Part shown: positions 1 to 50,433 of the stretch, piece after piece
Layout of the letters: each line of letters starts with the position of its first letter
Position numbering within the stretch: the first letter of the stretch is position 1
Origin: an uncultured Oscillospiraceae bacterium
GTDB lineage: Bacteria > Bacillota > Clostridia > Oscillospirales > Oscillospiraceae
Length of the DNA stretch: 50,433 nt
Reading direction: 5' to 3'
Assembly (NCBI GenBank): GCA_944385175.1
Contig: CALWWB010000001.1
Span: 1 to 50,433, forward strand
Notes under the pieces: model-generated
Seen by the model: only the letters and a program-made list of their open reading frames with translations
Databases searched by the model: none
What the model was told of the DNA's origin: nothing
Program-made: the position numbers and the translations under genes

Positions 1-2167
1 CATCACCACCGCTTATGATCCCACCGGTATTGCCGGAGTCTGGATTGACAGGATCGGTGACAATGAAGTCGTCCAGGAAGTCTTCTTCCTCTTCATCGAC
101 GAAGCCGAAGATACCGGTGTTCTCGCCGCTGAGATAGGGATAGGTGAAGGATTTCCAAGCCAGTCCGTCATGGAGAGGGGACATAACCTTTTTCCAAAGC
201 TGAGCCGCAGGGTTGCCGCTGACCTGAATTGCCTCCTGCTCGTCGTATCCGGTCCAAACAGCGGCTACATAGTAGGGGGTGCAGCCCGCAAACCAACGGT
301 CCATGTACTGGCCGGAGCTGCCGGTTTTGCCGGCCACAGGCACGCTCCACAGGGCGGCCTCGGTGCCGGTGCCGTTCTCTACCGCATTCTGAAGCATATA
401 GGTGAGAGTGTACGCAGTGTTGGGCTCAAAAGCCTGAATAGTGCGTGGGGTATTGTCGATGACGATATTTCCCTCACTGTCTGTTAGCATGGTATAGGTG
501 CGGCTGTAGGTGAATATGCCGTCATTCACTATGGAGCAGTAGGCCTGGGCCATCTCCCTCACGGTGCAGCCGTTGTAGAACTGACCCAGGGACATGGGGG
601 CATAGGCAATGTCATTCTCCGGCACCAGACTGGTGAAGCCCAGATGGTTCACCAGATAGTCGTAGGAAGTCTGGGGACCCTGAGGCAGAATGTCTACAAT
701 CTGGGCCGCCACAGTGTTGATGGAGTATTGCAGCGCGGTATAGATGGAGACTACGCCCATATAGCTGCGGCTGTCGTTTTGAGGCAGCCAGTCTGTTCCG
801 TTGAGCACCACGCTGGGGGAGTCCAGCACGGTGGTTTCCGGAGTGATGAGCCCCAGGTCGATAGCGGGTCCATAAGCCGACAGAGGCTTGATGGAGGACC
901 CGGGGGGACGCATGGTACCGGTGGCCCGGTTAAGACCGAAGTTTATGGTCTTTTCACCTACGCCGCCGCTGAGACCAAGAATGCGCCCGTCATAGGGGTC
1001 CATGACCACGATGGCACTTTGCAGTTGCTGGTCGCTGCCCCAGGTGTTGGGGATGGCCTCCAGGTCGGTGTAGATAGCGTCGATATTGTTCTGCACGTTC
1101 ACGTCCAGACAGGTGTAGACGTTGTAGCCGCCGTTATAGAGAAGGGTCTGGGCGGTCTCCCGGCTGATGCCCTTGAGCTGCATCAGGTCTTTGATGACAT
1201 CGTCGATGACGACTTCAGTATAGTAGGAGTAAATGGTCTGGGAATACTCCTCTCCCGGGCTGCGGGTGAATACCAGTTCTTCGGCCACTGCGTCCTTGTA
1301 CTGCTGGTAATCTATATATCCCTGCTCGTACATCTCCCGCAGGATGGTCTCCTGGCGTTCCTTGTTGTTCTGCTCATTGTAGAAGGGGTCATAGTAGGTG
1401 GGCAGGTTAGTAATGCCCACGATGGCGGCGCTCTCAGCCAGGGTCAGATCCTTGGCATCCTTGCCGAAATAGGTCTGGGCCGCCATCTGTACGCCGTAGC
1501 AGCCCTGGCCGAAGTAAACGGCATTGAGATACCACTCAACTATCTCCTGCTTGTCGTAGCGTTTTTCCAGCTCCAGAGCTCCAAAAATCTCCGCCAGCTT
1601 TCGCTGGATGGTGACCTCATCTTTACCGGTAAGGTTCTTTATGAGCTGCTGGGTGATGGTGGAGCCGCCGTAGCTGGTATCCATTTTGGCAAACATGGTG
1701 ACAAAGGCGCCGGCGGTGCGGTACCAGTCCACGCCCTTGTGGTCATAAAACCGCTTGTCCTCAATGGCCACCAGAGCCTTTTCCATGTACCAGGGTATAT
1801 CCTCATAGTCAACCCAGACACGCTTTTCACTGCCGGAGAGGGTGGCCAGTTCCCGCCACTCACCCCCGGCATCCTGATACCACAGGGTACTGGATTCATT
1901 TAGCTTCAAATCCTCCAGACTCAGGTCGAAGCTGGGCACAAGGCAGGTCTTTACATAGTAGGCGAACACACAGGTGAACATCATGCCTGCCACAAGAAAT
2001 ATCAGAAGTATGGTGCCGATGACCTTGAGCACGGCGCCGATGGAGCCGGAGATCACGTCGCCGGTAAGGGTGACGGCCTTCTTTACCACACGCCGCTTCT
2101 TTTTTTCCGGCTTCGGTACCGGGGTGCTTTTTTCGGGCTCCTGTATCTCGGGGCTCTTTTTTTTCAT
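1..2167 (-). CDS. Class A bifunctional penicillin-binding protein (PBP1A family); N-terminus present, C-terminus runs off the left edge
   Basis: Absent from the ORF track because no stop lies in the window. My own reverse-strand translation from ATG 2167-2165 (AAGGAGG about 12 nt upstream) gives MKKKSPEIQEPEKSTPVPKPEKKKRRVVKKAV, then a TM anchor. Glycosyltransferase-51 motifs follow (EDKRFYDHKGVDW, GGSTITQQL, RKLAE), then transpeptidase motifs (SSIKP, KTGSS). Confidence 0.9.
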   Translation of the reverse strand, partial: MKKKSPEIQEPEKSTPVPKPEKKKRRVVKKAVTLTGDVISGSIGAVLKVIGTILLIFLVAGMMFTCVFAYYVKTCLVPSFDLSLEDLKLNESSTLWYQDAGGEWRELATLSGSEKRVWVDYEDIPWYMEKALVAIEDKRFYDHKGVDWYRTAGAFVTMFAKMDTSYGGSTITQQLIKNLTGKDEVTIQRKLAEIFGALELEKRYDKQEIVEWYLNAVYFGQGCYGVQMAAQTYFGKDAKDLTLAESAAIVGITNLPTYYDPFYNEQNNKERQETILREMYEQGYIDYQQYKDAVAEELVFTRSPGEEYSQTIYSYYTEVVIDDVIKDLMQLKGISRETAQTLLYNGGYNVYTCLDVNVQNNIDAIYTDLEAIPNTWGSDQQLQSAIVVMDPYDGRILGLSGGVGEKTINFGLNRATGTMRPPGSSIKPLSAYGPAIDLGLITPETTVLDSPSVVLNGTDWLPQNDSRSYMGVVSIYTALQYSINTVAAQIVDILPQGPQTSYDYLVNHLGFTSLVPENDIAYAPMSLGQFYNGCTVREMAQAYCSIVNDGIFTYSRTYTMLTDSEGNIVIDNTPRTIQAFEPNTAYTLTYMLQNAVENGTGTEAALWSVPVAGKTGSSGQYMDRWFAGCTPYYVAAVWTGYDEQEAIQVSGNPAAQLWKKVMSPLHDGLAWKSFTYPYLSGENTGIFGFVDEEEEDFLDDFIVTDPVNPDSGNTGGIISGGD

Positions 2168-2412
2168 TAAAATAAGGCGCCTCCTTTGTAGAAACGGTAT
2201 TTATGCGCAGGGCGCGGCCAATAATCATATCAATACATTTTGCCATTATACCACAGCTTTCCGCCCAACGGTAGAGAAAATGTAAATTTTTTCTTAGGAA
2301 AGCTGCCCGTACAACCATAGTATAGCCAGTATTAAAGGAAAATAGCGTATATTTTTCTCTGCCGGAAGAGATACTATACTTGGTATGAAGTTTCTGAAAA
2401 GGAGGGGCTTAA

Positions 2413-2751
2413 ATGGGCCTTAAAATCAGGATAGCGCTTATGACCTGTCTGGTGGCAGCTGCCGCTTTTGCCGCCTCTGAAGCCTACAAAAGCATAATAC
2501 CAGCCCAGACGGTAATACCAGAAGAAGTATATGCCCAGTTCCGCGCCCGGGAGGACGAGGCCCAGTTTTTCCTCCGGCCCTGTGACGGCTATGTGGCAGT
2601 GTACGACGGGCAGAGGGAAAAGGTCCCCGTGACGGTGACGGAGATTGAGATAGGCAGCCTGCGCAGCACCGACAAGGCACTTATTCAAAAGGGCATACCC
2701 GTGACGGACCAAAGAGAGCTGCTGAGCCTGCTGGAGGATCTGGGTTCCTGA
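2413..2751 (+). CDS. Small signal-anchored/secreted protein of unknown function (pattern DGYVAVY...GI.V....L..LLEDLGS resembles BofC-C-terminal-like proteins; assignment from memory)
   Basis: 112-aa ORF with AAAGGAGGGG RBS 5 nt upstream and a hydrophobic N-terminus (LMTCLVAAAAFAA). It lies divergent from the PBP gene. Confidence 0.7.
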   Translation: MGLKIRIALMTCLVAAAAFAASEAYKSIIPAQTVIPEEVYAQFRAREDEAQFFLRPCDGYVAVYDGQREKVPVTVTEIEIGSLRSTDKALIQKGIPVTDQRELLSLLEDLGS

Positions 2752-2863
2752 AAAGCGGAGAGCAAGGAATTTAAATAAGGTTCACAAATTTTATTGCGCT
2801 TGGTGTTGATTTATCCGGCAATATGGTATACAATAAAGCCATCAAAGCAGAATGGAGAACAAC

Positions 2864-3145
2864 ATGAGCGAAGAATTTGGCAGCGATTTTATCACCATCG
2901 TGGATGATGACGGCACGGAATTTGAGCTGGAAGTACTGGACACCATGGACTACAAGGGGCAGACCTTTGTGGCCTTCCTCCCCGCTGATATGGATGAGAA
3001 CGATCCGAATTACGGCATCGTTATCCTGCGTTCCGTGTTGGATGAAAACGGTGACGAACTCTTTGAATCCATTGATGACGACGATGAGCTGCAGGATGTC
3101 TACGAGCATTTTTCACTTATCCTCTTTGACGACGAGGAAGAGTAA
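2864..3145 (+). CDS. DUF1292 (UPF0473) family protein
   Basis: Acidic ~93-aa protein with the typical pattern ITIVDDDGTEFELEVLDTMDYKGQTFVAFLP...VILR. I prefer ATG 2864 (GGAG 6 nt upstream) over the track start 2852, which has no RBS. A TTGATT-17-TACAAT promoter lies just upstream. Confidence 0.85.
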   Translation: MSEEFGSDFITIVDDDGTEFELEVLDTMDYKGQTFVAFLPADMDENDPNYGIVILRSVLDENGDELFESIDDDDELQDVYEHFSLILFDDEEE

Positions 3146-3221
3146 AAAGTTTCCTGTAATCAAAGGGGCCCTTTCTGCATAGGATGAATTGCCCCGAGGA
3201 AAAAATAAATATAATTCCTGC

Positions 3222-3453
3222 TGTGTGCGTGTTGCCTATAGAGGCTTTTTGGCCCATTAAACCCACATCTCTTATAAGGGATGCCGATTTGAATCTGCGG
3301 ATTGCAGGCCTCCCGGCCTACAAAAGCTGGACGTTGGAAGCAGTGAAACAGGACTTAGGCGACCCACCTGCTCTTATGTGCAGGTTATAATTGGGCCGGC
3401 ACGGCATTTGCGGGGTACTTCCCGGAGCTTTGCTCCGGGGAGTTTTTTGTTTT
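3222..3453 (+). ncRNA. Candidate structured small RNA or long structured 3' UTR, unclassified
   Basis: No credible ORF. The region has nested complementarity (GGCCCA 3251-3256 with TGGGCC 3392-3397) and two look-alike hairpins, each preceded by ACCCA. A TATAAT sits at 3210-3215 and the region ends at a strong intrinsic terminator. The 5' boundary is a guess. Confidence 0.3.
3419..3453 (+). terminator. Rho-independent terminator (plus strand)
   Basis: 10-bp stem TTCCCGGAGC/GCTCCGGGGA with a TTT loop, followed by GTTTTTTGTTTT. Confidence 0.7.
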
Positions 3454-3464
3454 AATTCACTGAG

Positions 3465-3509
3465 ACAGAAAAATTAATGCCCCGCGTTCCATGTTGCGGA
3501 ACACGGGGC
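3465..3509 (-). terminator. Rho-independent terminator of the lipoprotein gene (minus strand)
   Basis: Hairpin GCCCCG.GTTCC/GGAAC..GGGGC at 3479-3509, followed on the minus strand by ATTAATTTTTCTG. Confidence 0.65.
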
Positions 3510-3519
3510 AGCTGTATGC

Positions 3520-4314
3520 TCAGGCAGCGTCGGGCAGTTCTATGCTGTCTACGTCGTTGAAGCCGGTGATGTCCACCGTAGCAGGCAGGCTCTTGATTTG
3601 GAGCTGGGGAAGAAAAGCGGAATCGGAAGTATCCAGAATATATTGCAGGACGGAGGCCAGATCGGCGCTGAGCCGTACGGGGCTGCCGTCGTCCTCGGCT
3701 ATCCATATGGTGAGCTCGGTATCCTCAATGGTTGCCGCCCCCTCCTGGGCTGAAGCCGCACCCAGAGCTTCCATGAGCAGGGAACCGGGGAGCTTAAGGA
3801 TAAAGGGCCTGCAGAGTATACCGTTCACGGTTTCACTGTCCCCTATGCTGAGCGCTTCCGGATCATCCTGAAGCATGGTCAGCACGGCTTCCACATCCAG
3901 CTTGCTGCCCTCTCCCGTGCCTTGGGCCAGAGGAAAGTCCGTGCTGAGCCAGAGAACACTGTCCCCCTCTCCAAGCCCGATCCTGAGCTGAAGGGCATCG
4001 TCTTGAGTAAAGAGGTATACAGGCAAGCTCAGGGTGCCCAGCTTACCCATGTCAATGCTCAGATCCATATACAGGGTGCCGGGGTCGATTATGCAGCGGC
4101 AGTCGGCATCTACCTGGGCTTTGAGCGGTATGGAGGCTACAGAGGCATCAAGATCTCCTGCGGCGGTGAAGCTGACGCTGTCCATGTCGGCGACATGGCG
4201 GTAGGCTCGTTTTACTATCAGCATTTCACTCAGACCCATGCTGCAGCCGCAGAGACTGAAAGTCAGAGCCAGGGCGATAAGCATTGCGACGGCTCTTGAC
4301 AGGTGTTTCTTCAT
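3520..4314 (-). CDS. Putative lipoprotein of unknown function
   Basis: MKKHLSRAVAMLIALALTFSLCGCS is a signal peptide with a lipobox. I choose ATG 4314 (GGAAGG 9 nt upstream) rather than the track start 4374. Confidence 0.8.
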   Translation of the reverse strand: MKKHLSRAVAMLIALALTFSLCGCSMGLSEMLIVKRAYRHVADMDSVSFTAAGDLDASVASIPLKAQVDADCRCIIDPGTLYMDLSIDMGKLGTLSLPVYLFTQDDALQLRIGLGEGDSVLWLSTDFPLAQGTGEGSKLDVEAVLTMLQDDPEALSIGDSETVNGILCRPFILKLPGSLLMEALGAASAQEGAATIEDTELTIWIAEDDGSPVRLSADLASVLQYILDTSDSAFLPQLQIKSLPATVDITGFNDVDSIELPDAA

Positions 4315-4420
4315 TCCATTCATCCTTCCACTCTGAATTTTTCCTTTGACTGTAAGACGTTTAAGCTGCCCCAATTGTTCCGGGCAGGGGCGCTTGTGGC
4401 CTGTTTCCTTATAGTATATT

Positions 4421-4460
4421 CAAAAGGGCTGAGGAAAAAAACTCAGCCCTTTTGAATTTT
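4421..4460. terminator. Stem-loop terminator downstream of gdhA
   Basis: 13-bp stem CAAAAGGGCTGAG/CTCAGCCCTTTTG with an A-rich loop. A/T tracts flank both sides. Confidence 0.55.
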
Positions 4461-4492
4461 TTATCTATTTTTATCGGAAAGGTGACGGAGCA

Positions 4493-5893
<1,401 letters not shown>

Positions 5894-5900
5894 TCATTAG

Positions 5901-5938
5901 GCCCCGGCAGGCAGAGGACAGTAAATTGCCGCCGGGGC
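5901..5938 (-). terminator. GC-rich hairpin after nadE (terminator-like, no clear U tract)
   Basis: GCCCCGGC.GGCA ... TGCC.GCCGGGGC stem immediately downstream of the nadE stop. Confidence 0.4.
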
Positions 5939-5943
5939 TGTGC

Positions 5944-7830
5944 TTATTTCAGCTTTTCCAGATCCTTCAAGAACATGGCGCTCTCCGCATCGGAGGGTAT
6001 GAGAAAACCGCTGCGGGGGGAGACGGTAAAAGCGTCCACCGCCGGGCCGTCCATCAGGCAGGAGCGTTTGAACTGCTGGGAGAAATAGCGCCTGCAATAG
6101 CTCTCCAGCCAGCGGATCAGCTCCTGATCGCTGTAGTCCCCGCCGTAGGCCAGCTTGGCCAGACGGAAGGTCTTCTCCGGGGAGAAGCCCCGGATCATTA
6201 TCATGTGGGTAAAGAAATCCTGGAGACTGTAGGAACCCACGGCCTCCTCGCTCTTCTGCTCGATCTTGTCGTCGTGGATGGGCAGCAGCTCCGGAGTCAC
6301 CGGGCAGTCCAGCACATCATATAGGGCGGCTTTCAGCACCTTGTCCTCAGTGCCATCTGCCACATAGCGCACATTTGCCCGCACCTGGGTCTTGGTGAGG
6401 CCAAGGTTCACATCATACATACTGGTGTGGTCGCCGTTGTAGGTGCACCAGCCGTCCACAAATTCACTGAGATCCTCAGTGCCCACATCCAGGCCGTTTA
6501 CCTTGTTGGCAATGTCCATGAGCACCTGGGTGCGCTCTCTGGCCTGGGCGTTCTCATAGGCTACGGAGTAGTCGTCATGAGCGTGGCCGATGTCGTCAAA
6601 GTGCTGGTATACGGCCTTGCTTATGTCGATGACCCGAACCTCACAGCCCAGCTGCTCGGCCACAACTATGGCGTTGGACTTGGTGCGGGAGGAGGTGCCG
6701 AAGCAGGGCATGGTGCAGGCCACCACGTTCTGAGAGGGCAGGCCCATTTTCTTTACCGCCATAGAGCAGACTATCACCGCCAGGGTGGAGTCCACCCCGC
6801 CGGAGATGCCCACCACACAGTGGTCAAGACCGGCATACTCCATGCGCTTTACCAGGCCGGAAATCTGGATATCCAGCATACGGCGGCAGTACTCCGGCAG
6901 CTTTGAGCTGTCTGCCGGGAGATGGGGATGCCTGGGGAAGCTGCGGCTGAGCTGGGTGACCTCCTCCTTCACGCCCCAGGGGCAGACGATATGGGGATAG
7001 TCCCCCACATCGAACTGGCCGTCGGCACGGCGGAGGTTCATAAGATATTCAATGTCGATTTCGCTCATGGCCAGGCTGTCCTCACTCTCGTCCTGAGAGA
7101 GTATCTGGCCGTTTTCCGCTACAAGGCAGAGGCCGGAATAGACATTGTCGGTACTGCTCTCGCCCTTGCCCGGGGCGGCCATGACCATGCCGCAGCGCAG
7201 GCGCCGGGACATGAAGCGGATGTTCAGCTCCGCCTCGTCGGTGGAGCCCACGGTCTCAGGGAAGGAGGCCATCTGGGCTATGACAGTTGCTCCGGAGAGG
7301 GCGTGGCAGAGAGAGGGCGGGACAACGGCGTCCATATCCGCACCCAGCTCCACAGCCACGGACAGGCCGGGTATGATCTGATTTTCAAATAGTATGTCGG
7401 TAAAGACGGGTATGCTCTCCCCGCCAATTATGGTTTCCGTCTCCTCCTCGTCGGGCGCGGCAAAGCGGGAACCGTCAACCTGGGTGCGGGGCACCAGAGC
7501 CAGCAGCTGCCCTGAACAAACTGCGGCGGCGCAGCTGTAGAGCCTTGAGCCCAGAGCCATGGGCAGCCCCACGAATACCAGCATATCCATACCGGCGGTG
7601 GCCCTGACTATCCTCAGCAGCGCCTCCCTGGCCCCCTCCAGTATGACCCGGTGGCCGATGAGGTCGTAGCAGCTGGCTCCGGTGATGCTCAGCTCGGGGA
7701 AGACCAGGATCTTCACGCCCTTCTCCTCTGCGGCCTTTATGCATTCTATTATCCTGCCGGCATTATAGTCGGCGTCCGCCACCTTTATTACAGGGGATGC
7801 GGCGGCAACCTTAATAAAACCATGCTTCAT
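5944..7830 (-). CDS. nadE: Glutamine-dependent NAD+ synthetase (N-terminal CN-hydrolase domain plus NAD synthetase domain)
   Basis: 628 aa. The N-terminus (VKILVFPELSITGASCYDL) is nitrilase-like. The C-terminal half carries the ISGGVDS PP-loop. The gene starts 27 nt after the glyQS stop, so it is probably co-transcribed. Confidence 0.95.
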   Translation of the reverse strand: MKHGFIKVAAASPVIKVADADYNAGRIIECIKAAEEKGVKILVFPELSITGASCYDLIGHRVILEGAREALLRIVRATAGMDMLVFVGLPMALGSRLYSCAAAVCSGQLLALVPRTQVDGSRFAAPDEEETETIIGGESIPVFTDILFENQIIPGLSVAVELGADMDAVVPPSLCHALSGATVIAQMASFPETVGSTDEAELNIRFMSRRLRCGMVMAAPGKGESSTDNVYSGLCLVAENGQILSQDESEDSLAMSEIDIEYLMNLRRADGQFDVGDYPHIVCPWGVKEEVTQLSRSFPRHPHLPADSSKLPEYCRRMLDIQISGLVKRMEYAGLDHCVVGISGGVDSTLAVIVCSMAVKKMGLPSQNVVACTMPCFGTSSRTKSNAIVVAEQLGCEVRVIDISKAVYQHFDDIGHAHDDYSVAYENAQARERTQVLMDIANKVNGLDVGTEDLSEFVDGWCTYNGDHTSMYDVNLGLTKTQVRANVRYVADGTEDKVLKAALYDVLDCPVTPELLPIHDDKIEQKSEEAVGSYSLQDFFTHMIMIRGFSPEKTFRLAKLAYGGDYSDQELIRWLESYCRRYFSQQFKRSCLMDGPAVDAFTVSPRSGFLIPSDAESAMFLKDLEKLK

Positions 7831-7857
7831 GATATTTCTCCCGAATAAATGTTCAAA

Positions 7858-9294
7858 TCAGAATTTAATTCTCTGACTGATATATTCCTTGACTTCGCTG
7901 ATGGGGATACGTACCTGCTCCATGCTGTCACGCTCCCGGACAGTGACGCAGTGGTCGGCTTCGTCGGTGTCGGTGCCTACGGTGTTGAAGTCGAAGGTGA
8001 TGCAGAAGGGGGTGCCTATCTCGTCTTCACGGCGGTAGCGCTTGCCGATGGAACCGGTCTCGTCGTAGTCGCACATGAAGTCCTTGCTCAGGTCGTTGTA
8101 CAGCTCCATAGCGGGGCCGGTGAGTATCTCTTTCTTGGACAGAGGCAGCACCGCGCACTTGAAGGGGGCCAGAGCCGGGTGCAGGTGCAGCACGGTGCGC
8201 ACGTCGTCGTTGCCATTCTTGTCCTGGCCAACAACCTGCTCGTCGTAGGCGTCGCAGAGGACGGAGAGCACAGTGCGCTCCACGCCCAGAGAGGGCTCGA
8301 TAACATAGGGGATGTAGTGCTCGTTCTGCTCCTGGTCATAATAGGTCAGATCCTGGCCGGATACGGTCTGATGCTGGGTCAGGTCATAGTCGGTGCGGTC
8401 GGCCACGCCCCAGAGCTCGCCCCAGCCGAAGGGGAAGAGAAACTCAAAGTCCGTGGTGGCCTTGGAGTAGAAGCACAGCTCCTCGGGATCGTGGTCACGG
8501 AGACGCAGGTTTTCGTTTTTCAGCCCGATATCCAGCAGGAATTTATGACAGAAGCCACGCCAGTAGTCGAACCATTCCAAATCGGTGCCGGGCTTGCAGA
8601 AGAATTCCAGCTCCATCTGCTCGAATTCCCGGACGCGGAAGATGAAGTTGCCCGGGGTGATCTCATTGCGGAAGCTCTTGCCTATCTGGCCGATGCCGAA
8701 GGGCAGCTTGCGCCGGGTAGTGCGCTGGACGTTGACAAAGTTGGTAAAGATGCCCTGGGCGGTCTCGGGACGGAGATAGACGGTATTTTTGGCGTCCTCG
8801 GTGACGCCCTGGAAGGTCTTGAACATGAGGTTGAACTGACGGATGTCGGTGAAATTGTGCTTGCCGCAGGTGGGGCAGGGGATATTGTGCTCCTCCACAA
8901 AGTCCTTCATCTCGCTTTGAGAGAAAGCGTCGATGGGCTTGGGCAGGGCAAAGCCGGTGTCGCTGCACCAGTCCTCGATGAGTTTATCGGCACGGAAACG
9001 CTCGTGGCACTCCCGGCAGTCCATCAGAGGATCGGAGAATCCGCTGAGGTGGCCGGAGGCTACCCAGGTCTGGGGGTTCATCAAAATGGCGGCGTCCAGC
9101 CCCACATTGTAGGGATTCTCCTGGACGAACTTCTTCCACCAAGCTTTTTTGATGTTGTTCTTCAGCTCAACGCCCAGAGGGCCGTAGTCCCAGGTGTTGG
9201 CAAGGCCCCCGTAGATTTCGGAACCGGCAAAAATAAATCCCCGGTTCTTGCACAGGGCCACGATCTTTTCCATTGTCTTTTCTGTGTTTTTCAT
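7858..9294 (-). CDS. glyQS: Glycine--tRNA ligase (dimeric class II, GlyQS type)
   Basis: 478 aa. The N-terminus reads [44 protein letters not shown], typical of GlyQS. RBS GGAGGAAAGGAAG. Confidence 0.97.
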
Positions 9295-9364
9295 TTTACT
9301 TCCTTTCCTCCGGCTGGCTGCCGGAGAGATGTGCCTGAGTTTTTTTGCACACTCTTAACAACTT

Positions 9365-9393
9365 AAATATACCAGAATTTTTCCAACATATCA
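9365..9393 (-). promoter_or_regulatory. Sigma-A-type promoter for glyQS-nadE
   Basis: On the minus strand: TTGATA, 17 nt, (TGG)TATATT. The predicted leader is only about 64 nt. Confidence 0.5.
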
Positions 9394-9578
9394 ACAAAAA
9401 ATAGGCATGGGACAGTGACAAAGCTGTCACAAAGGGGGCTCTTTCATCGTCATATAGGAGGAGTCCCCAGGGAGGAAAAGTTAAAAATTCTTAATTCACT
9501 AAATGTTTCTTCCATTCCGGCGGGAAAGGTGTATAATAAGCAAGGTTACATAATATAGAAAAAAGAGCAGAGACATAT

Positions 9579-11042
9579 ATGAAGAAATTTATTAAGAAGC
9601 TAAAAAAAATAATGCCGGGGAAAACCGGGCTGGTAGTGCTGTCCATACTGCTGGTGTATGCAGTGGGCGTGGCTGCTGCTGCGGTGATAGTGGACGGCCG
9701 CCATGTTCGCTTTTATATGACCGGGCCGGAGGAGCTGGAGCTGGAGTGCTTTGAACCCTATCAGGAGCCGGGAATATATGCGGTGAGCGCTGGGGCAATA
9801 TTCGGTGAGGGGAATAAGCACCTGCATGTGGAGAGCTCCGGGAATCTGGATAATACCAAGCTGGGTGAGTATACGATCAAATATACCGTACGCTATTTCT
9901 TCCGTGAGTACAGCACCGAGCGAAAGGTGAAGGTGGTGGACAAAATAGCCCCGGTACTGGAGCTGAAATATCTGGAGGGCTATGAGGCCAGCTGGATGAC
10001 CGGCTACCAGGAGGAGGGCTTTGTGGCCACTGACAATTATGACGGGGATCTCACCTCCAAGGTGGAAAGCCGCCTGGAGGATAACCGCATGGTCTATACG
10101 GTCACCGACTCCTCAGGCAACACCACCACCATGGTGAGGGAGCCCCTTTATACCCAGGGCAAGCCGGAGATAATCCTGGAGGGGGGCAGCGAGATAAGCC
10201 TCAACGCCAGCCTGAATTACAGCGACCCGGGCTACAGCGCCAGGGACAGCATGGGCAATGACATGACGGAGCTGGTGCAGGTGGACGGGGAAGTCTGCCC
10301 CTATAAGGCGGGCAGCTATGAGCTGACCTACTATATACAGAGCCAGACCGGGGACAGCGTCAGCGCCAAACGGACGGTGACGGTGCTGCCGGTGAATAAT
10401 CCCGACATAGTCTCCCCGGATGTAAACACCATATACCTGACCTTTGACGACGGTCCCGGCCCTTACACCGGCAAGCTGCTGGATATCCTGGCAAAATACA
10501 ATGTAAAGGCCACCTTCTTTGTCACCGGAGCCAACTCCAAGTACTTCGACCAGATAGGCCGGGCCTATAGGGAGGGCCACTCTATAGGTGTGCACACCTA
10601 TTCCCACAACTACAAGACCATATACTCCAGCGAGGAGGCTTTCTTCCAGGACTTCAACGCTGTGGAGGACTTGATATACAATCAGACCGGCAGCTATACC
10701 CAGCTTTGCCGTTTCCCCGGGGGCAGCTCCAATACCGTGAGCAGCTTCAACCCCGGCATAATGACCAGCCTGGCTTCCTCTCTCACGGATATGGGGTATC
10801 AGTATTTCGACTGGAACGTCTCTTCCGGGGATGCCGGTGAGACTACCGACACCGATACTATAGTGAAAAACATTACCGAGGGCTGTGCCGGGCGGCGGGC
10901 CTCGGTGGTACTGCAGCACGATATAAAGGACTACAGTGTAAATGCGGTGGAGCAGGTAATACTCTGGGGATTGAATAACGGCTATGTGTTCCGGGCCCTG
11001 GACGTGAGCAGCCCCCACGCCCACCACGGTATCAATAATTGA
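9579..11042 (+). CDS. Polysaccharide/peptidoglycan deacetylase (NodB domain) with N-terminal TM anchor and Ig-like repeats
   Basis: 487 aa. The NodB motifs TFDDGP and HSIGVHTYSH are present. The preceding repeats contain ATDNYDGDLT-type segments. Confidence 0.9.
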   Translation: MKKFIKKLKKIMPGKTGLVVLSILLVYAVGVAAAAVIVDGRHVRFYMTGPEELELECFEPYQEPGIYAVSAGAIFGEGNKHLHVESSGNLDNTKLGEYTIKYTVRYFFREYSTERKVKVVDKIAPVLELKYLEGYEASWMTGYQEEGFVATDNYDGDLTSKVESRLEDNRMVYTVTDSSGNTTTMVREPLYTQGKPEIILEGGSEISLNASLNYSDPGYSARDSMGNDMTELVQVDGEVCPYKAGSYELTYYIQSQTGDSVSAKRTVTVLPVNNPDIVSPDVNTIYLTFDDGPGPYTGKLLDILAKYNVKATFFVTGANSKYFDQIGRAYREGHSIGVHTYSHNYKTIYSSEEAFFQDFNAVEDLIYNQTGSYTQLCRFPGGSSNTVSSFNPGIMTSLASSLTDMGYQYFDWNVSSGDAGETTDTDTIVKNITEGCAGRRASVVLQHDIKDYSVNAVEQVILWGLNNGYVFRALDVSSPHAHHGINN

Positions 11043-11096
11043 CATTGCCACGGGGATGCAATATAATTGACAAAACAGCAGCGGGAGGATTAAGAC

Positions 11097-11861
11097 GTGA
11101 TCTTGGCCATAGACGTGGGCAACACCAATATCGTCCTGGGATGTATCGACAAGGGCGAGATACTCAATATAGTCCGTATACAGACAAACCCCAGGGAGAC
11201 TGCCGCCGAGTGCGCCGTAAAACTCAAGCAGCTGCTGGAATTTTACGGTGTAGATTGCCGGGGCATAGAGGGGGCCATAATTTCCTCTGTGGTACCCCAG
11301 ATAACCGGGGCCCTGAGAGAGGCCATAGAGCAGATTTCCGGGGTGCGGGCCCTTATAGTTGGGCCGGGTATGAAGACAGGGCTTAACATCCGGCTGGATG
11401 ATCCCTCCACCCTGGCGGGAGATCTGGTGGCGGGCAGCGTTGCTGCCATGAGCTTTTACGGCACCCCGGCCATAGTCATCGACATGGGCACAGCCACCAC
11501 CATGGTTGTGGTGGATAAAAACAGAAGCTACCTGGGGGGCGCCATCATACCCGGAGTGAACCTGGCTTATGGGGCTCTGGCCATGGGGACCAGCCTGCTG
11601 CCGGACATTGCCATTCGCCCGCCAAAGAAGGTCATAGCCAGCAACACCGTGGACTCCATGCGCTCCGGCGCAGTCTTCGGGACTGCCGCCATGCTTGACG
11701 GCATGATAGATAAAATGGAGGCGGAGCTGGGAGAAAAATGTACCATTGTGGCCACCGGCGGCCTTGCCCGCAGTATAGTTGAGTGCTGCCGCCACGAAAT
11801 AATCTATGATGACGACCTGCTTCTCAAAGGCCTGTGGGTACTGTATGAGAAGAACAAGTGA
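11097..11861 (+). CDS. coaX: Type III pantothenate kinase
   Basis: 254 aa with a GTG start. ILAIDVGNTN, IDMGTATT and ATGGLA are the characteristic CoaX/ASKHA motifs. Confidence 0.95.
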   Translation: MILAIDVGNTNIVLGCIDKGEILNIVRIQTNPRETAAECAVKLKQLLEFYGVDCRGIEGAIISSVVPQITGALREAIEQISGVRALIVGPGMKTGLNIRLDDPSTLAGDLVAGSVAAMSFYGTPAIVIDMGTATTMVVVDKNRSYLGGAIIPGVNLAYGALAMGTSLLPDIAIRPPKKVIASNTVDSMRSGAVFGTAAMLDGMIDKMEAELGEKCTIVATGGLARSIVECCRHEIIYDDDLLLKGLWVLYEKNK

Positions 11862-11879
11862 AGAATAACAGGAAAAACA

Positions 11880-11906
11880 AATAGCCCGGGCAAGTCCCGG
11901 GTTATT
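11880..11906 (+). terminator. Terminator-like hairpin after coaX
   Basis: 11-bp stem AATAGCCCGGG/CCCGGGTTATT with loop CAAGT. The U tract is weak. Confidence 0.4.
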
Positions 11907-11936
11907 CCAATATTGAAACCAACAGGAGAATGTACT

Positions 11937-13151
11937 ATGGATACCTGCTTTGCACCGGCAGACATACTGCTGCCCGCCGACGATGAGACCGCCCGCTTCT
12001 GGCCCGTGGTGGCATGCGACCAGTTTACCAGCCAGAGGGAGTATTGGGCGGAACTGGAAAAACTGGTGGGGGACAGACCCTCCGCACTGAATATAGTTTT
12101 CCCGGAAGTCTATTTGGATGAAGGCTTCGGACGGATAGAAATCATACAAAAACACATTGAGGACTACCTGCGGCGGGGCATACTGACGGAGAGAGTACAC
12201 GAGGGCTTCGTTTTGGTGGAGCGCAGCACAGGGTCCGGTGTGCGCATCGGCCTGGTGGGCAAGGTGGATCTGGATTGCTACGACTACACTCCGGAGAGCC
12301 AGGCGCTGATACGGGCCACAGAGGGCACCGTCACCTCCAGGATACCACCCAGAGTGAAGATACGCCGGGGAGCTGAGGTGGAGAGTCCCCATGTGATGCT
12401 CTTGTGTGACGACAGGGAGCGGGAGCTGATAGAGCCTTTGTATGCCCGACGCCATGAACTTCCCAAGCTCTATGACCTGGAACTGATGATGGGAGGCGGA
12501 CACCTGCGGGGCTACGCTGTCACCGGTGAGCTGGCCAAAGAGACTCAGAACATAATCGCCAGGCAGCAGAGCCGCAGCAAGCTGTATCTGGCGGTGGGGG
12601 ACGGGAACCACTCCCTGGCTACAGCCAAGACATGCTGGGAAGAGATAAAGTCCAAGCTCAGCGAGAAAGAGCGGGAAAACCATCCGGCCCGCTATGCCCT
12701 GGCGGAGCTGGTGAACCTCCACTGTGAGGCCTTGAACTTCGAGCCTATCCACCGGGTGCTTTTCAATGTGGATGCCGGAAAACTTATAGATGATTTTACC
12801 GCCGCCGTGCCCTGCGCCGAAGGAGAAGATATCGTATTCATACATAAGGGGGGCCGCCGGGGAGTGAAGCTCACTGCCGCCGGGGAACGCCTGCCGGTAG
12901 ACCTGCTTCAGGAGTTCCTGGACGAGTGGCTGAAGGAGCATCCCGGCGCTGAGATAGACTATGTTCACGGCAGCGGCGCTCTGGAGGAACTGTCCCTTAA
13001 AGAGGGCAACTGCGGCATGGCGTTGAAGGCCATGGATAAAAACACCCTGTTCCCCGCCATCGTGGCCGGAGGCGTGCTGCCCCGGAAGACCTTTTCCCTG
13101 GGCGAGGCGGAGGAAAAGCGCTATTACATGGAGTGCAGGAAAATACGATGA
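11937..13151 (+). CDS. DUF1015 family protein (function unknown)
   Basis: About 404 aa. The pattern FxPxxxIxLP...VACDQFTSQ...GDGNHSLATAK...EPIHRV...SLGEAEEKRYYMECRKI matches DUF1015 as I remember it. I prefer ATG 11937 (AGGAGAA 6 nt upstream) to TTG 11913. Confidence 0.88.
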   Translation: MDTCFAPADILLPADDETARFWPVVACDQFTSQREYWAELEKLVGDRPSALNIVFPEVYLDEGFGRIEIIQKHIEDYLRRGILTERVHEGFVLVERSTGSGVRIGLVGKVDLDCYDYTPESQALIRATEGTVTSRIPPRVKIRRGAEVESPHVMLLCDDRERELIEPLYARRHELPKLYDLELMMGGGHLRGYAVTGELAKETQNIIARQQSRSKLYLAVGDGNHSLATAKTCWEEIKSKLSEKERENHPARYALAELVNLHCEALNFEPIHRVLFNVDAGKLIDDFTAAVPCAEGEDIVFIHKGGRRGVKLTAAGERLPVDLLQEFLDEWLKEHPGAEIDYVHGSGALEELSLKEGNCGMALKAMDKNTLFPAIVAGGVLPRKTFSLGEAEEKRYYMECRKIR

Positions 13152-14191
13152 GAGAATACGGAAGCGAACACCACTGGCAGTCCAGGGCCCCCTATGAAAC
13201 CGGGCAGGGCGGTCTGGAGCCGGAGGGCTGGACATTTTACCGCAGCGGCCGGGACGCAATGAAGCAGATAGCTGCATCCCATAGCGGAGCAAGGGTGCTG
13301 CTGCCGGCCCTGTGCTGCGAGTCTATGATACTGCCCTTTGAGAAAAACGGCTGCAAGGTGGAGTTTTACAAGCTAAGGCCAGACCTCACCGGGGACGGGG
13401 AGGACGTGCTGCATAAACTCGGCCCCGGCTGCATATTGCTGTACATGACTTACTTTGACGTCCGGCCTTTTGATGAGGCTTTCCTGGAGAGACTGAGAGT
13501 CAGGGGAGTATTCCTTCTGGAGGACAGGACCCAGGACATAATAGTCCCCCGGGGGGAGAGCTTCCGACCGGATGCCACTGTGGCCAGCCTGAGAAAATGG
13601 GCGGCAATGCCGGAGGGGGGACTGCTGAAAACGGAGCTAAGCCTGCCGGAGGCGGAAGCGGACAGCCGATTTGCCCGGCTGCGGCGCAAGGCCATGGAGG
13701 AAAAGGGGGAATACCTGGAAAAGGGTATTCCTGAAATGAAGACGGACTTTCTGAAAAAACTCCATGAGGCCGACGAACTGCTGGACGAAAGCGGCAGGGC
13801 AGTGGCCCTGTCCCCGGAAAACCGGGCTTATATATTGGATCTGGATTTTGATAAGATGCTGGAGCGCCGCCGCCAAAACTGCGCCGTTTTGAGAAAGGAA
13901 CTCGAGGAGGCACAGGAGGCCGGGAGGCTGCGCTTTATGGGTAGCGGGGAGAACACCGCCGGGCTCTATCTGGGCGTGATGTTGGAAAACCGGGATGCGG
14001 TGCAGAAATATATGGCGGAGAGAAGCATATACTGCCCGGTGATCTGGCCCATACCTGAACAGGCAAAGGGCGTATGCGAAAACTGCGAACATGCAGCAGG
14101 GCATATGTTGGCCCTGCCCTGCGACCAGAGATATGGCCGAGAGGATATGAAACACATTGCCGCAGTTCTGAAAGCGGCTTTGGAACTATGA
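13148..14191 (+). CDS. DegT/DnrJ/EryC1-like PLP-dependent aminotransferase-fold protein (divergent)
   Basis: The start ATG overlaps the DUF1015 stop (ATGA). The segment VASLRKWAAMPEGGLL resembles the PLP-lysine region of the family. The C-terminal LALPCDQRY is also typical. Confidence 0.75.
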   Translation: MREYGSEHHWQSRAPYETGQGGLEPEGWTFYRSGRDAMKQIAASHSGARVLLPALCCESMILPFEKNGCKVEFYKLRPDLTGDGEDVLHKLGPGCILLYMTYFDVRPFDEAFLERLRVRGVFLLEDRTQDIIVPRGESFRPDATVASLRKWAAMPEGGLLKTELSLPEAEADSRFARLRRKAMEEKGEYLEKGIPEMKTDFLKKLHEADELLDESGRAVALSPENRAYILDLDFDKMLERRRQNCAVLRKELEEAQEAGRLRFMGSGENTAGLYLGVMLENRDAVQKYMAERSIYCPVIWPIPEQAKGVCENCEHAAGHMLALPCDQRYGREDMKHIAAVLKAALEL

Positions 14192-14210
14192 ATCATTGAG
14201 GAGAAAGCAG

Positions 14211-15089
14211 ATGGAGGAAAACGGCAGAGGCTGTCTCTACATAGTGGCGACGCCCATAGGCAATTCCCGGGACATGTCCCCCCGGGGCAGGCAGATACTC
14301 AGCGAGGTGGATATAATAGCCGCCGAGGACACCCGGCGCTCCATGGTGCTGCTCAACAAGCTGGAGATAAAGAACAGGCTGGTATCCAACCACAAGTTCA
14401 ATGAATACGGCAAGGCAAAATATTTCATAAACGAGATGCTCTCAGGCAAGAGCGTGGCGGTGATAAGCGATGCGGGCACCCCCTGCATCTCCGACCCGGG
14501 CAACGAGCTTATAAAGGCTGCCGTGGAGGCGGGGATAAAGGTGGTGGGCATACCCGGCTGCTGCGCTGCAGTGACTGCTCTCAGCATTTCCGGCTTTGAC
14601 CTCAGCAGCTTTGTGTTCTACGGCTTTTTCCCACGGGAGAACGTGGAGCGGCGAAAGCTCCTGGAAAAGATGCGCCGGGGGGACAGCCGCAGCTTTGCCC
14701 TCTATGAGTCCCCCAAGCGGATAATGGAGCTGGTGGACTTTTTCATTGAGGCCGGGGCAAAGTGCCGCATGTGCCTGTGCAACGACCTTACCAAGCTCCA
14801 CGAGATGTGCTTCAGGGGCAGCCCCCTGGAGGTGAAGGAGCAGCTGCTGGCCAAGGGCAACTATGACAAGGGCGAATACGCCGTGGTCATAGAGCTGGAT
14901 GAGGACTATATCTTCAACAAGGTGGAGCACACCGTCTCCGCCGAGGCGATGCTGGTGGATGCCATGGTTTCTGGGGAACTGTCCCCCAAAGAGGCGGTGG
15001 CGGCGGTGCTCTCCGACGAGAACAACTCCTACAGTAAGAACGAGCTGAAGGCTGCCGCCCTTAATCTCAAGAGGATGTTCGGAGGCTGA
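14211..15089 (+). CDS. rsmI: 16S rRNA (cytidine1402-2'-O)-methyltransferase
   Basis: LYIVATPIGNSRDMSPRGRQILSEVDIIAAEDTR and SDAGTPCISDPG are RsmI/tetrapyrrole-methylase motifs. The GAGGAG RBS precedes ATG 14211. Confidence 0.93.
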   Translation: MEENGRGCLYIVATPIGNSRDMSPRGRQILSEVDIIAAEDTRRSMVLLNKLEIKNRLVSNHKFNEYGKAKYFINEMLSGKSVAVISDAGTPCISDPGNELIKAAVEAGIKVVGIPGCCAAVTALSISGFDLSSFVFYGFFPRENVERRKLLEKMRRGDSRSFALYESPKRIMELVDFFIEAGAKCRMCLCNDLTKLHEMCFRGSPLEVKEQLLAKGNYDKGEYAVVIELDEDYIFNKVEHTVSAEAMLVDAMVSGELSPKEAVAAVLSDENNSYSKNELKAAALNLKRMFGG

Positions 15090-15090
15090 G

Positions 15091-16251
15091 ATGGCGAGAG
15101 TGTATCAGGAACTGGAGCAGGCCCTACCCGGACTTTCCAAGGCGGTGTACTCCCAGCCGGCGGACAGCCTTGCCGCCCCTAAAGTGGCGGTGCGGCCCGT
15201 ATCGGTAAAGGGCGGACTGCAATATCAGATAGAGACTTTCAGAGACAACAAGGCTTACCACAGGAACGTGGCGGCGGAGGAGCTGCTGCTCATAGCGGAA
15301 AAAGAACTGGAGGGGCGTTACCGCCAGGTGCTCCTGGTAAGCAGCAGGGAGAGTGCCCAGTATGTGCTGCGGCAGCGGGGAGACTATAAAAAGAGCTCCA
15401 GCAGCCCCAGCCTGCCCCGGCCCGGCGGCTTGGAGAGCCACAACAAGGCCAAAGAGTATATACTCCGGGAAGGAGAGAATATCCCCGCTCTGGTGGATCT
15501 GGGCATATTCACGCAGGACTTTAAGATAGTCCGCTCCCGTTACGACAAATATAAGCAGATAAACCGCTTTATCGAGCTGGTGGACCAGGAGCTGAAGGAC
15601 TATCAGGGCAAGGAGATAAGCATTCTGGACTTCGGCTGCGGCAAGTCCTACCTCACTTTCCTTCTCTACTATTACTTTGCAGTGAAACGGGGCATGGAGG
15701 CCAGAATAATCGGCTATGACCTGAAAGCGGAGGTAGTGGAAAACTGCAACCGCATCGCGGAAAAATACGGCTATGACAGGCTCCGCTTTGAAAAAGCGGA
15801 TGTGAGCCGGGACCTGCTCTCCAATGAACATATAGACATGGTGGTCACCCTCCACGCCTGCGACACTGCCACGGATTTTGCACTGAACTACGCATTGAGC
15901 CACGGGGTAAAGTATATCTTCTCCGTGCCCTGCTGTCAGCATGAGATAAACGGCAGCATACATAAGGGCGGGGAACTGGACATCCTGCTCCAGCACGGTA
16001 TAATCCGGGAGCGTATCTGCGCCCTGCTTACCGACTCCATCCGCGGAGCCGTGCTGCAGAGCCGGGGATATGATCTGGATGTGATAGAGTTCATCGACTT
16101 TGAACACTCCCCGAAGAATATAATGCTCCGGGCCAGATACAGCGGGAAGTGCCTTCGGAAGAGCCTGAAGCAGGCACTGGAACTGAGGGAGAAGTATGGA
16201 TTTTCCCAGAAGCTTCTGGAATTGCAGTACCCGGAGGAATGCGGAAAATAG
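15091..16251 (+). CDS. Class I SAM-dependent methyltransferase (Methyltransf_32-like)
   Basis: 386 aa. ILDFGCGKSYLTF is the SAM motif I. The gene starts 1 nt after the rsmI stop. Confidence 0.85.
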   Translation: MARVYQELEQALPGLSKAVYSQPADSLAAPKVAVRPVSVKGGLQYQIETFRDNKAYHRNVAAEELLLIAEKELEGRYRQVLLVSSRESAQYVLRQRGDYKKSSSSPSLPRPGGLESHNKAKEYILREGENIPALVDLGIFTQDFKIVRSRYDKYKQINRFIELVDQELKDYQGKEISILDFGCGKSYLTFLLYYYFAVKRGMEARIIGYDLKAEVVENCNRIAEKYGYDRLRFEKADVSRDLLSNEHIDMVVTLHACDTATDFALNYALSHGVKYIFSVPCCQHEINGSIHKGGELDILLQHGIIRERICALLTDSIRGAVLQSRGYDLDVIEFIDFEHSPKNIMLRARYSGKCLRKSLKQALELREKYGFSQKLLELQYPEECGK

Positions 16252-16324
16252 CCCGTTGTAAGAGCGGCGGAGAAATGCTATCATAAAAATGCAGATACAA
16301 GCCCCAGTCAGAAAGGAGAAAAAC

Positions 16325-16810
16325 ATGGCCAGGATAGACAAGATTCAAGTGGAAGAAAAGGAGATACTCTGGGCTGACCGGAAGCGGATTTTGGGTATGC
16401 CTATCTCCTTCACCAGATACAGCATGGACGACGAGCGCCTCTACGTAAAGACAGGGCTTTTGCGCACGGAGCTCAACGAGATACTGCTCTACAGGATTCT
16501 GGATGTGAAATCCACCCAGACCCTGTGGCAGCGCATCTTCGGCGTGGGTACTCTCACTCTCTTCAGCGTCGACCAATCCTGCCCCCAGCTGCAGCTGAAA
16601 AATATCAAGAAGCCGGAGAAGCTCCACAGATATCTCAGCGACTTTATCGAAAAGACCCGCCAGAGCAAGGGTGTGGCCGGCCGTGAGATAGTGGGCATGG
16701 CGGGCGTGGGATTGAACCACCCCCATGATGCAGACGGGGACGACGTGCCCGTCGATGTGCCCCATGAGCAGGATGCGGATGCAGATCCCGTGGCCGACGA
16801 GCTGCGCTGA
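16325..16810 (+). CDS. Bacterial PH-domain (YdbS/DUF304-like) protein with acidic His/Asp-rich tail
   Basis: AAAGGAGAA RBS precedes ATG 16325. The pattern ILWADRKRILGMPISFTRY...RILDVKSTQTLWQRIFGVGTLTLFS is typical of bPH_2 proteins. Confidence 0.75.
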   Translation: MARIDKIQVEEKEILWADRKRILGMPISFTRYSMDDERLYVKTGLLRTELNEILLYRILDVKSTQTLWQRIFGVGTLTLFSVDQSCPQLQLKNIKKPEKLHRYLSDFIEKTRQSKGVAGREIVGMAGVGLNHPHDADGDDVPVDVPHEQDADADPVADELR

Positions 16811-16821
16811 GAGGGGCTGCT

Positions 16822-18156
16822 GTGAACTGCTTTGAGGAATACCGCATGAAGCTCTGCACCGCCGATGAGGCGGTGCAGCTGGTAAAGAGCGGGGACTGGG
16901 TGGACTACAGCTCCAATAACGGCTTCCCTGTGAGCCTGGATACCGCCCTGGCAAAGCGCCGGGACGAGCTGCACAATGTGAAGGTCCGGGGCAACCTGCT
17001 GCCGGGCCCCATAGCCGTGGCCGAGTGCGACGAGAGCATGGAGCACTTCGTCTACAACAGCTGGCACTGCTCCGCCTATGAGCGCCGCCTCTGCGACAAG
17101 GGCCGGGCTTTTTTCACCCCCATGGTCTTTCGGAATCTGGGATGGTATTACAGAAACTATCTCACCGTGGACGTGGCCATGGTGTCCGTATCCCCCATGG
17201 ACAGGCACGGTTATTTCAGCCTCTCCTGCGCCGTGGGCGTGTCCAGAGACATCATTGACAAGGCAAAGACCGTTATCCTTGAGGTGAACGAGGCCATGCC
17301 CCGTATCCACGGGGGAGAGCGGGAGAGCGTACACATTTCTGAAGTTGACCGGGTGGTGGAGGCGGGATACCGCCCCCTGTGGGAGATGAAGTCCCCGCCC
17401 CCCAGCGAAACGGATATGGCCATAGCCCGGCATATCTTCCCCCATATCGTGGACGGAGCCACCATCCAGCTGGGCATAGGCGGCACCCCCAACGCCCTGG
17501 GGGAGCTGATAGCCGCCTCGGAGCTGAAAGATCTGGGCATGCACACCGAGCTCTGCTCCGACGGCTACCTGGCCATGTTCAAGGCGGGCAAGCTCACAAA
17601 CCGGCGCAAGACCCTGCATCCTGGAAAAGGAGTGCTGGGCCTGGCCATAGGCAGCAAAGAACTCTATGACTGGGTGGACGACAACCCGAGCATAGCCGGC
17701 TACCCCCTGAGTTATGTAAACTCGCCGGAGACTATAGCCAAAAATGAGAACATGATATCCATAAACGGCTGCCTGAATGTAGACCTGTATGGGCAAGTGA
17801 ATTCCGAGAGTTCCGGCAGCCGCCAGATAAGCGGTACCGGCGGCCAGCTGGACTATGTGCTGGGCGCCTCCCAGGCCAGGGGAGGCAAATCCTTTCTGTG
17901 TATGAGCTCCACCTATACCGACAAGGCAGGGCAGCGCCATTCCCGTATCCTGCCGGGCTTTGCCGGGGACATAATCACCACCCCCAGGAGCCAGAGCCAC
18001 TATATAGTCACCGAGTATGGGGCGGTGAACCTGGCAGGGATGAACACCTGGCAGAGGGCCGACAGGCTCATATCCATTGCCCACCCGGACTTCCGGGAGG
18101 AACTTATAAAGAAAGCGGAGGAGCAGCGCATCTGGCTGCCCTCCAACAAGAGGTAA
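16822..18156 (+). CDS. Acetyl-CoA hydrolase/transferase family enzyme, butyryl-CoA:acetate CoA-transferase-like
   Basis: 444 aa with a GTG start after GAGGGG. The N-terminus FEEYRMKLCTADEAVQLVKSGDWVDY and the segment NSESSGSRQISGTGGQLDY match the But/4-hydroxybutyrate CoA-transferase family. Confidence 0.9.
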   Translation: MNCFEEYRMKLCTADEAVQLVKSGDWVDYSSNNGFPVSLDTALAKRRDELHNVKVRGNLLPGPIAVAECDESMEHFVYNSWHCSAYERRLCDKGRAFFTPMVFRNLGWYYRNYLTVDVAMVSVSPMDRHGYFSLSCAVGVSRDIIDKAKTVILEVNEAMPRIHGGERESVHISEVDRVVEAGYRPLWEMKSPPPSETDMAIARHIFPHIVDGATIQLGIGGTPNALGELIAASELKDLGMHTELCSDGYLAMFKAGKLTNRRKTLHPGKGVLGLAIGSKELYDWVDDNPSIAGYPLSYVNSPETIAKNENMISINGCLNVDLYGQVNSESSGSRQISGTGGQLDYVLGASQARGGKSFLCMSSTYTDKAGQRHSRILPGFAGDIITTPRSQSHYIVTEYGAVNLAGMNTWQRADRLISIAHPDFREELIKKAEEQRIWLPSNKR

Positions 18157-18158
18157 AT

Positions 18159-18716
18159 ATGAAGATAGACGAGACATTATATAAGGGCCGCCCGGCGGAT
18201 GAGCGCATACCCAAGGAGGAGCGCTGCTACGAGCTGCTGGACGGACTGAACGTTGAATACTGGAGAGTGGACCACGAGCATGCCGACACTATCGAGGTCT
18301 GCCATGAGGTGGAGAAGCTCCTGGGCTGCGAGATATGCAAGAACCTGCTGCTGACGAACCGCCAGCAGACTGAGGTCTATCTGTTGCTTATGCCGGGAGA
18401 CAAGCCTTTCAAAACCAAGATACTCTCCAAGCAGATAGGCACTGCCCGCCTCTCCTTTGCCACGCCTGAGCAGATGCTGGAGCTGCTGGACATCACCCCC
18501 GGCTCCGTGAGCATCCTGGGCCTTATGAACGACAAGGCGGGCAAGGTACACCTGCTTATAGACAGGGACCTGGAAAAGGCGGAGTTTTTCGGCTGTCATC
18601 CCTGCATAAATACCAGCAGCCTGAAGCTGAGGACCGTCGATGTGCTGAATATCCTGGTCCCTGCTCTGCATCATGAGCCTGCCTTCGTAGAGCTGCCCTG
18701 GATCGTAGAGGAATAG
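18159..18716 (+). CDS. YbaK/ProX-type aminoacyl-tRNA deacylase domain protein
   Basis: The real start is ATG 18159, 2 nt after the preceding stop. The track ORF 17898 extends upstream into the CoA-transferase gene. CKNLLL...LLLMPGDKPFKTK...ITPGSVSILGL is YbaK/ProX-like. Confidence 0.85.
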   Translation: MKIDETLYKGRPADERIPKEERCYELLDGLNVEYWRVDHEHADTIEVCHEVEKLLGCEICKNLLLTNRQQTEVYLLLMPGDKPFKTKILSKQIGTARLSFATPEQMLELLDITPGSVSILGLMNDKAGKVHLLIDRDLEKAEFFGCHPCINTSSLKLRTVDVLNILVPALHHEPAFVELPWIVEE

Positions 18717-18828
18717 ATGGTCTGGTGCAGGCGGAACTGGGGCTGGATGGTGCAGGACCTGCCCAGGAACAAGGGAGATACCCGTCTCAAATCGGCTTGA
18801 AAATCTGATTTGAGGAAGGGAAACGTAC

Positions 18829-19518
18829 GTGATAAAAGAATCTAAAACCAAATTGGCAAAAAGATGGCTGCTGCTGGTGGCGGGGCTGTTCATTATGGCT
18901 TTGGGGGTAGGCTTCTCCATAAAGGCCGACCTGGGTACTTCGCCTATATCCAGCCTGCCCTATACTGCGAGCCTGGTGGCTCCGGGAATCTCCGTGGGCA
19001 CCGCCACAATAATCATGCACTGCCTGTTCATTCTCATCCAGCTTCTGCTGCTGAGAAAGGATTTCGGCTTCAGCCAGCTCCTCCAGCTGCCGGTGGCTCT
19101 TATCTTCGGCTGGATGACGGACATTGCTGTGCTGCTGCTGGGCGGTATCGGCGCCGGTACCTATATGGGCCGGTGGCTGCTGTGCCTGGTAGGCATAGTG
19201 TTGGTAGCCCTGGGCGTCAGCGCGGAGGTGCTGGCCGGGGTGGTGACCCTGGCGGGCGAGGGCTTGGTGCTGGCCTTGTGCAGGGTGCTGCCGGTGAAGT
19301 TTGGCGGTATGAAAGTGGGTTTTGACCTGACTTTGGTGGTCGTTTCCATTGTGCTGGGGCTTGCGGCCCAAGGCAGAGTGCTGGGCGTCCGGGAGGGCAC
19401 TGTGGCCGCTGCCTTGTTGGTGGGTCTGCTGTCAAGGCAAATGTGCCGGGCGGTGGCCAGGTATGTGGCTCTCCGTGAGAAAAAGGACGACGCCAAAATC
19501 CATGGCACCGGTAAATAA
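18829..19518 (+). CDS. YczE/DUF6198-like polytopic membrane protein
   Basis: 229 aa with a GTG start after GGAAGGGA. The pattern GVGFSIKADLGTSPISSLPY is typical of the family, and there are about 6 hydrophobic spans. Confidence 0.8.
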   Translation: MIKESKTKLAKRWLLLVAGLFIMALGVGFSIKADLGTSPISSLPYTASLVAPGISVGTATIIMHCLFILIQLLLLRKDFGFSQLLQLPVALIFGWMTDIAVLLLGGIGAGTYMGRWLLCLVGIVLVALGVSAEVLAGVVTLAGEGLVLALCRVLPVKFGGMKVGFDLTLVVVSIVLGLAAQGRVLGVREGTVAAALLVGLLSRQMCRAVARYVALREKKDDAKIHGTGK

Positions 19519-19551
19519 GCCGTACTCAATAAAAAACTGACAAGAATCATG

Positions 19552-19580
19552 AAAGCCCGGAGACAGACTCTCCGGGCTTT
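19552..19580. terminator. Bidirectional intrinsic terminator between convergent genes
   Basis: 12-bp stem AAAGCCCGGAGA/TCTCCGGGCTTT, with an A tract on one side and a T tract on the other. Confidence 0.7.
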
Positions 19581-19609
19581 AAGCTTGCCGTATTGTTTTT
19601 GCAGCGGTT

Positions 19610-20017
19610 TCAGCCGCCCTTTTCTCTCACCGTCATCCCTGACAGTGCCAGGCAGAACAGACCTATACCCAGGAGGCCGAAGCCGGAATAAACATCCAGC
19701 TCTTTTAAAAAGGCCAGCACCGTGACTGCTGCGCCCATGGCCAGGGATAAGGCATTGAGTATCAGGGGGATCAGGGATGACGGAACTTTCTTCACTGACT
19801 TGACCGGGGCGGCCTTTGCTTCTATAAGCTCTCCGGGGCTCACGCCCAATATCTCCGCCAGGCGGGGAATACTGCTCACATCGGGACAGGAGAGGTTCCT
19901 CTCCCATTTGGATACTGCCTTGTCCGTCACACTCATCTTCTCCGCAAGCTCGGCTTGAGTCATCTGCTTTTCCCGGCGCAATGCCGCAATCGTCTCTCCC
20001 AAAGTCTGCTTTTCCAT
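19610..20017 (-). CDS. XRE-family HTH regulator with C-terminal membrane spans
   Basis: MEKQTLGETIAALRREKQMTQAELAEKMSVTDKAVSKWERN is an HTH_3 domain. Two hydrophobic helices follow. AAAGGAG RBS precedes ATG 20017. Confidence 0.8.
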   Translation of the reverse strand: MEKQTLGETIAALRREKQMTQAELAEKMSVTDKAVSKWERNLSCPDVSSIPRLAEILGVSPGELIEAKAAPVKSVKKVPSSLIPLILNALSLAMGAAVTVLAFLKELDVYSGFGLLGIGLFCLALSGMTVREKGG

Positions 20018-20142
20018 AGTCACTTTGCTCCTTTCTGCCTTTGAGACGATTATATCCTCAGAAGCGGGAAGCTTCAAGAAACCTCCGGTTTAGTTTAGTA
20101 GAGGGCTGGTTTAGTTAAAGAAAGGCCACGGTCAGATAAAGT

Positions 20143-21312
20143 TTATCTGCTGCGTACATAAGTTCTTGTCAGCAGGGCCACGGATTCTATATGGTTTGTA
20201 AAGGGGAACATGTCCACCGGCTGGAGCTTCTCCACCCGGTAGCCGCCCCGGAGAAGGATGTCCATGTCCCGGCGTTGGGTCTCGATGTTGCAGGAGATAT
20301 AGACTATTTTTCCCGGCGCGGTCTTTATAAGGGAGGAGAGAAAGCGCTCATCGCTGCCGCTTCTGGGCGGGTCCATGAACACCACATCCGGCCTGTGGCC
20401 CTGGGCGGCCAGCCCCTCCATATATTGCCCGGCGTCCCCGGCGGTGAACCAGCAGTTTTTGATATTATTGACCCGGGCGTTGGCTATTGCGTCTTTTACC
20501 GCATCCCGGTTTATCTCCACTCCGATCACCTGCTTCGCCTGGGAGGAGGCGCAGAGCCCTATTGTGCCGGTACCGCAATAGGCGTCCAGCACCGTCTCTT
20601 TCCCGCTGAGCCCAGCAAAGCCCAAAGCGATGGAATAGAGCTTTTCCGTTTGCCGGGGGTTTATCTGGTAGAAAGAACTGGGAGAGATGCGAAAGCGCTT
20701 ACCCAGCAGAATGTCCTGGATATAGCCGCTGCCGTATATCACCTTTTCACGCTTGCCCAGTACCACCGGGCCGAAGCGGTCGTTGACGTTGAGGACGACT
20801 GTGCTGATCTCCGGGTGAAGTTCCAGCAGCTTTTTCAGAAAGGGCTTTTGCAGCTTGAATATGGGACTTACCGCCACCAGCACGACCATCACCTGCCCGG
20901 TGGCAAAGCCCCGCTTTACCAGCACATGGCGCAGCCAGCCGCTGCCGCTGCGTTCGTCGTAGACTTGTATCCTGAATTCCGGCAGCATTTTACGTATGCT
21001 GAGGATTATCCTGTCTGCCGTCTCGTCCTCGATCATACACTGATCCACCGGAACTATGGAGTGGCTGCCGGGCTGATATATGCCGGAGATTATCTTCCTG
21101 CGGCTGTCCAGGCCGAAGGCGGCGTGCACTTTGTTGCGGTAGTGCAGAGGATAATCCATGCCTATTATGTCTTCCACATGTCCGAATTCTCCCAGAATAC
21201 GGACGGCTTCCCTCTGCTTGTGCATAAGCTGCTGATGGTAGGGGAGATTTTGCAGCTGACAGCCTCCGCACCTGCGCCAGTTGGGACAGGGCGGCGTATA
21301 CGCTTCACTCAT
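20143..21312 (-). CDS. 23S rRNA (uracil-5-)-methyltransferase, RumA/RlmD family
   Basis: An N-terminal Cys cluster (CPNWRRCGGCQLQN) is followed by SFYQINP, DAYCGTGTIG and DPPRSG motifs. I use ATG 21312. Confidence 0.92.
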   Translation of the reverse strand: MSEAYTPPCPNWRRCGGCQLQNLPYHQQLMHKQREAVRILGEFGHVEDIIGMDYPLHYRNKVHAAFGLDSRRKIISGIYQPGSHSIVPVDQCMIEDETADRIILSIRKMLPEFRIQVYDERSGSGWLRHVLVKRGFATGQVMVVLVAVSPIFKLQKPFLKKLLELHPEISTVVLNVNDRFGPVVLGKREKVIYGSGYIQDILLGKRFRISPSSFYQINPRQTEKLYSIALGFAGLSGKETVLDAYCGTGTIGLCASSQAKQVIGVEINRDAVKDAIANARVNNIKNCWFTAGDAGQYMEGLAAQGHRPDVVFMDPPRSGSDERFLSSLIKTAPGKIVYISCNIETQRRDMDILLRGGYRVEKLQPVDMFPFTNHIESVALLTRTYVRSR

Positions 21313-21416
21313 ATTGAAAACACCCTTTTTATATGACTTGTAAGACATAATAACACAAAAGCCGCCCTTTGCAAAGGGCGCTGCCTGTGATAAAATATCC
21401 GCAAGGAGAGACGAGA

Positions 21417-22043
21417 ATGGATATACTGTACATGGATAAAGACATTATAGTCTGTGTAAAGCCTCCAAAGGTACTGTCTACCGACGAGCCGGGAGGTCTG
21501 CCGGAGCTGCTGCGCCGTGAACTGGGGGAGGAAAAGGCGGATGTCCGCACCGTCCATCGGCTGGACAGGGCTACTTCCGGCCTGATGGTGCTGGCGAGAA
21601 ATGCCTCAGCCGCCTCGGAACTGAGCCGCCAGATAAGGGAGGAGGGCATAGGCAAGGAGTATCTGGCCGTGGTTCATGGGGACTGTCCGGACCGGGGTTC
21701 CATGCAGGACCTTATGTACAGGGACAAGGCCAGAAAAATGAGCTTCGTCACAGACCGGCTCGGAAAGGGTGTACAGGAGGCCCTGCTGGAATATGAGACT
21801 CTGAAGCGCAAAGACGGCATGAGCCTGGTGCGAGTGAGGCTCTACACGGGCCGTACCCATCAGATACGCTGCCAGTTTGCCTCCCGGGGACTGCCTCTGG
21901 TGGGGGAGAGGAAGTATGCCCCACCGGAGGACGACTGCCCGCTGGCCCTGTTTTCCCATGCCCTAGGTTTTAAACACCCAGGGACCGGGGAGCTGCTGGC
22001 CTTTTCAAAGCAGCCGCCGGAGGAATACCCCTGGACAATGTAA
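21417..22043 (+). CDS. RluA-family pseudouridine synthase
   Basis: HRLDRATSGLMVLA is the catalytic Asp motif, and GRTHQIRCQF is also present. AAGGAGAG RBS precedes ATG 21417. Confidence 0.9.
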   Translation: MDILYMDKDIIVCVKPPKVLSTDEPGGLPELLRRELGEEKADVRTVHRLDRATSGLMVLARNASAASELSRQIREEGIGKEYLAVVHGDCPDRGSMQDLMYRDKARKMSFVTDRLGKGVQEALLEYETLKRKDGMSLVRVRLYTGRTHQIRCQFASRGLPLVGERKYAPPEDDCPLALFSHALGFKHPGTGELLAFSKQPPEEYPWTM

Positions 22044-22082
22044 AGAAAAGGTTAAAAAATTTAAAACAAGTCAATATCCATA

Positions 22083-22111
22083 TTGCTAAATTGTCACGGA
22101 GACGGTATAAT
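22083..22111 (+). promoter_or_regulatory. Sigma-A-type promoter for plsY
   Basis: TTGCTA, 17 nt, TATAAT. Confidence 0.5.
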
Positions 22112-22189
22112 TGCGCTGCTACATGCAAAAAACTTCAAAAAATTGAAATATTTTTTGGCGATTTTTCTGTCAAATGAGGGAGGATCACA

Positions 22190-22822
22190 ATGGAAGCCGT
22201 TGAATATCTGCTGGTGGCTTTGGGCAGTTATCTCCTGGGCTCGATGAGCCTTTCAATATATCTGTCGAAAAAAATGTACGGCGGAGATGTGCGCTCCCAC
22301 GGCAGCGGAAATGCCGGCGCCACAAACATGGCCAGGGTATACGGTATGATGGCCGGGGTGCTTACTCTGGTAGCGGACATTATGAAAGCCGTGATTTCAA
22401 TGGTAGCCGGCTATCTGCTGCTGGGGGACATGGGTTTGTCTATAGGCGGTATCTGCTGCATAGTTGGCCACTGCTTCCCTGTGTTCCACCATTTCAAGGG
22501 CGGGAAAGGAGTGTCTGTGGGCGGCGCCCTGTCCCTGCTGCTGGACTGGCGGGTGGGACTGCTGGTGGTAGCAATGTTCCTGCTGGGGGCATTTTTGAGC
22601 AAGAAGGTATCCCTGGGTTCCGTGCTGGGAGCTCTGGCGGCGGGCATCGGGCCTTTTATCTTTGGAGTATCCGGCCCCAGGATGGTGCTGGGTGTAGTGG
22701 CAATGTGCATAGTCATCTTCCGCCACAAGGAGAACATAGTCCGACTTATAAAGGGCACCGAACCGGATTTCAAAGCGGCGAAGCCCAAAAAGAAAGCCGA
22801 AACCCAGACACAGGGAGACTGA
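22190..22822 (+). CDS. plsY: Glycerol-3-phosphate acyltransferase PlsY
   Basis: SGNAGATNMAR and FKGGKGV are the PlsY signature motifs. 210 aa polytopic protein. RBS GAGGGAGG. Confidence 0.95.
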   Translation: MEAVEYLLVALGSYLLGSMSLSIYLSKKMYGGDVRSHGSGNAGATNMARVYGMMAGVLTLVADIMKAVISMVAGYLLLGDMGLSIGGICCIVGHCFPVFHHFKGGKGVSVGGALSLLLDWRVGLLVVAMFLLGAFLSKKVSLGSVLGALAAGIGPFIFGVSGPRMVLGVVAMCIVIFRHKENIVRLIKGTEPDFKAAKPKKKAETQTQGD

Positions 22823-22864
22823 GCTTTTGCCGCAATTCATAGCGGATATATATTGGTATATACT

Positions 22865-22894
22865 AAAACGTGCGGAAAACTCCGCACGTTTTTT
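22865..22894 (+). terminator. Rho-independent terminator of plsY
   Basis: AAAACGTGCGGA/TCCGCACGTTTT stem with loop AAAC, running into a T tract. Confidence 0.75.
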
Positions 22895-22914
22895 GTCGGT
22901 CTTTATCTGTCCTG

Positions 22915-22943
22915 TTGCAAAAGACGGGTTTCAGTAGTATATT
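22915..22943 (+). promoter_or_regulatory. Sigma-A-type promoter for the dipeptidase gene
   Basis: TTGCAA, 17 nt, TATATT. Confidence 0.5.
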
Positions 22944-23003
22944 CAAAGGCAGGTAAAATTTTGAAATGCCTGGCAGCCCCCGTGCTGCCGGAAAGGAAAA
23001 ATT

Positions 23004-24377
23004 ATGGATAAGAAAGTAATTGAGGATGTAAAGCTCTTTGCCCGGGAAAATTGGGAGGGAGTAATCAGGGATATAGGCAGGCTTGTGGCCGTTGACAGTG
23101 TCAGAGGAGAGGAGCAGCCTGGAATGCCTTTTGGCCCCGGCCCCGCAAAAGCTTTGAAGCTGGGGCTGGAGATAGCCGGAGAGCTGGGCCTGGATACCGT
23201 CAACTGCGAAAATATGATAGGTTATGCCCAGGTGGGGCAGGGGGAGAAATATCTGGCTACCATCACTCATCTGGATGTGGTGCCCAGCGCAGGCTGGAGC
23301 GAGGACCCCTTTACTCTGCGCCGCCGGGAGGGCTTTATCATAGGCCGTGGTGTAATGGACGACAAGGGCCCCAGCGTGTTGTGCCTCTATGCCCTGAAAT
23401 ATCTGAAAGACAGGGGAGTGGAGCTGCGCTATCCCGTCAGGGCTTTGCTGGGAGCCGACGAAGAAAGTAAAATGCAGGATCTGGATTACTATCTGAAAAA
23501 CTATCCGGCCCCTTTGTTCTGCTTCAGCCCCGATGCAAACTTCCCTCTGTGCAACGGGGAAAAGGGCATTTATCACGCCCGTATCAGCTCAAGGCTGCCC
23601 TTGGGAGCTGTGGCGGACATCCGGGGCGGAGTGGCCCGCAATGTCATTCCCCAGAGCGCCGAGGCCCTGGTCCATGCCGGAGAGCTGAAGTCTACTGACT
23701 CGGTCACTGCACGGCGGGAGGGGGAGCTGTGGCATCTCTGTGCAAAGGGCGTGGGCGGCCATGCCTGCCATCCCGAGGATGCCTGCAACGCCATTGGGCT
23801 GCTGGTGAACTATATTCTGGAAAACGATATAGTCAGCGGAGAGGAAAAGGAGCTGTTCCTGGGTATGCAGAGGCTCCACAGTGATTACTACGGCCGGGGT
23901 ATAGGCGCCCAGGCCAGTGATGATAAGTTCGAACCGCTGACCATCATAGGCGGGGAGATAGCTGTGGAAAACGGCCATATCGTCATGACGGTGGACAGCC
24001 GTTATCCCACCACCAGCAGCAGTGATAAGCTGACGGCAATACTGGAAAAGAACTGGAAGGGACTGGCAGATGTGGTAAAAACCGGGGATTCGGAGCCCTT
24101 CTACATGAGCCTGGATAACCCTGCCATACAGGCCTGCGTAAGCTGCTACAACGCCGTCACCGGAGAGAATGCCAAGCCCTATACCATAGGCGGCGGCACC
24201 TATGCCCGGCACTTCCCCAACGCGGTGTCCTTTGGCCCGGAGCACCCGGAGCGCCCTGCCCCGGATTTCGCGGGGCCCATCCACGGTGTGGATGAGGCTG
24301 CCTGCGAGGACTGGATGAGGGAGGCCCTGGAGATATACATTCTCTCCCTGCTGGAGCTGGAAAAACTGGATTATTAA
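23004..24377 (+). CDS. M20-family dipeptidase (PepV/Sapep-like)
   Basis: 457 aa. HLDVVPSAGW, GRGVMDDKGP and GADEES are M20 metal-ligand motifs. Confidence 0.9.
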   Translation: MDKKVIEDVKLFARENWEGVIRDIGRLVAVDSVRGEEQPGMPFGPGPAKALKLGLEIAGELGLDTVNCENMIGYAQVGQGEKYLATITHLDVVPSAGWSEDPFTLRRREGFIIGRGVMDDKGPSVLCLYALKYLKDRGVELRYPVRALLGADEESKMQDLDYYLKNYPAPLFCFSPDANFPLCNGEKGIYHARISSRLPLGAVADIRGGVARNVIPQSAEALVHAGELKSTDSVTARREGELWHLCAKGVGGHACHPEDACNAIGLLVNYILENDIVSGEEKELFLGMQRLHSDYYGRGIGAQASDDKFEPLTIIGGEIAVENGHIVMTVDSRYPTTSSSDKLTAILEKNWKGLADVVKTGDSEPFYMSLDNPAIQACVSCYNAVTGENAKPYTIGGGTYARHFPNAVSFGPEHPERPAPDFAGPIHGVDEAACEDWMREALEIYILSLLELEKLDY

Positions 24378-24479
24378 GCCTTTATTAAAAATCGCTTTTT
24401 ACACATTTTTAACCTTTATTCCGGTACTTGCAGTATAATTATCCCATGAAATAATAATATGGAGAGGGGCAGAATATAA

Positions 24480-25163
24480 ATGACAAAACGCGCCTTGATA
24501 GTTGAAGACGACGGAAATATTGCAGAACTGCTGAGGCTGTATCTGGGCAAGGACGGCTTTGAAGTGATGATAGCCTCCGACGGAGGAAAGGCGGAGTCCA
24601 TGTTCGATCTCTTTGCCCCGGACGTGGTGTTGCTGGATATAATGCTGCCGGTGAAGGACGGATGGCAGGTGTGCAAGGATATACGGAGAAAATCCTCCGT
24701 GCCCATTATAATGCTCACCGCCAAAGGCGAGACCGGAGACAAGGTGAACGGCCTGGAAATGGGAGCCGACGATTATGTGACCAAGCCCTTTGAAGTGAAG
24801 GAGCTTTTGGCCCGCATCCACGCCGTCATGCGCCGCACCGATGCCGACGCACCGGTAGAGAAGAAGCTCACTTTCGACAAGCTGGTGGTGAACCTGGATT
24901 CCTATGAGCTGATAGTGGACGGCGTCAAGGTGGACACTCCTCCAAAAGAGATGGAGCTGCTGTATCACCTGGCGGCGTCCCCCAACCGGGTTTTTACCAG
25001 GAACCAGCTGCTGGACGAGGTCTGGGGCTTTGACTACTTCGGAGACTCCCGCACTGTAGATGTGCACGTCAAGCGCCTTCGTGAGAAACTGGAAGGCGTC
25101 AGCGACAAGTGGTGCCTGAAGACCGTGTGGGGCGTGGGCTACAAATTTGAAGTGACAGAGTAA
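24480..25163 (+). CDS. OmpR/PhoB-family response regulator
   Basis: Receiver domain (LIVEDD...LLDIMLP...TAKG) plus winged-helix output (TVDVHVKRLREKL...VWGVGYKF). Confidence 0.95.
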   Translation: MTKRALIVEDDGNIAELLRLYLGKDGFEVMIASDGGKAESMFDLFAPDVVLLDIMLPVKDGWQVCKDIRRKSSVPIIMLTAKGETGDKVNGLEMGADDYVTKPFEVKELLARIHAVMRRTDADAPVEKKLTFDKLVVNLDSYELIVDGVKVDTPPKEMELLYHLAASPNRVFTRNQLLDEVWGFDYFGDSRTVDVHVKRLREKLEGVSDKWCLKTVWGVGYKFEVTE

Positions 25164-25171
25164 GCTTTTTA

Positions 25172-26599
25172 ATGAAGAGCATTTATTTAAGGAACTTCAC
25201 TGCTACGGCGGTGCTGGTCCTGACCTGCTTTTTGCTGGTGGCCTTTTCCAGCGTGGGTATAGGCCGGGTGTATTTCATACGGGAATACCAGGACTCCATG
25301 GTCAACAGCGCCAGAGAGGTCTCCCGCACGGCGGCGGCTATCAGCAATGCCGACTCCCTGAGCAGCTGGCTTCTGAGCATGTCCATAAGTGCCATTGCCA
25401 GATCTACAGGCAACAGCATAATGATAACCGACAGCCAGGGTACCGTTGTATCCTGCTCCGACCGGGCACCGGTGTGCGAGCACATGGGGAAGAATATTTC
25501 CACGGAATTGCTCAGCAGCATGGAGGACAGGAAAAACCTCATCATAAGCGACCTGGGGGGAATATATAAAAGCGGGCATTATGTGGTCACCTACCCCATA
25601 AACTCAGAAGGGGACGGGGAAGTAATCGGCTACGTGCTGGTGACCAGCGAGACGGAGGAGATACTGGGCACCTGGTCCACCTTCCTTATGATAGTGTCGG
25701 TGGTAACGGTGATGGTATTCTGCCTGTCCATGATAGTATCCCTGCTATATTCCAAGCGCATGGCCCGGCCCCTGGACGAGATGGCCCTGGCCTCCCGGCG
25801 CTTTGCCCGGGGAGACTTCTCAGTCAGAGTGCGTCAGCAGGACGACCCCACCGACGAGATGGGGGCCCTTATCGATTCTTTCAACAAAATGGCAGACTCT
25901 CTGGAGAAGTCCGAAAACCGCAGGAGCGAATTTATTGCAAATATCTCCCACGAGCTGCGTACGCCCATGACCACCATTGCCGGCTTTGCCGACGGGATAC
26001 TGGACGGTACCATCCCCAAGGAGGAAGAGGAAAAATATCTCAGATCCATAAGGGACGAGACACGGCGGCTGTCCCGCCTGGTGCGGGATATGCTCTCTGC
26101 TTCTCAGACAAAGGCTATGGCTTCCGACCCCAAGAGGCGAACGGTCTTTGACCTGACCGAGCTGGTGCTGCAGATACTCCTGAGCTTTGAAAGCCGGGCC
26201 ACCGCAAAAAATCTGGATGTGGACCCCCAGCTGCCGGATAACCATATAATGGTGCTTGCCGACAAAGACGCGATAACTCAGGTGATCTACAACCTGCTGG
26301 ACAATGCGGTGAAGTTTGCCCGTACAGGCAGCTGCCTGACATTGAGGCTGTACAAGGACGGCAAAAAAGCCTATGTGTCCATAAAAGATGAGGGTGAGAC
26401 TATACCCCCAGATGACCTGCCCTTTATTTTCGATCGTTTCCACAAGTCCGACCGCTCCCGCAGCATGGATAAGGACGGGGTCGGACTGGGCCTGTATCTG
26501 GTGAAATCCATAATAAACAGCCATGACGAGGATATAGCGGTGAAGAGCGAAGACGGCATAACCGAATTCGTGTTTACCCTGAAGCTGGCGGAGAAGTAG
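25172..26599 (+). CDS. Sensor histidine kinase (2 TM, HAMP, HisKA, HATPase_c)
   Basis: H-box FIANISHELRTPMTTI, N-box LLDNAVKF, G-box GVGLGLYL. Confidence 0.93.
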   Translation: MKSIYLRNFTATAVLVLTCFLLVAFSSVGIGRVYFIREYQDSMVNSAREVSRTAAAISNADSLSSWLLSMSISAIARSTGNSIMITDSQGTVVSCSDRAPVCEHMGKNISTELLSSMEDRKNLIISDLGGIYKSGHYVVTYPINSEGDGEVIGYVLVTSETEEILGTWSTFLMIVSVVTVMVFCLSMIVSLLYSKRMARPLDEMALASRRFARGDFSVRVRQQDDPTDEMGALIDSFNKMADSLEKSENRRSEFIANISHELRTPMTTIAGFADGILDGTIPKEEEEKYLRSIRDETRRLSRLVRDMLSASQTKAMASDPKRRTVFDLTELVLQILLSFESRATAKNLDVDPQLPDNHIMVLADKDAITQVIYNLLDNAVKFARTGSCLTLRLYKDGKKAYVSIKDEGETIPPDDLPFIFDRFHKSDRSRSMDKDGVGLGLYLVKSIINSHDEDIAVKSEDGITEFVFTLKLAEK

Positions 26600-26629
26600 G
26601 CAGTGGGGAGATTATTGTGAGGATAAGAG

Positions 26630-27874
26630 ATGAGCAACAGAGAACTCAATGCTAACGAGAGCTGGTATGCGCCGCTTAAAAGGGAGCAGCCGGAGAAAAA
26701 AACAAAACGCAGAAGGCGGACCTTGTGGCGGGTATCGGCAGCCATTGCTCTGGTACTTGTACTTATTCTGGGCACGTCCCTGGCCTTTTCCGGCTCCGAA
26801 CCCAAAAACTACAGTACAGAGGGCAGCATGCCAGATGACTGGAAGGATTTCTTCCAGAACTATTTTGAAGAGGTGCAGACCGGCACGGTAAATACCAATA
26901 TCCCCAAGGCTGAAACCCAACCGGATTTCAAGCTTGAGCTGGAGGAGCCCGGCCAGGAGGAGCTGAGTTTGCAGCAGCTCTATGACAGCTGCGCAGATAC
27001 CATTGTTGCCATTACCGGCAGCATAGAAGGGGAATCCGGCTACTACTGGGGCACCGGTGTCATCGTGAGCTCCGACGGGCTCATAGTCACCAATGCCCAC
27101 ATCATCGACGGCTGCGACAGCGCCCAGGTAACACTCTATAACGACGAGAGCTACGAGGCAAAGCTGGTGGGCGTGGACGGAATAAGCGACCTGGCCCTGC
27201 TGAAGATAGAGGCGGAGGGCCTGTCAGCGGCAGTCTTCGGAGATACAAGCGGAATTGCTGTGGGGGACGAGGTAGCGGCCATAGGCAATCCCCTGGGTGA
27301 GGATTTCCGCTCCACTCTTACCAACGGCATAATCTCCGCAATTGACAGGGGGCTCAATTATAATGGACGTACTATGAGCCTGCTTCAGACCAACACCGCA
27401 ATAAATCAGGGCAACTCCGGCGGAGCACTGTTCAATATGTACGGACAGGTGGTGGGCATCACCAATATGAAAATGATGTCCTACTACTCCAGCATAGAGG
27501 GAATAGGTTTTGCCATTCCCTCCACTACGGTGAAAACCGTGGTGGACTCCCTGGCGGCTTATGGGGAAGTACGGGGCAGGCCCTCCATCGGCATCACCGT
27601 TGGAGCTATCCCGGAGGATGTGCACAGCTATTATGATATCCCCCAAGGGCTGTATATCTCCGGTGTCCAGAAGGGTTCCGATGCTGAGGCAAAGGGCGTG
27701 CAGGTGGGGGATATACTCACAGCGGTGAACGGGCAGCCCGTGAGCACTACGGATCAGGTGGCGGAGATAAAGGACGCTATGTCCGTTGGAGACACCCTGC
27801 ATCTCAGCCTTTGGCGGGACGGAGAAAACCTGGAAGTGGATATTAAACTGGTGGACACCAACGACGTGTACTGA
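26630..27874 (+). CDS. htrA: HtrA/DegP-family serine protease with C-terminal PDZ domain
   Basis: Catalytic triad context TNAHI, DLALLK and GNSGGAL. The PDZ segment is GVQVGDILTAVNGQPV. There is an N-terminal TM anchor. Confidence 0.93.
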   Translation: MSNRELNANESWYAPLKREQPEKKTKRRRRTLWRVSAAIALVLVLILGTSLAFSGSEPKNYSTEGSMPDDWKDFFQNYFEEVQTGTVNTNIPKAETQPDFKLELEEPGQEELSLQQLYDSCADTIVAITGSIEGESGYYWGTGVIVSSDGLIVTNAHIIDGCDSAQVTLYNDESYEAKLVGVDGISDLALLKIEAEGLSAAVFGDTSGIAVGDEVAAIGNPLGEDFRSTLTNGIISAIDRGLNYNGRTMSLLQTNTAINQGNSGGALFNMYGQVVGITNMKMMSYYSSIEGIGFAIPSTTVKTVVDSLAAYGEVRGRPSIGITVGAIPEDVHSYYDIPQGLYISGVQKGSDAEAKGVQVGDILTAVNGQPVSTTDQVAEIKDAMSVGDTLHLSLWRDGENLEVDIKLVDTNDVY

Positions 27875-27884
27875 AATTGGAAAT

Positions 27885-27925
27885 AAAAAATCCGTGGCAG
27901 CCCTTTTGGCTGTCACGGATTTTTT
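27885..27925. terminator. Bidirectional intrinsic terminator (htrA / convergent membrane-protein gene)
   Basis: AAAAAATCCGTGGCAGCC / GGCTGTCACGGATTTTTT long stem with A and T tracts. Confidence 0.75.
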
Positions 27926-27936
27926 GTCCTTGGGAT

Positions 27937-29277
27937 TTATCCGCCGATTATGGAATCCACTCCAAAATAGGCGGCCATATATTTGTTGGGCCAGGAGTCG
28001 GCTTCCTCTGTGTTCAGGTATCCCAGACCCTCCAGAGCACAGTAGCCTGTGCTGGAATAGACCCGGTACACCTCCACATCCATGATGCCCTCTTCCCGGC
28101 AGGCTACTATCTGCTTTTCATTTTCAGTGAGATAATAATTTGTCTTGACTATATCCTGGACACCGATGCTGCCTTTGTAGGCGGCTGCCATGAGGCAGAT
28201 AAACCCCAGGGCAGTTACCAGGGGCCGGAGACGTACATCCTGGAAAAGAGCGGCAAAGAGCACCGCGTCGGCGGCAATTATCAGTAGAGTACCTATATAG
28301 GCGCTGCGCTCCGGGAAAAAGCTGGCAAAAGTGAGCACGAACACAGCTGCCAGGGAACCCAACATAAACATGGCGGCAAGTATCTGAGTATCCTGATCCA
28401 GCTTTCGGCTGTAGGCAATGGCAGCCAGAACGGTGTACACCACCAGGGGAGCCCAGATACGGCGGTACATGTCGATGGCGGTGACGAAATTGTCAAAAAG
28501 GTTGGAGACCGTGAACTGGCTGGACTTGTTTGCTATCTGTGCCGGGGCCGTCATCATGAAGGCAAAGCCCACCAAGGCGGCCAGTACCGATATCCACAGG
28601 TAAGGGGAAATTTTCTGCTTTTTCACAAAACGGCCCAGGAGCATGAAGCAGCAGGAGAGGAAGATGACGGTGGAGGCGCAGTTTTCGGAATAAGCCCCCA
28701 CCAGCAGAGCTGCCAGCACATAGAGTATGCGGCCGGGCAGGGACTTGATATCCCGGTCATATATGTATTTCCTGATGTATACGGTGAGGAAAAGCAGGGA
28801 GAAGAAGGTGGCCCAGAGGTAGTTCACCGAGCCGTCCTGCCAGAGGATGACCTGGCCGAAGTTTAAGGTAAATATCCAGATGCAGCCGAAGATGCAGCAC
28901 AGCAGCAGATTGCTGCGCTCCCGGCCCCGGTTGGCTATACGGTACACCAGGTACACTTCGCCCACCAGCACCGCGGAATTCACCAGCTTGAAAACCCATA
29001 GCGGCAGCATCAGGGATATCTGCACCAGACCGTGGGATATGAGCCTGCCGTTCATGGTCAGACGGTGGGCCGCCATAGAGGGGATGAGCTGGCTGAGGCT
29101 CTCCATGCGGCTGTTGTCGGCAAAGCTGAAACAATACATGTAATCATCAGCCAGCAGATTGGTCTTAAGGTTGCAGTAGAGCATCACCAGATACATGAAG
29201 GCGATGATAAGAAGCATCAGGGGCTTTGAGCGGTTTATTCTACCAAAGGGGATAATAAGGGGATTTGTCTCTTTCAT
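27937..29277 (-). CDS. Large polytopic membrane protein, DUF6056/GT-C-like (family from memory, unverified)
   Basis: About 446 aa with more than 10 hydrophobic spans, the motif NLLADDYMY near the N-terminus, and a soluble C-terminal tail. ATG 29277 has GGAG upstream. It is the last gene of the SEDS/PBP2 operon. Confidence 0.78.
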   Translation of the reverse strand: MKETNPLIIPFGRINRSKPLMLLIIAFMYLVMLYCNLKTNLLADDYMYCFSFADNSRMESLSQLIPSMAAHRLTMNGRLISHGLVQISLMLPLWVFKLVNSAVLVGEVYLVYRIANRGRERSNLLLCCIFGCIWIFTLNFGQVILWQDGSVNYLWATFFSLLFLTVYIRKYIYDRDIKSLPGRILYVLAALLVGAYSENCASTVIFLSCCFMLLGRFVKKQKISPYLWISVLAALVGFAFMMTAPAQIANKSSQFTVSNLFDNFVTAIDMYRRIWAPLVVYTVLAAIAYSRKLDQDTQILAAMFMLGSLAAVFVLTFASFFPERSAYIGTLLIIAADAVLFAALFQDVRLRPLVTALGFICLMAAAYKGSIGVQDIVKTNYYLTENEKQIVACREEGIMDVEVYRVYSSTGYCALEGLGYLNTEEADSWPNKYMAAYFGVDSIIGG

Positions 29278-29299
29278 TGCACACTCCAACTGAAGGCCC

Positions 29300-30034
29300 T
29301 CAGTCGCCGAACACCCACAGATGGGTGACGCCAAAGGCCTCCCTGATATAGCAGTTCAGCATATATATAGGATAGCCGGGATGCCCGGCCACGCCGGCCA
29401 CATCGGCCCCAAGCATTTTCGCCATGGTCTTTGCCCTGTAGAGGTGGTAGGAGCTGGACAGCACAGCCACGTTCCCGTCAGGCTCGTCCCCCATCTCCCG
29501 GATTATTTCAAAGGAGAAGGTGAGATTTTCCATGGTGGAAGTAGATTCATTTTCGCATATTATCCTATCCCTGTCAACCTCGTGACGGATGAGCCAATCC
29601 CTCATACACTCCGCCTCGCTGATGTTTTCCCCCGGACCCTGGCCGCCGCTGACAATAACTGTGGTATCCGGGTATTCATTGAGATAGTCCAGGGCGCCTT
29701 CCAGCCTGTTGACCAGAGCCACAGTGGGGGTATCTCCCCTGACGGCGGCCCCCAGTACGATGAGATATTTCCGCTCCGGGTCGGGGTCGGTGCGGGAATT
29801 TTTAATTATCGGCAGCTCCACAAGACAAAAATAAATAAAACCTATGCTCACCAGTATAAATACCCAGCGCCGGAATACATCGTTTCCAAAGCGGTGGACA
29901 AGTATCAGCGCCGCTATGAACAGCAGGGTATAGCTTATGTAGGTATAGCCCCGCATGCAGAAAAAGAAGAAAGCGGCGGCTATCACCAGCACTGCTACGC
30001 TCAGGCCCCAGAAGGGCAAATTCTTTATGCTCAT
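29300..30034 (-). CDS. YdcF/DUF218 (ElyC/SanA-like) family protein
   Basis: The pattern LIVLGAAV...VIVSGGQG...SEAECMRDWL...ENESTSTMEN is typical of DUF218. The start ATG 30034 overlaps the ABC-F stop (ATGA). Confidence 0.85.
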   Translation of the reverse strand: MSIKNLPFWGLSVAVLVIAAAFFFFCMRGYTYISYTLLFIAALILVHRFGNDVFRRWVFILVSIGFIYFCLVELPIIKNSRTDPDPERKYLIVLGAAVRGDTPTVALVNRLEGALDYLNEYPDTTVIVSGGQGPGENISEAECMRDWLIRHEVDRDRIICENESTSTMENLTFSFEIIREMGDEPDGNVAVLSSSYHLYRAKTMAKMLGADVAGVAGHPGYPIYMLNCYIREAFGVTHLWVFGD

Positions 30035-31896
30035 TGTTCCAACTCCTCCCACTTTTCATAGAGCTCCAGAAGCTGGCTTTCCAGTTCCTCTTTCTGAGTG
30101 CCTATTTCCATGAGCTTCTGGTAATCGGTGGCATATTCTTCCGAGAGCTTATCCAGCTCTGAAGATTTTTCCTCCAGGCGCTGTATCTCCCGCTCCAGCC
30201 GGGCAATGGCCTTATCGTTATTCTTTTGCCGCTGGGGCTTGGGCTTCTTCTCCCGCTCCTGGCGTTTTTCCGTCTGGGAGAATATCTCCTGGCGGCTTTT
30301 CCACTGACGGTATTCCCCATAGCTGCCCCGGAAATCTGTGATCTGCCCGTCGGAGAGGGCCCAAATGCGAGTGGCAAATTTTTCGATGAAGTACCGGTCA
30401 TGGGAGACAAAGAGCAGGGTCTGCTCATAGTCGGCCAGGGCATCCTCCATCCATTCCCGGCTGGCGATATCCAGGTGGTTTGTGGGCTCGTCCAGGATTA
30501 GAAAGTTGATATCCCCGCCCATGAGCATGCACAGACGCAGGCGGCTTTTCTCTCCGCCGGACAGTGCCCCTACGGGAGTGAACACATCCTCTCTCCTGAA
30601 GCCGAAGGCCGCCAGGCGGTCACGGGCCTCCTGGGGCTGACAGCGGCAATCGTAAAGCATGGTGTCAAGGGCCGAACGGTCGTCCCGGGAGAAGCTGACC
30701 ATCTGGGGCAGATATGCCGTACGCACGGCGGGACCCTTATAGAGATAGCCGGTGTCCGGTGTCTCCTCGCCCATGATGAGCTTTACCAGAGTGGATTTGC
30801 CGGTCCCGTTGTCTCCGATGAGAGCGATAAGCTCCCCGCCGGCCACCTCCATGGAAAGACCGGAGAACAATAGCCTGTCCCCAAAACCTTTTGAGATATC
30901 GTCCAGCACCAGCACCTCATCGCCGCTGAACTGCCGCTCCTTGAATTTAACGCTGAGCTTCTTCTGCTCCGTGGGCTTTTCGCTGCTTTTAAGCTTCTCT
31001 ATGCGCTTTTCCATGGAGAAAGCCCTCTTGTGGAGCTTGTCGTTGCCCATGAAAGCCCAGAGGTGCATCTGCTCTGCCGCCCGGGTGAGTTGCTCTATTT
31101 TGGCCTGATCCTTCTCGTACTTCTTCAGCTTCTCCTCAAAGCGGCGCTGCCGCTCCTGAACATAAAAGCTGTAGTTGCCGCTGTAGAATTCCGCCTTTCC
31201 ATCGCTTATCTCTATGCTGCGCTGCACCACTTTGTCCAGAAAAAACCGGTCGTGGCTTATCACCAGAACGGTGCCCTTGAAGCGGAGCAGATAGTCCTCC
31301 AGCCACTCGGTAGAACGCAGGTCCAGATGGTTGGTGGGCTCGTCCAGCAGCAGGATGTCCGTGTCCTCCAGGATGAGACGGGCCAGGTTCACCCGGGTTC
31401 TCTCACCGCCGGAGAGGGACTCGAAGCTCTGAGACAGCATGGCTGGGGAGATATCCAGGCCGTTGGCCACCCGGGCCCTGTCCGTGTCCATATCGTAGCC
31501 GCCCAGACGGCGGAAGTCCTCCTGGAGCCGGTCATACTCCGTCAGCAGGGCGCGTGACTGTTCCTTTTCCAGCAGCAGGCTCACTTCGTCCATGCGCCGG
31601 GCAATATCATAGAGGTGGCGGTGGGCGTGCTTGAGAACCTGCTCCGTGGTCCAGCCTTCCGGGTACACCGGTATCTGGGACACCAGGCCCAGGCGCTTGG
31701 AAGGGGCGATCATCACCTCCCCCTCGTCGGGGCACAGCTGGCCGGAGAGGATGCGGAAAAGGGTGGTCTTGCCGCAGCCGTTGTGGCCCAGGATGCCCAC
31801 ACGCTCCCCGGAGTTGACGGTGAAGGAGAGGCCGTCCAATATGTTTTTCCCCAGCTCAAAGGATTTGACCAGGGCATTTACCGAAATGTCTATCAT
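30031..31896 (-). CDS. ABC-F family ATPase (two ABC domains, no TM, Uup-like C-terminal coiled coil)
   Basis: Two Walker A motifs (GHNGCGKTT, GDNGTGKST), two LSGGE signatures, and a Lys/Glu-rich C-terminal helix. Confidence 0.95.
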   Translation of the reverse strand: MIDISVNALVKSFELGKNILDGLSFTVNSGERVGILGHNGCGKTTLFRILSGQLCPDEGEVMIAPSKRLGLVSQIPVYPEGWTTEQVLKHAHRHLYDIARRMDEVSLLLEKEQSRALLTEYDRLQEDFRRLGGYDMDTDRARVANGLDISPAMLSQSFESLSGGERTRVNLARLILEDTDILLLDEPTNHLDLRSTEWLEDYLLRFKGTVLVISHDRFFLDKVVQRSIEISDGKAEFYSGNYSFYVQERQRRFEEKLKKYEKDQAKIEQLTRAAEQMHLWAFMGNDKLHKRAFSMEKRIEKLKSSEKPTEQKKLSVKFKERQFSGDEVLVLDDISKGFGDRLLFSGLSMEVAGGELIALIGDNGTGKSTLVKLIMGEETPDTGYLYKGPAVRTAYLPQMVSFSRDDRSALDTMLYDCRCQPQEARDRLAAFGFRREDVFTPVGALSGGEKSRLRLCMLMGGDINFLILDEPTNHLDIASREWMEDALADYEQTLLFVSHDRYFIEKFATRIWALSDGQITDFRGSYGEYRQWKSRQEIFSQTEKRQEREKKPKPQRQKNNDKAIARLEREIQRLEEKSSELDKLSEEYATDYQKLMEIGTQKEELESQLLELYEKWEELEQ

Positions 31897-33218
31897 TGCT
31901 TATCTACCTTTATGTTTTCTACTGCCCATTGCAGCACGTTGTTGGCGATGGGGCCGGAGGTGCTGAGCCCATAGCCGCCCCGTTCCACCAGGGTTACAAA
32001 GGCAAAAGGATGTTCATCGTCGGCCAGGAAGCCCACGAACCAGGCATGGGAGGTGCCGTCTCCCAGCTCGGCGGTGCCGGTTTTGGCGCAGAGCTTAAGA
32101 CCCGGGAAGTTCTCCTCCCCGTTGTAGTGGTCCACCACGTTGTAGTTCATCATCTGTTTGAGCCTGCCGGCGGTGGAGGCTTCCATATACCGGATGCTCT
32201 CCGCCTCGGTGTCGTCCAGAATCAAGCTGGGCTCTATCAGCTCCCCGCCGTTAGCTACGGCGCAGAGGAAGCGCAGCATGGCATAGGGACAGACCATGTC
32301 TGTGGACTGGCCTATGCCGGACCAGCCCAGCTCCGGGTCGCCTACAAAATCTGTGGGATAGCTGCCGGCGGCGGTGTTTATGCCGTTGAGCTCATGACTG
32401 TCCAGAAAACCGTAGTTTGTCACATAGTCCACCATAGTGTCCTGGCCCAGCATCACCGCTATCTGGGCAAAGGCCACGTTGCAGGAGTTGGAGAGGGCCT
32501 GTTCAAAGGTCTGGGTGTAATGGGAGCCGGTGCAGATTATAGGTACTCCGGCTATCTCGTATTCACCTTCGCAGTAGAATTCCATATCATTGATACCCTC
32601 TATCTGCTCCAGGGCAGCGGCGGCGGTGATGAGCTTGAAGATGGAGCCCGGTGTGAAGCTGGCGGAGAGGCAGCGGTTTATATAGGTGCCGTCCTTAAGC
32701 TCTGCCTCGGTGTCCAGAGGGTCCGTAGATGGCACGGATACCAGGCCCAGAATCTCCCCCGTCTTATAGTTTGAGAGGAGCATCAGGCCCTTGGTATCCT
32801 CACCCAGGGCCATGAGCTGGTCGTAGATGTATTCGTTGAGCTTTGAGTCTATACTCAGGGTGAGGACGCTGTCCTCGGTCTTGGTCATGCCGGTAAATAT
32901 GGAAAAGTCCTGCATGCCGCTCCAGTAGCGGGAGAGCACGCCGGCTCCCGTGCGGCCCCAGTAGTCCCCGGTGACGTGGTAATTGGCAGTCCTCACATGG
33001 GCATCCAGGGAAAATTCCTCCCTGGACTGGCCGAAGGAGGCCAGCATCTGCCCGTTCCTGTCCAGCAGCAGGCCGCTGGAGCCGGAGTTCACCCGGGAGA
33101 AGTACAAGGCCCAGTCCTGGCCCCGGTCCACATATTCCAGCAGATAGAAGCCCATTCCGCAGATCACCAGAGCCGCTATCAGCAGCAGGGAGAAAGAGCG
33201 GTTAGTTATCTTCCTCAT
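31893..33218 (-). CDS. Class B penicillin-binding protein (PBP2-type transpeptidase)
   Basis: SxxK (TPGSIFK), SxN (SNS) and KTGT motifs, with an N-terminal TM. The stop overlaps the ABC-F start (ATGA). Confidence 0.92.
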   Translation of the reverse strand: MRKITNRSFSLLLIAALVICGMGFYLLEYVDRGQDWALYFSRVNSGSSGLLLDRNGQMLASFGQSREEFSLDAHVRTANYHVTGDYWGRTGAGVLSRYWSGMQDFSIFTGMTKTEDSVLTLSIDSKLNEYIYDQLMALGEDTKGLMLLSNYKTGEILGLVSVPSTDPLDTEAELKDGTYINRCLSASFTPGSIFKLITAAAALEQIEGINDMEFYCEGEYEIAGVPIICTGSHYTQTFEQALSNSCNVAFAQIAVMLGQDTMVDYVTNYGFLDSHELNGINTAAGSYPTDFVGDPELGWSGIGQSTDMVCPYAMLRFLCAVANGGELIEPSLILDDTEAESIRYMEASTAGRLKQMMNYNVVDHYNGEENFPGLKLCAKTGTAELGDGTSHAWFVGFLADDEHPFAFVTLVERGGYGLSTSGPIANNVLQWAVENIKVDKQ

Positions 33219-34989
33219 ACTCGTCCTCCTGCCATGATTCTATAAAGGGATTGCCCTCGGCAATGTTCACGTATTCATCCGCATCCTCTTCCATATCCTC
33301 ATCCTCTTCCCCTCCCAGCTTCCTGGCGGAGCGGACGGCAAAGCTGGCATCCCGCCGGTTGTCGGCGCTTTTTATAAAGGCCATGAGCAGCCAGCATGAG
33401 ATGAGGGAGCTGCCGCCCCGGGATACAAAAGGGAAAGTGACGCCGGTGAAGGGCAGCAGATCCAGAGAGCCGAAAACGTTCAGGGACATCTGGCTGAGCA
33501 GCAGGGCCATGGCGGCGCAGGCGGCTATTGGGTAATAGGCGGAGCGTCCGTGCCTGGCGGAGCGGACGGCAAAAAAGGCCATGACCAGCACGGCAGCCAC
33601 CATGCACAGGCCCACGATAAGGCCCAGTTCTTCACAGATTACGGCAAAGACCATATCCGTGTTGGCGGCAAATATATCGTCCAGCCAGCCGAAGCCGGCC
33701 CCCTTGCCGGTGAGCCCTCCTGAGGCGGCGGCGGACATGGCCCGGGTCTGCTGGAAACCCGCCCCATAGACATCCTCCCAGGCATGGCCCCAGGTGGCGA
33801 AGCGCTGGGCAATGTAGGGCTTTACGGTGACAGCCAGAAAGCCTGCCAGACCCGCCGCGGACACCGCCAGAAACACCGTGCCCAGGCTGCCGGAGCGCAT
33901 ATAGGATATTATAAGAAACGTGATAAAAAAGATGAGGGCCGTGCCGAAGTCCCCGATCAGGGCCAAGGCAACAACGCACAGGGCGGAAAAGCCGATGAAA
34001 CCGTAGAGGTTCCGGCGGAAAAAGAGCCGCTCCAGAGTGGAGGAACCCACATAGATGTAACAGGCCTTTACTATCTCCGAAGGCTGGAAGGAATAGCCTC
34101 CGAATTCCAGCCAGTTTTTGGCGCCCATTACTGCATCGCTGGCCACTACGTTCACTGCCAGAAGGGCAAGGGCCAGTCCGGCAACAGGGATGCGAAAAGC
34201 CATGGTGCGCCGGAGATTGCGCAGCCACCAGCCGCCAAAGAGGAACAGGGCCACAGCGGCAATGGTCAGCAGCATCTGCCTGTACATGTCCTCAGGCGTG
34301 GAGGAGGCCGCCACACTCATGCCAAGGCTGGTGAGGTAGAAGGCCAGAGTTTCCACTTCAAAACCGCTGCGGTTCATAAGCCTCATGGCGCTGTAGCAGC
34401 ACCACTGGAGGGCAATAAGGGCCACAAAGGCCAGGGCTATGGAGCGGATGTGCTCCGTATCGGCAGACAGGACGTGCTGCAAAAGCAGAGCCAGCTGGAA
34501 CAGGCTGAGCTCCAGCAGAGTGACGGTGGGGGACACATGGAGCCCGGCGCTGGTACGTACTGCCTCGTTCTGTTCCATATCCCCGGCAGTGAGATCCCGG
34601 AATTTAAGGGTCAGGCCGCCCAGATTTATCACGTCCCCGGTGTCTACCGGGGCGCCGCTGCCCCCAACTTTGACGCCGTTTACCCAGACGCCGCTGCGGG
34701 AATAGATGTCGTATATCTTCCATATGCCCCTGTCGTTTCTGGACAGCACTGCATGGCAGCGGCTGACACCGGGATAGCAAAGGCGTATATCGGAGCTGAG
34801 GGAGCGGCCGATTAGATTTTCCCAGTGGGTAAGCGTATAATTTTCTCCCTCGCAGCTGAGATGCCCCCAGATCTCCGACTCATATTTTTCGCTGAGCATG
34901 GAGCGCAGGCAGCGGGCCAGGATGAGTATGGACAGTATGATGACCGCAAATTTGGATGTAGTCAGCACATATTCCAGAAAGACCTCCAT
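33202..34989 (-). CDS. FHA-domain-fused SEDS protein (FtsW/RodA/SpoVE family)
   Basis: The N-terminal FHA-like segment reads NLIGRSLSSDIRLCYPGVSRCHAVL...VWVNGVKV. A 10-TM SEDS core follows, with FQPSEIVK and LPFTGVTFPFVSRGGSS. ATG 34989 comes after GAGAGGAGG. There is a 17-nt overlap with the PBP2 start. Confidence 0.9.
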   Translation of the reverse strand: MEVFLEYVLTTSKFAVIILSILILARCLRSMLSEKYESEIWGHLSCEGENYTLTHWENLIGRSLSSDIRLCYPGVSRCHAVLSRNDRGIWKIYDIYSRSGVWVNGVKVGGSGAPVDTGDVINLGGLTLKFRDLTAGDMEQNEAVRTSAGLHVSPTVTLLELSLFQLALLLQHVLSADTEHIRSIALAFVALIALQWCCYSAMRLMNRSGFEVETLAFYLTSLGMSVAASSTPEDMYRQMLLTIAAVALFLFGGWWLRNLRRTMAFRIPVAGLALALLAVNVVASDAVMGAKNWLEFGGYSFQPSEIVKACYIYVGSSTLERLFFRRNLYGFIGFSALCVVALALIGDFGTALIFFITFLIISYMRSGSLGTVFLAVSAAGLAGFLAVTVKPYIAQRFATWGHAWEDVYGAGFQQTRAMSAAASGGLTGKGAGFGWLDDIFAANTDMVFAVICEELGLIVGLCMVAAVLVMAFFAVRSARHGRSAYYPIAACAAMALLLSQMSLNVFGSLDLLPFTGVTFPFVSRGGSSLISCWLLMAFIKSADNRRDASFAVRSARKLGGEEDEDMEEDADEYVNIAEGNPFIESWQEDEYEEDN

Positions 34990-35088
34990 AGCCTGCCTCC
35001 TCTCCCTCAAATCGGATTTCCTTATAATATAACATAGGTTTCACCGAAAAGCCAGAAAATATATGTTAAAGCTACGGGCGTATGGTGA

Positions 35089-35117
35089 TTGACAAGGGGA
35101 AGAGAATAAACTAATAT
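35089..35117 (+). promoter_or_regulatory. Near-consensus sigma-A promoter for the NusG-II / Gx-transporter pair
   Basis: TTGACA, 17 nt, TAATAT. The -10 element overlaps the first ATG of the ORF. Confidence 0.55.
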
Positions 35118-35484
35118 GTATCCTATGGACAGAAAAACAAAAATTTGGATATCGATACTTTTTGCCGTTGTGCTGCTGGGGCTGCTGGGCTGGTGGGCCC
35201 TGGGCAGCCTGGGGAGCGGCAATGTTGCCGTAATCACAGTGGACGGGGTGGAGTATGACCGGATAGACCTGTCAAAGGTCACGGATAGCTATGATATTGA
35301 AATAGATACACAATACGGCCATAACACCGTACACGTGGAGCCGGGGCGCATATCAGTCACGGAGGCGGACTGCCCCGACGGAATATGTGTTGCCCAGGGA
35401 GCCATAGACAAGGGTGGCGTGCCTATAGTGTGTATGCCCCATCATCTGGTGGTAAAAATAGAGGGGAGCGACATTGATGCCTAA
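35116..35484 (+). CDS. NusG domain II-containing (DUF1312) membrane-anchored protein
   Basis: 122-aa ORF with a TM anchor and the motif EADCPDGICVAQG...VCMPHHLVVKI. The true start may be ATG 35125 (see the leaderless finding). Confidence 0.8.
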   Translation: MYPMDRKTKIWISILFAVVLLGLLGWWALGSLGSGNVAVITVDGVEYDRIDLSKVTDSYDIEIDTQYGHNTVHVEPGRISVTEADCPDGICVAQGAIDKGGVPIVCMPHHLVVKIEGSDIDA

Positions 35485-35977
35485 GACCAGGAAGCTGGCT
35501 TTGATGGCTCTGCTCACAGCCATTGCCCTGACCATCTTCATGATAGAGAGCCAGCTGCCGCCGCCGGTGCCCATTCCGGGAGTTAAGCTGGGCCTGGCAA
35601 ATATAATAACTTTGGTGACCATGCTGCTGCTGGGCAGAAAGGAGGCCGGGGCGGTGCTGACCGTCCGGGTGATAATGGGTGCAATGTTCTCCGGAAGCAT
35701 GGCCTCCCTGCTCTACAGTGCAGCTGGAGGAGCCCTGGCTTATGCCGTCATGTGCATTACGGTGAAGCTCTTCAGTGAAAAACAGTTGTGGATAGTCAGC
35801 GCCCTGGCGGGTATTGCCCACAATGCCGGTCAGCTTCTGGCCTGTGTGCTCATTATACAGACTCCCGGTGTGCTGGCCTACGGCCCAATACTGGCGGTAT
35901 CGGGAGTAATGAGCGGCTGCTTTACCGGCTTTGCCGCCATGTATCTGGTGAGGGCTCTGAAAAAACTGAGGCCCTGA
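35477..35977 (+). CDS. Gx transporter family protein (heptaprenyl-diphosphate-synthase component I-like)
   Basis: The pattern IALTIFMIESQLPPPVPIPGVKLGLANIITL is typical. Five hydrophobic spans. The gene overlaps the preceding stop by 8 nt. Confidence 0.85.
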   Translation: MPKTRKLALMALLTAIALTIFMIESQLPPPVPIPGVKLGLANIITLVTMLLLGRKEAGAVLTVRVIMGAMFSGSMASLLYSAAGGALAYAVMCITVKLFSEKQLWIVSALAGIAHNAGQLLACVLIIQTPGVLAYGPILAVSGVMSGCFTGFAAMYLVRALKKLRP

Positions 35978-36011
35978 AAGCAGGCGGACTTAAAAATTCA
36001 TAAAAGGTAAT

Positions 36012-36039
36012 TTGACTAATCCGGCAATTGGTATATAAT
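36012..36039 (+). promoter_or_regulatory. Sigma-A-type promoter for the Mrp/NifX-like pair
   Basis: TTGACT, 16 nt, TATAAT. Confidence 0.45.
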
Positions 36040-36101
36040 AAGACCATTGAACAAAGGGAAATGTTTCCCAAAACCTGAGGAAAGGCAGAGAATTTTCAAA
36101 T

Positions 36102-36926
36102 ATGAGCCAGTGCAACCACGATTGTTCATCCTGCAGTGAAAACTGCTCGGAGAGAAGCCCGGAGAGCTTCCGCAAAGAGTTGAACCCCCAGTCTAGCGTG
36201 AAAAAGGTAATTGCCGTAGTCAGCGGCAAGGGCGGCGTGGGCAAGTCCCTGGTCACCAGCCTTATGGCTTCGGAGCTGCAGCGCAGGGGATATAACTGCG
36301 CCATACTGGATGCAGACATCACAGGTCCCTCTATCCCCAAATCCTTCGGCATCCATCAGCATGCCACCGCTACCGACGAGTATATTATACCTGTACGCAC
36401 CCACACGGGTATGCAGATAATGTCCATAAATCTCATCCTGGAGGATGAGACATCCCCAGTAGTCTGGCGCGGCCCTGTGATAGCCGGAGCCGTCACCCAG
36501 TTCTGGACCGACGTGGTATGGCAGGATGTGGACTATATGTTTGTGGACATGCCTCCCGGAACAGGAGATGTACCTCTCACCGTGTTCCAGTCCCTGCCTG
36601 TAGACGGAATCGTCATCGTCACGTCCCCCCAGGATCTGGTGAGCATGATAGTCACCAAGGCCGTGAACATGGCGGATATGATGAATGTCCCAGTGCTGGG
36701 CATAGTTGAAAACATGTCTTATTTCAAGTGCCCCGACTGCGGCAAAGAGCACGCCATATTTGGAGAGAGTAAGGTGGAGAAGATCGCCGCAGAGCATGGC
36801 ATAGAGCATATTGCCCGGCTGCCCATAGACCCGGTTATCGCTACCATGGTGGATGCAGGCGAGGTGGAGTCCGTCAGCGGTGAGTATATAGCCCCCATTG
36901 CAGACTATATCGAAAAGGAGATTTAA
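36102..36926 (+). CDS. Mrp/NBP35 (ApbC-type) P-loop ATPase, Fe-S cluster carrier
   Basis: Deviant Walker A SGKGGVGKS, the CPDC motif in ENMSYFKCPDCGKEH, and an N-terminal Cys cluster CNHDCSSCSENC. Confidence 0.93.
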   Translation: MSQCNHDCSSCSENCSERSPESFRKELNPQSSVKKVIAVVSGKGGVGKSLVTSLMASELQRRGYNCAILDADITGPSIPKSFGIHQHATATDEYIIPVRTHTGMQIMSINLILEDETSPVVWRGPVIAGAVTQFWTDVVWQDVDYMFVDMPPGTGDVPLTVFQSLPVDGIVIVTSPQDLVSMIVTKAVNMADMMNVPVLGIVENMSYFKCPDCGKEHAIFGESKVEKIAAEHGIEHIARLPIDPVIATMVDAGEVESVSGEYIAPIADYIEKEI

Positions 36927-36931
36927 ACACT

Positions 36932-37375
36932 ATGCGTATAGCCGTTACCTACAAGGACGGAGAGATATTCGAGCACTTCGGCCACTGTGAGTGCTTTGCC
37001 GTATACGAATACGGCGATGATGTGGATGACTGCAAAAAAACCTTGATTGACTGCTCCGACCGCCACGGCCACCAGGCCATGGCCGACCTGATGAAGGAGC
37101 AGAATGTGGACGCAGTTATCTGCGGCAACCTGGGCGGTGAAGCCCGGGCTCTGCTGCTCAGCTACGGCATAGTGCCCGTGGCGGGCTACTGTGGCCATGC
37201 GGACACTGCCGCAGATATGCTTATCACCGGCCGTCTGCCCATAATCGACGGGGCCGGCGCCTGCGGCGGGGGCTGCGGGGGCTGCGGAGGCGGCTGCCAT
37301 AGCGGAGATGAGGGCGGCTCCTGCGGCTGCGGAGGCGGCTGCCATGACGACGAGGGCGGCTGCTGCTGCCACTGA
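36932..37375 (+). CDS. NifB/NifX-family (dinitrogenase FeMo-cofactor-binding fold) protein with Cys/Gly/His-rich C-terminal tail
   Basis: MRIAVTYKDGEIFEHFGHCECFAVYE...AVICGNLGGEA is the NifX-like fold. The last ~41 residues are GAGACGGGCGGCGGGCHSGDEGGSCGCGGGCHDDEGGCCCH. Confidence 0.85.
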   Translation: MRIAVTYKDGEIFEHFGHCECFAVYEYGDDVDDCKKTLIDCSDRHGHQAMADLMKEQNVDAVICGNLGGEARALLLSYGIVPVAGYCGHADTAADMLITGRLPIIDGAGACGGGCGGCGGGCHSGDEGGSCGCGGGCHDDEGGCCCH

Positions 37376-37392
37376 GAGAACGGATATTCAGC

Positions 37393-37421
37393 GTATACCC
37401 GCTGCTATGCAGCGGGTATAC
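37393..37421 (+). terminator. Strong hairpin between the nifX-like and MATE genes (possible partial terminator)
   Basis: 12-bp stem GTATACCCGCTG/CAGCGGGTATAC. Only a weak U tract (AAGTTT) follows. Confidence 0.35.
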
Positions 37422-37443
37422 AAGTTTAGATTCAGGTGAAAAA

Positions 37444-38817
37444 ATGAACGACAGCAGTAAACAGATATTATTTGAACAAATGCCCATACCTGGCGCCGTA
37501 GCCAGGCTGACTATCCCCACTATAGTGGGCAGCCTGGTGATGATCTTGTACAACCTGGCGGATACATATTTTGTGGGCTATCTGAATGATCCGGTGCAGA
37601 ACGCGGCGGTGACTCTGGCGGCCCCGCTGCTGCTGGCTTTCAATGCGGTGAACAACCTCTTCGGTGTGGGCTGTTCCAGCATGATGAGCCGCTCCCTGGG
37701 ACTCAGGGATTATGACACCGTGAGGCGCAGCGCGGCCTTCGGCATATACTGCTCCATAATCAGCGGAGTCATTTTTTCGGTAGGCTACAGCCTTATGAGC
37801 GGGTCCATATTGGAGATATTGGGGGCCGATGAGACTACGGTGGAGGCTACCAGACAGTACCTCTTATGGACGGTGAGCTTTGGAGCGGCTCCGGCCATAC
37901 TCAATGTGGTAATGGGATATATGGTCAGATCCGAGGGCGCAGCCGTACACGGCACAGTGGGCACTATGAGCGGCTGCCTGCTGAATATCGTTCTGGACCC
38001 CATATTCATCATGCCCTGGGGCCTGGGTATGGGGGCAGCTGGTGCCGGATGTGCCACATTTATATCCAACTGCGTGGCCTGCCTCTACTTCTTTGCCTAT
38101 GTGTTTATAAAACGGGGCAACACCTATGTGTGCATGCGTCCGGATATGGTGCGCTGCGGTCGGGCCGTTGCCGTGGGTGTGTTTGCCGTGGGAGTGCCGG
38201 CCATGGTGCAGAATCTGCTTAATGTTACAGGCATGACCATACTCAACAATTTTACTGCGGACTACGGTTCGGAGGCTGTGGCTGCCATGGGCATAGCCAG
38301 CAAAATCCAGATGATATTCATGTATGTGGGCATGGGCATATCCAACGGCATTATGCCTCTGGTGGGCTATAACTATGCCAGCGGAAATATCAAGCGTATG
38401 AAGGAGGCCCTGCTGTTTACGGGCAAGCTGATCTTCATTGGCTTGGGACTGGCCACGGTTCTGTGCTTTACCAACAGCAGCGCCCTTGTGGGATTGTTCA
38501 TCGATAATGCCAAAGTAATAGAACTGGGCTCCGCTTTCCTGAAGGGACTCTGCCTCTCGCTGCCTTTCATGGCTGTTGACTTTCTTGGCGTGGGCCTGTA
38601 CCAGGCCTGCGGAATGGGGAAAAAGTCCCTGATTTTTGCCATCATGCGCAAGATAGTGCTGGAGATACCGGCCCTATTTATACTTAATGCCCTGTTCCCC
38701 ATGTATGGTCTGGCCTTTGCCCAGCCCTTTGCGGAGCTCATACTGGCGGTGGCTGCGGTGGTGGTTATGGCAAAGATGTTCAGAGACCTGGACAAAAAGG
38801 GAAAGGTGCAGCCCTGA
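37444..38817 (+). CDS. MATE-family efflux transporter
   Basis: 457 aa with 12 predicted TM helices. The N-terminal pattern LTIPTIVGSLVMILYNLADTYFVG is typical of MatE. Confidence 0.93.
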   Translation: MNDSSKQILFEQMPIPGAVARLTIPTIVGSLVMILYNLADTYFVGYLNDPVQNAAVTLAAPLLLAFNAVNNLFGVGCSSMMSRSLGLRDYDTVRRSAAFGIYCSIISGVIFSVGYSLMSGSILEILGADETTVEATRQYLLWTVSFGAAPAILNVVMGYMVRSEGAAVHGTVGTMSGCLLNIVLDPIFIMPWGLGMGAAGAGCATFISNCVACLYFFAYVFIKRGNTYVCMRPDMVRCGRAVAVGVFAVGVPAMVQNLLNVTGMTILNNFTADYGSEAVAAMGIASKIQMIFMYVGMGISNGIMPLVGYNYASGNIKRMKEALLFTGKLIFIGLGLATVLCFTNSSALVGLFIDNAKVIELGSAFLKGLCLSLPFMAVDFLGVGLYQACGMGKKSLIFAIMRKIVLEIPALFILNALFPMYGLAFAQPFAELILAVAAVVVMAKMFRDLDKKGKVQP

Positions 38818-38856
38818 TCCATTTACTTTCCGGCTGATGAACCGATATAGGGTATT

Positions 38857-38890
38857 AAAAAATGAAGCGCCAGCCGGCGCTTCATTTTTT
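38857..38890. terminator. Bidirectional intrinsic terminator (MATE / convergent histidine kinase)
   Basis: AAAAAATGAAGCGCC / GGCGCTTCATTTTTT. Confidence 0.75.
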
Positions 38891-38895
38891 GATGT

Positions 38896-40242
38896 TCAGT
38901 TTTCTGAGACTGAACTTTCGATGTTGGCAGGGATGCTCAGCTCTGCGGCAAAATGTTCTCCATCATTGTGAACCTCAAAGCTGCCGTGCATCTGCTCCAT
39001 TATCCGCAGACAGGTGCGCAGGCCGATTTTTGTACTTTCCACCCTGGCCAGATCCCGGGTTATGCCGTTGGATATGCACAGGCTCAGCCTGCCGTTTTTA
39101 AGCTCGCTTATCATAGTGACCCGCTGGCCCTTGTCACCATATTTCATCACGTTGGAGACAAGGTTGTCCGTAACCCGCTTGAGATACAGCGGGTCGGCCA
39201 TGACGCTGCACTCTCCGGAAAATTCTATGCGCTGTACTTTGAAGCCGTCTTCGGTGAGAGTGAATTCTGCCTCGCTGGTCAGCTGCTCCAGCAGCAGCCG
39301 CCCGTCATAGTTCTCCATATCCAGCTTCAGCTCTGCGCTGCCATATACCAGGAAGTACTTGAACAGCTCGTCTGTCAGTGACTTCAGATCCATTGCCTTG
39401 CTGTAAGCCGAGCGGCTGAACTGGCGGCAGCGCTCAGTATCGGAAAAATCACTCTCACACAGCAGGCCCAGATAGCCTATCATGGAGGTCATGGGTGTGC
39501 GTATGTCGTGGGAGATAGCGGTTATCAGCTCATTGTTGGCCTGCCAGGCCCGACTCTCGCTGCTCATCTGCTCGATCACCGACTGGCGCATCTCATCCAT
39601 GGCTCTGGCGAGGCTGCCGAGCTCATCCTGCCCGGGTGCGCTGATACTCATTTCAAGCCTGCCGGAGCTGACTGTGGTAGCTGCCCGGGACAGGTCTATT
39701 ATCCGTTTGGTGAGCTTATTCATATAAAACAGCAGAACAAGCACGATGCTGCCGCCGGCTGCGGCGATGGCAGTGATATCCGCCACCACATATTCCCTGG
39801 ACTGGGAACTGTCCACAATGGCCACCAGATACATACCGTCGGAGAATTTCAAGGGATAGAGACGGCCGTATTTGGAGAGATCATAGCTGCTGTTGCTCTC
39901 CGGCACTGCGGCTTTTTCTCCGGAGAAACGGCGGTGGAGGTTTCCGCTGTCATACAGGAGGATCGTTACATAATCATTTTCCCGGGCCCAGCGGGACATT
40001 GCCGCGGTGTCCTTGCCTGATATGCCGTTGTTATTCACATAGGTGCTGAGCCGGGAGTATATCTCCGCCTTGCGCTGAGCGATATTTTCTTCGCTCATAT
40101 ATACTTTTTCAACCAGAAGACAGCCGATTTCACCCACAAGCAGATACATGATGACCGCAACGACAATGCTTATCAGAGAGACGTACAGCATCTTGGCATT
40201 GAGAGAATAGGAAAATGAGAGCTTGTTAAGGTGCTTAATCAA
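38896..40242 (-). CDS. Sensor histidine kinase (2 TM with ~105-aa extracytoplasmic loop, HAMP, HisKA, HATPase_c)
   Basis: H-box LITAISHDIRTPMTSM, N-box LVSNVMKYG, HAMP-like RIIDLSRAATTVSSGRLE. Confidence 0.92.
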   Translation of the reverse strand: MIKHLNKLSFSYSLNAKMLYVSLISIVVAVIMYLLVGEIGCLLVEKVYMSEENIAQRKAEIYSRLSTYVNNNGISGKDTAAMSRWARENDYVTILLYDSGNLHRRFSGEKAAVPESNSSYDLSKYGRLYPLKFSDGMYLVAIVDSSQSREYVVADITAIAAAGGSIVLVLLFYMNKLTKRIIDLSRAATTVSSGRLEMSISAPGQDELGSLARAMDEMRQSVIEQMSSESRAWQANNELITAISHDIRTPMTSMIGYLGLLCESDFSDTERCRQFSRSAYSKAMDLKSLTDELFKYFLVYGSAELKLDMENYDGRLLLEQLTSEAEFTLTEDGFKVQRIEFSGECSVMADPLYLKRVTDNLVSNVMKYGDKGQRVTMISELKNGRLSLCISNGITRDLARVESTKIGLRTCLRIMEQMHGSFEVHNDGEHFAAELSIPANIESSVSEN

Positions 40243-40924
40243 TCTGATATCCCTTTCCCCACACGGTACGAATTATTTTTGGACTGGACGGCTTCTCCTC
40301 TATTTTCCGACGCAGATTCAGCACATGGACCATCACCGTATTTCCGGAACCGGAGAGGAACTTTTCGCCCCACACGGCCTCATATAGCTCCGCCGTTGTA
40401 ACGGTGTGCCCACGCCGCTTCAGCAGATGCTCCAGAATGGCGTATTCGGTATCCGTCAGGGACACGTGGCTGCCCTGACATTTTACGCTGTGGGCGGAGA
40501 AGTCCACCTCCAAGTCCCCTACGGAGACGGCGGCCTCGTTCTTGCCCCGGTACTCCCTATAGCGGCGCAGCAGAGAATTGACTTTAGCCAGCAGCTCCTG
40601 ATGGGAGAAGGGCTTGGAGAGAAAATCATCCCCGCCGCTGCCGTAGGCTGAGAGCCTGTCCGCCTCGGCAGACTTGGCGGTTAAAAACAGTATGGGGGCG
40701 TGGCTCAGTTCCCTGAGGCGGCTGCAGGTCTCAAAGCCTGAGAGCCCCGGCATCATAACATCCAGGATTATCAGATCCGTCTCCGGATGGACGGAAAGAT
40801 ACTCGATGGCAGAATTGCCGTCAGAGGCTTCCGCAACAAAATATTTATTTTTAAGCAAAATTTCAAGAACATTTCTTATGTCTGCATCGTCATCTACTAT
40901 AAGGATATGGGGCAGTGTACTCAT
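40235..40924 (-). CDS. OmpR/PhoB-family response regulator
   Basis: The start is ATG 40924 (GAGGTG 5 nt upstream), not the track start 41047. ILIVDDD...ILDVMMPG...TAKS is followed by VMVHVLNLRRKIE...VWGKGYQ. There is an 8-nt overlap with the kinase gene. Confidence 0.93.
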   Translation of the reverse strand: MSTLPHILIVDDDADIRNVLEILLKNKYFVAEASDGNSAIEYLSVHPETDLIILDVMMPGLSGFETCSRLRELSHAPILFLTAKSAEADRLSAYGSGGDDFLSKPFSHQELLAKVNSLLRRYREYRGKNEAAVSVGDLEVDFSAHSVKCQGSHVSLTDTEYAILEHLLKRRGHTVTTAELYEAVWGEKFLSGSGNTVMVHVLNLRRKIEEKPSSPKIIRTVWGKGYQID

Positions 40925-40985
40925 ATGATCACCTCGACATGATTGTAACACAAATTTTCCAGGGCACAACAAGCTTTTGCCCGGT

Positions 40986-41074
40986 TTAAGAAAGATTAAG
41001 AGTTGGGCCGGATTAATTGTGATATAATCATGCCGTCCTGTCGGCATCTTAAGAAAACAGGAAAATTCTTAAGA
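40986..41074. promoter_or_regulatory. Four TTAAGA boxes (candidate response-regulator sites) in the divergent control region
   Basis: TTAAGA occurs at 40986 and 40996 (10-bp spacing) and at 41049 and 41069 (20-bp spacing). The boxes flank a TGaTATAAT element. Confidence 0.3.
41020..41028 (+). promoter_or_regulatory. Extended -10 promoter element facing the lipoprotein gene
   Basis: TGATATAAT. No good -35 is present, consistent with an activator-dependent or extended -10 promoter. Confidence 0.4.
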
Positions 41075-41123
41075 GGACGGAGAAGCTGCTTGCAAATTAA
41101 TTCACATATCAAGGAGGACAACA

Positions 41124-43559
41124 ATGAATCTGAAAGTAAGAAGAATCCTGGCCCTGCTTTTAACGGCAGTAATGGTTCTTGGCCTTGCCGCCTGCGGCAA
41201 GAGCGGAGACAGTTCGGGCGACAAGAAAACCGAAGAGGACACTGCCACTCCTGAATTCGCCTATGTAGCGGAGTACAAAAGCCTGACAAAAGATCAGGAC
41301 AGTTCCATGACTCCCAGAGTATACACTGAGGACGGCTTTTACTCCACCAGCTGGGAAAAGATAGGTGATAACACCCCGGAGGGAGTGACTCCCGAGTACG
41401 AGGGACAGTATGATGTTTACGGTACCGAGCTCTATTTTGTCAGTTTTGACGGCAAGGTGGAGAAGCTGGAGAACTATGAGCGCATGGAGATACCGGAGAA
41501 CACCGAGGGCCTGAAGGACTTCAGTGCCAGCAGCGATGTATCCGGCCTGAATATGGCGGAGGACGGCAGCCTGGTAGTGATAGAAAGCCAGTACAAGTCC
41601 TGGAGCGAGGCCCCTGACGGCATGAGCAGCAGCGACAATGAATACTGGAATTATTATAAGTATGAGCAGAACTACTTTATCCGCTGGCTGGATAAGGACG
41701 GCACCGAGAAGAGCAGAGCTCAGATCCAGATGGATCAGGACCTGTATCTGGACACCTATCGTATGCAGCTGGATGAGAAGGGCAATGCGCTCTGCCTGTG
41801 CAACGGTAACCAGATCTGGGCTATCGCCCCTGACGGCTCCATCAGCTATACCATAGAAACCGAAAACTATTTTGATGCCCTGGTGAAGCTGGCCGACGGC
41901 CGGGTGGCCGTGGGCGTGAGCGGTGAAAACGGCATGGAGATCGCCGTGATTGATTCTGAGGCCAAAAAGCTCAGCGAAGAGACTTATCCCATTAAGGCCA
42001 GCATTTACAATGCCTATACCGGCGGCGGAGACTATGATCTGTATTACACCAACGGAACCAATTTTTACGGCTATAAGCTGGGGGATGAGGAGCCGGTAAA
42101 GCTCTTCAACTGGCTGAGCTGTGATGTAAACAGCAACGATCTGTACAGCGTTTATGTACAGCCCGACGGCACAATCATCTCCGTGGTATCTGACTACAAC
42201 AGCAGCACCGGCAAAATTAGCACGGAGTTAGTTACCGTTAACAAGGTGCCCTATGAGTCTGTGCCCCACAAGGAGATAATCACCCTGGGCTGCCTGTATC
42301 TCCAGTATCAGACCCAGGAGATGATAGTGAAATTCAACCGCAGCAACGACAAATACCGCATCGAAGTCACCGATTATTCTGAGTACAATAATGAAGAGAA
42401 CGGCTATGACGCCGGCCTCACCAAGCTCAACACCGAGATAATGGCGGGCAATGTCCCCGATATTCTGGACATCGGCAACCTGAACTATGTGCAGCTGGCC
42501 TCCAAGGGCATCATTGAGGACCTGTACCCCTACCTGGAAGCCGACGGAGAGCTGAGCAAGGACGACTATTTTGAGAACGTCCTGGGCGCCATGGAAGTGG
42601 ACGGCAAGCTCTGCGCCACCGTGCCCGGTTTCTATATCAACGCCGTTATGGGCGCCAGCAAGGTAGTGGGCGATACTCCGGGCTGGACCTACGATGAGTT
42701 CAACGAGGCTCTGGCCTCCATGCCCGAGGGCTGCGAGCCCTTTGACCAGTACGTCACTCGGGACACCATACTCCAGAACTGCCTTGCTCTGGATATGGAG
42801 AACTTTGTGGACTGGGGCACCGGCGAATGCAAGTTCGACAGCCAGGAGTTCATCGACCTGCTGGAATTTGCCGCCCGCTTCCCCGAGACCTTCGACTGGG
42901 AAAATTATGACTATTCCACCTCCGAGACCACTCAGGAGCGTATAGCCCAGGGCAAGCAGATGCTGGTACAGACCTCCGTATATATGATAGAGGACCTGTT
43001 CTATAACCAGTATATCGAAACCTTCGGCGGTGACGTCACATTTATCGGCTACCCCACCTCCAGCGGCACGGGCAACATGCTGGGCATTGACGGCGGCGGC
43101 TACGCCATGAGCAGCAAGAGCGAGCACAAGGATGCGGTTTGGCAGTTCCTGCGCACCTTTATGACCAAGGAGTACCAGGATGAGAACGTATGGGGTCTGG
43201 CCAGCCGTAAGGATATCTTTGACGAAAAGGCAGAGGAGGCCATGACCATCCAGTACCAGGAGGATGCCAACGGCAATGCAATCCTGGACGAAGAGGGCAA
43301 CAAGATCCCCATCGCCCGCTACGGACGCTGGAACGAGGAGACCGGAGAGACCGAAGAGGTCTATGCCATAGAGCCAGAGCAGATCGACCAGCTGCGGGAG
43401 CTCATTGCCAGCACCGACAAAAAGGCCAACTACGACAGCGACATTTTCAAGATAGTCTCCGAAGAGGCAGCAGCCTTCTTCCAGGGCCAGAAGACTGCCG
43501 AGGATGTGGCAAAGCTCATCCAGAGCAAGGCCAATATCTTCGTCAACGAGCAGCGTTGA
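41124..43559 (+). CDS. 811-aa lipoprotein: unknown N-terminal domain (~370 aa) fused to a family-1 extracellular solute-binding domain
   Basis: Strong RBS AAGGAGG. Lipobox LGLAAC. The C-terminal half has SBP features (ITLGCLY...MIVKFN...IMAGNVPDILDIG...). The N-terminal half has repeated (D/E)G(S/T/K/R)-turn segments. Confidence 0.88.
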   Translation: MNLKVRRILALLLTAVMVLGLAACGKSGDSSGDKKTEEDTATPEFAYVAEYKSLTKDQDSSMTPRVYTEDGFYSTSWEKIGDNTPEGVTPEYEGQYDVYGTELYFVSFDGKVEKLENYERMEIPENTEGLKDFSASSDVSGLNMAEDGSLVVIESQYKSWSEAPDGMSSSDNEYWNYYKYEQNYFIRWLDKDGTEKSRAQIQMDQDLYLDTYRMQLDEKGNALCLCNGNQIWAIAPDGSISYTIETENYFDALVKLADGRVAVGVSGENGMEIAVIDSEAKKLSEETYPIKASIYNAYTGGGDYDLYYTNGTNFYGYKLGDEEPVKLFNWLSCDVNSNDLYSVYVQPDGTIISVVSDYNSSTGKISTELVTVNKVPYESVPHKEIITLGCLYLQYQTQEMIVKFNRSNDKYRIEVTDYSEYNNEENGYDAGLTKLNTEIMAGNVPDILDIGNLNYVQLASKGIIEDLYPYLEADGELSKDDYFENVLGAMEVDGKLCATVPGFYINAVMGASKVVGDTPGWTYDEFNEALASMPEGCEPFDQYVTRDTILQNCLALDMENFVDWGTGECKFDSQEFIDLLEFAARFPETFDWENYDYSTSETTQERIAQGKQMLVQTSVYMIEDLFYNQYIETFGGDVTFIGYPTSSGTGNMLGIDGGGYAMSSKSEHKDAVWQFLRTFMTKEYQDENVWGLASRKDIFDEKAEEAMTIQYQEDANGNAILDEEGNKIPIARYGRWNEETGETEEVYAIEPEQIDQLRELIASTDKKANYDSDIFKIVSEEAAAFFQGQKTAEDVAKLIQSKANIFVNEQR

Positions 43560-43597
43560 TAAATTCAAATACTTCCAGATAAAAAAGCCTAGGAGAG

Positions 43598-43795
43598 TTT
43601 TTCGCCCCGGCGAAAAAATAAATTCAATTGTTTTCCGCGGCGGCATGTACGTCGCGGAAAACACTCCGCCCGGAGTGGAGTGCGGAATTGTACGCCTTTG
43701 GCGTACACTCGAGGTATGAAGCGAAATGCAAGCTCTCTCGTCGAAGAAGGATATGCCTTCTTCGACGAGCTGAGGCAAAGGCACAGCCTTTGCCT
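43598..43795 (+). other. Array of six consecutive stem-loops in the SBP-permease spacer
   Basis: Stems lie at 43598-43617, 43630-43662 (10 bp), 43662-43677, 43690-43706 (7 bp), 43737-43769 (14 bp) and 43773-43795 (10 bp). None has a classical U tract. Confidence 0.6.
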
Positions 43796-43839
43796 GGAAG
43801 TATGAATTATTAATTTTTGATTGAGATTGGCCGGATTTC

Positions 43840-43868
43840 TTGAACCGGCTTACAAGATGTGGTATGAT
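43840..43868 (+). promoter_or_regulatory. Candidate internal sigma-A promoter for the permease-adaptor genes
   Basis: TTGAAC, 17 nt, (TGG)TATGAT, about 55 nt upstream of ATG 43923. Confidence 0.45.
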
Positions 43869-43922
43869 TAGCAGCGATGTACATATCATAACAACAATTG
43901 TAAAAAGAAACGGCATAGTCAA

Positions 43923-44810
43923 ATGAAGAGACATAAACTTAATCTCAGGGAGCGGACTTTGGACTTGCTCAAGAGTCTGTGCTTCCTTTCACCCAGCCTG
44001 CTGGGTGTGGGCGTGTTCTTCATCGTTCCTTTCGGCGTGGTAGTGTACTACTCGCTTATAGACGGGGTTGGATCGAAGAACTTTGTGTTTTTGGAAAATT
44101 TCATAAAGCTGTTCGATAACTCCGCTTTCCTCATGGCGGCAAAGAATACTCTCAGCTTCTCAGTGGTGGCTGTGCCTCTGGCAGTGATCCTGGCCATGGT
44201 TCTGGCTCTTATGCTGGAGTGCCGCATACCCATGAAGAGCCAGTTCCGCACCTTTTTCCTCAGCCCTATGATGGTGCCTGTGGCCTCGGTGGTACTTATC
44301 TGGCAGGTGCTGTTTAACTTCAACGGCACAATAAATGAATTTCTCATGACCTTCGGTATCGACAAGATAGATTGGCTTCAGTCGGATTACTGCCAGATAG
44401 TGGTCATAATCCTTTTCCTGTGGAAGAACCTGGGCTACAACATGATACTATTCATGGCGGGGCTTGCCAATATCCCCAAGGAGCTGCTGGAGGTGGCGGA
44501 TGTGGAAGGCGCCAGCGAGACCTATAAATTTTTTGCCATCAAGCTGCGCTACCTGTCGCCCACTGTGCTCTTTGTCACCATATTGTCCCTGATAAACTCT
44601 TTCAAGGTTTTCCGTGAGGTGTATTTGCTCACCGGGGATTACCCCTATGAAAAGCTGTATATGCTCCAGCATTTCATGAACAACACCTTCCGTTCCCTTG
44701 ACTATCAGAAGCTCTCCGCTGCGGCAGTGGTAATGGCCATTGTCATGGTTGTCCTGATAGCCCTGCTGTTCATTGCGGAAGACTGGTTCGGAAAGGATGT
44801 GGAGGGATGA
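43923..44810 (+). CDS. Carbohydrate-type ABC importer permease (MalF/CUT1-like)
   Basis: 295 aa, 6 TM helices. EAA loop: LLEVADVEGASETYKFFAIKLRYLSP. Confidence 0.93.
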   Translation: MKRHKLNLRERTLDLLKSLCFLSPSLLGVGVFFIVPFGVVVYYSLIDGVGSKNFVFLENFIKLFDNSAFLMAAKNTLSFSVVAVPLAVILAMVLALMLECRIPMKSQFRTFFLSPMMVPVASVVLIWQVLFNFNGTINEFLMTFGIDKIDWLQSDYCQIVVIILFLWKNLGYNMILFMAGLANIPKELLEVADVEGASETYKFFAIKLRYLSPTVLFVTILSLINSFKVFREVYLLTGDYPYEKLYMLQHFMNNTFRSLDYQKLSAAAVVMAIVMVVLIALLFIAEDWFGKDVEG

Positions 44811-45682
44811 AAAAGAAGCATTATTTCGGCCGTGGCGCCATGTTCCTTATATGTGCGGCCTTTGCCATCATGTTCCTGCTTCCAACGGTACTGACCATCA
44901 CAAACTCCTTCATGTCCGAGTCGGAGATAAAAGCCAACTACGGCATGATATTTTCCACCACCACCGGCGGATATGTGTCCAAAACCGTAAATCTCAAATT
45001 TATTCCAGACAAGGTCACTCTCTCCCAATATGTGACGGGGCTGATAAAATCCCCGGAATACCTGCTGAAGCTGTGGAACAGCATTTTCCTGGTGGTGCCC
45101 ATAGTCATTTTCCAGGTGGCGGTGGCCGCCGTGGCGGCCTACAGCTTTACCCGCTGGAGAGGCAAGATCAGAAGCGGCATTTTCTTCTTCTACGTAATTT
45201 TGATGCTGATGCCATATCAGGTAACCCTGGTGCCAAACTACCTGGTGAGTGATTGGCTGGGCATACTGAATACCTCCTGGGCAATTATCCTGCCGGGCAT
45301 CTTCGCACCCTTCTCCGTGTTCCTGCTCACCAAGTTTATGCGCCGCATACCCTATTCCCTTATTGAGGCGGCCAAGGTGGACGGGGCGGGGGAGTGGCAG
45401 ATATTTACAAAGATATGTCTGCCTCAGTGCCGCTCGGCCCTGTATTCCATTGCTATCCTGGTGTTCATTGATTACTGGAACATGGTGGAGCAGCCTCTGA
45501 TCCTCCTGCAGGATGCGGACAGCCAGCCCCTTTCGGTGTTCCTGTCCAACATTAATACCGGCGAGATAGGCTTGGCCTTTGCCATGGCCACAGTTTATAT
45601 GATACCGTCCCTGCTGCTGTTCCTCCACGGAGAGGAATACCTGGTAGAGGGCATAGCCAATTCCGGCAGCGTCAAGGGCTGA
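44807..45682 (+). CDS. Carbohydrate-type ABC importer permease (MalG/CUT1-like)
   Basis: 291 aa. EAA loop: LIEAAKVDGAGEWQIFTKICLP. ATGA overlap with the preceding gene. Confidence 0.93.
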   Translation: MKKKHYFGRGAMFLICAAFAIMFLLPTVLTITNSFMSESEIKANYGMIFSTTTGGYVSKTVNLKFIPDKVTLSQYVTGLIKSPEYLLKLWNSIFLVVPIVIFQVAVAAVAAYSFTRWRGKIRSGIFFFYVILMLMPYQVTLVPNYLVSDWLGILNTSWAIILPGIFAPFSVFLLTKFMRRIPYSLIEAAKVDGAGEWQIFTKICLPQCRSALYSIAILVFIDYWNMVEQPLILLQDADSQPLSVFLSNINTGEIGLAFAMATVYMIPSLLLFLHGEEYLVEGIANSGSVKG

Positions 45683-45714
45683 CGGAGACAGCCAGAGCTT
45701 TTTAGAGGTGTATT

Positions 45715-47520
45715 ATGGAATTTAAACCGAAGAACAGAGATTGGGTAAAAAATGCCGCCATAATCTTCCTGGCGGTGCTGTTGGTGCTGACTTTCTTCTC
45801 CAACACCATAATGAACCGCAGCCTGCCGGAGGTGGCCACTGCCGGAGTTACCGACGGTTCCATTGTTGCCAAAGTCCGGGGTACCGGCACGGTCAAGGCC
45901 AACGGCAGCCATGACGTGAAGACCACCCAGACCCGGGAGATACGCTCCGTCATGGTGAAGGTAGGCCAGGAGGTAAAGACCGGGGACACCCTGTTTGTCC
46001 TGGGGGCAGGAGACAGCCAGGAGCTGGAGGCTGCCAAGGAGACTCTCAGAGATCTTCAGTATGCCTACCAGAAATCCGCCGTGAGTATGCCCAGCTTCAA
46101 TAACACCACGGAGCTGCGGGCGGTGGAGACGGCCAGCAAAGCCCTTGACGAAGCGGACAAGGCCTACAGTGACGCCTTAACTACCTACAATATAATGAAG
46201 GACGAGCTGTCTGACAAAGACACTCTGGACAAGCTCAGCGATGCGGAAGATGCCATGACCAAGGCATATAACACTCTGATATCCGTCCAAGCCAGTTATG
46301 ATCAGGAGTATCAGAGACTCTCTGCCGAAGTAGTGGCCTGGCAGGAGAGGGTAAACCAGCTCACTGAGATTCCGGAGCCCACTCCTACCCCGCCGCCTGA
46401 AGAAGTGACCACTACGCCGGGACAGGATGGGGATAAGAAGGAAAACGGCGATACCCAGGGGCAGGGGGCTGAAGTCCTGTCTGCATCGGGAAGCTATACC
46501 GGGTATATAAATCTGGGGGCTGTGCAGACATATGGTTCCTTAAAGCCCGAGGATGTAAACGATCTGGCTACGGCCAAGGCTTGGCTTGCCTCAGCCCAGG
46601 CAGCCCTGGCAGACTTCGTTGCATCAAATAAAACTACCCTGGAGAATGCCCAGTCCGTATATGATTCTGCCAAAGCCAAGTATGACGCTCTGCTTAAATA
46701 TAACGAGCAGGTGAATTACCAGCTGGTGCCCTATAAGGAGGCTCTGGACAAGGCCGAGGCGGAGATGAAAACTGCCGAGGCAGCCTATGAGGATGCCTGC
46801 AACAATTTGTATTTCACTCAGTCTCAAAACGACAAGACCCTGGCTTCCGCCTCCATAGATCTGCAGCAGCAGGCCGAGAAGATAAAGGCGGCCCAGGAAA
46901 AGGTAAAGCAGCTCTCCGGCGATGCCGGTGATGAGATCACCGCCAATGTGAACGGTGTCGTCACCGCAATAAATGTAAGCGCCGGGGACACCGTAACCAA
47001 GGATACCATAATATGTACCATAGAGGTACCGGATATGGGCCACACCCTGTCCTTCTCCGTCACCAACGACCAGGCACAGCGCCTGCGGGTGGGGGATACG
47101 GCCACCGTCAGCAATTACTACTGGGGCAATGAGATCGTCGCCACTCTGTCCAATATCCGTACCGACCCCAAGAACCCCCAGACCAATAAGGAGCTTACCT
47201 TTGAGCTGGCCGGGGATGTGACCTCCGGCTCCGAGCTGACCATATCCGTGGGCCAGAAGAGCGCAAACTACGACACTATCGTGCCCAACAGCGCCATACG
47301 CAGCGACAGCAACGGAAAGTTTGTCCTGGCGATTGAGGCCAAGTCCTCGCCTCTGGGCAACCGCTATATTGCAAAGCGTGTGAGCGTGGAGGTGCTGGCC
47401 TCAGATGACAACAATTCCGCAGTGGTGGCGGATCTCAGCTATGGAGACTATGTCATCACTACCAGCAATTCTCCTGTAAAGAGCGGTGACCAGGTGAGGA
47501 TGGCGGAGAACAACCCATGA
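45715..47520 (+). CDS. HlyD-type membrane-fusion (periplasmic adaptor) protein, unusually long (601 aa)
   Basis: N-terminal TM. Split lipoyl-like motif (VMVKVGQEVKTGDTLFVL ... VNGVVTAINVSAGDTVTKDTIICTIE). A long Ala/Lys/Glu coiled coil is interrupted by a Pro/Thr-rich linker. C-terminal beta-barrel segments are present. Confidence 0.88.
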   Translation: MEFKPKNRDWVKNAAIIFLAVLLVLTFFSNTIMNRSLPEVATAGVTDGSIVAKVRGTGTVKANGSHDVKTTQTREIRSVMVKVGQEVKTGDTLFVLGAGDSQELEAAKETLRDLQYAYQKSAVSMPSFNNTTELRAVETASKALDEADKAYSDALTTYNIMKDELSDKDTLDKLSDAEDAMTKAYNTLISVQASYDQEYQRLSAEVVAWQERVNQLTEIPEPTPTPPPEEVTTTPGQDGDKKENGDTQGQGAEVLSASGSYTGYINLGAVQTYGSLKPEDVNDLATAKAWLASAQAALADFVASNKTTLENAQSVYDSAKAKYDALLKYNEQVNYQLVPYKEALDKAEAEMKTAEAAYEDACNNLYFTQSQNDKTLASASIDLQQQAEKIKAAQEKVKQLSGDAGDEITANVNGVVTAINVSAGDTVTKDTIICTIEVPDMGHTLSFSVTNDQAQRLRVGDTATVSNYYWGNEIVATLSNIRTDPKNPQTNKELTFELAGDVTSGSELTISVGQKSANYDTIVPNSAIRSDSNGKFVLAIEAKSSPLGNRYIAKRVSVEVLASDDNNSAVVADLSYGDYVITTSNSPVKSGDQVRMAENNP

Positions 47521-48779
47521 GAGAGAAGCTGAAGCGCCTGGCGCTGCCTCTTGCGGCGGCGGTGCTGGCTCTGCTGTGTCTTGTATGCCTGATAATATAT
47601 TCTGCCCTGGCCGGTTCCCTGGACAGCCAGCATCAGGCGGAGCGGTGGCAGGGGGATGGCCAGCTGGAATTCAGCCAGCTGAGCTGCTTCATGTCAGTAG
47701 ACCAGAAGCTCACACTGGACCAGGTATACAGTTTCCGCAAGACAATGATGGACAAGTTCCATGAAGCGGCCCTGGATATTGATAACGATGCCCAGCTTTT
47801 CTGCGATGCCTGGTCAACGACGGGTAAAGCCTATGTTGCCAGCGAGCAGGGCAAAGGGGATGTGAGCGTTATTGCCGTGGGCGGCAACTTCTTCGATTTT
47901 CACCCTATCCGCCTGCTCAGCGGTAATTACATCAGCCCCGACGACCTGATGAAAGACAGGGTACTGCTGGATGAGGAGACTGCATGGCTCCTTTTTGGCG
48001 GCACACAGTTGGAGGGACTGAGCTTCAAGATAGACGGAGTGCCCTTTGTGGTGGCCGGTGTCATTGAGCGGGAACAGGATTTTGCCAGCCTGAAAGCATA
48101 TACCTCCGGCATGGGCATATATATGAGCTATGACGCCTACCTCTCTATTAAGGGCGGAAGCGGCACAACTGCTGCTGCAAGCTCCACAGGTTCCTCCCAA
48201 GGCAACGGCAGTTCCTCCGGCGGTTCTACCGGAGGCAGTTCCTCGGGGAACTCCGGCAGCACCGGCGGAAGTTCAGGCAGTACCGGCGGGAGCTCAGGGA
48301 GCGGCGTTGGTATAGAGTGCTACGAGGTGGTCATGGCCGAGCCTGTAAAGGGATTTGCTCTGAATGTTGCAAAGGAGAAGTTTCCCATAGGCGGCGGTGT
48401 CATAGTGGAAAACTCCACCCGTTATGGCTATGAGAATATATTGAATCTGGTAAAGCAGTTCGGTTCCCGTTCCATGCAGACTCACGGCGTGATTCTGCCC
48501 TACTGGGAAAATGCAGCCAGATGCATTGAAGACTGGTGCCTTGCGCTGCTGCTGGCGGCTATGATAACCGCCGTGCTGCCGCTTGTGCTGATTGTCATTT
48601 ACCTGGTGCGTATCTTCCGCCGGGGCAAGGGCAAGCTGGAGGATGACCTGCTGCCCAAGGCCAAGGAGCGCCTGGGTGAGGCTATAAGAGTCCGTCAGCG
48701 CAGAGCCTGGGAAAGAAGATACGGCAAGAAGAACAAAAAAGAGGACAGCCCTGTCCAGACCGGCGGGGAATCAAACTGA
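47517..48779 (+). CDS. Two-TM protein carrying a MacB-periplasmic-core-like ectodomain but no FtsX helical bundle
   Basis: ATGA overlap with the adaptor gene. After TM1 come NFFDFHPIRLLSGNYISPDD...VLLDEETAWLLFG...FKIDGVPFVVAGVIE (MacB_PCD-like by eye) and a Ser/Gly linker. A single further TM and a basic tail complete the protein. Confidence 0.8.
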   Translation: MREKLKRLALPLAAAVLALLCLVCLIIYSALAGSLDSQHQAERWQGDGQLEFSQLSCFMSVDQKLTLDQVYSFRKTMMDKFHEAALDIDNDAQLFCDAWSTTGKAYVASEQGKGDVSVIAVGGNFFDFHPIRLLSGNYISPDDLMKDRVLLDEETAWLLFGGTQLEGLSFKIDGVPFVVAGVIEREQDFASLKAYTSGMGIYMSYDAYLSIKGGSGTTAAASSTGSSQGNGSSSGGSTGGSSSGNSGSTGGSSGSTGGSSGSGVGIECYEVVMAEPVKGFALNVAKEKFPIGGGVIVENSTRYGYENILNLVKQFGSRSMQTHGVILPYWENAARCIEDWCLALLLAAMITAVLPLVLIVIYLVRIFRRGKGKLEDDLLPKAKERLGEAIRVRQRRAWERRYGKKNKKEDSPVQTGGESN

Positions 48780-48798
48780 AAAGCAAGAAAAAAATTAT

Positions 48799-48834
48799 CA
48801 GGCCGACGGCAAATCCGTCGGCCTGTTGCTTTTG
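48799..48834. terminator. Bidirectional intrinsic terminator
   Basis: 11-bp stem CAGGCCGACGG/CCGTCGGCCTG. TTGCTTTT follows on the plus strand and a T tract follows on the minus strand. Confidence 0.65.
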
Positions 48835-48854
48835 ACTATATAAATATTTGCAGC

Positions 48855-49886
48855 TCACAGCATACCCAGGAAATTCTGCATGGCCAGGCTCACAGCAGTT
48901 ATGCTCACCCAGCAGCAAAAGCCCATGAGTATCGGCTTGCCGCCGCTCTTGACCAGCTTGACGATGTCCGTATTCAGGCCGATGGCGGCCATTGCCATTA
49001 CAATGAAGAATTTTGAAAGCTCCTTGAAGGGCTGGAAGACAGCGGCATCCGCTCCGGCCATGGTGGAGACGGTGGTGATAACGGAGGCCAGAACGAAAAA
49101 CAGGATGAAGAAGGGGAATATCTTCTTCAGAGAGAAGATGCCGCAGCTGGCACTGCTGCCCTTCTTCACCTGCCAGGTGCGCCAGAAAGCCAGAACCAGA
49201 GTGATGGGGATAATGGCAAGAGTGCGGGTGAGCTTGACGATGGTGGCATACTCCAGAACGGCGCCGTTGGTACCGTGAAGGCTGTCCCAGGTGGAGGCGG
49301 CGGCAGTGACGGAAGAAGTGTCGTTGACGGCAGTGCCGGCAAAGAGGCCGAAGCCCTCGTTGCTAAGTCCGATGGCTCCGCCGAAGGTGGGGAATACCAG
49401 AGCCGCAATTACATTAAAAAGAAAAATGACTGAGATGGACTGGGCGATCTCCTCGTCGTTGGCCCCGATGACAGGAGCAGTGGCGGCAATGGCGGAGCCG
49501 CCGCAGATGGAGGAGCCTACACCCACCAGAGTGGAGATATTGGAAGGCATTTTCATAAGCTTACAGAGCAGGAAAGACACTATCAGGGAGGTGGCAATGG
49601 TGGAGCAGATTATAGGCAGGGACTGGGTGCCCACCTTGGCTATTTCCGACAGGTTCAGGCCGAAGCCCAGCAGGATGACCGCATATTGCAGGATCTTTTT
49701 TGAGGTATAGGCTATACCGCCCTGGACCTTGCTCTTGTCTTTCCAGACCAGAGTCAGCAGCATGCCCGCCAGAATGGCGAACACAGGGCCGCCTATGACG
49801 GGGAAGGCCTTGCCCAAAAACCAGCAGGGCAGCGCAATAACAAGGCACAGCAGCAGACCGGGGCCTTTTTTCTTTGTAAAATCCAT
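48855..49886 (-). CDS. YeiH/UPF0324-family membrane protein (putative sulfate exporter family)
   Basis: 343 aa, polytopic. [19 protein letters not shown] is the family signature. RBS AAGAGGGAA. Confidence 0.9.
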
Positions 49887-49994
49887 ATTAAGTTCCCTCT
49901 TTTCCCAAATTTCCTCTTGATTATATTACAGGAAAACGATAAAATAAAATTACTATTTATAATACTTCGATTATTTATTTTTATAGGTGAGCCT

Positions 49995-50433
49995 ATGCTG
50001 GACCCCAAAATAAACAGTTTTATTGTGCTGTGCGAAACTATGAACTATACCCGGGCGGCGGAGCGACTGTGCCTTACACAGCCGGCCATCTCCCACCATA
50101 TAAAAAGCCTGGAGGAACATTACGGCTGCAAGCTTTTTTCCTATCAGGGCAAGAGCCTGAGTCTGACCGACCAGGGACGCAGGCTGCTGAGCTTTGCCCG
50201 CTCCATGGCCTACAACAGCAAAAGGGCGGAAGAGGCCATGGCTGCACCCCAGGCCCTGAGCCTCAGAGTGGGAGCAACCAAGACCATAGGGGAGTTCGTC
50301 ATTGCCCCCCGGGTGAAGCGTCTCATTCAGGAGAATGAGGGGATATCTTTTTCACTTATTGTGGACCATGCCCGGCAGCCGCTGCGGGAGCTGGACGCTG
50401 GGGAACTGGATATGGCACTGATAGAGGGATATT
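49995..50433 (+). CDS. LysR-family transcriptional regulator (N-terminal part; continues past the right edge)
   Basis: My own translation from ATG 49995 reads MLDPKINSFIVLCETMNYTRAAERLCLTQPAISHHIKSLEEHYGCKLF, a LysR HTH domain. It lies divergent from the YeiH-family gene, the classic yeiE/yeiH arrangement. Confidence 0.9.
   Translation, partial: MLDPKINSFIVLCETMNYTRAAERLCLTQPAISHHIKSLEEHYGCKLFSYQGKSLSLTDQGRRLLSFARSMAYNSKRAEEAMAAPQALSLRVGATKTIGEFVIAPRVKRLIQENEGISFSLIVDHARQPLRELDAGELDMALIEGY

Follow-up and report, generated by a model that had tools for sequence, protein, structure and literature searches.

The window, a 50,433-nucleotide stretch of DNA from an uncultured Oscillospiraceae bacterium (contig CALWWB010000001.1), contains a locus that probably encodes one composite ABC transporter, in which a CUT1-type core is joined by two dedicated accessory subunits and the lipoprotein gene is controlled by a two-component system. 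This reading draws on gene content, synteny, ATPase type, operator conservation and folds. The core would be a MalFGK2-like binding-protein-dependent system comprised of two permeases and a lipoprotein binding protein, with a MalK/UgpC-type ATPase presumably supplied from elsewhere in the genome in the manner of the shared MsmX/MsmK-type ATPases. The accessory subunits would be a membrane-anchored membrane-fusion protein (MFP) and a membrane protein of two helices that exposes a MacB-type ectodomain (PCD protein). The two may come together on the outer side of the permeases in contact with MalFG, forming a cage or conduit into the cell wall, and the binding protein would deliver its ligand for import. 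An OmpR-type two-component system would activate the lipoprotein promoter via a TTAAGA-N4-TTAAGA site, and the permease, MFP and PCD genes would be transcribed from their own sigma-70-type promoter.

Seven genes were identified, and their ORF coordinates agree with the positions assigned in an earlier reading made from the sequence alone (the sequence-only reading). On the minus strand are the genes encoding a sensor histidine kinase of 448 aa (HK, 38896-40242; ORF, Pfam and hydropathy) and an OmpR/VanR-family response regulator of 229 aa (RR, 40235-40924; ORF, Pfam and NCBIfam). The plus strand encodes an 811-aa solute-binding lipoprotein (SBP, 41124-43559), recognised by ORF, Pfam, lipobox and Foldseek, followed by a 295-aa MalF/UgpA-like permease (43923-44810) and a 291-aa MalG/UgpE-like permease (44807-45682), both recognised by Pfam, NCBIfam and the EAA loop. 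The 601-aa HlyD/MacA-type MFP (45715-47520; Pfam, NCBIfam and hydropathy) and the 420-aa PCD protein (47517-48779; Pfam, hydropathy and AlphaFold), arranged as TM1, MacB-type ectodomain and TM2, complete the plus-strand genes. These coordinates also yield the junctions described previously: ATGA overlaps at 44807 and at 47517, a gap of 32 nt (45683-45714) and a spacer of 363 nt (43560-43922). Every family assignment of the sequence-only reading was borne out. Terminators had also been placed on both sides of the locus. A terminator-like hairpin with A-run and T-run arms was found at 38852-38895, between a MATE gene and the HK gene, and a bidirectional one, read on both strands and having an 11-bp stem with 9 G-C, lies at about 48799-48835 (hairpin at 48799-48825).

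Both permeases match BPD_transp_1 (Pfam E = 9e-16 and 2e-16), and their best NCBIfam matches are UgpA, UgpE, MalF and MalG, all far below the curated cut-offs. EAA coupling loops are located at residue 190 of the MalF-like permease and, in canonical form, at residue 187 of the MalG-like permease, which also carries the subfamily motif FIDYWNMVEQPL. The MFP matches HlyD_3, Biotin_lipoyl_2 and HlyD_D23 in Pfam and scores 91.0 bits against TIGR01730, slightly under the 94.9 cut-off; weak PDB matches were obtained to MacA and MexJ. Hydropathy revealed one N-terminal transmembrane helix as the anchor; the central region is interrupted at about residues 214-262 by an insert rich in Pro and Thr. The invariant neighbours of the MFP are importer-type permeases, and no exporter or OMF gene was seen in the operon. 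The PCD protein matches MacB_PCD with 33.6 bits (Pfam cut-off 27) and has no Pfam match to FtsX. Two transmembrane helices are indicated by hydropathy and the AlphaFold model. Foldseek aligned the PCD fold with MacB (2e-9), Spr0695, YknZ, LolC/E and HrtB, over a range of 2e-9 to 1e-4. Residues 215-265 of the protein form a Ser/Gly-rich insert; the motif YPYWENAAR ahead of TM2 is conserved, and so is a basic cytoplasmic tail. Relatives of the long class have 4-6 transmembrane helices and likewise no FtsX match. The two accessory proteins co-vary, PCD proteins with two helices occurring with an MFP of 596-aa median length and those with at least four helices with an MFP of 424-aa median length.

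The locus resembles two kinds of known system. As in the CUT1 importers (MalEFGK2, UgpBAEC and those sharing MsmX/MsmK), there are two BPD_transp_1 permeases with EAA loops and an SBP_bac_1 lipoprotein; a MalK/UgpC-type ATPase with OB_MalK/TOBE_2 is found in operons orthologous to that of the window, and the ATPase-less operon of the window's lineage has counterparts in many Gram-positive CUT1 systems. Unlike CUT1 importers, window-type loci always add an MFP and nearly always a MacB-ectodomain protein, the operon is without catabolic genes, the binding protein often has an extra N-terminal beta domain of ∼330 aa, and the window locus is under an OmpR-type two-component system where control of the LacI/AraC type is usual. 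With MacAB, Spr0693-0695 and YknWXYZ (type VII ABC systems with an MFP), which are also found in monoderm bacteria, the locus shares the PCD fold and an adjoining, translationally coupled, N-terminally anchored MFP. In contrast to these systems, the window PCD protein has two transmembrane helices and no FtsX four-helix domain, window-type loci contain no recognisable MacB/LolD-type ATPase (one ORF, at locus L108, being untyped), and the membrane partners are permeases of the importer type. Outside such loci, MFPs and MacB-type ectodomains are known only from exporters and extractors, and MalFG-type permeases are described in reviews as importers (PMC10094684, PMC8277102).

The unit of importer core, MFP and MacB ectodomain is a conserved arrangement and not the product of chance, as judged from about 175 related loci that were PCD-seeded or permease-seeded. 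Among PCD-seeded loci the MFP was present in 82 of 82, MalG in 75 of 75, MalF in 72 of 72 and the SBP in 55 of 62, the adjacent SBP being missing in the other 7. In permease-seeded loci the MFP gene followed MalG in 76 of 77 and the PCD gene followed the MFP in 66 of 71. The structural genes were syntenic in every related locus of sufficient length, a result that speaks against the chance juxtaposition of two partial systems considered in the sequence-only reading. The conserved unit occurs in more than 500 species genomes from several Bacillota orders, hosts that are typically monoderm: Oscillospiraceae, Paenibacillus, Desulfotomaculia, Ruminiclostridium, Geosporobacter and Lutispora. The arrangement is common in gut and rumen Oscillospiraceae, carriers whose surface biology is poorly known, and the cultured carriers, which include Paenibacillus, Ruminiclostridium cellobioparum, Geosporobacter ferrireducens and Lutispora thermophila, allow direct testing. 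Many loci have tandem SBP paralogues beside one permease pair. The sequence-only reading had not recognised the architecture as a known one, and the literature searched gave no description of a system that unites importer permeases with an MFP and a PCD protein.

No transporter ATPase is encoded within the 50-kb window. The only ABC ATPase there, at 30031-31896, was rejected as a partner since it is an ABC-F protein, and an ATPase located ∼4 kb downstream in three related loci (L002, L006 and L007) was rejected as MetN, with its NIL domain, of the MetNIQ methionine importer. An ATPase gene lies directly after the PCD gene, mostly with a gap of 0-4 nt, in several long-class loci and throughout one deep clade of Oscillospiraceae. 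All six in-operon ATPases examined were of the UgpC/MalK type, with ABC_tran and OB_MalK in 6/6 and TOBE_2 in 5/6, and the four scored by NCBIfam reached 466-480 bits against a cut-off of 432. The claim that the system has no ATPase thus holds for the window locus but not for the system, since sister clades encode a MalK/UgpC-type ATPase after the PCD gene; its absence from the operon is a trait of the window's lineage. The earlier suggestion of CUT1-style ATPase sharing is strengthened because the examined in-operon ATPases of relatives are all of the MalK/UgpC type. Clostridial CUT1 operons lacking an ATPase use an orphan one, Clo1313_2554 (PMC9601137).

The position of the ATPase gene after the PCD gene indicates that the MFP and PCD genes are located between the permease and ATPase genes of an importer. 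This placement bears on the possibility that two independent modules are co-transcribed, one an ordinary SBP/permease importer and the other an MFP-PCD pair that acts by itself or together with a MacB-type ABC protein from another locus. Such an explanation is quite unlikely, even though either half looks like an intact piece of a known system, the adjacent SBP is missing at some loci, and some Paenibacillus loci have the order permease-permease-MFP-SBP with the PCD gene not detected. Besides the placement, it is opposed by the near-invariant adjacency of overlapping or tightly spaced genes in very distant Bacillota and by the permeases, which constitute a subfamily of their own with signature motifs and are accompanied by an MFP in all but one of the 77 loci. 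Also opposed to it is the finding that ∼175 loci contained no recognisable MacB-type ATPase or FtsX gene; homologues of the last two genes were thus not found beside one, the alternative that the sequence-only reading had named as refuting its proposal. L108 has, ahead of its permeases, an untyped ABC ATPase ORF of only 238 aa.

The lipoprotein has a signal peptide and a lipobox, L21-A-A-C24, that is invariant among homologues. An all-beta N-terminal domain (about residues 45-376) precedes a C-terminal CUT1-type solute-binding domain (about residues 384-811), the SBP_bac_1 match in Pfam covering only residues 424-685 of the 811. Foldseek matched the lipoprotein to CbpC and to CUT1 oligosaccharide SBPs, and for the SBP domain CbpC ranked first in the sequence comparison (5e-17) as well as in the structural one (7.8e-18). 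A Foldseek search with the whole lipoprotein model returned SBP-domain matches only and none for the N-terminal beta domain; in one relative (L106) a sub-threshold Reg_prop hint of a propeller was seen for this domain.

The closest studied relative is CbpC of Clostridium thermocellum (transporter C, Cthe_2125-2128 / Clo1313_2783-2786), which, unlike the window lipoprotein, has no N-terminal beta domain. A CbpC-family SBP (P0395) was found in an operon with the order SBP-SBP-permease-permease-MFP-PCD (L098). The CbpC operon of C. thermocellum has four genes, one named neither msd nor cbp, and a gene-map legend includes an 'acrA' gene among the sugar-transporter clusters (PMC9601137, PMC8303734); we infer that the CbpC locus has an MFP. 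In an Acetivibrio MAG, a genome scan showed an 86%-identical CbpC homologue to be an orphan SBP. CbpC bound no tested sugar, its pocket is blocked and the knockout had no growth phenotype (PMC9601137). The first two results weaken a plain sugar-import reading. The composite transporter is also opposed by the otherwise exclusive occurrence of MFPs and MacB-type ectodomains in exporters and extractors, by the missing catabolic genes, by the 7 of 62 loci without an SBP next to them and by the presence of an adjoining two-component system in no more than about half of the loci. The arrangement described here may explain why transporter C proved hard to classify as a sugar importer.

The lack of sugar binding by CbpC and of a growth phenotype in its knockout is in accord with an extractor or exporter, in which ATP-driven motion of MalFGK would be passed to the PCD ectodomain and MFP by mechanotransmission like that of MacB/LolCDE, expelling or removing material of the outer leaflet or wall zone, such as an antimicrobial peptide, glycolipid or wall fragment, and the lipoprotein would then be an acceptor or a sensor instead of a receptor for import. 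The fold shared with MacB, Spr0695, YknZ, LolC/E and HrtB is consistent with this proposal, as are the similarity of the two-component system to VanRS above all others and the result of the neighbourhood survey, in which no catabolic genes accompanied the operon. MFP-MacB modules of Firmicutes act in peptide resistance (PMC4887032). A DD-carboxypeptidase gene lies immediately upstream in six long-class loci, which would also fit. We nevertheless regard extraction or export as unlikely. The tandem, fast-diverging SBP paralogues resemble determinants of uptake specificity, and the short-class PCD protein has just two transmembrane helices and no demonstrable NBD contact. To our knowledge, export is not known for any type I (MalFG-fold) transporter that works with a binding protein and a MalK-type ATPase.

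On a more far-reaching reading, the importer core could be physically coupled to the MacB-type ectodomain protein and an MFP ring, which would define an unrecognised class of monoderm ABC machine. Such an assembly would span the wall, capture or extract ligands that are large or wall-associated, and pass them on to the importer. This extension is put forward tentatively, and we incline somewhat against it. Were it true, neither adaptor proteins nor the MacB ectodomain would belong to export alone. An operon so widely kept that joins these components with MalFG-type permeases points to an unstudied way of working among ABC transporters.

The HK contains two transmembrane helices around an extracytoplasmic loop of ∼100 aa, followed by HAMP, HisKA and HATPase_c domains (hydropathy and Pfam), the HATPase_c match being slightly below the Pfam cut-off (24.6 vs 26.4 bits). 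The RR has Response_reg and Trans_reg_C domains, and its 229-aa start and length are kept in relatives. The best NCBIfam matches are VanS for the HK (108 vs a cut-off of 400) and VanR for the RR (204 vs 350). The domain architecture is that of VanRS and other OmpR-family systems; van resistance genes are absent at the window locus, where the target is instead a binding-protein gene, and the proteins are an OmpR-family pair and not a Van system.

Upstream of the lipoprotein gene, the direct repeat TTAAGAAAGATTAAGA (40986-41001, plus strand) is a candidate RR binding site of the form TTAAGA-N4-TTAAGA. It occurs once in the window, where chance would give 0.12 matches, and is present in 26 of 28 orthologous intergenic regions against a background rate of 0.5%. 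Its phasing is fixed, always 34 nt upstream of a TGnTAnAAT extended -10, which in the window is TGATATAAT (41020-41028, plus strand). The promoter has no good -35 and the repeat sits in this position, as in activation of the PhoB/OmpR type, where a direct-repeat operator replaces the -35. The repeat is likely the RR operator, and its conservation supports the proposal of a dedicated OmpR-type sensor pair. Control of the whole locus by this pair, as had been proposed, is upheld for the lipoprotein promoter but not for the permease-MFP-PCD unit, which has no operator and a promoter of its own. A further element, GATTRAGA..TTGG(G)CCGGATT, seen at both window promoters, was dropped since it is absent from relatives.

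HK and RR were the only broadly recurrent neighbours of the conserved unit in the survey. Together with the candidate operator governing the lipoprotein gene, this recurrence would suit a sensory complex that chiefly informs the HK of ligand flux or of the condition of the envelope, as BceAB does for BceS, with transport secondary. We consider this very improbable, since an adjacent two-component system occurs in only about half of the loci, the extracytoplasmic loop of the HK sets it apart from intramembrane-sensing BceS-type kinases, and the permease-MFP-PCD unit is separately promoted. The composite transporter is preferred, with a predicted sigma-70-type promoter (TTGAAC-17-TATGAT, 43840-43868, plus strand) serving the permease, MFP and PCD genes separately. 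This promoter is conserved and has an upstream TG and an AT-rich stretch before it.

The spacer in which it lies had been called structured, in agreement with a z of -9.7 and six hairpins. Five perfect or near-perfect hairpins lie downstream of the lipoprotein gene at 43598-43795 (plus strand), of which only the last, at 43773-43795, is common to relatives. The spacer was rejected as an RNA element: it has no credible Rfam match, the one sub-threshold snoRNA match lying inside the lipoprotein gene, and the closest relatives lack ∼200 of the 363 nt. It is mostly a strain-specific insertion and not a conserved RNA. A hairpin array behind the binding-protein gene of this CUT1-like locus recalls E. 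coli malE-malF, where a REP region follows the binding-protein gene.

The seven open reading frames of the locus at 38896-48779, with ATGA overlaps at 44807 and 47517, a 32-nt gap and a 363-nt spacer, were located where the sequence-only reading had placed them, and the family proposed for each was borne out by Pfam and NCBIfam. The histidine kinase (HK) contains HAMP, HisKA and HATPase_c domains, the last scoring 24.6 bits, slightly below the 26.4 cut-off, and the response regulator (RR) contains REC and Trans_reg_C. Both permeases match BPD_transp_1, with UgpA/MalF and UgpE/MalG as best named matches. The membrane-fusion protein (MFP) is of the HlyD type, and the PCD protein, named for its sole domain MacB_PCD, has two transmembrane (TM) helices. 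Terminator-like hairpins bracket the locus, again as read earlier, and its neighbours are unrelated (MATE, a PF03601 membrane protein and an FtsW/PBP pair). Overlapping minus-strand genes for an FHA-domain FtsW/RodA-family protein and a penicillin-binding transpeptidase (31893-35010) lie beside an ABC-F gene, and at 36102-37375 a gene for a Mrp/NUBPL-type P-loop NTPase precedes one for a Nitro_FeMo-Co (NifX/NifB-like) protein ending in a Cys/Gly-rich tail.

Judged by gene order in related genomes, the arrangement is conserved and not accidental. The genes for the solute-binding protein (SBP, the lipoprotein), two permeases, MFP and PCD, earlier grouped as one locus, co-occur across relatives, the nearest being uncultured gut Oscillospiraceae and Ca. 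Limivicinus MAGs. Among 95 loci retrieved with the PCD protein, for which the denominators vary by gene, MFP was upstream of PCD in 82/82, and the other genes were present as follows: MalG-like 75/75, MalF-like 72/72, lipoprotein 55/62 and RR 30/57. A second scan, seeded with the MalG-like permease subfamily alone (motifs FID[YN]WNM and [IF]TNSFM[SN]E), matched more than 571 species genomes, including Geosporobacter ferrireducens, Ruminiclostridium cellobioparum, Lutispora thermophila, Desulfocucumis, Ca. Formimonas and many Paenibacillus; MFP followed MalG in 76 of 77 of these loci and PCD followed MFP in 66 of 71. Since the PCD-only family comprises 929 clusters at 50% identity, almost all of 330-450 aa, truncation does not account for the two-helix form. 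Independent modules are a possible reading of the locus; the best-supported one is that a single transporter of the MalFGK2 type carries two accessory subunits, extracytoplasmic and dedicated to it, and has a binding protein controlled by the two-component system (TCS). A literature search returned no prior description of importer permeases combined with an MFP and a PCD protein. One bin (L003 and L021, MAG E06__bin180) and the isolate genome of Paenibacillus doosanensis CAU 1055 (L126 and L153) each carry the system twice, which for the isolate indicates true paralogy. Two loci lacking an adjacent SBP gene encode upstream of the permeases a 1359-aa (L030:735-4814) and a 673-aa (L033:4163-6184) protein, neither with a Pfam match.

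The systems fall into two classes with homologous ectodomains (hhalign probability 99.3%). The long class, in Paenibacillus, Desulfotomaculia, Geosporobacter, Ruminiclostridium and Lutispora, has a PCD of ~466 aa with at least four TM helices and an MFP of ~424 aa; the short class, to which the window system belongs, has a two-helix PCD of ~408 aa and an MFP of ~596 aa and is found in Oscillospiraceae, Saccharofermentans, Mageeibacillus and Lachnospiraceae. This co-variation in size suggests that PCD and MFP are physical partners.

The absence of a transporter ATPase, remarked on earlier, holds for the 50-kb window, where the sole ABC ATPase is the ABC-F protein. In several long-class loci, and in a deep clade of Oscillospiraceae whose PCD is 34-40% identical, PCD is followed immediately by an ATPase gene, the gap usually being 0-4 nt, so that the MFP and PCD genes are placed between those for permease and ATPase. 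All six in-operon ATPases examined are of the UgpC/MalK type, with ABC_tran and OB_MalK in each and TOBE_2 in five; the four scored with NCBIfam gave 466-480 bits versus a cut-off of 432. Both window permeases also retain the EAA loops. The energising module is thus of the importer type. No recognisable MacB/LolD-type ATPase or FtsX gene was found in any related locus; in one Bacillota MAG, a short 238-aa ABC_tran ORF of uncertain type (L108:5037-5753), with a poor score on the MalK-type profile, immediately precedes the MalF-like gene. The window lineage, having no in-operon copy, would by analogy use a shared orphan ATPase, for which Clo1313_2554 of C. thermocellum is a precedent (PMC9601137).

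The SBP_bac_1 match of the 811-aa lipoprotein is confined to residues 424-685, and the AlphaFold model (pLDDT 85) places an all-beta domain at residues 45-376, ahead of a CUT1-type SBP fold. The top match in both sequence and structure is C. thermocellum CbpC, which bound none of the tested sugars and has a loop-blocked pocket; knockout of its transporter C left growth normal (Yan et al. 2022, PMC9601137). A CbpC-family SBP lies inside an SBP-SBP-permease-permease-MFP-PCD operon in a related locus (L098), the gene-map legend of the CbpC paper names an 'acrA' gene (PMC9601137), and one of the four genes of the CbpC operon bears neither an msd nor a cbp name (PMC8303734). Transporter C is thus a putative member of the importer-MFP architecture. 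Four Paenibacillus loci (L143, L145, L153, L172) and L138 have permease-permease-MFP with no PCD gene detected, three of the five with an SBP gene after MFP, an order that agrees with that inferred for the CbpC operon. In an Acetivibrio MAG a CbpC homologue (86% identical; L096:9794-11173) is an orphan SBP: its neighbours are a DUF4097 gene and a gene for a LuxR-type regulator, and the 10 kb upstream contain no permease genes.

The predicted PCD structure resembles MacB, Spr0695, YknZ, LolC/E and HrtB, and an extractor or exporter role is possible. Import by the transporter is inferred from its fold, from its SBP and type of ATPase, and from SBP paralogy, many loci having two tandem paralogues. 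Median identities to the window proteins in the PCD-seeded loci were 88% for MalG-like, 83% for MalF-like, 71% for RR, 52% for HK, 49% for MFP, 44% for PCD and 42% for the lipoprotein. The membrane core is almost frozen and the surface-exposed proteins diverge rapidly, with variable-length low-complexity inserts rich in Pro/Thr and Ser/Gly. Six long-class loci (L106, L118, L121, L122, L123 and L132; e.g. L121:4711-5763) have a PBP5-type DD-carboxypeptidase gene (Peptidase_S11) immediately before the MalF-like gene, a feature that, together with the resemblance of the window TCS to VanRS, hints at a link to the cell wall or peptidoglycan.

Clustering of neighbours across ~175 loci revealed HK (54 loci) and OmpR-type RR (51 loci) as the only broadly recurrent ones, and no recurrent glycoside hydrolase or catabolic gene; a sensory role is possible. 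For the transporter with a TCS-controlled binding protein, the intergenic regions provide a candidate control site. A TTAAGA-N4-TTAAGA repeat at 40986-41001, between the RR and lipoprotein genes, lies 34 nt upstream of the extended -10 of the lipoprotein promoter (41020-41028). The repeat has identical spacing in 26/28 orthologous intergenic regions, compared with 2/54 spacers preceding the permease gene and 0.5% of random 200-nt windows, and occurs once in the entire window versus 0.12 expected. The spacer before the MalF-like gene contains a conserved hairpin and a near-consensus promoter, TTGAAC-17-TGGTATGAT, at 43840-43868. Based on the placement of repeat and promoters, the TCS is most likely an activator of the lipoprotein gene, with the permease, MFP and PCD genes under a separate promoter. 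Two further TTAAGA copies, 20 nt apart (41049-41074), are downstream of the lipoprotein -10 within a 27-nt insertion unique to the window sequence.

The spacer at 43560-43922 is strongly structured (z = -9.7), in agreement with the first reading, and gave no credible Rfam match. In malE-malF, a hairpin array stabilises the mRNA of the upstream binding protein, and it is such arrays that the spacer most resembles. Some 200 nt of the spacer are specific to the strain: an insertion directly after the lipoprotein gene (43560-43772), not present in the closest relatives, holds four tandem perfect or near-perfect hairpins and may be a small intergenic element of a repetitive or mobile kind.

Follow-up and report, generated by a model that had tools for sequence, protein, structure and literature searches.

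The locus examined here raises the question of why genes for an exporter-type periplasmic adaptor and a MacB-like periplasmic core domain (PCD) stand directly behind the genes of two importer permeases. It lies in a 50,433-nucleotide stretch of DNA from an uncultured Oscillospiraceae bacterium (Bacillota; Clostridia; GenBank assembly GCA_944385175.1, contig CALWWB010000001.1, positions 1 to 50,433), which was analysed as a whole and is referred to as the window. The features of interest are as follows.

38896–40242, minus strand: sensor histidine kinase (Pfam HAMP, HisKA, HATPase)
40235–40921, minus strand: OmpR/VanR-type response regulator (Pfam Response_reg, Trans_reg_C)
41124–43559, plus strand: giant lipoprotein solute-binding protein, 811 aa (Pfam SBP_bac_1, lipobox)
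43598–43795, plus strand: cluster of six hairpins (inverted repeats I1, I3, I5, I7, I8, I10)
43840–43868, plus strand: promoter-like site before malF (TTGAAC, 17 nt with TG, TATGAT; consensus match only)
43923–44810, plus strand: MalF/UgpA-like type I importer permease (Pfam BPD_transp_1, NCBIfam UgpA/GlcT/MalF-like)
44807–45682, plus strand: MalG/UgpE-like type I importer permease (Pfam BPD_transp_1, NCBIfam GlcU/UgpE/MalG-like)
45715–47520, plus strand: membrane-fusion (periplasmic adaptor) protein, HlyD/MacA-type, 601 aa
47517–48779, plus strand: PCD-only protein, 420 aa (Pfam MacB_PCD, AF2/Foldseek, TM counts)
48799–48825, bidirectional: intrinsic terminator closing the operon (11-bp stem, 9 G-C pairs)

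The permease genes, which overlap by ATGA at 44807–44810, encode the two type I subunits with EAA coupling loops that characterize a CUT1 importer. From the translations and transmembrane (TM) counts, the MalF-like protein has 295 residues, 6 TM helices and the loop EVADVEGAS, and the MalG-like protein 291 residues, 6 TM helices and the loop EAAKVDGAG. MalF is 74–97% identical across 67 loci (median 87%) and MalG 83–100% identical across 71 loci (median 90%), with 90–93% identity for MalG throughout the best 120 database clusters listed. In distant loci, MalF and MalG are still 66–72% and 66–80% identical, compared with 27–28% for an unrelated CUT1 permease pair in the same locus.

The cognate extracytoplasmic binding protein of a CUT1 importer is represented by the 811-aa lipoprotein, which carries a signal sequence with the lipobox LAAC and an SBP_bac_1 domain at residues 424–685 (Pfam). 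Among solved structures, its best match is CbpC (7x0o), a sugar-binding protein (E 5e-17, residues 426–809), and the substrate of the lipoprotein is probably an oligosaccharide; the N-terminal domain of about 400 aa gave no family match. A gene for such a protein (product of about 800 aa) usually adjoins the four genes from malF to the PCD gene, the four-gene core, and does so in 49 loci, in which the proteins are 33–87% identical (median 48%). From the binding-protein gene to malF there are 363 nt of spacer, which include the six-hairpin cluster, possibly an mRNA stabilizer or attenuator; the RNA fold of 43560–43830 has −118.7 kcal/mol (z = −9.7). The promoter-like site that follows is consistent with the presence, in many genomes, of the four-gene core without an adjoining binding-protein gene.

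No ABC ATPase was found in the window, and none was called in loci L001–L004, L086, L090 and L091; the ones called in L089 and L092 are parts of neighbouring transporters that are unrelated to the cluster. A scan of all loci gave no match within about 10 kb in 76 of the 92. Because no ABC ATPase accompanies the cluster, the energy source of the importer is assumed: orphan ATPases that are shared between systems (MsmX/MsmK) are usual for the CUT1 systems of Firmicutes. The cluster resembles CUT1 importers (MalEFGK2, UgpBAEC and the MsmX/MsmK-sharing Firmicute systems) in its pair of BPD_transp_1 permeases, each with 6 TM helices and an EAA loop, in its SBP_bac_1-class lipoprotein binding protein and in the lack of an ATPase gene in the operon. 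It differs from them in two extra obligatory genes, those of the adaptor and the PCD protein, in a binding protein doubled in size by the unmatched N-terminal domain, in permeases far more conserved than usual and in having no linked catabolic genes.

The first of the extra genes encodes a protein with the full domain set of the adaptor family: an N-terminal TM helix (the only one by hydropathy), a split lipoyl domain, an α-helical hairpin, a β-barrel and a membrane-proximal domain of the YknX_C type. Of the Pfam domains anticipated in the preliminary description, a biotin-lipoyl domain (Biotin_lipoyl_2) exceeds its cut-off, as does HlyD_3, but HlyD_D23 falls just under (28.6 versus 30); NCBIfam RND_mfp scores 91 bits against a cut-off of 94.9. 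Homologues carry the precomputed Pfam domains PF25973, PF25984 and PF25989, for which the family names are BSH_CzcB, BSH_YknX and YknX_C, and EmrA, MacA, Spr0693 and HlyD top the Foldseek list for the adaptor model. In that model (an AF2 monomer whose C-terminal domains are of low confidence), helices 101–217 and 284–401 are the predicted hairpin arms. At about 117 aa each, they are much longer than those of MacA; a predicted arm length of about 118 aa corresponds to roughly 17 nm. The tip of the hairpin (residues 218–283) is disordered and Pro/Thr-rich. Throughout the family the arms are constant in length (120 ± 4 and 119 ± 2 aa) and the tip ranges from 2 to 133 aa. The median identity of the adaptor across loci is 50%, with 84% for the N-terminal 100 aa, 81% for the C-terminal 200 aa and 47–55% for the arms.

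The unusual point is that importer permeases instead of an exporter stand beside this adaptor. No exporter of the RND, MFS, ABC type IV or ABC type VII kind is encoded in its operon, where its partners are the two BPD_transp_1 permeases and the PCD-only protein. As described earlier, the adaptor gene begins 32 nt after malG (which ends at 45682) with no terminator between them; the gap contains a GAGGTG ribosome-binding site, and a simple scan found no strong terminator in it, flagging only a weak hairpin (5 bp, with a run of five T) at 45677–45693. Of the translational coupling that had been proposed for these genes, the strict form by overlap holds for MalF/MalG and for adaptor/PCD, each pair overlapping by ATGA (45715–47520 and 47517–48779 for the latter), but not for MalG/adaptor, given their separation.

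The second extra protein has a TM helix at residues 9–27, an ectodomain of about 315 aa, a TM helix at 343–361 and a K/R-rich tail, and hydropathy thus bears out the topology first read from the translation. The proposed likeness of the ectodomain to MacB and LolCE also stands. MacB_PCD (PF12704) matches at 33.6 bits against a cut-off of 27, and the AF2 model (pLDDT 71) shows a β-α-β core interrupted by a second subdomain, that is, Porter plus Sabre; a variable insert at about 215–265 is rich in Ser and Gly. When the model was compared with the PDB by Foldseek, all 49 of the significant matches were type VII ABC transporters or their ectodomains, including MacB, Spr0695, YknZ, HrtB, LolC/E and YbbP, with a probability of 1.0 for MacB, Spr0695, YknZ and LolC/E. 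A profile search of PDB sequences retrieved the MacB ectodomain at E 8e-4.

As in a type VII permease, the periplasmic core domain lies between TM1 and TM2. The FtsX domain that gives TM3 and TM4 is absent: the protein has two TM helices only, and FtsX (PF02687) gave no match at E ≤ 1 in Pfam. In MacB/FtsX permeases, a major coupling helix after TM2 engages the cognate MacB/LolD/FtsE-type ATPase (PMC5985334). The 420-aa protein, having no TM3, offers no such helix, and its basic cytoplasmic tail motif is kept in the close clade only (6 of 145 representatives), which makes a conserved coupling helix to an ATPase unlikely. MacAB(-TolC), Spr0693-0694-0695 of Streptococcus pneumoniae and YknXYZ of Bacillus likewise have an adaptor gene directly before that of a PCD-bearing membrane protein and a Porter/Sabre domain between two TM helices, and the fold matches are exactly to these systems. 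However, they export or extrude, whereas here TM3/TM4, the coupling helix and a MacB/LolD-type ATPase are all missing, type I importer permeases stand alongside, and the set includes a binding protein.

A PCD without FtsX might be a decayed remnant, a truncated or frameshifted FtsX permease without function, and this architecture is the one point in favour of such a reading. By contrast, the family is large and uniform. A profile search found 1129 relatives of the PCD protein among 1.84 billion representative proteins; 600 clusters fall at E ≤ 1e-30, mostly of 330–450 aa, and all of the 120 close homologues listed have PF12704 only and 357–420 aa. More than 680 homologues share length and architecture, and 438 species-level genomes encode a relative. 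The family alignment contains 94 invariant columns, with TM2-proximal motifs among them, and the motif PYWENAAR is invariant. FtsX-type TM3/TM4 occurred in none of the 270 relatives examined; an extra C-terminal hydrophobic segment in that count is only the signal/anchor of a fused binding protein. Because the bundle is missing family-wide, the gene is not frameshifted, in agreement with the preliminary description, and is not a pseudogene. The terminator reported there was also found and is strong: in the 75-nt spacer 3′ of the PCD gene, ahead of a convergent gene that ends at 48855, the hairpin starts 20 nt past the stop codon and has T-rich tails on both strands. Decay has next to no probability, and we rejected the reading as refuted by the family data.

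The gene neighbourhood ties the pair to the permeases, as had been suggested. Hundreds of uncultured gut and rumen Clostridia carry the set, and among 84 loci the order MalF–MalG–adaptor–PCD is kept in every one whose upstream DNA is long enough (full MalF in 67 and full MalG in 71, the others being cut by contig ends); distant relatives keep it too. Loci L001–L004 show this order. In the ten loci for which genes were called, the adaptor and PCD genes are never more than 36 nt apart; the MalG–adaptor gap is 18–47 nt in six of the seven loci with both genes called, the exception being L089 (176 nt). The distant complete loci L086, L089, L090 and L091, whose PCD proteins are 30–36% identical, keep the four genes and add a binding protein of 743–872 aa, upstream or downstream. 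Where the PCD protein (median identity 50%) is 44–55% identical, MalF and MalG are at 83–100%; a neighbouring Mrp ATPase is at 78–83%.

In L086, binding protein and PCD protein form a single polypeptide. This PCD–binding-protein fusion of 1089 aa was found in three independent sequences, L086 included, and represents one lineage. Some ABC importers, such as OpuA and GlnPQ, are known to have binding proteins joined to their translocator subunits. The likeness is that a binding protein is joined to a membrane subunit of a presumed complex; here the partner is the PCD protein rather than the permease, and most genomes have a separate lipoprotein. Because the binding protein belongs to the conserved set, and can even be fused to the PCD protein, uptake is indicated.

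Nevertheless, the adaptor/PCD pair could serve a MacB/FtsX-type transporter encoded elsewhere, for instance as an extra PCD-bearing subunit, and lie beside malFG through co-regulation alone. Adaptors of Gram-positive bacteria are usually found in operons with macB homologues (PMC5985334). In L031, L039 and L047, the PCD gene is followed after 335 nt, on the same strand, by the gene of a 954-aa fused protein (ABC_tran, a large ectodomain and FtsX), with no adaptor gene of its own between. In L051, the genes directly upstream of malF encode a response regulator, an ABC ATPase and a double-FtsX permease. These FtsX-type systems are confined to two lineages among the 92 loci and are not orthologous to each other, whereas the linkage to MalF and MalG is invariant even at the lowest PCD identities. 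Moreover, the fusion with the binding protein links the pair to the importer, as does the conservation that MalFG and the membrane-proximal parts of the adaptor show in parallel. An FtsX partner encoded elsewhere, one of the two options raised in the preliminary description, is therefore disfavoured and in our view quite unlikely; the domain assignment, the absence of FtsX and the MalFG linkage stand. As a separate observation, the FtsX-type ABC systems beside the cluster in two lineages speak against an importer reading.

The two-component system next door suggests a further possibility, in which transporter, adaptor and PCD protein mainly report substrate or flux to the kinase, as BceAB does to BceS. 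The response regulator gene is divergent from the binding-protein gene. Its reading frame as listed reaches 41047, and the real start is probably the ATG at 40921, giving 228 aa; homologues have 229 aa and are 66–92% identical in the loci. It scores 204 bits with the NCBIfam VanR family, against a cut-off of 350. The kinase has two TM helices (18–36 and 156–174) around an extracytoplasmic loop of about 120 aa, and its best NCBIfam matches are VanS/WalK-like, far under cut-off. Here and in roughly half of the related loci, the two genes adjoin that of the binding protein, and PCD-like ectodomains work as sensors in BceB-type systems (PMC5985334). BceAB-BceRS modules, which sense and detoxify antimicrobial peptides, likewise pair a membrane protein bearing a MacB-like ectodomain with an OmpR-type two-component system. 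However, BceB is a 10-TM permease that includes FtsX domains and works with a dedicated ATPase, BceA, and BceS is an intramembrane-sensing kinase without an extracytoplasmic loop; those systems include no adaptor, binding protein or MalFG. In the present cluster, by comparison, the PCD protein crosses the membrane twice, an ATPase gene is lacking, the kinase carries its own outer loop and MalFG keep the EAA loops typical of active transporters. The two-component system is also missing within 6 kb in about one-third of the loci, whereas the four-gene core is always intact. The kinase is a peripheral, optional part of the module, and a primarily signalling complex is very unlikely.

The direction of transport bears on a different alternative. 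The adaptor and PCD protein may still perform the ancestral task of MacAB/YknXYZ and remove a peptide, a toxin or a lipid-linked compound from the membrane's outer face by way of the adaptor tube, passively or driven indirectly by the MalFG/ATPase cycle through TM–TM contacts. Uptake and expulsion would then be coupled in one cluster. In favour of this, the two proteins are of exporter descent, and the adaptor is closest to the YknX-type adaptors of Gram-positive MacB-like pumps (BSH_YknX, YknX_C). A VanRS-like, envelope-type two-component system adjoins in about half of the loci, and the extreme conservation of MalFG would fit several tight interfaces. Catabolic genes, too, are unlinked. Against extrusion stand the missing FtsX bundle, coupling helix and conserved cytoplasmic tail and the place of the binding protein in the conserved set, which points to uptake; moreover, we know of no precedent for mechanotransmission through a type I importer. 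We regard extrusion as unlikely.

These observations suggest, with a probability of about 50%, that the adaptor and the PCD protein belong to a CUT1-type importer as dedicated accessory subunits, in a MacA/MacB-like extracytoplasmic assembly. We infer a physical complex, along with its stoichiometry, ATPase, substrate class and direction of transport. MalF and MalG would form a binding-protein-dependent, MalFGK2-like core, fed by one or two giant lipoprotein binding proteins, probably oligosaccharide-specific, and powered by an ATPase that may be supplied from elsewhere in the genome in the manner of MsmX/MsmK. The two-helix PCD protein would be anchored beside MalFG and, by analogy with MacA–MacB, would seat the conserved membrane-proximal, β-barrel and lipoyl parts of the adaptor. 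The length-conserved coiled-coil hairpin, of about 17 nm, could then project through the cell wall and place its tip, which is variable and disordered, at the surface or close to it. The pair would thus probably act as a wall-spanning scaffold or conduit for uptake, serving substrate capture, channelling or the positioning of the binding protein.

Further considerations speak against this reading. A closed MacA-like hexamer directly over MalFG would clash with docking of the 90-kDa binding protein, which means that the arrangement seen in MacAB cannot be taken over unchanged. A glycan substrate is not secured, since glycoside hydrolase and sugar-catabolic genes do not consistently adjoin the cluster where genes were called. 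In addition, oligosaccharides are expected to pass peptidoglycan unaided, which speaks against the need for a conduit.

In its working principle alone, the proposed assembly resembles the MCE-type importers (Mla, Pqi/Let and mycobacterial Mce1-4), in which an ABC importer works with an oligomeric accessory whose long helical part spans from the membrane to the outer layers. Those systems move lipids in diderm envelopes and have a different permease fold; the adaptor here is of the HlyD/MacA family, and none of the five proteins matched an MlaD/MCE domain at E ≤ 1 in Pfam. The preliminary description had suggested that the module would be undescribed, and the literature searched gave no prior description of an importer with an adaptor and a PCD-only protein.

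More tentatively, and with a rather low probability, the cluster may encode an ABC machine of a new class, in which a type I importer is built into an exporter-derived, envelope-spanning assembly. Substrate might move inward through or along the adaptor tube to the PCD protein and the giant binding protein and on to MalFG. Alternatively, the ATP-driven MalFG cycle might move the PCD protein in trans, as mechanotransmission without FtsX. If true, either option would give the adaptors of Gram-positive bacteria a function in uptake.

The 601-aa HlyD/MacA-type membrane-fusion protein (the adaptor) and the 420-aa protein with a MacB periplasmic core domain (the PCD protein) are encoded at the end of a run of five consecutive genes that starts with a binding-protein gene and includes two permease genes (malF-like and malG-like).

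The gene cluster in the window
41124–43559, plus strand: binding-protein gene, encoding an 811-aa lipoprotein; first of the five genes
43923–44810, plus strand: malF-like permease gene
44807–45682, plus strand: malG-like permease gene; ATGA overlap with malF
45715–47520, plus strand: adaptor gene, 601 aa; 32 nt after malG, with a GAGGTG ribosome-binding site in front
47517–48779, plus strand: PCD-protein gene, 420 aa; ATGA overlap with the adaptor gene
48799–48825: strong bidirectional terminator, within the 75-nt spacer ahead of a convergent gene

Re-reading of the sequence returned the same coordinates, overlap, spacing, terminator and topology as the preliminary description. Its proposal that the pair is translationally coupled to the permeases holds in part: the adaptor and PCD genes do overlap, whereas malG and the adaptor gene are simply adjacent. 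No strong terminator separates these two genes, but the stop codon of malG coincides with a weak 5-bp hairpin that has a T5 run. Six consecutive perfect or near-perfect hairpins (43598–43795, plus strand; fold z = −9.7) occupy the spacer from the binding-protein gene to malF; they are reminiscent of the palindromes that lie between malE and malF in E. coli and stabilize the upstream message there. A promoter-like site (43840–43868) follows this hairpin cluster in front of malF. Genes for an OmpR/VanR-like regulator and a HAMP histidine kinase lie upstream of the binding-protein gene and are divergent from it. The listed ORF of the response regulator (40235–41047, minus strand; 270 aa) is ~42 codons longer than its 229-aa homologues, and its true start is probably the ATG at 40921. 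As a possible regulator site shared by the upstream regions of the binding-protein gene and malF, the motif TTGGNCCGGATT was rejected: its occurrence in the window does not exceed chance, and none of the loci fetched from other genomes contains it.

The remainder of the 50-kb window consists of ordinary chromosomal housekeeping genes and contains no transport ATPase; the sole ABC protein there is an ABC-F factor. Two ORFs of 602 and 441 aa (31893–35010, minus strand), considered as a paralogous second copy of the adaptor–PCD pair, are instead an FHA::FtsW/RodA-type fusion and a protein whose sole detected domain is a penicillin-binding transpeptidase (residues 146–430). The two genes overlap and are followed by that for the ABC-F protein (30031–35010 for all three), and the two look like a cell-wall synthesis pair under phospho-threonine control. 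The window also carries a full-length 6S/SsrS RNA gene (3212–3420, plus strand; Rfam RF00013, scoring 55.4 bits where the gathering score is 46.4), the sole Rfam match, and five candidate genes, ORFs of 247–419 aa with no Pfam match at E ≤ 1e-5 (644–1903, 3520–4374, 13133–14191, 18177–18920 and 19161–19907).

The permeases and the binding protein have the characteristics of a CUT1 importer, ATPase apart. MalF and MalG each contain six transmembrane (TM) helices and canonical EAA loops, and their closest families are UgpAE, GlcTU and MalFG. In its C-terminal half the binding protein is similar to sugar-binding proteins (best solved relative CbpC, 7x0o; E = 5e-17), and its N-terminal 400 aa gave no family match. 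Firmicute CUT1 systems usually have no ATPase gene of their own, MsmX/MsmK-type ATPases being common to several of them. These resemblances suggest a sugar-type substrate; because no glycoside hydrolase or sugar-catabolic gene is consistently near the cluster in the gene-called loci, the substrate class is suggested and not assigned.

As the preliminary description had predicted, the PCD protein matches Pfam MacB_PCD (33.6 bits, threshold 27) and has no Pfam match to FtsX. Its hydrophobic segments span residues 9–27 and 343–361, and a K/R-rich tail follows. An AlphaFold2 model of moderate to low confidence (20 homologues, pLDDT 71) comprises TM1, a β-α-β core split by a second subdomain, a disordered Ser/Gly-rich insert (residues 215–262) and one long helix (residues 329–403) that includes TM2. 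All 49 significant fold matches in the PDB are type VII ABC transporters or their ectodomains, namely MacB, Spr0695, YknZ, HrtB, LolC/E and YbbP, and the MacB ectodomain was also recovered by sequence with the PCD-family profile (E = 8e-4). Across the family the cytoplasmic tail is basic, with a median length of 43 aa and a net charge of +6. The motif in its sequence does not extend beyond the close clade (6 of 145 representatives), and the C-terminal helix was accordingly rejected, at the family level, as a conserved ATPase-coupling helix.

The PCD protein belongs to a family of its own kind. More than 680 homologues were found among the candidates scored, and the 120 best are 357–420 aa long and contain PF12704 alone. 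A profile search of 1.84 billion representative proteins returned 1,129 relatives, 600 of them at E ≤ 1e-30 and mostly 330–450 aa long; hits are so few that few of the far commoner canonical FtsX/MacB proteins can be among them. The preliminary description had held that the gene is not a frameshifted FtsX gene, and the search for an intact FtsX end in relatives bears this out: by hydrophobic-segment counting, none of 270 family members has TM3 or TM4, and apparent third segments are a split TM2, a core β-strand or the anchor of a fused binding protein. The close clade shares 94 invariant alignment columns, including PYWENAAR directly before TM2, and among 145 representatives at 28–55% identity the near-invariant positions are all confined to the ectodomain and the point where it joins TM2. 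The reading of the gene as a pseudogene is refuted and carries practically no weight. One family member on a short contig (L087, 1613–3292; 559 aa) has a C-terminal cytoplasmic HAD-type hydrolase domain, which could be a real fusion or a gene-call artefact.

The adaptor is a membrane-fusion protein: the lipoyl and HlyD_3 domains exceed their Pfam thresholds, in line with the domains expected for it, the NCBIfam RND_mfp score is 91 against a cut-off of 94.9, and YknX-type domains are present in its homologues. In the predicted structure, two helices (residues 101–217 and 284–401; pLDDT ~90) flank a disordered Pro/Thr-rich loop, and the C-terminal domains are of moderate to low confidence; fold matches include EmrA, MacA, Spr0693, HlyD and LipC. 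Identity is 84% over the first 100 residues and 81% over the last 200, and falls to 47–55% in the hairpin arms. The arms are nonetheless fixed in length (120 ± 4 and 119 ± 2 aa), and ~118 aa would form a coiled coil of ~17 nm (our own calculation, at 1.5 Å per residue), whereas the tip loop varies from 2 to 133 aa and is low-complexity and highly variable (residues 218–283 here). Conserved ends, fixed-length arms and a variable tip together indicate that the membrane-near machinery is highly constrained and that the distal parts resemble a spacer whose length is set and whose free tip evolves fast. The Ser/Gly-rich insert of the PCD protein (residues ~215–265) is likewise low-complexity and highly variable, and in both proteins the insert is long within the window's clade but short or missing in the majority of relatives. 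Over 43 loci the two lengths gave a Spearman coefficient of 0.34 (p = 0.08); the Pearson value is due to the clade to which the window belongs, and the correlation is not separable from phylogeny.

In some lineages a second adaptor paralogue of 429–431 aa, with a far shorter hairpin, lies between the long adaptor and the PCD gene. These genes, together with the short ORFs of one further locus, may encode heteromeric adaptor pairs.

Additional adaptor-like genes in relatives
L073, 4895–6190: short-hairpin adaptor paralogue
L077, 7436–8725: short-hairpin adaptor paralogue
L089, 7676–10004: two short ORFs, 378 and 351 aa, at the adaptor position

A genome scan found relatives of the PCD protein in at least 438 species-level genomes from gut and rumen. 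The best 80 of these are nearly all uncultured Oscillospiraceae, 'Candidatus Limivicinus' or Clostridiales, and every carrier seen is a metagenome-assembled genome. In the first 84 loci fetched, the order MalF–MalG–adaptor–PCD is kept in every locus with sufficient upstream DNA (full MalF in 67 and full MalG in 71, the rest ending at contig ends), which substantiates the earlier suggestion that the pair is tied to the permeases. This survey was seeded from the PCD protein, so that genomes with the MalFG clade and no pair would escape it. The binding-protein gene and two-component system are adjacent in about half of the 84 loci, have no counterpart within 6 kb in about a third, and lie elsewhere on the contig in L069. 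Because the core is always kept while these genes vary, the four genes form an invariant unit, which the promoter-like site before malF fits. A Bce-like signalling role for the pair is improbable. Four distant relatives, whose PCD proteins are 30–36% identical, retain the gene set.

Gene sets of distant relatives
L090: binding protein–MalF–MalG–adaptor–PCD
L089 and L091: MalF–MalG–adaptor–PCD–binding protein
L086, 10001–13270: 1,089-aa fusion in which an extra TM helix joins the PCD protein to a second giant binding protein

The fusion is found in three independent sequences of one lineage, and it is topologically consistent because the extra helix is the binding protein's own lipoprotein signal. 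In L001, a gene for a giant protein of 7,916 aa with a weak CLIPPER match (12348–21143) starts ~1.2 kb downstream of the cluster.

The preliminary description had also considered an FtsX partner encoded elsewhere. A scan of all loci for ATPases returned unrelated systems (MetNIQ in L010 and Pst in L092) and two cases of an FtsX-type ABC system next to the cluster.

FtsX-type systems beside the cluster
L031, 11440–14304 (also L039 and L047): directly downstream, 954-aa fused ATPase–large ectodomain–FtsX protein
L051, 626–5723: upstream, regulator–ATPase–double-FtsX permease set

Such neighbours lend weak support to the idea that the pair serves an unlinked FtsX/MacB transporter, but they occur in only two lineages among 92 loci and are not orthologous, and we regard this explanation as quite unlikely.

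Conservation is uneven across the cluster. Median identity to the window protein is 87% for MalF and 90% for MalG, which exceeds that of the neighbouring housekeeping Mrp/NUBPL ATPase (78–83%); the medians are 50% for the PCD protein, 50% for the adaptor, 48% for the binding protein and 52% for the kinase. In the distant loci MalF and MalG are still 66–80% identical to those of the window, compared with 27–28% for a CUT1 permease pair of the ordinary kind encoded in L086. A search with MalG, aimed at its nearest clade that lacks the adaptor–PCD pair, gave at least 120 separate clusters (defined at 90% identity), nearly all of 291 aa (two of 292); the 120 listed are all 90–93% identical, and no such clade was discernible among them.

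From these comparisons we conclude, with a probability of about three in four, that this importer has the adaptor and the PCD-only protein as its dedicated accessory subunits. The invariant gene order, the tight spacing and the retention of the set in distant relatives argue for this reading, as do the Rosetta-stone fusion to the binding protein and the parallel constraint on MalFG and the membrane-proximal domains of the adaptor. By analogy, the adaptor would probably sit on the PCD protein as MacA does on MacB and project a wall-spanning hairpin, and the pair would most likely act as a scaffold or conduit serving uptake. Taken as a whole, this picture of accessory subunits, MacA/MacB-like seating and an uptake role stands at even odds. 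Three points argue against a simple copy of MacAB: a closed adaptor hexamer above MalFG would keep the binding protein from docking, the tail of the PCD protein does not qualify as a conserved coupling helix, and small oligosaccharides should cross peptidoglycan without a conduit.

To our knowledge, adaptors have hitherto been linked to exporters. The proteins of the pair work like parts of MacAB and YknXYZ; type VII permeases, however, are defined by the FtsX bundle and a coupling helix with its ATPase, and the PCD protein has neither. Adaptors usually have an exporter partner, whereas none is encoded in this operon. Retention by the pair of an extrusion function, driven in trans or passively, is unlikely. 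MCE-type importers, in which an importer is joined to an envelope-spanning helical assembly, offer a functional analogy only. We therefore class the system as an ABC importer with new accessory subunits; that it is a mechanistically new class is doubtful. PADLOC gave no match for the adaptor, PCD protein or binding protein. In the literature searched, whose coverage was incomplete, we came across no account of a type I importer to which an adaptor or a PCD-only protein is attached, and a 2026 review of bacterial glycoside transporters mentions neither HlyD, membrane fusion proteins, adaptors nor MacB. According to a review of the MacB family, it is unresolved what adaptors do in Gram-positive bacteria, where macB homologues usually accompany their genes, and adaptor function in bacteria that lack an outer membrane is an open question (PMC5985334).

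Current annotation names the components separately ('ABC transporter permease', 'HlyD family efflux transporter periplasmic adaptor subunit' and 'carbohydrate ABC transporter permease') and so conceals the association of the adaptor and PCD protein with the importer. What emerges is a binding-protein-dependent importer whose permease genes are linked, in a strictly kept order, to those of an adaptor and a motor-less MacB periplasmic domain. If these proteins form one complex, type I and type VII ABC systems would not draw on separate parts lists, and the cluster would offer a natural test of the abilities of a PCD and an adaptor that lack FtsX. In the abundant uncultured gut anaerobes that carry it, such a complex would point to an important, as yet unknown uptake (or uptake-plus-extrusion) function.
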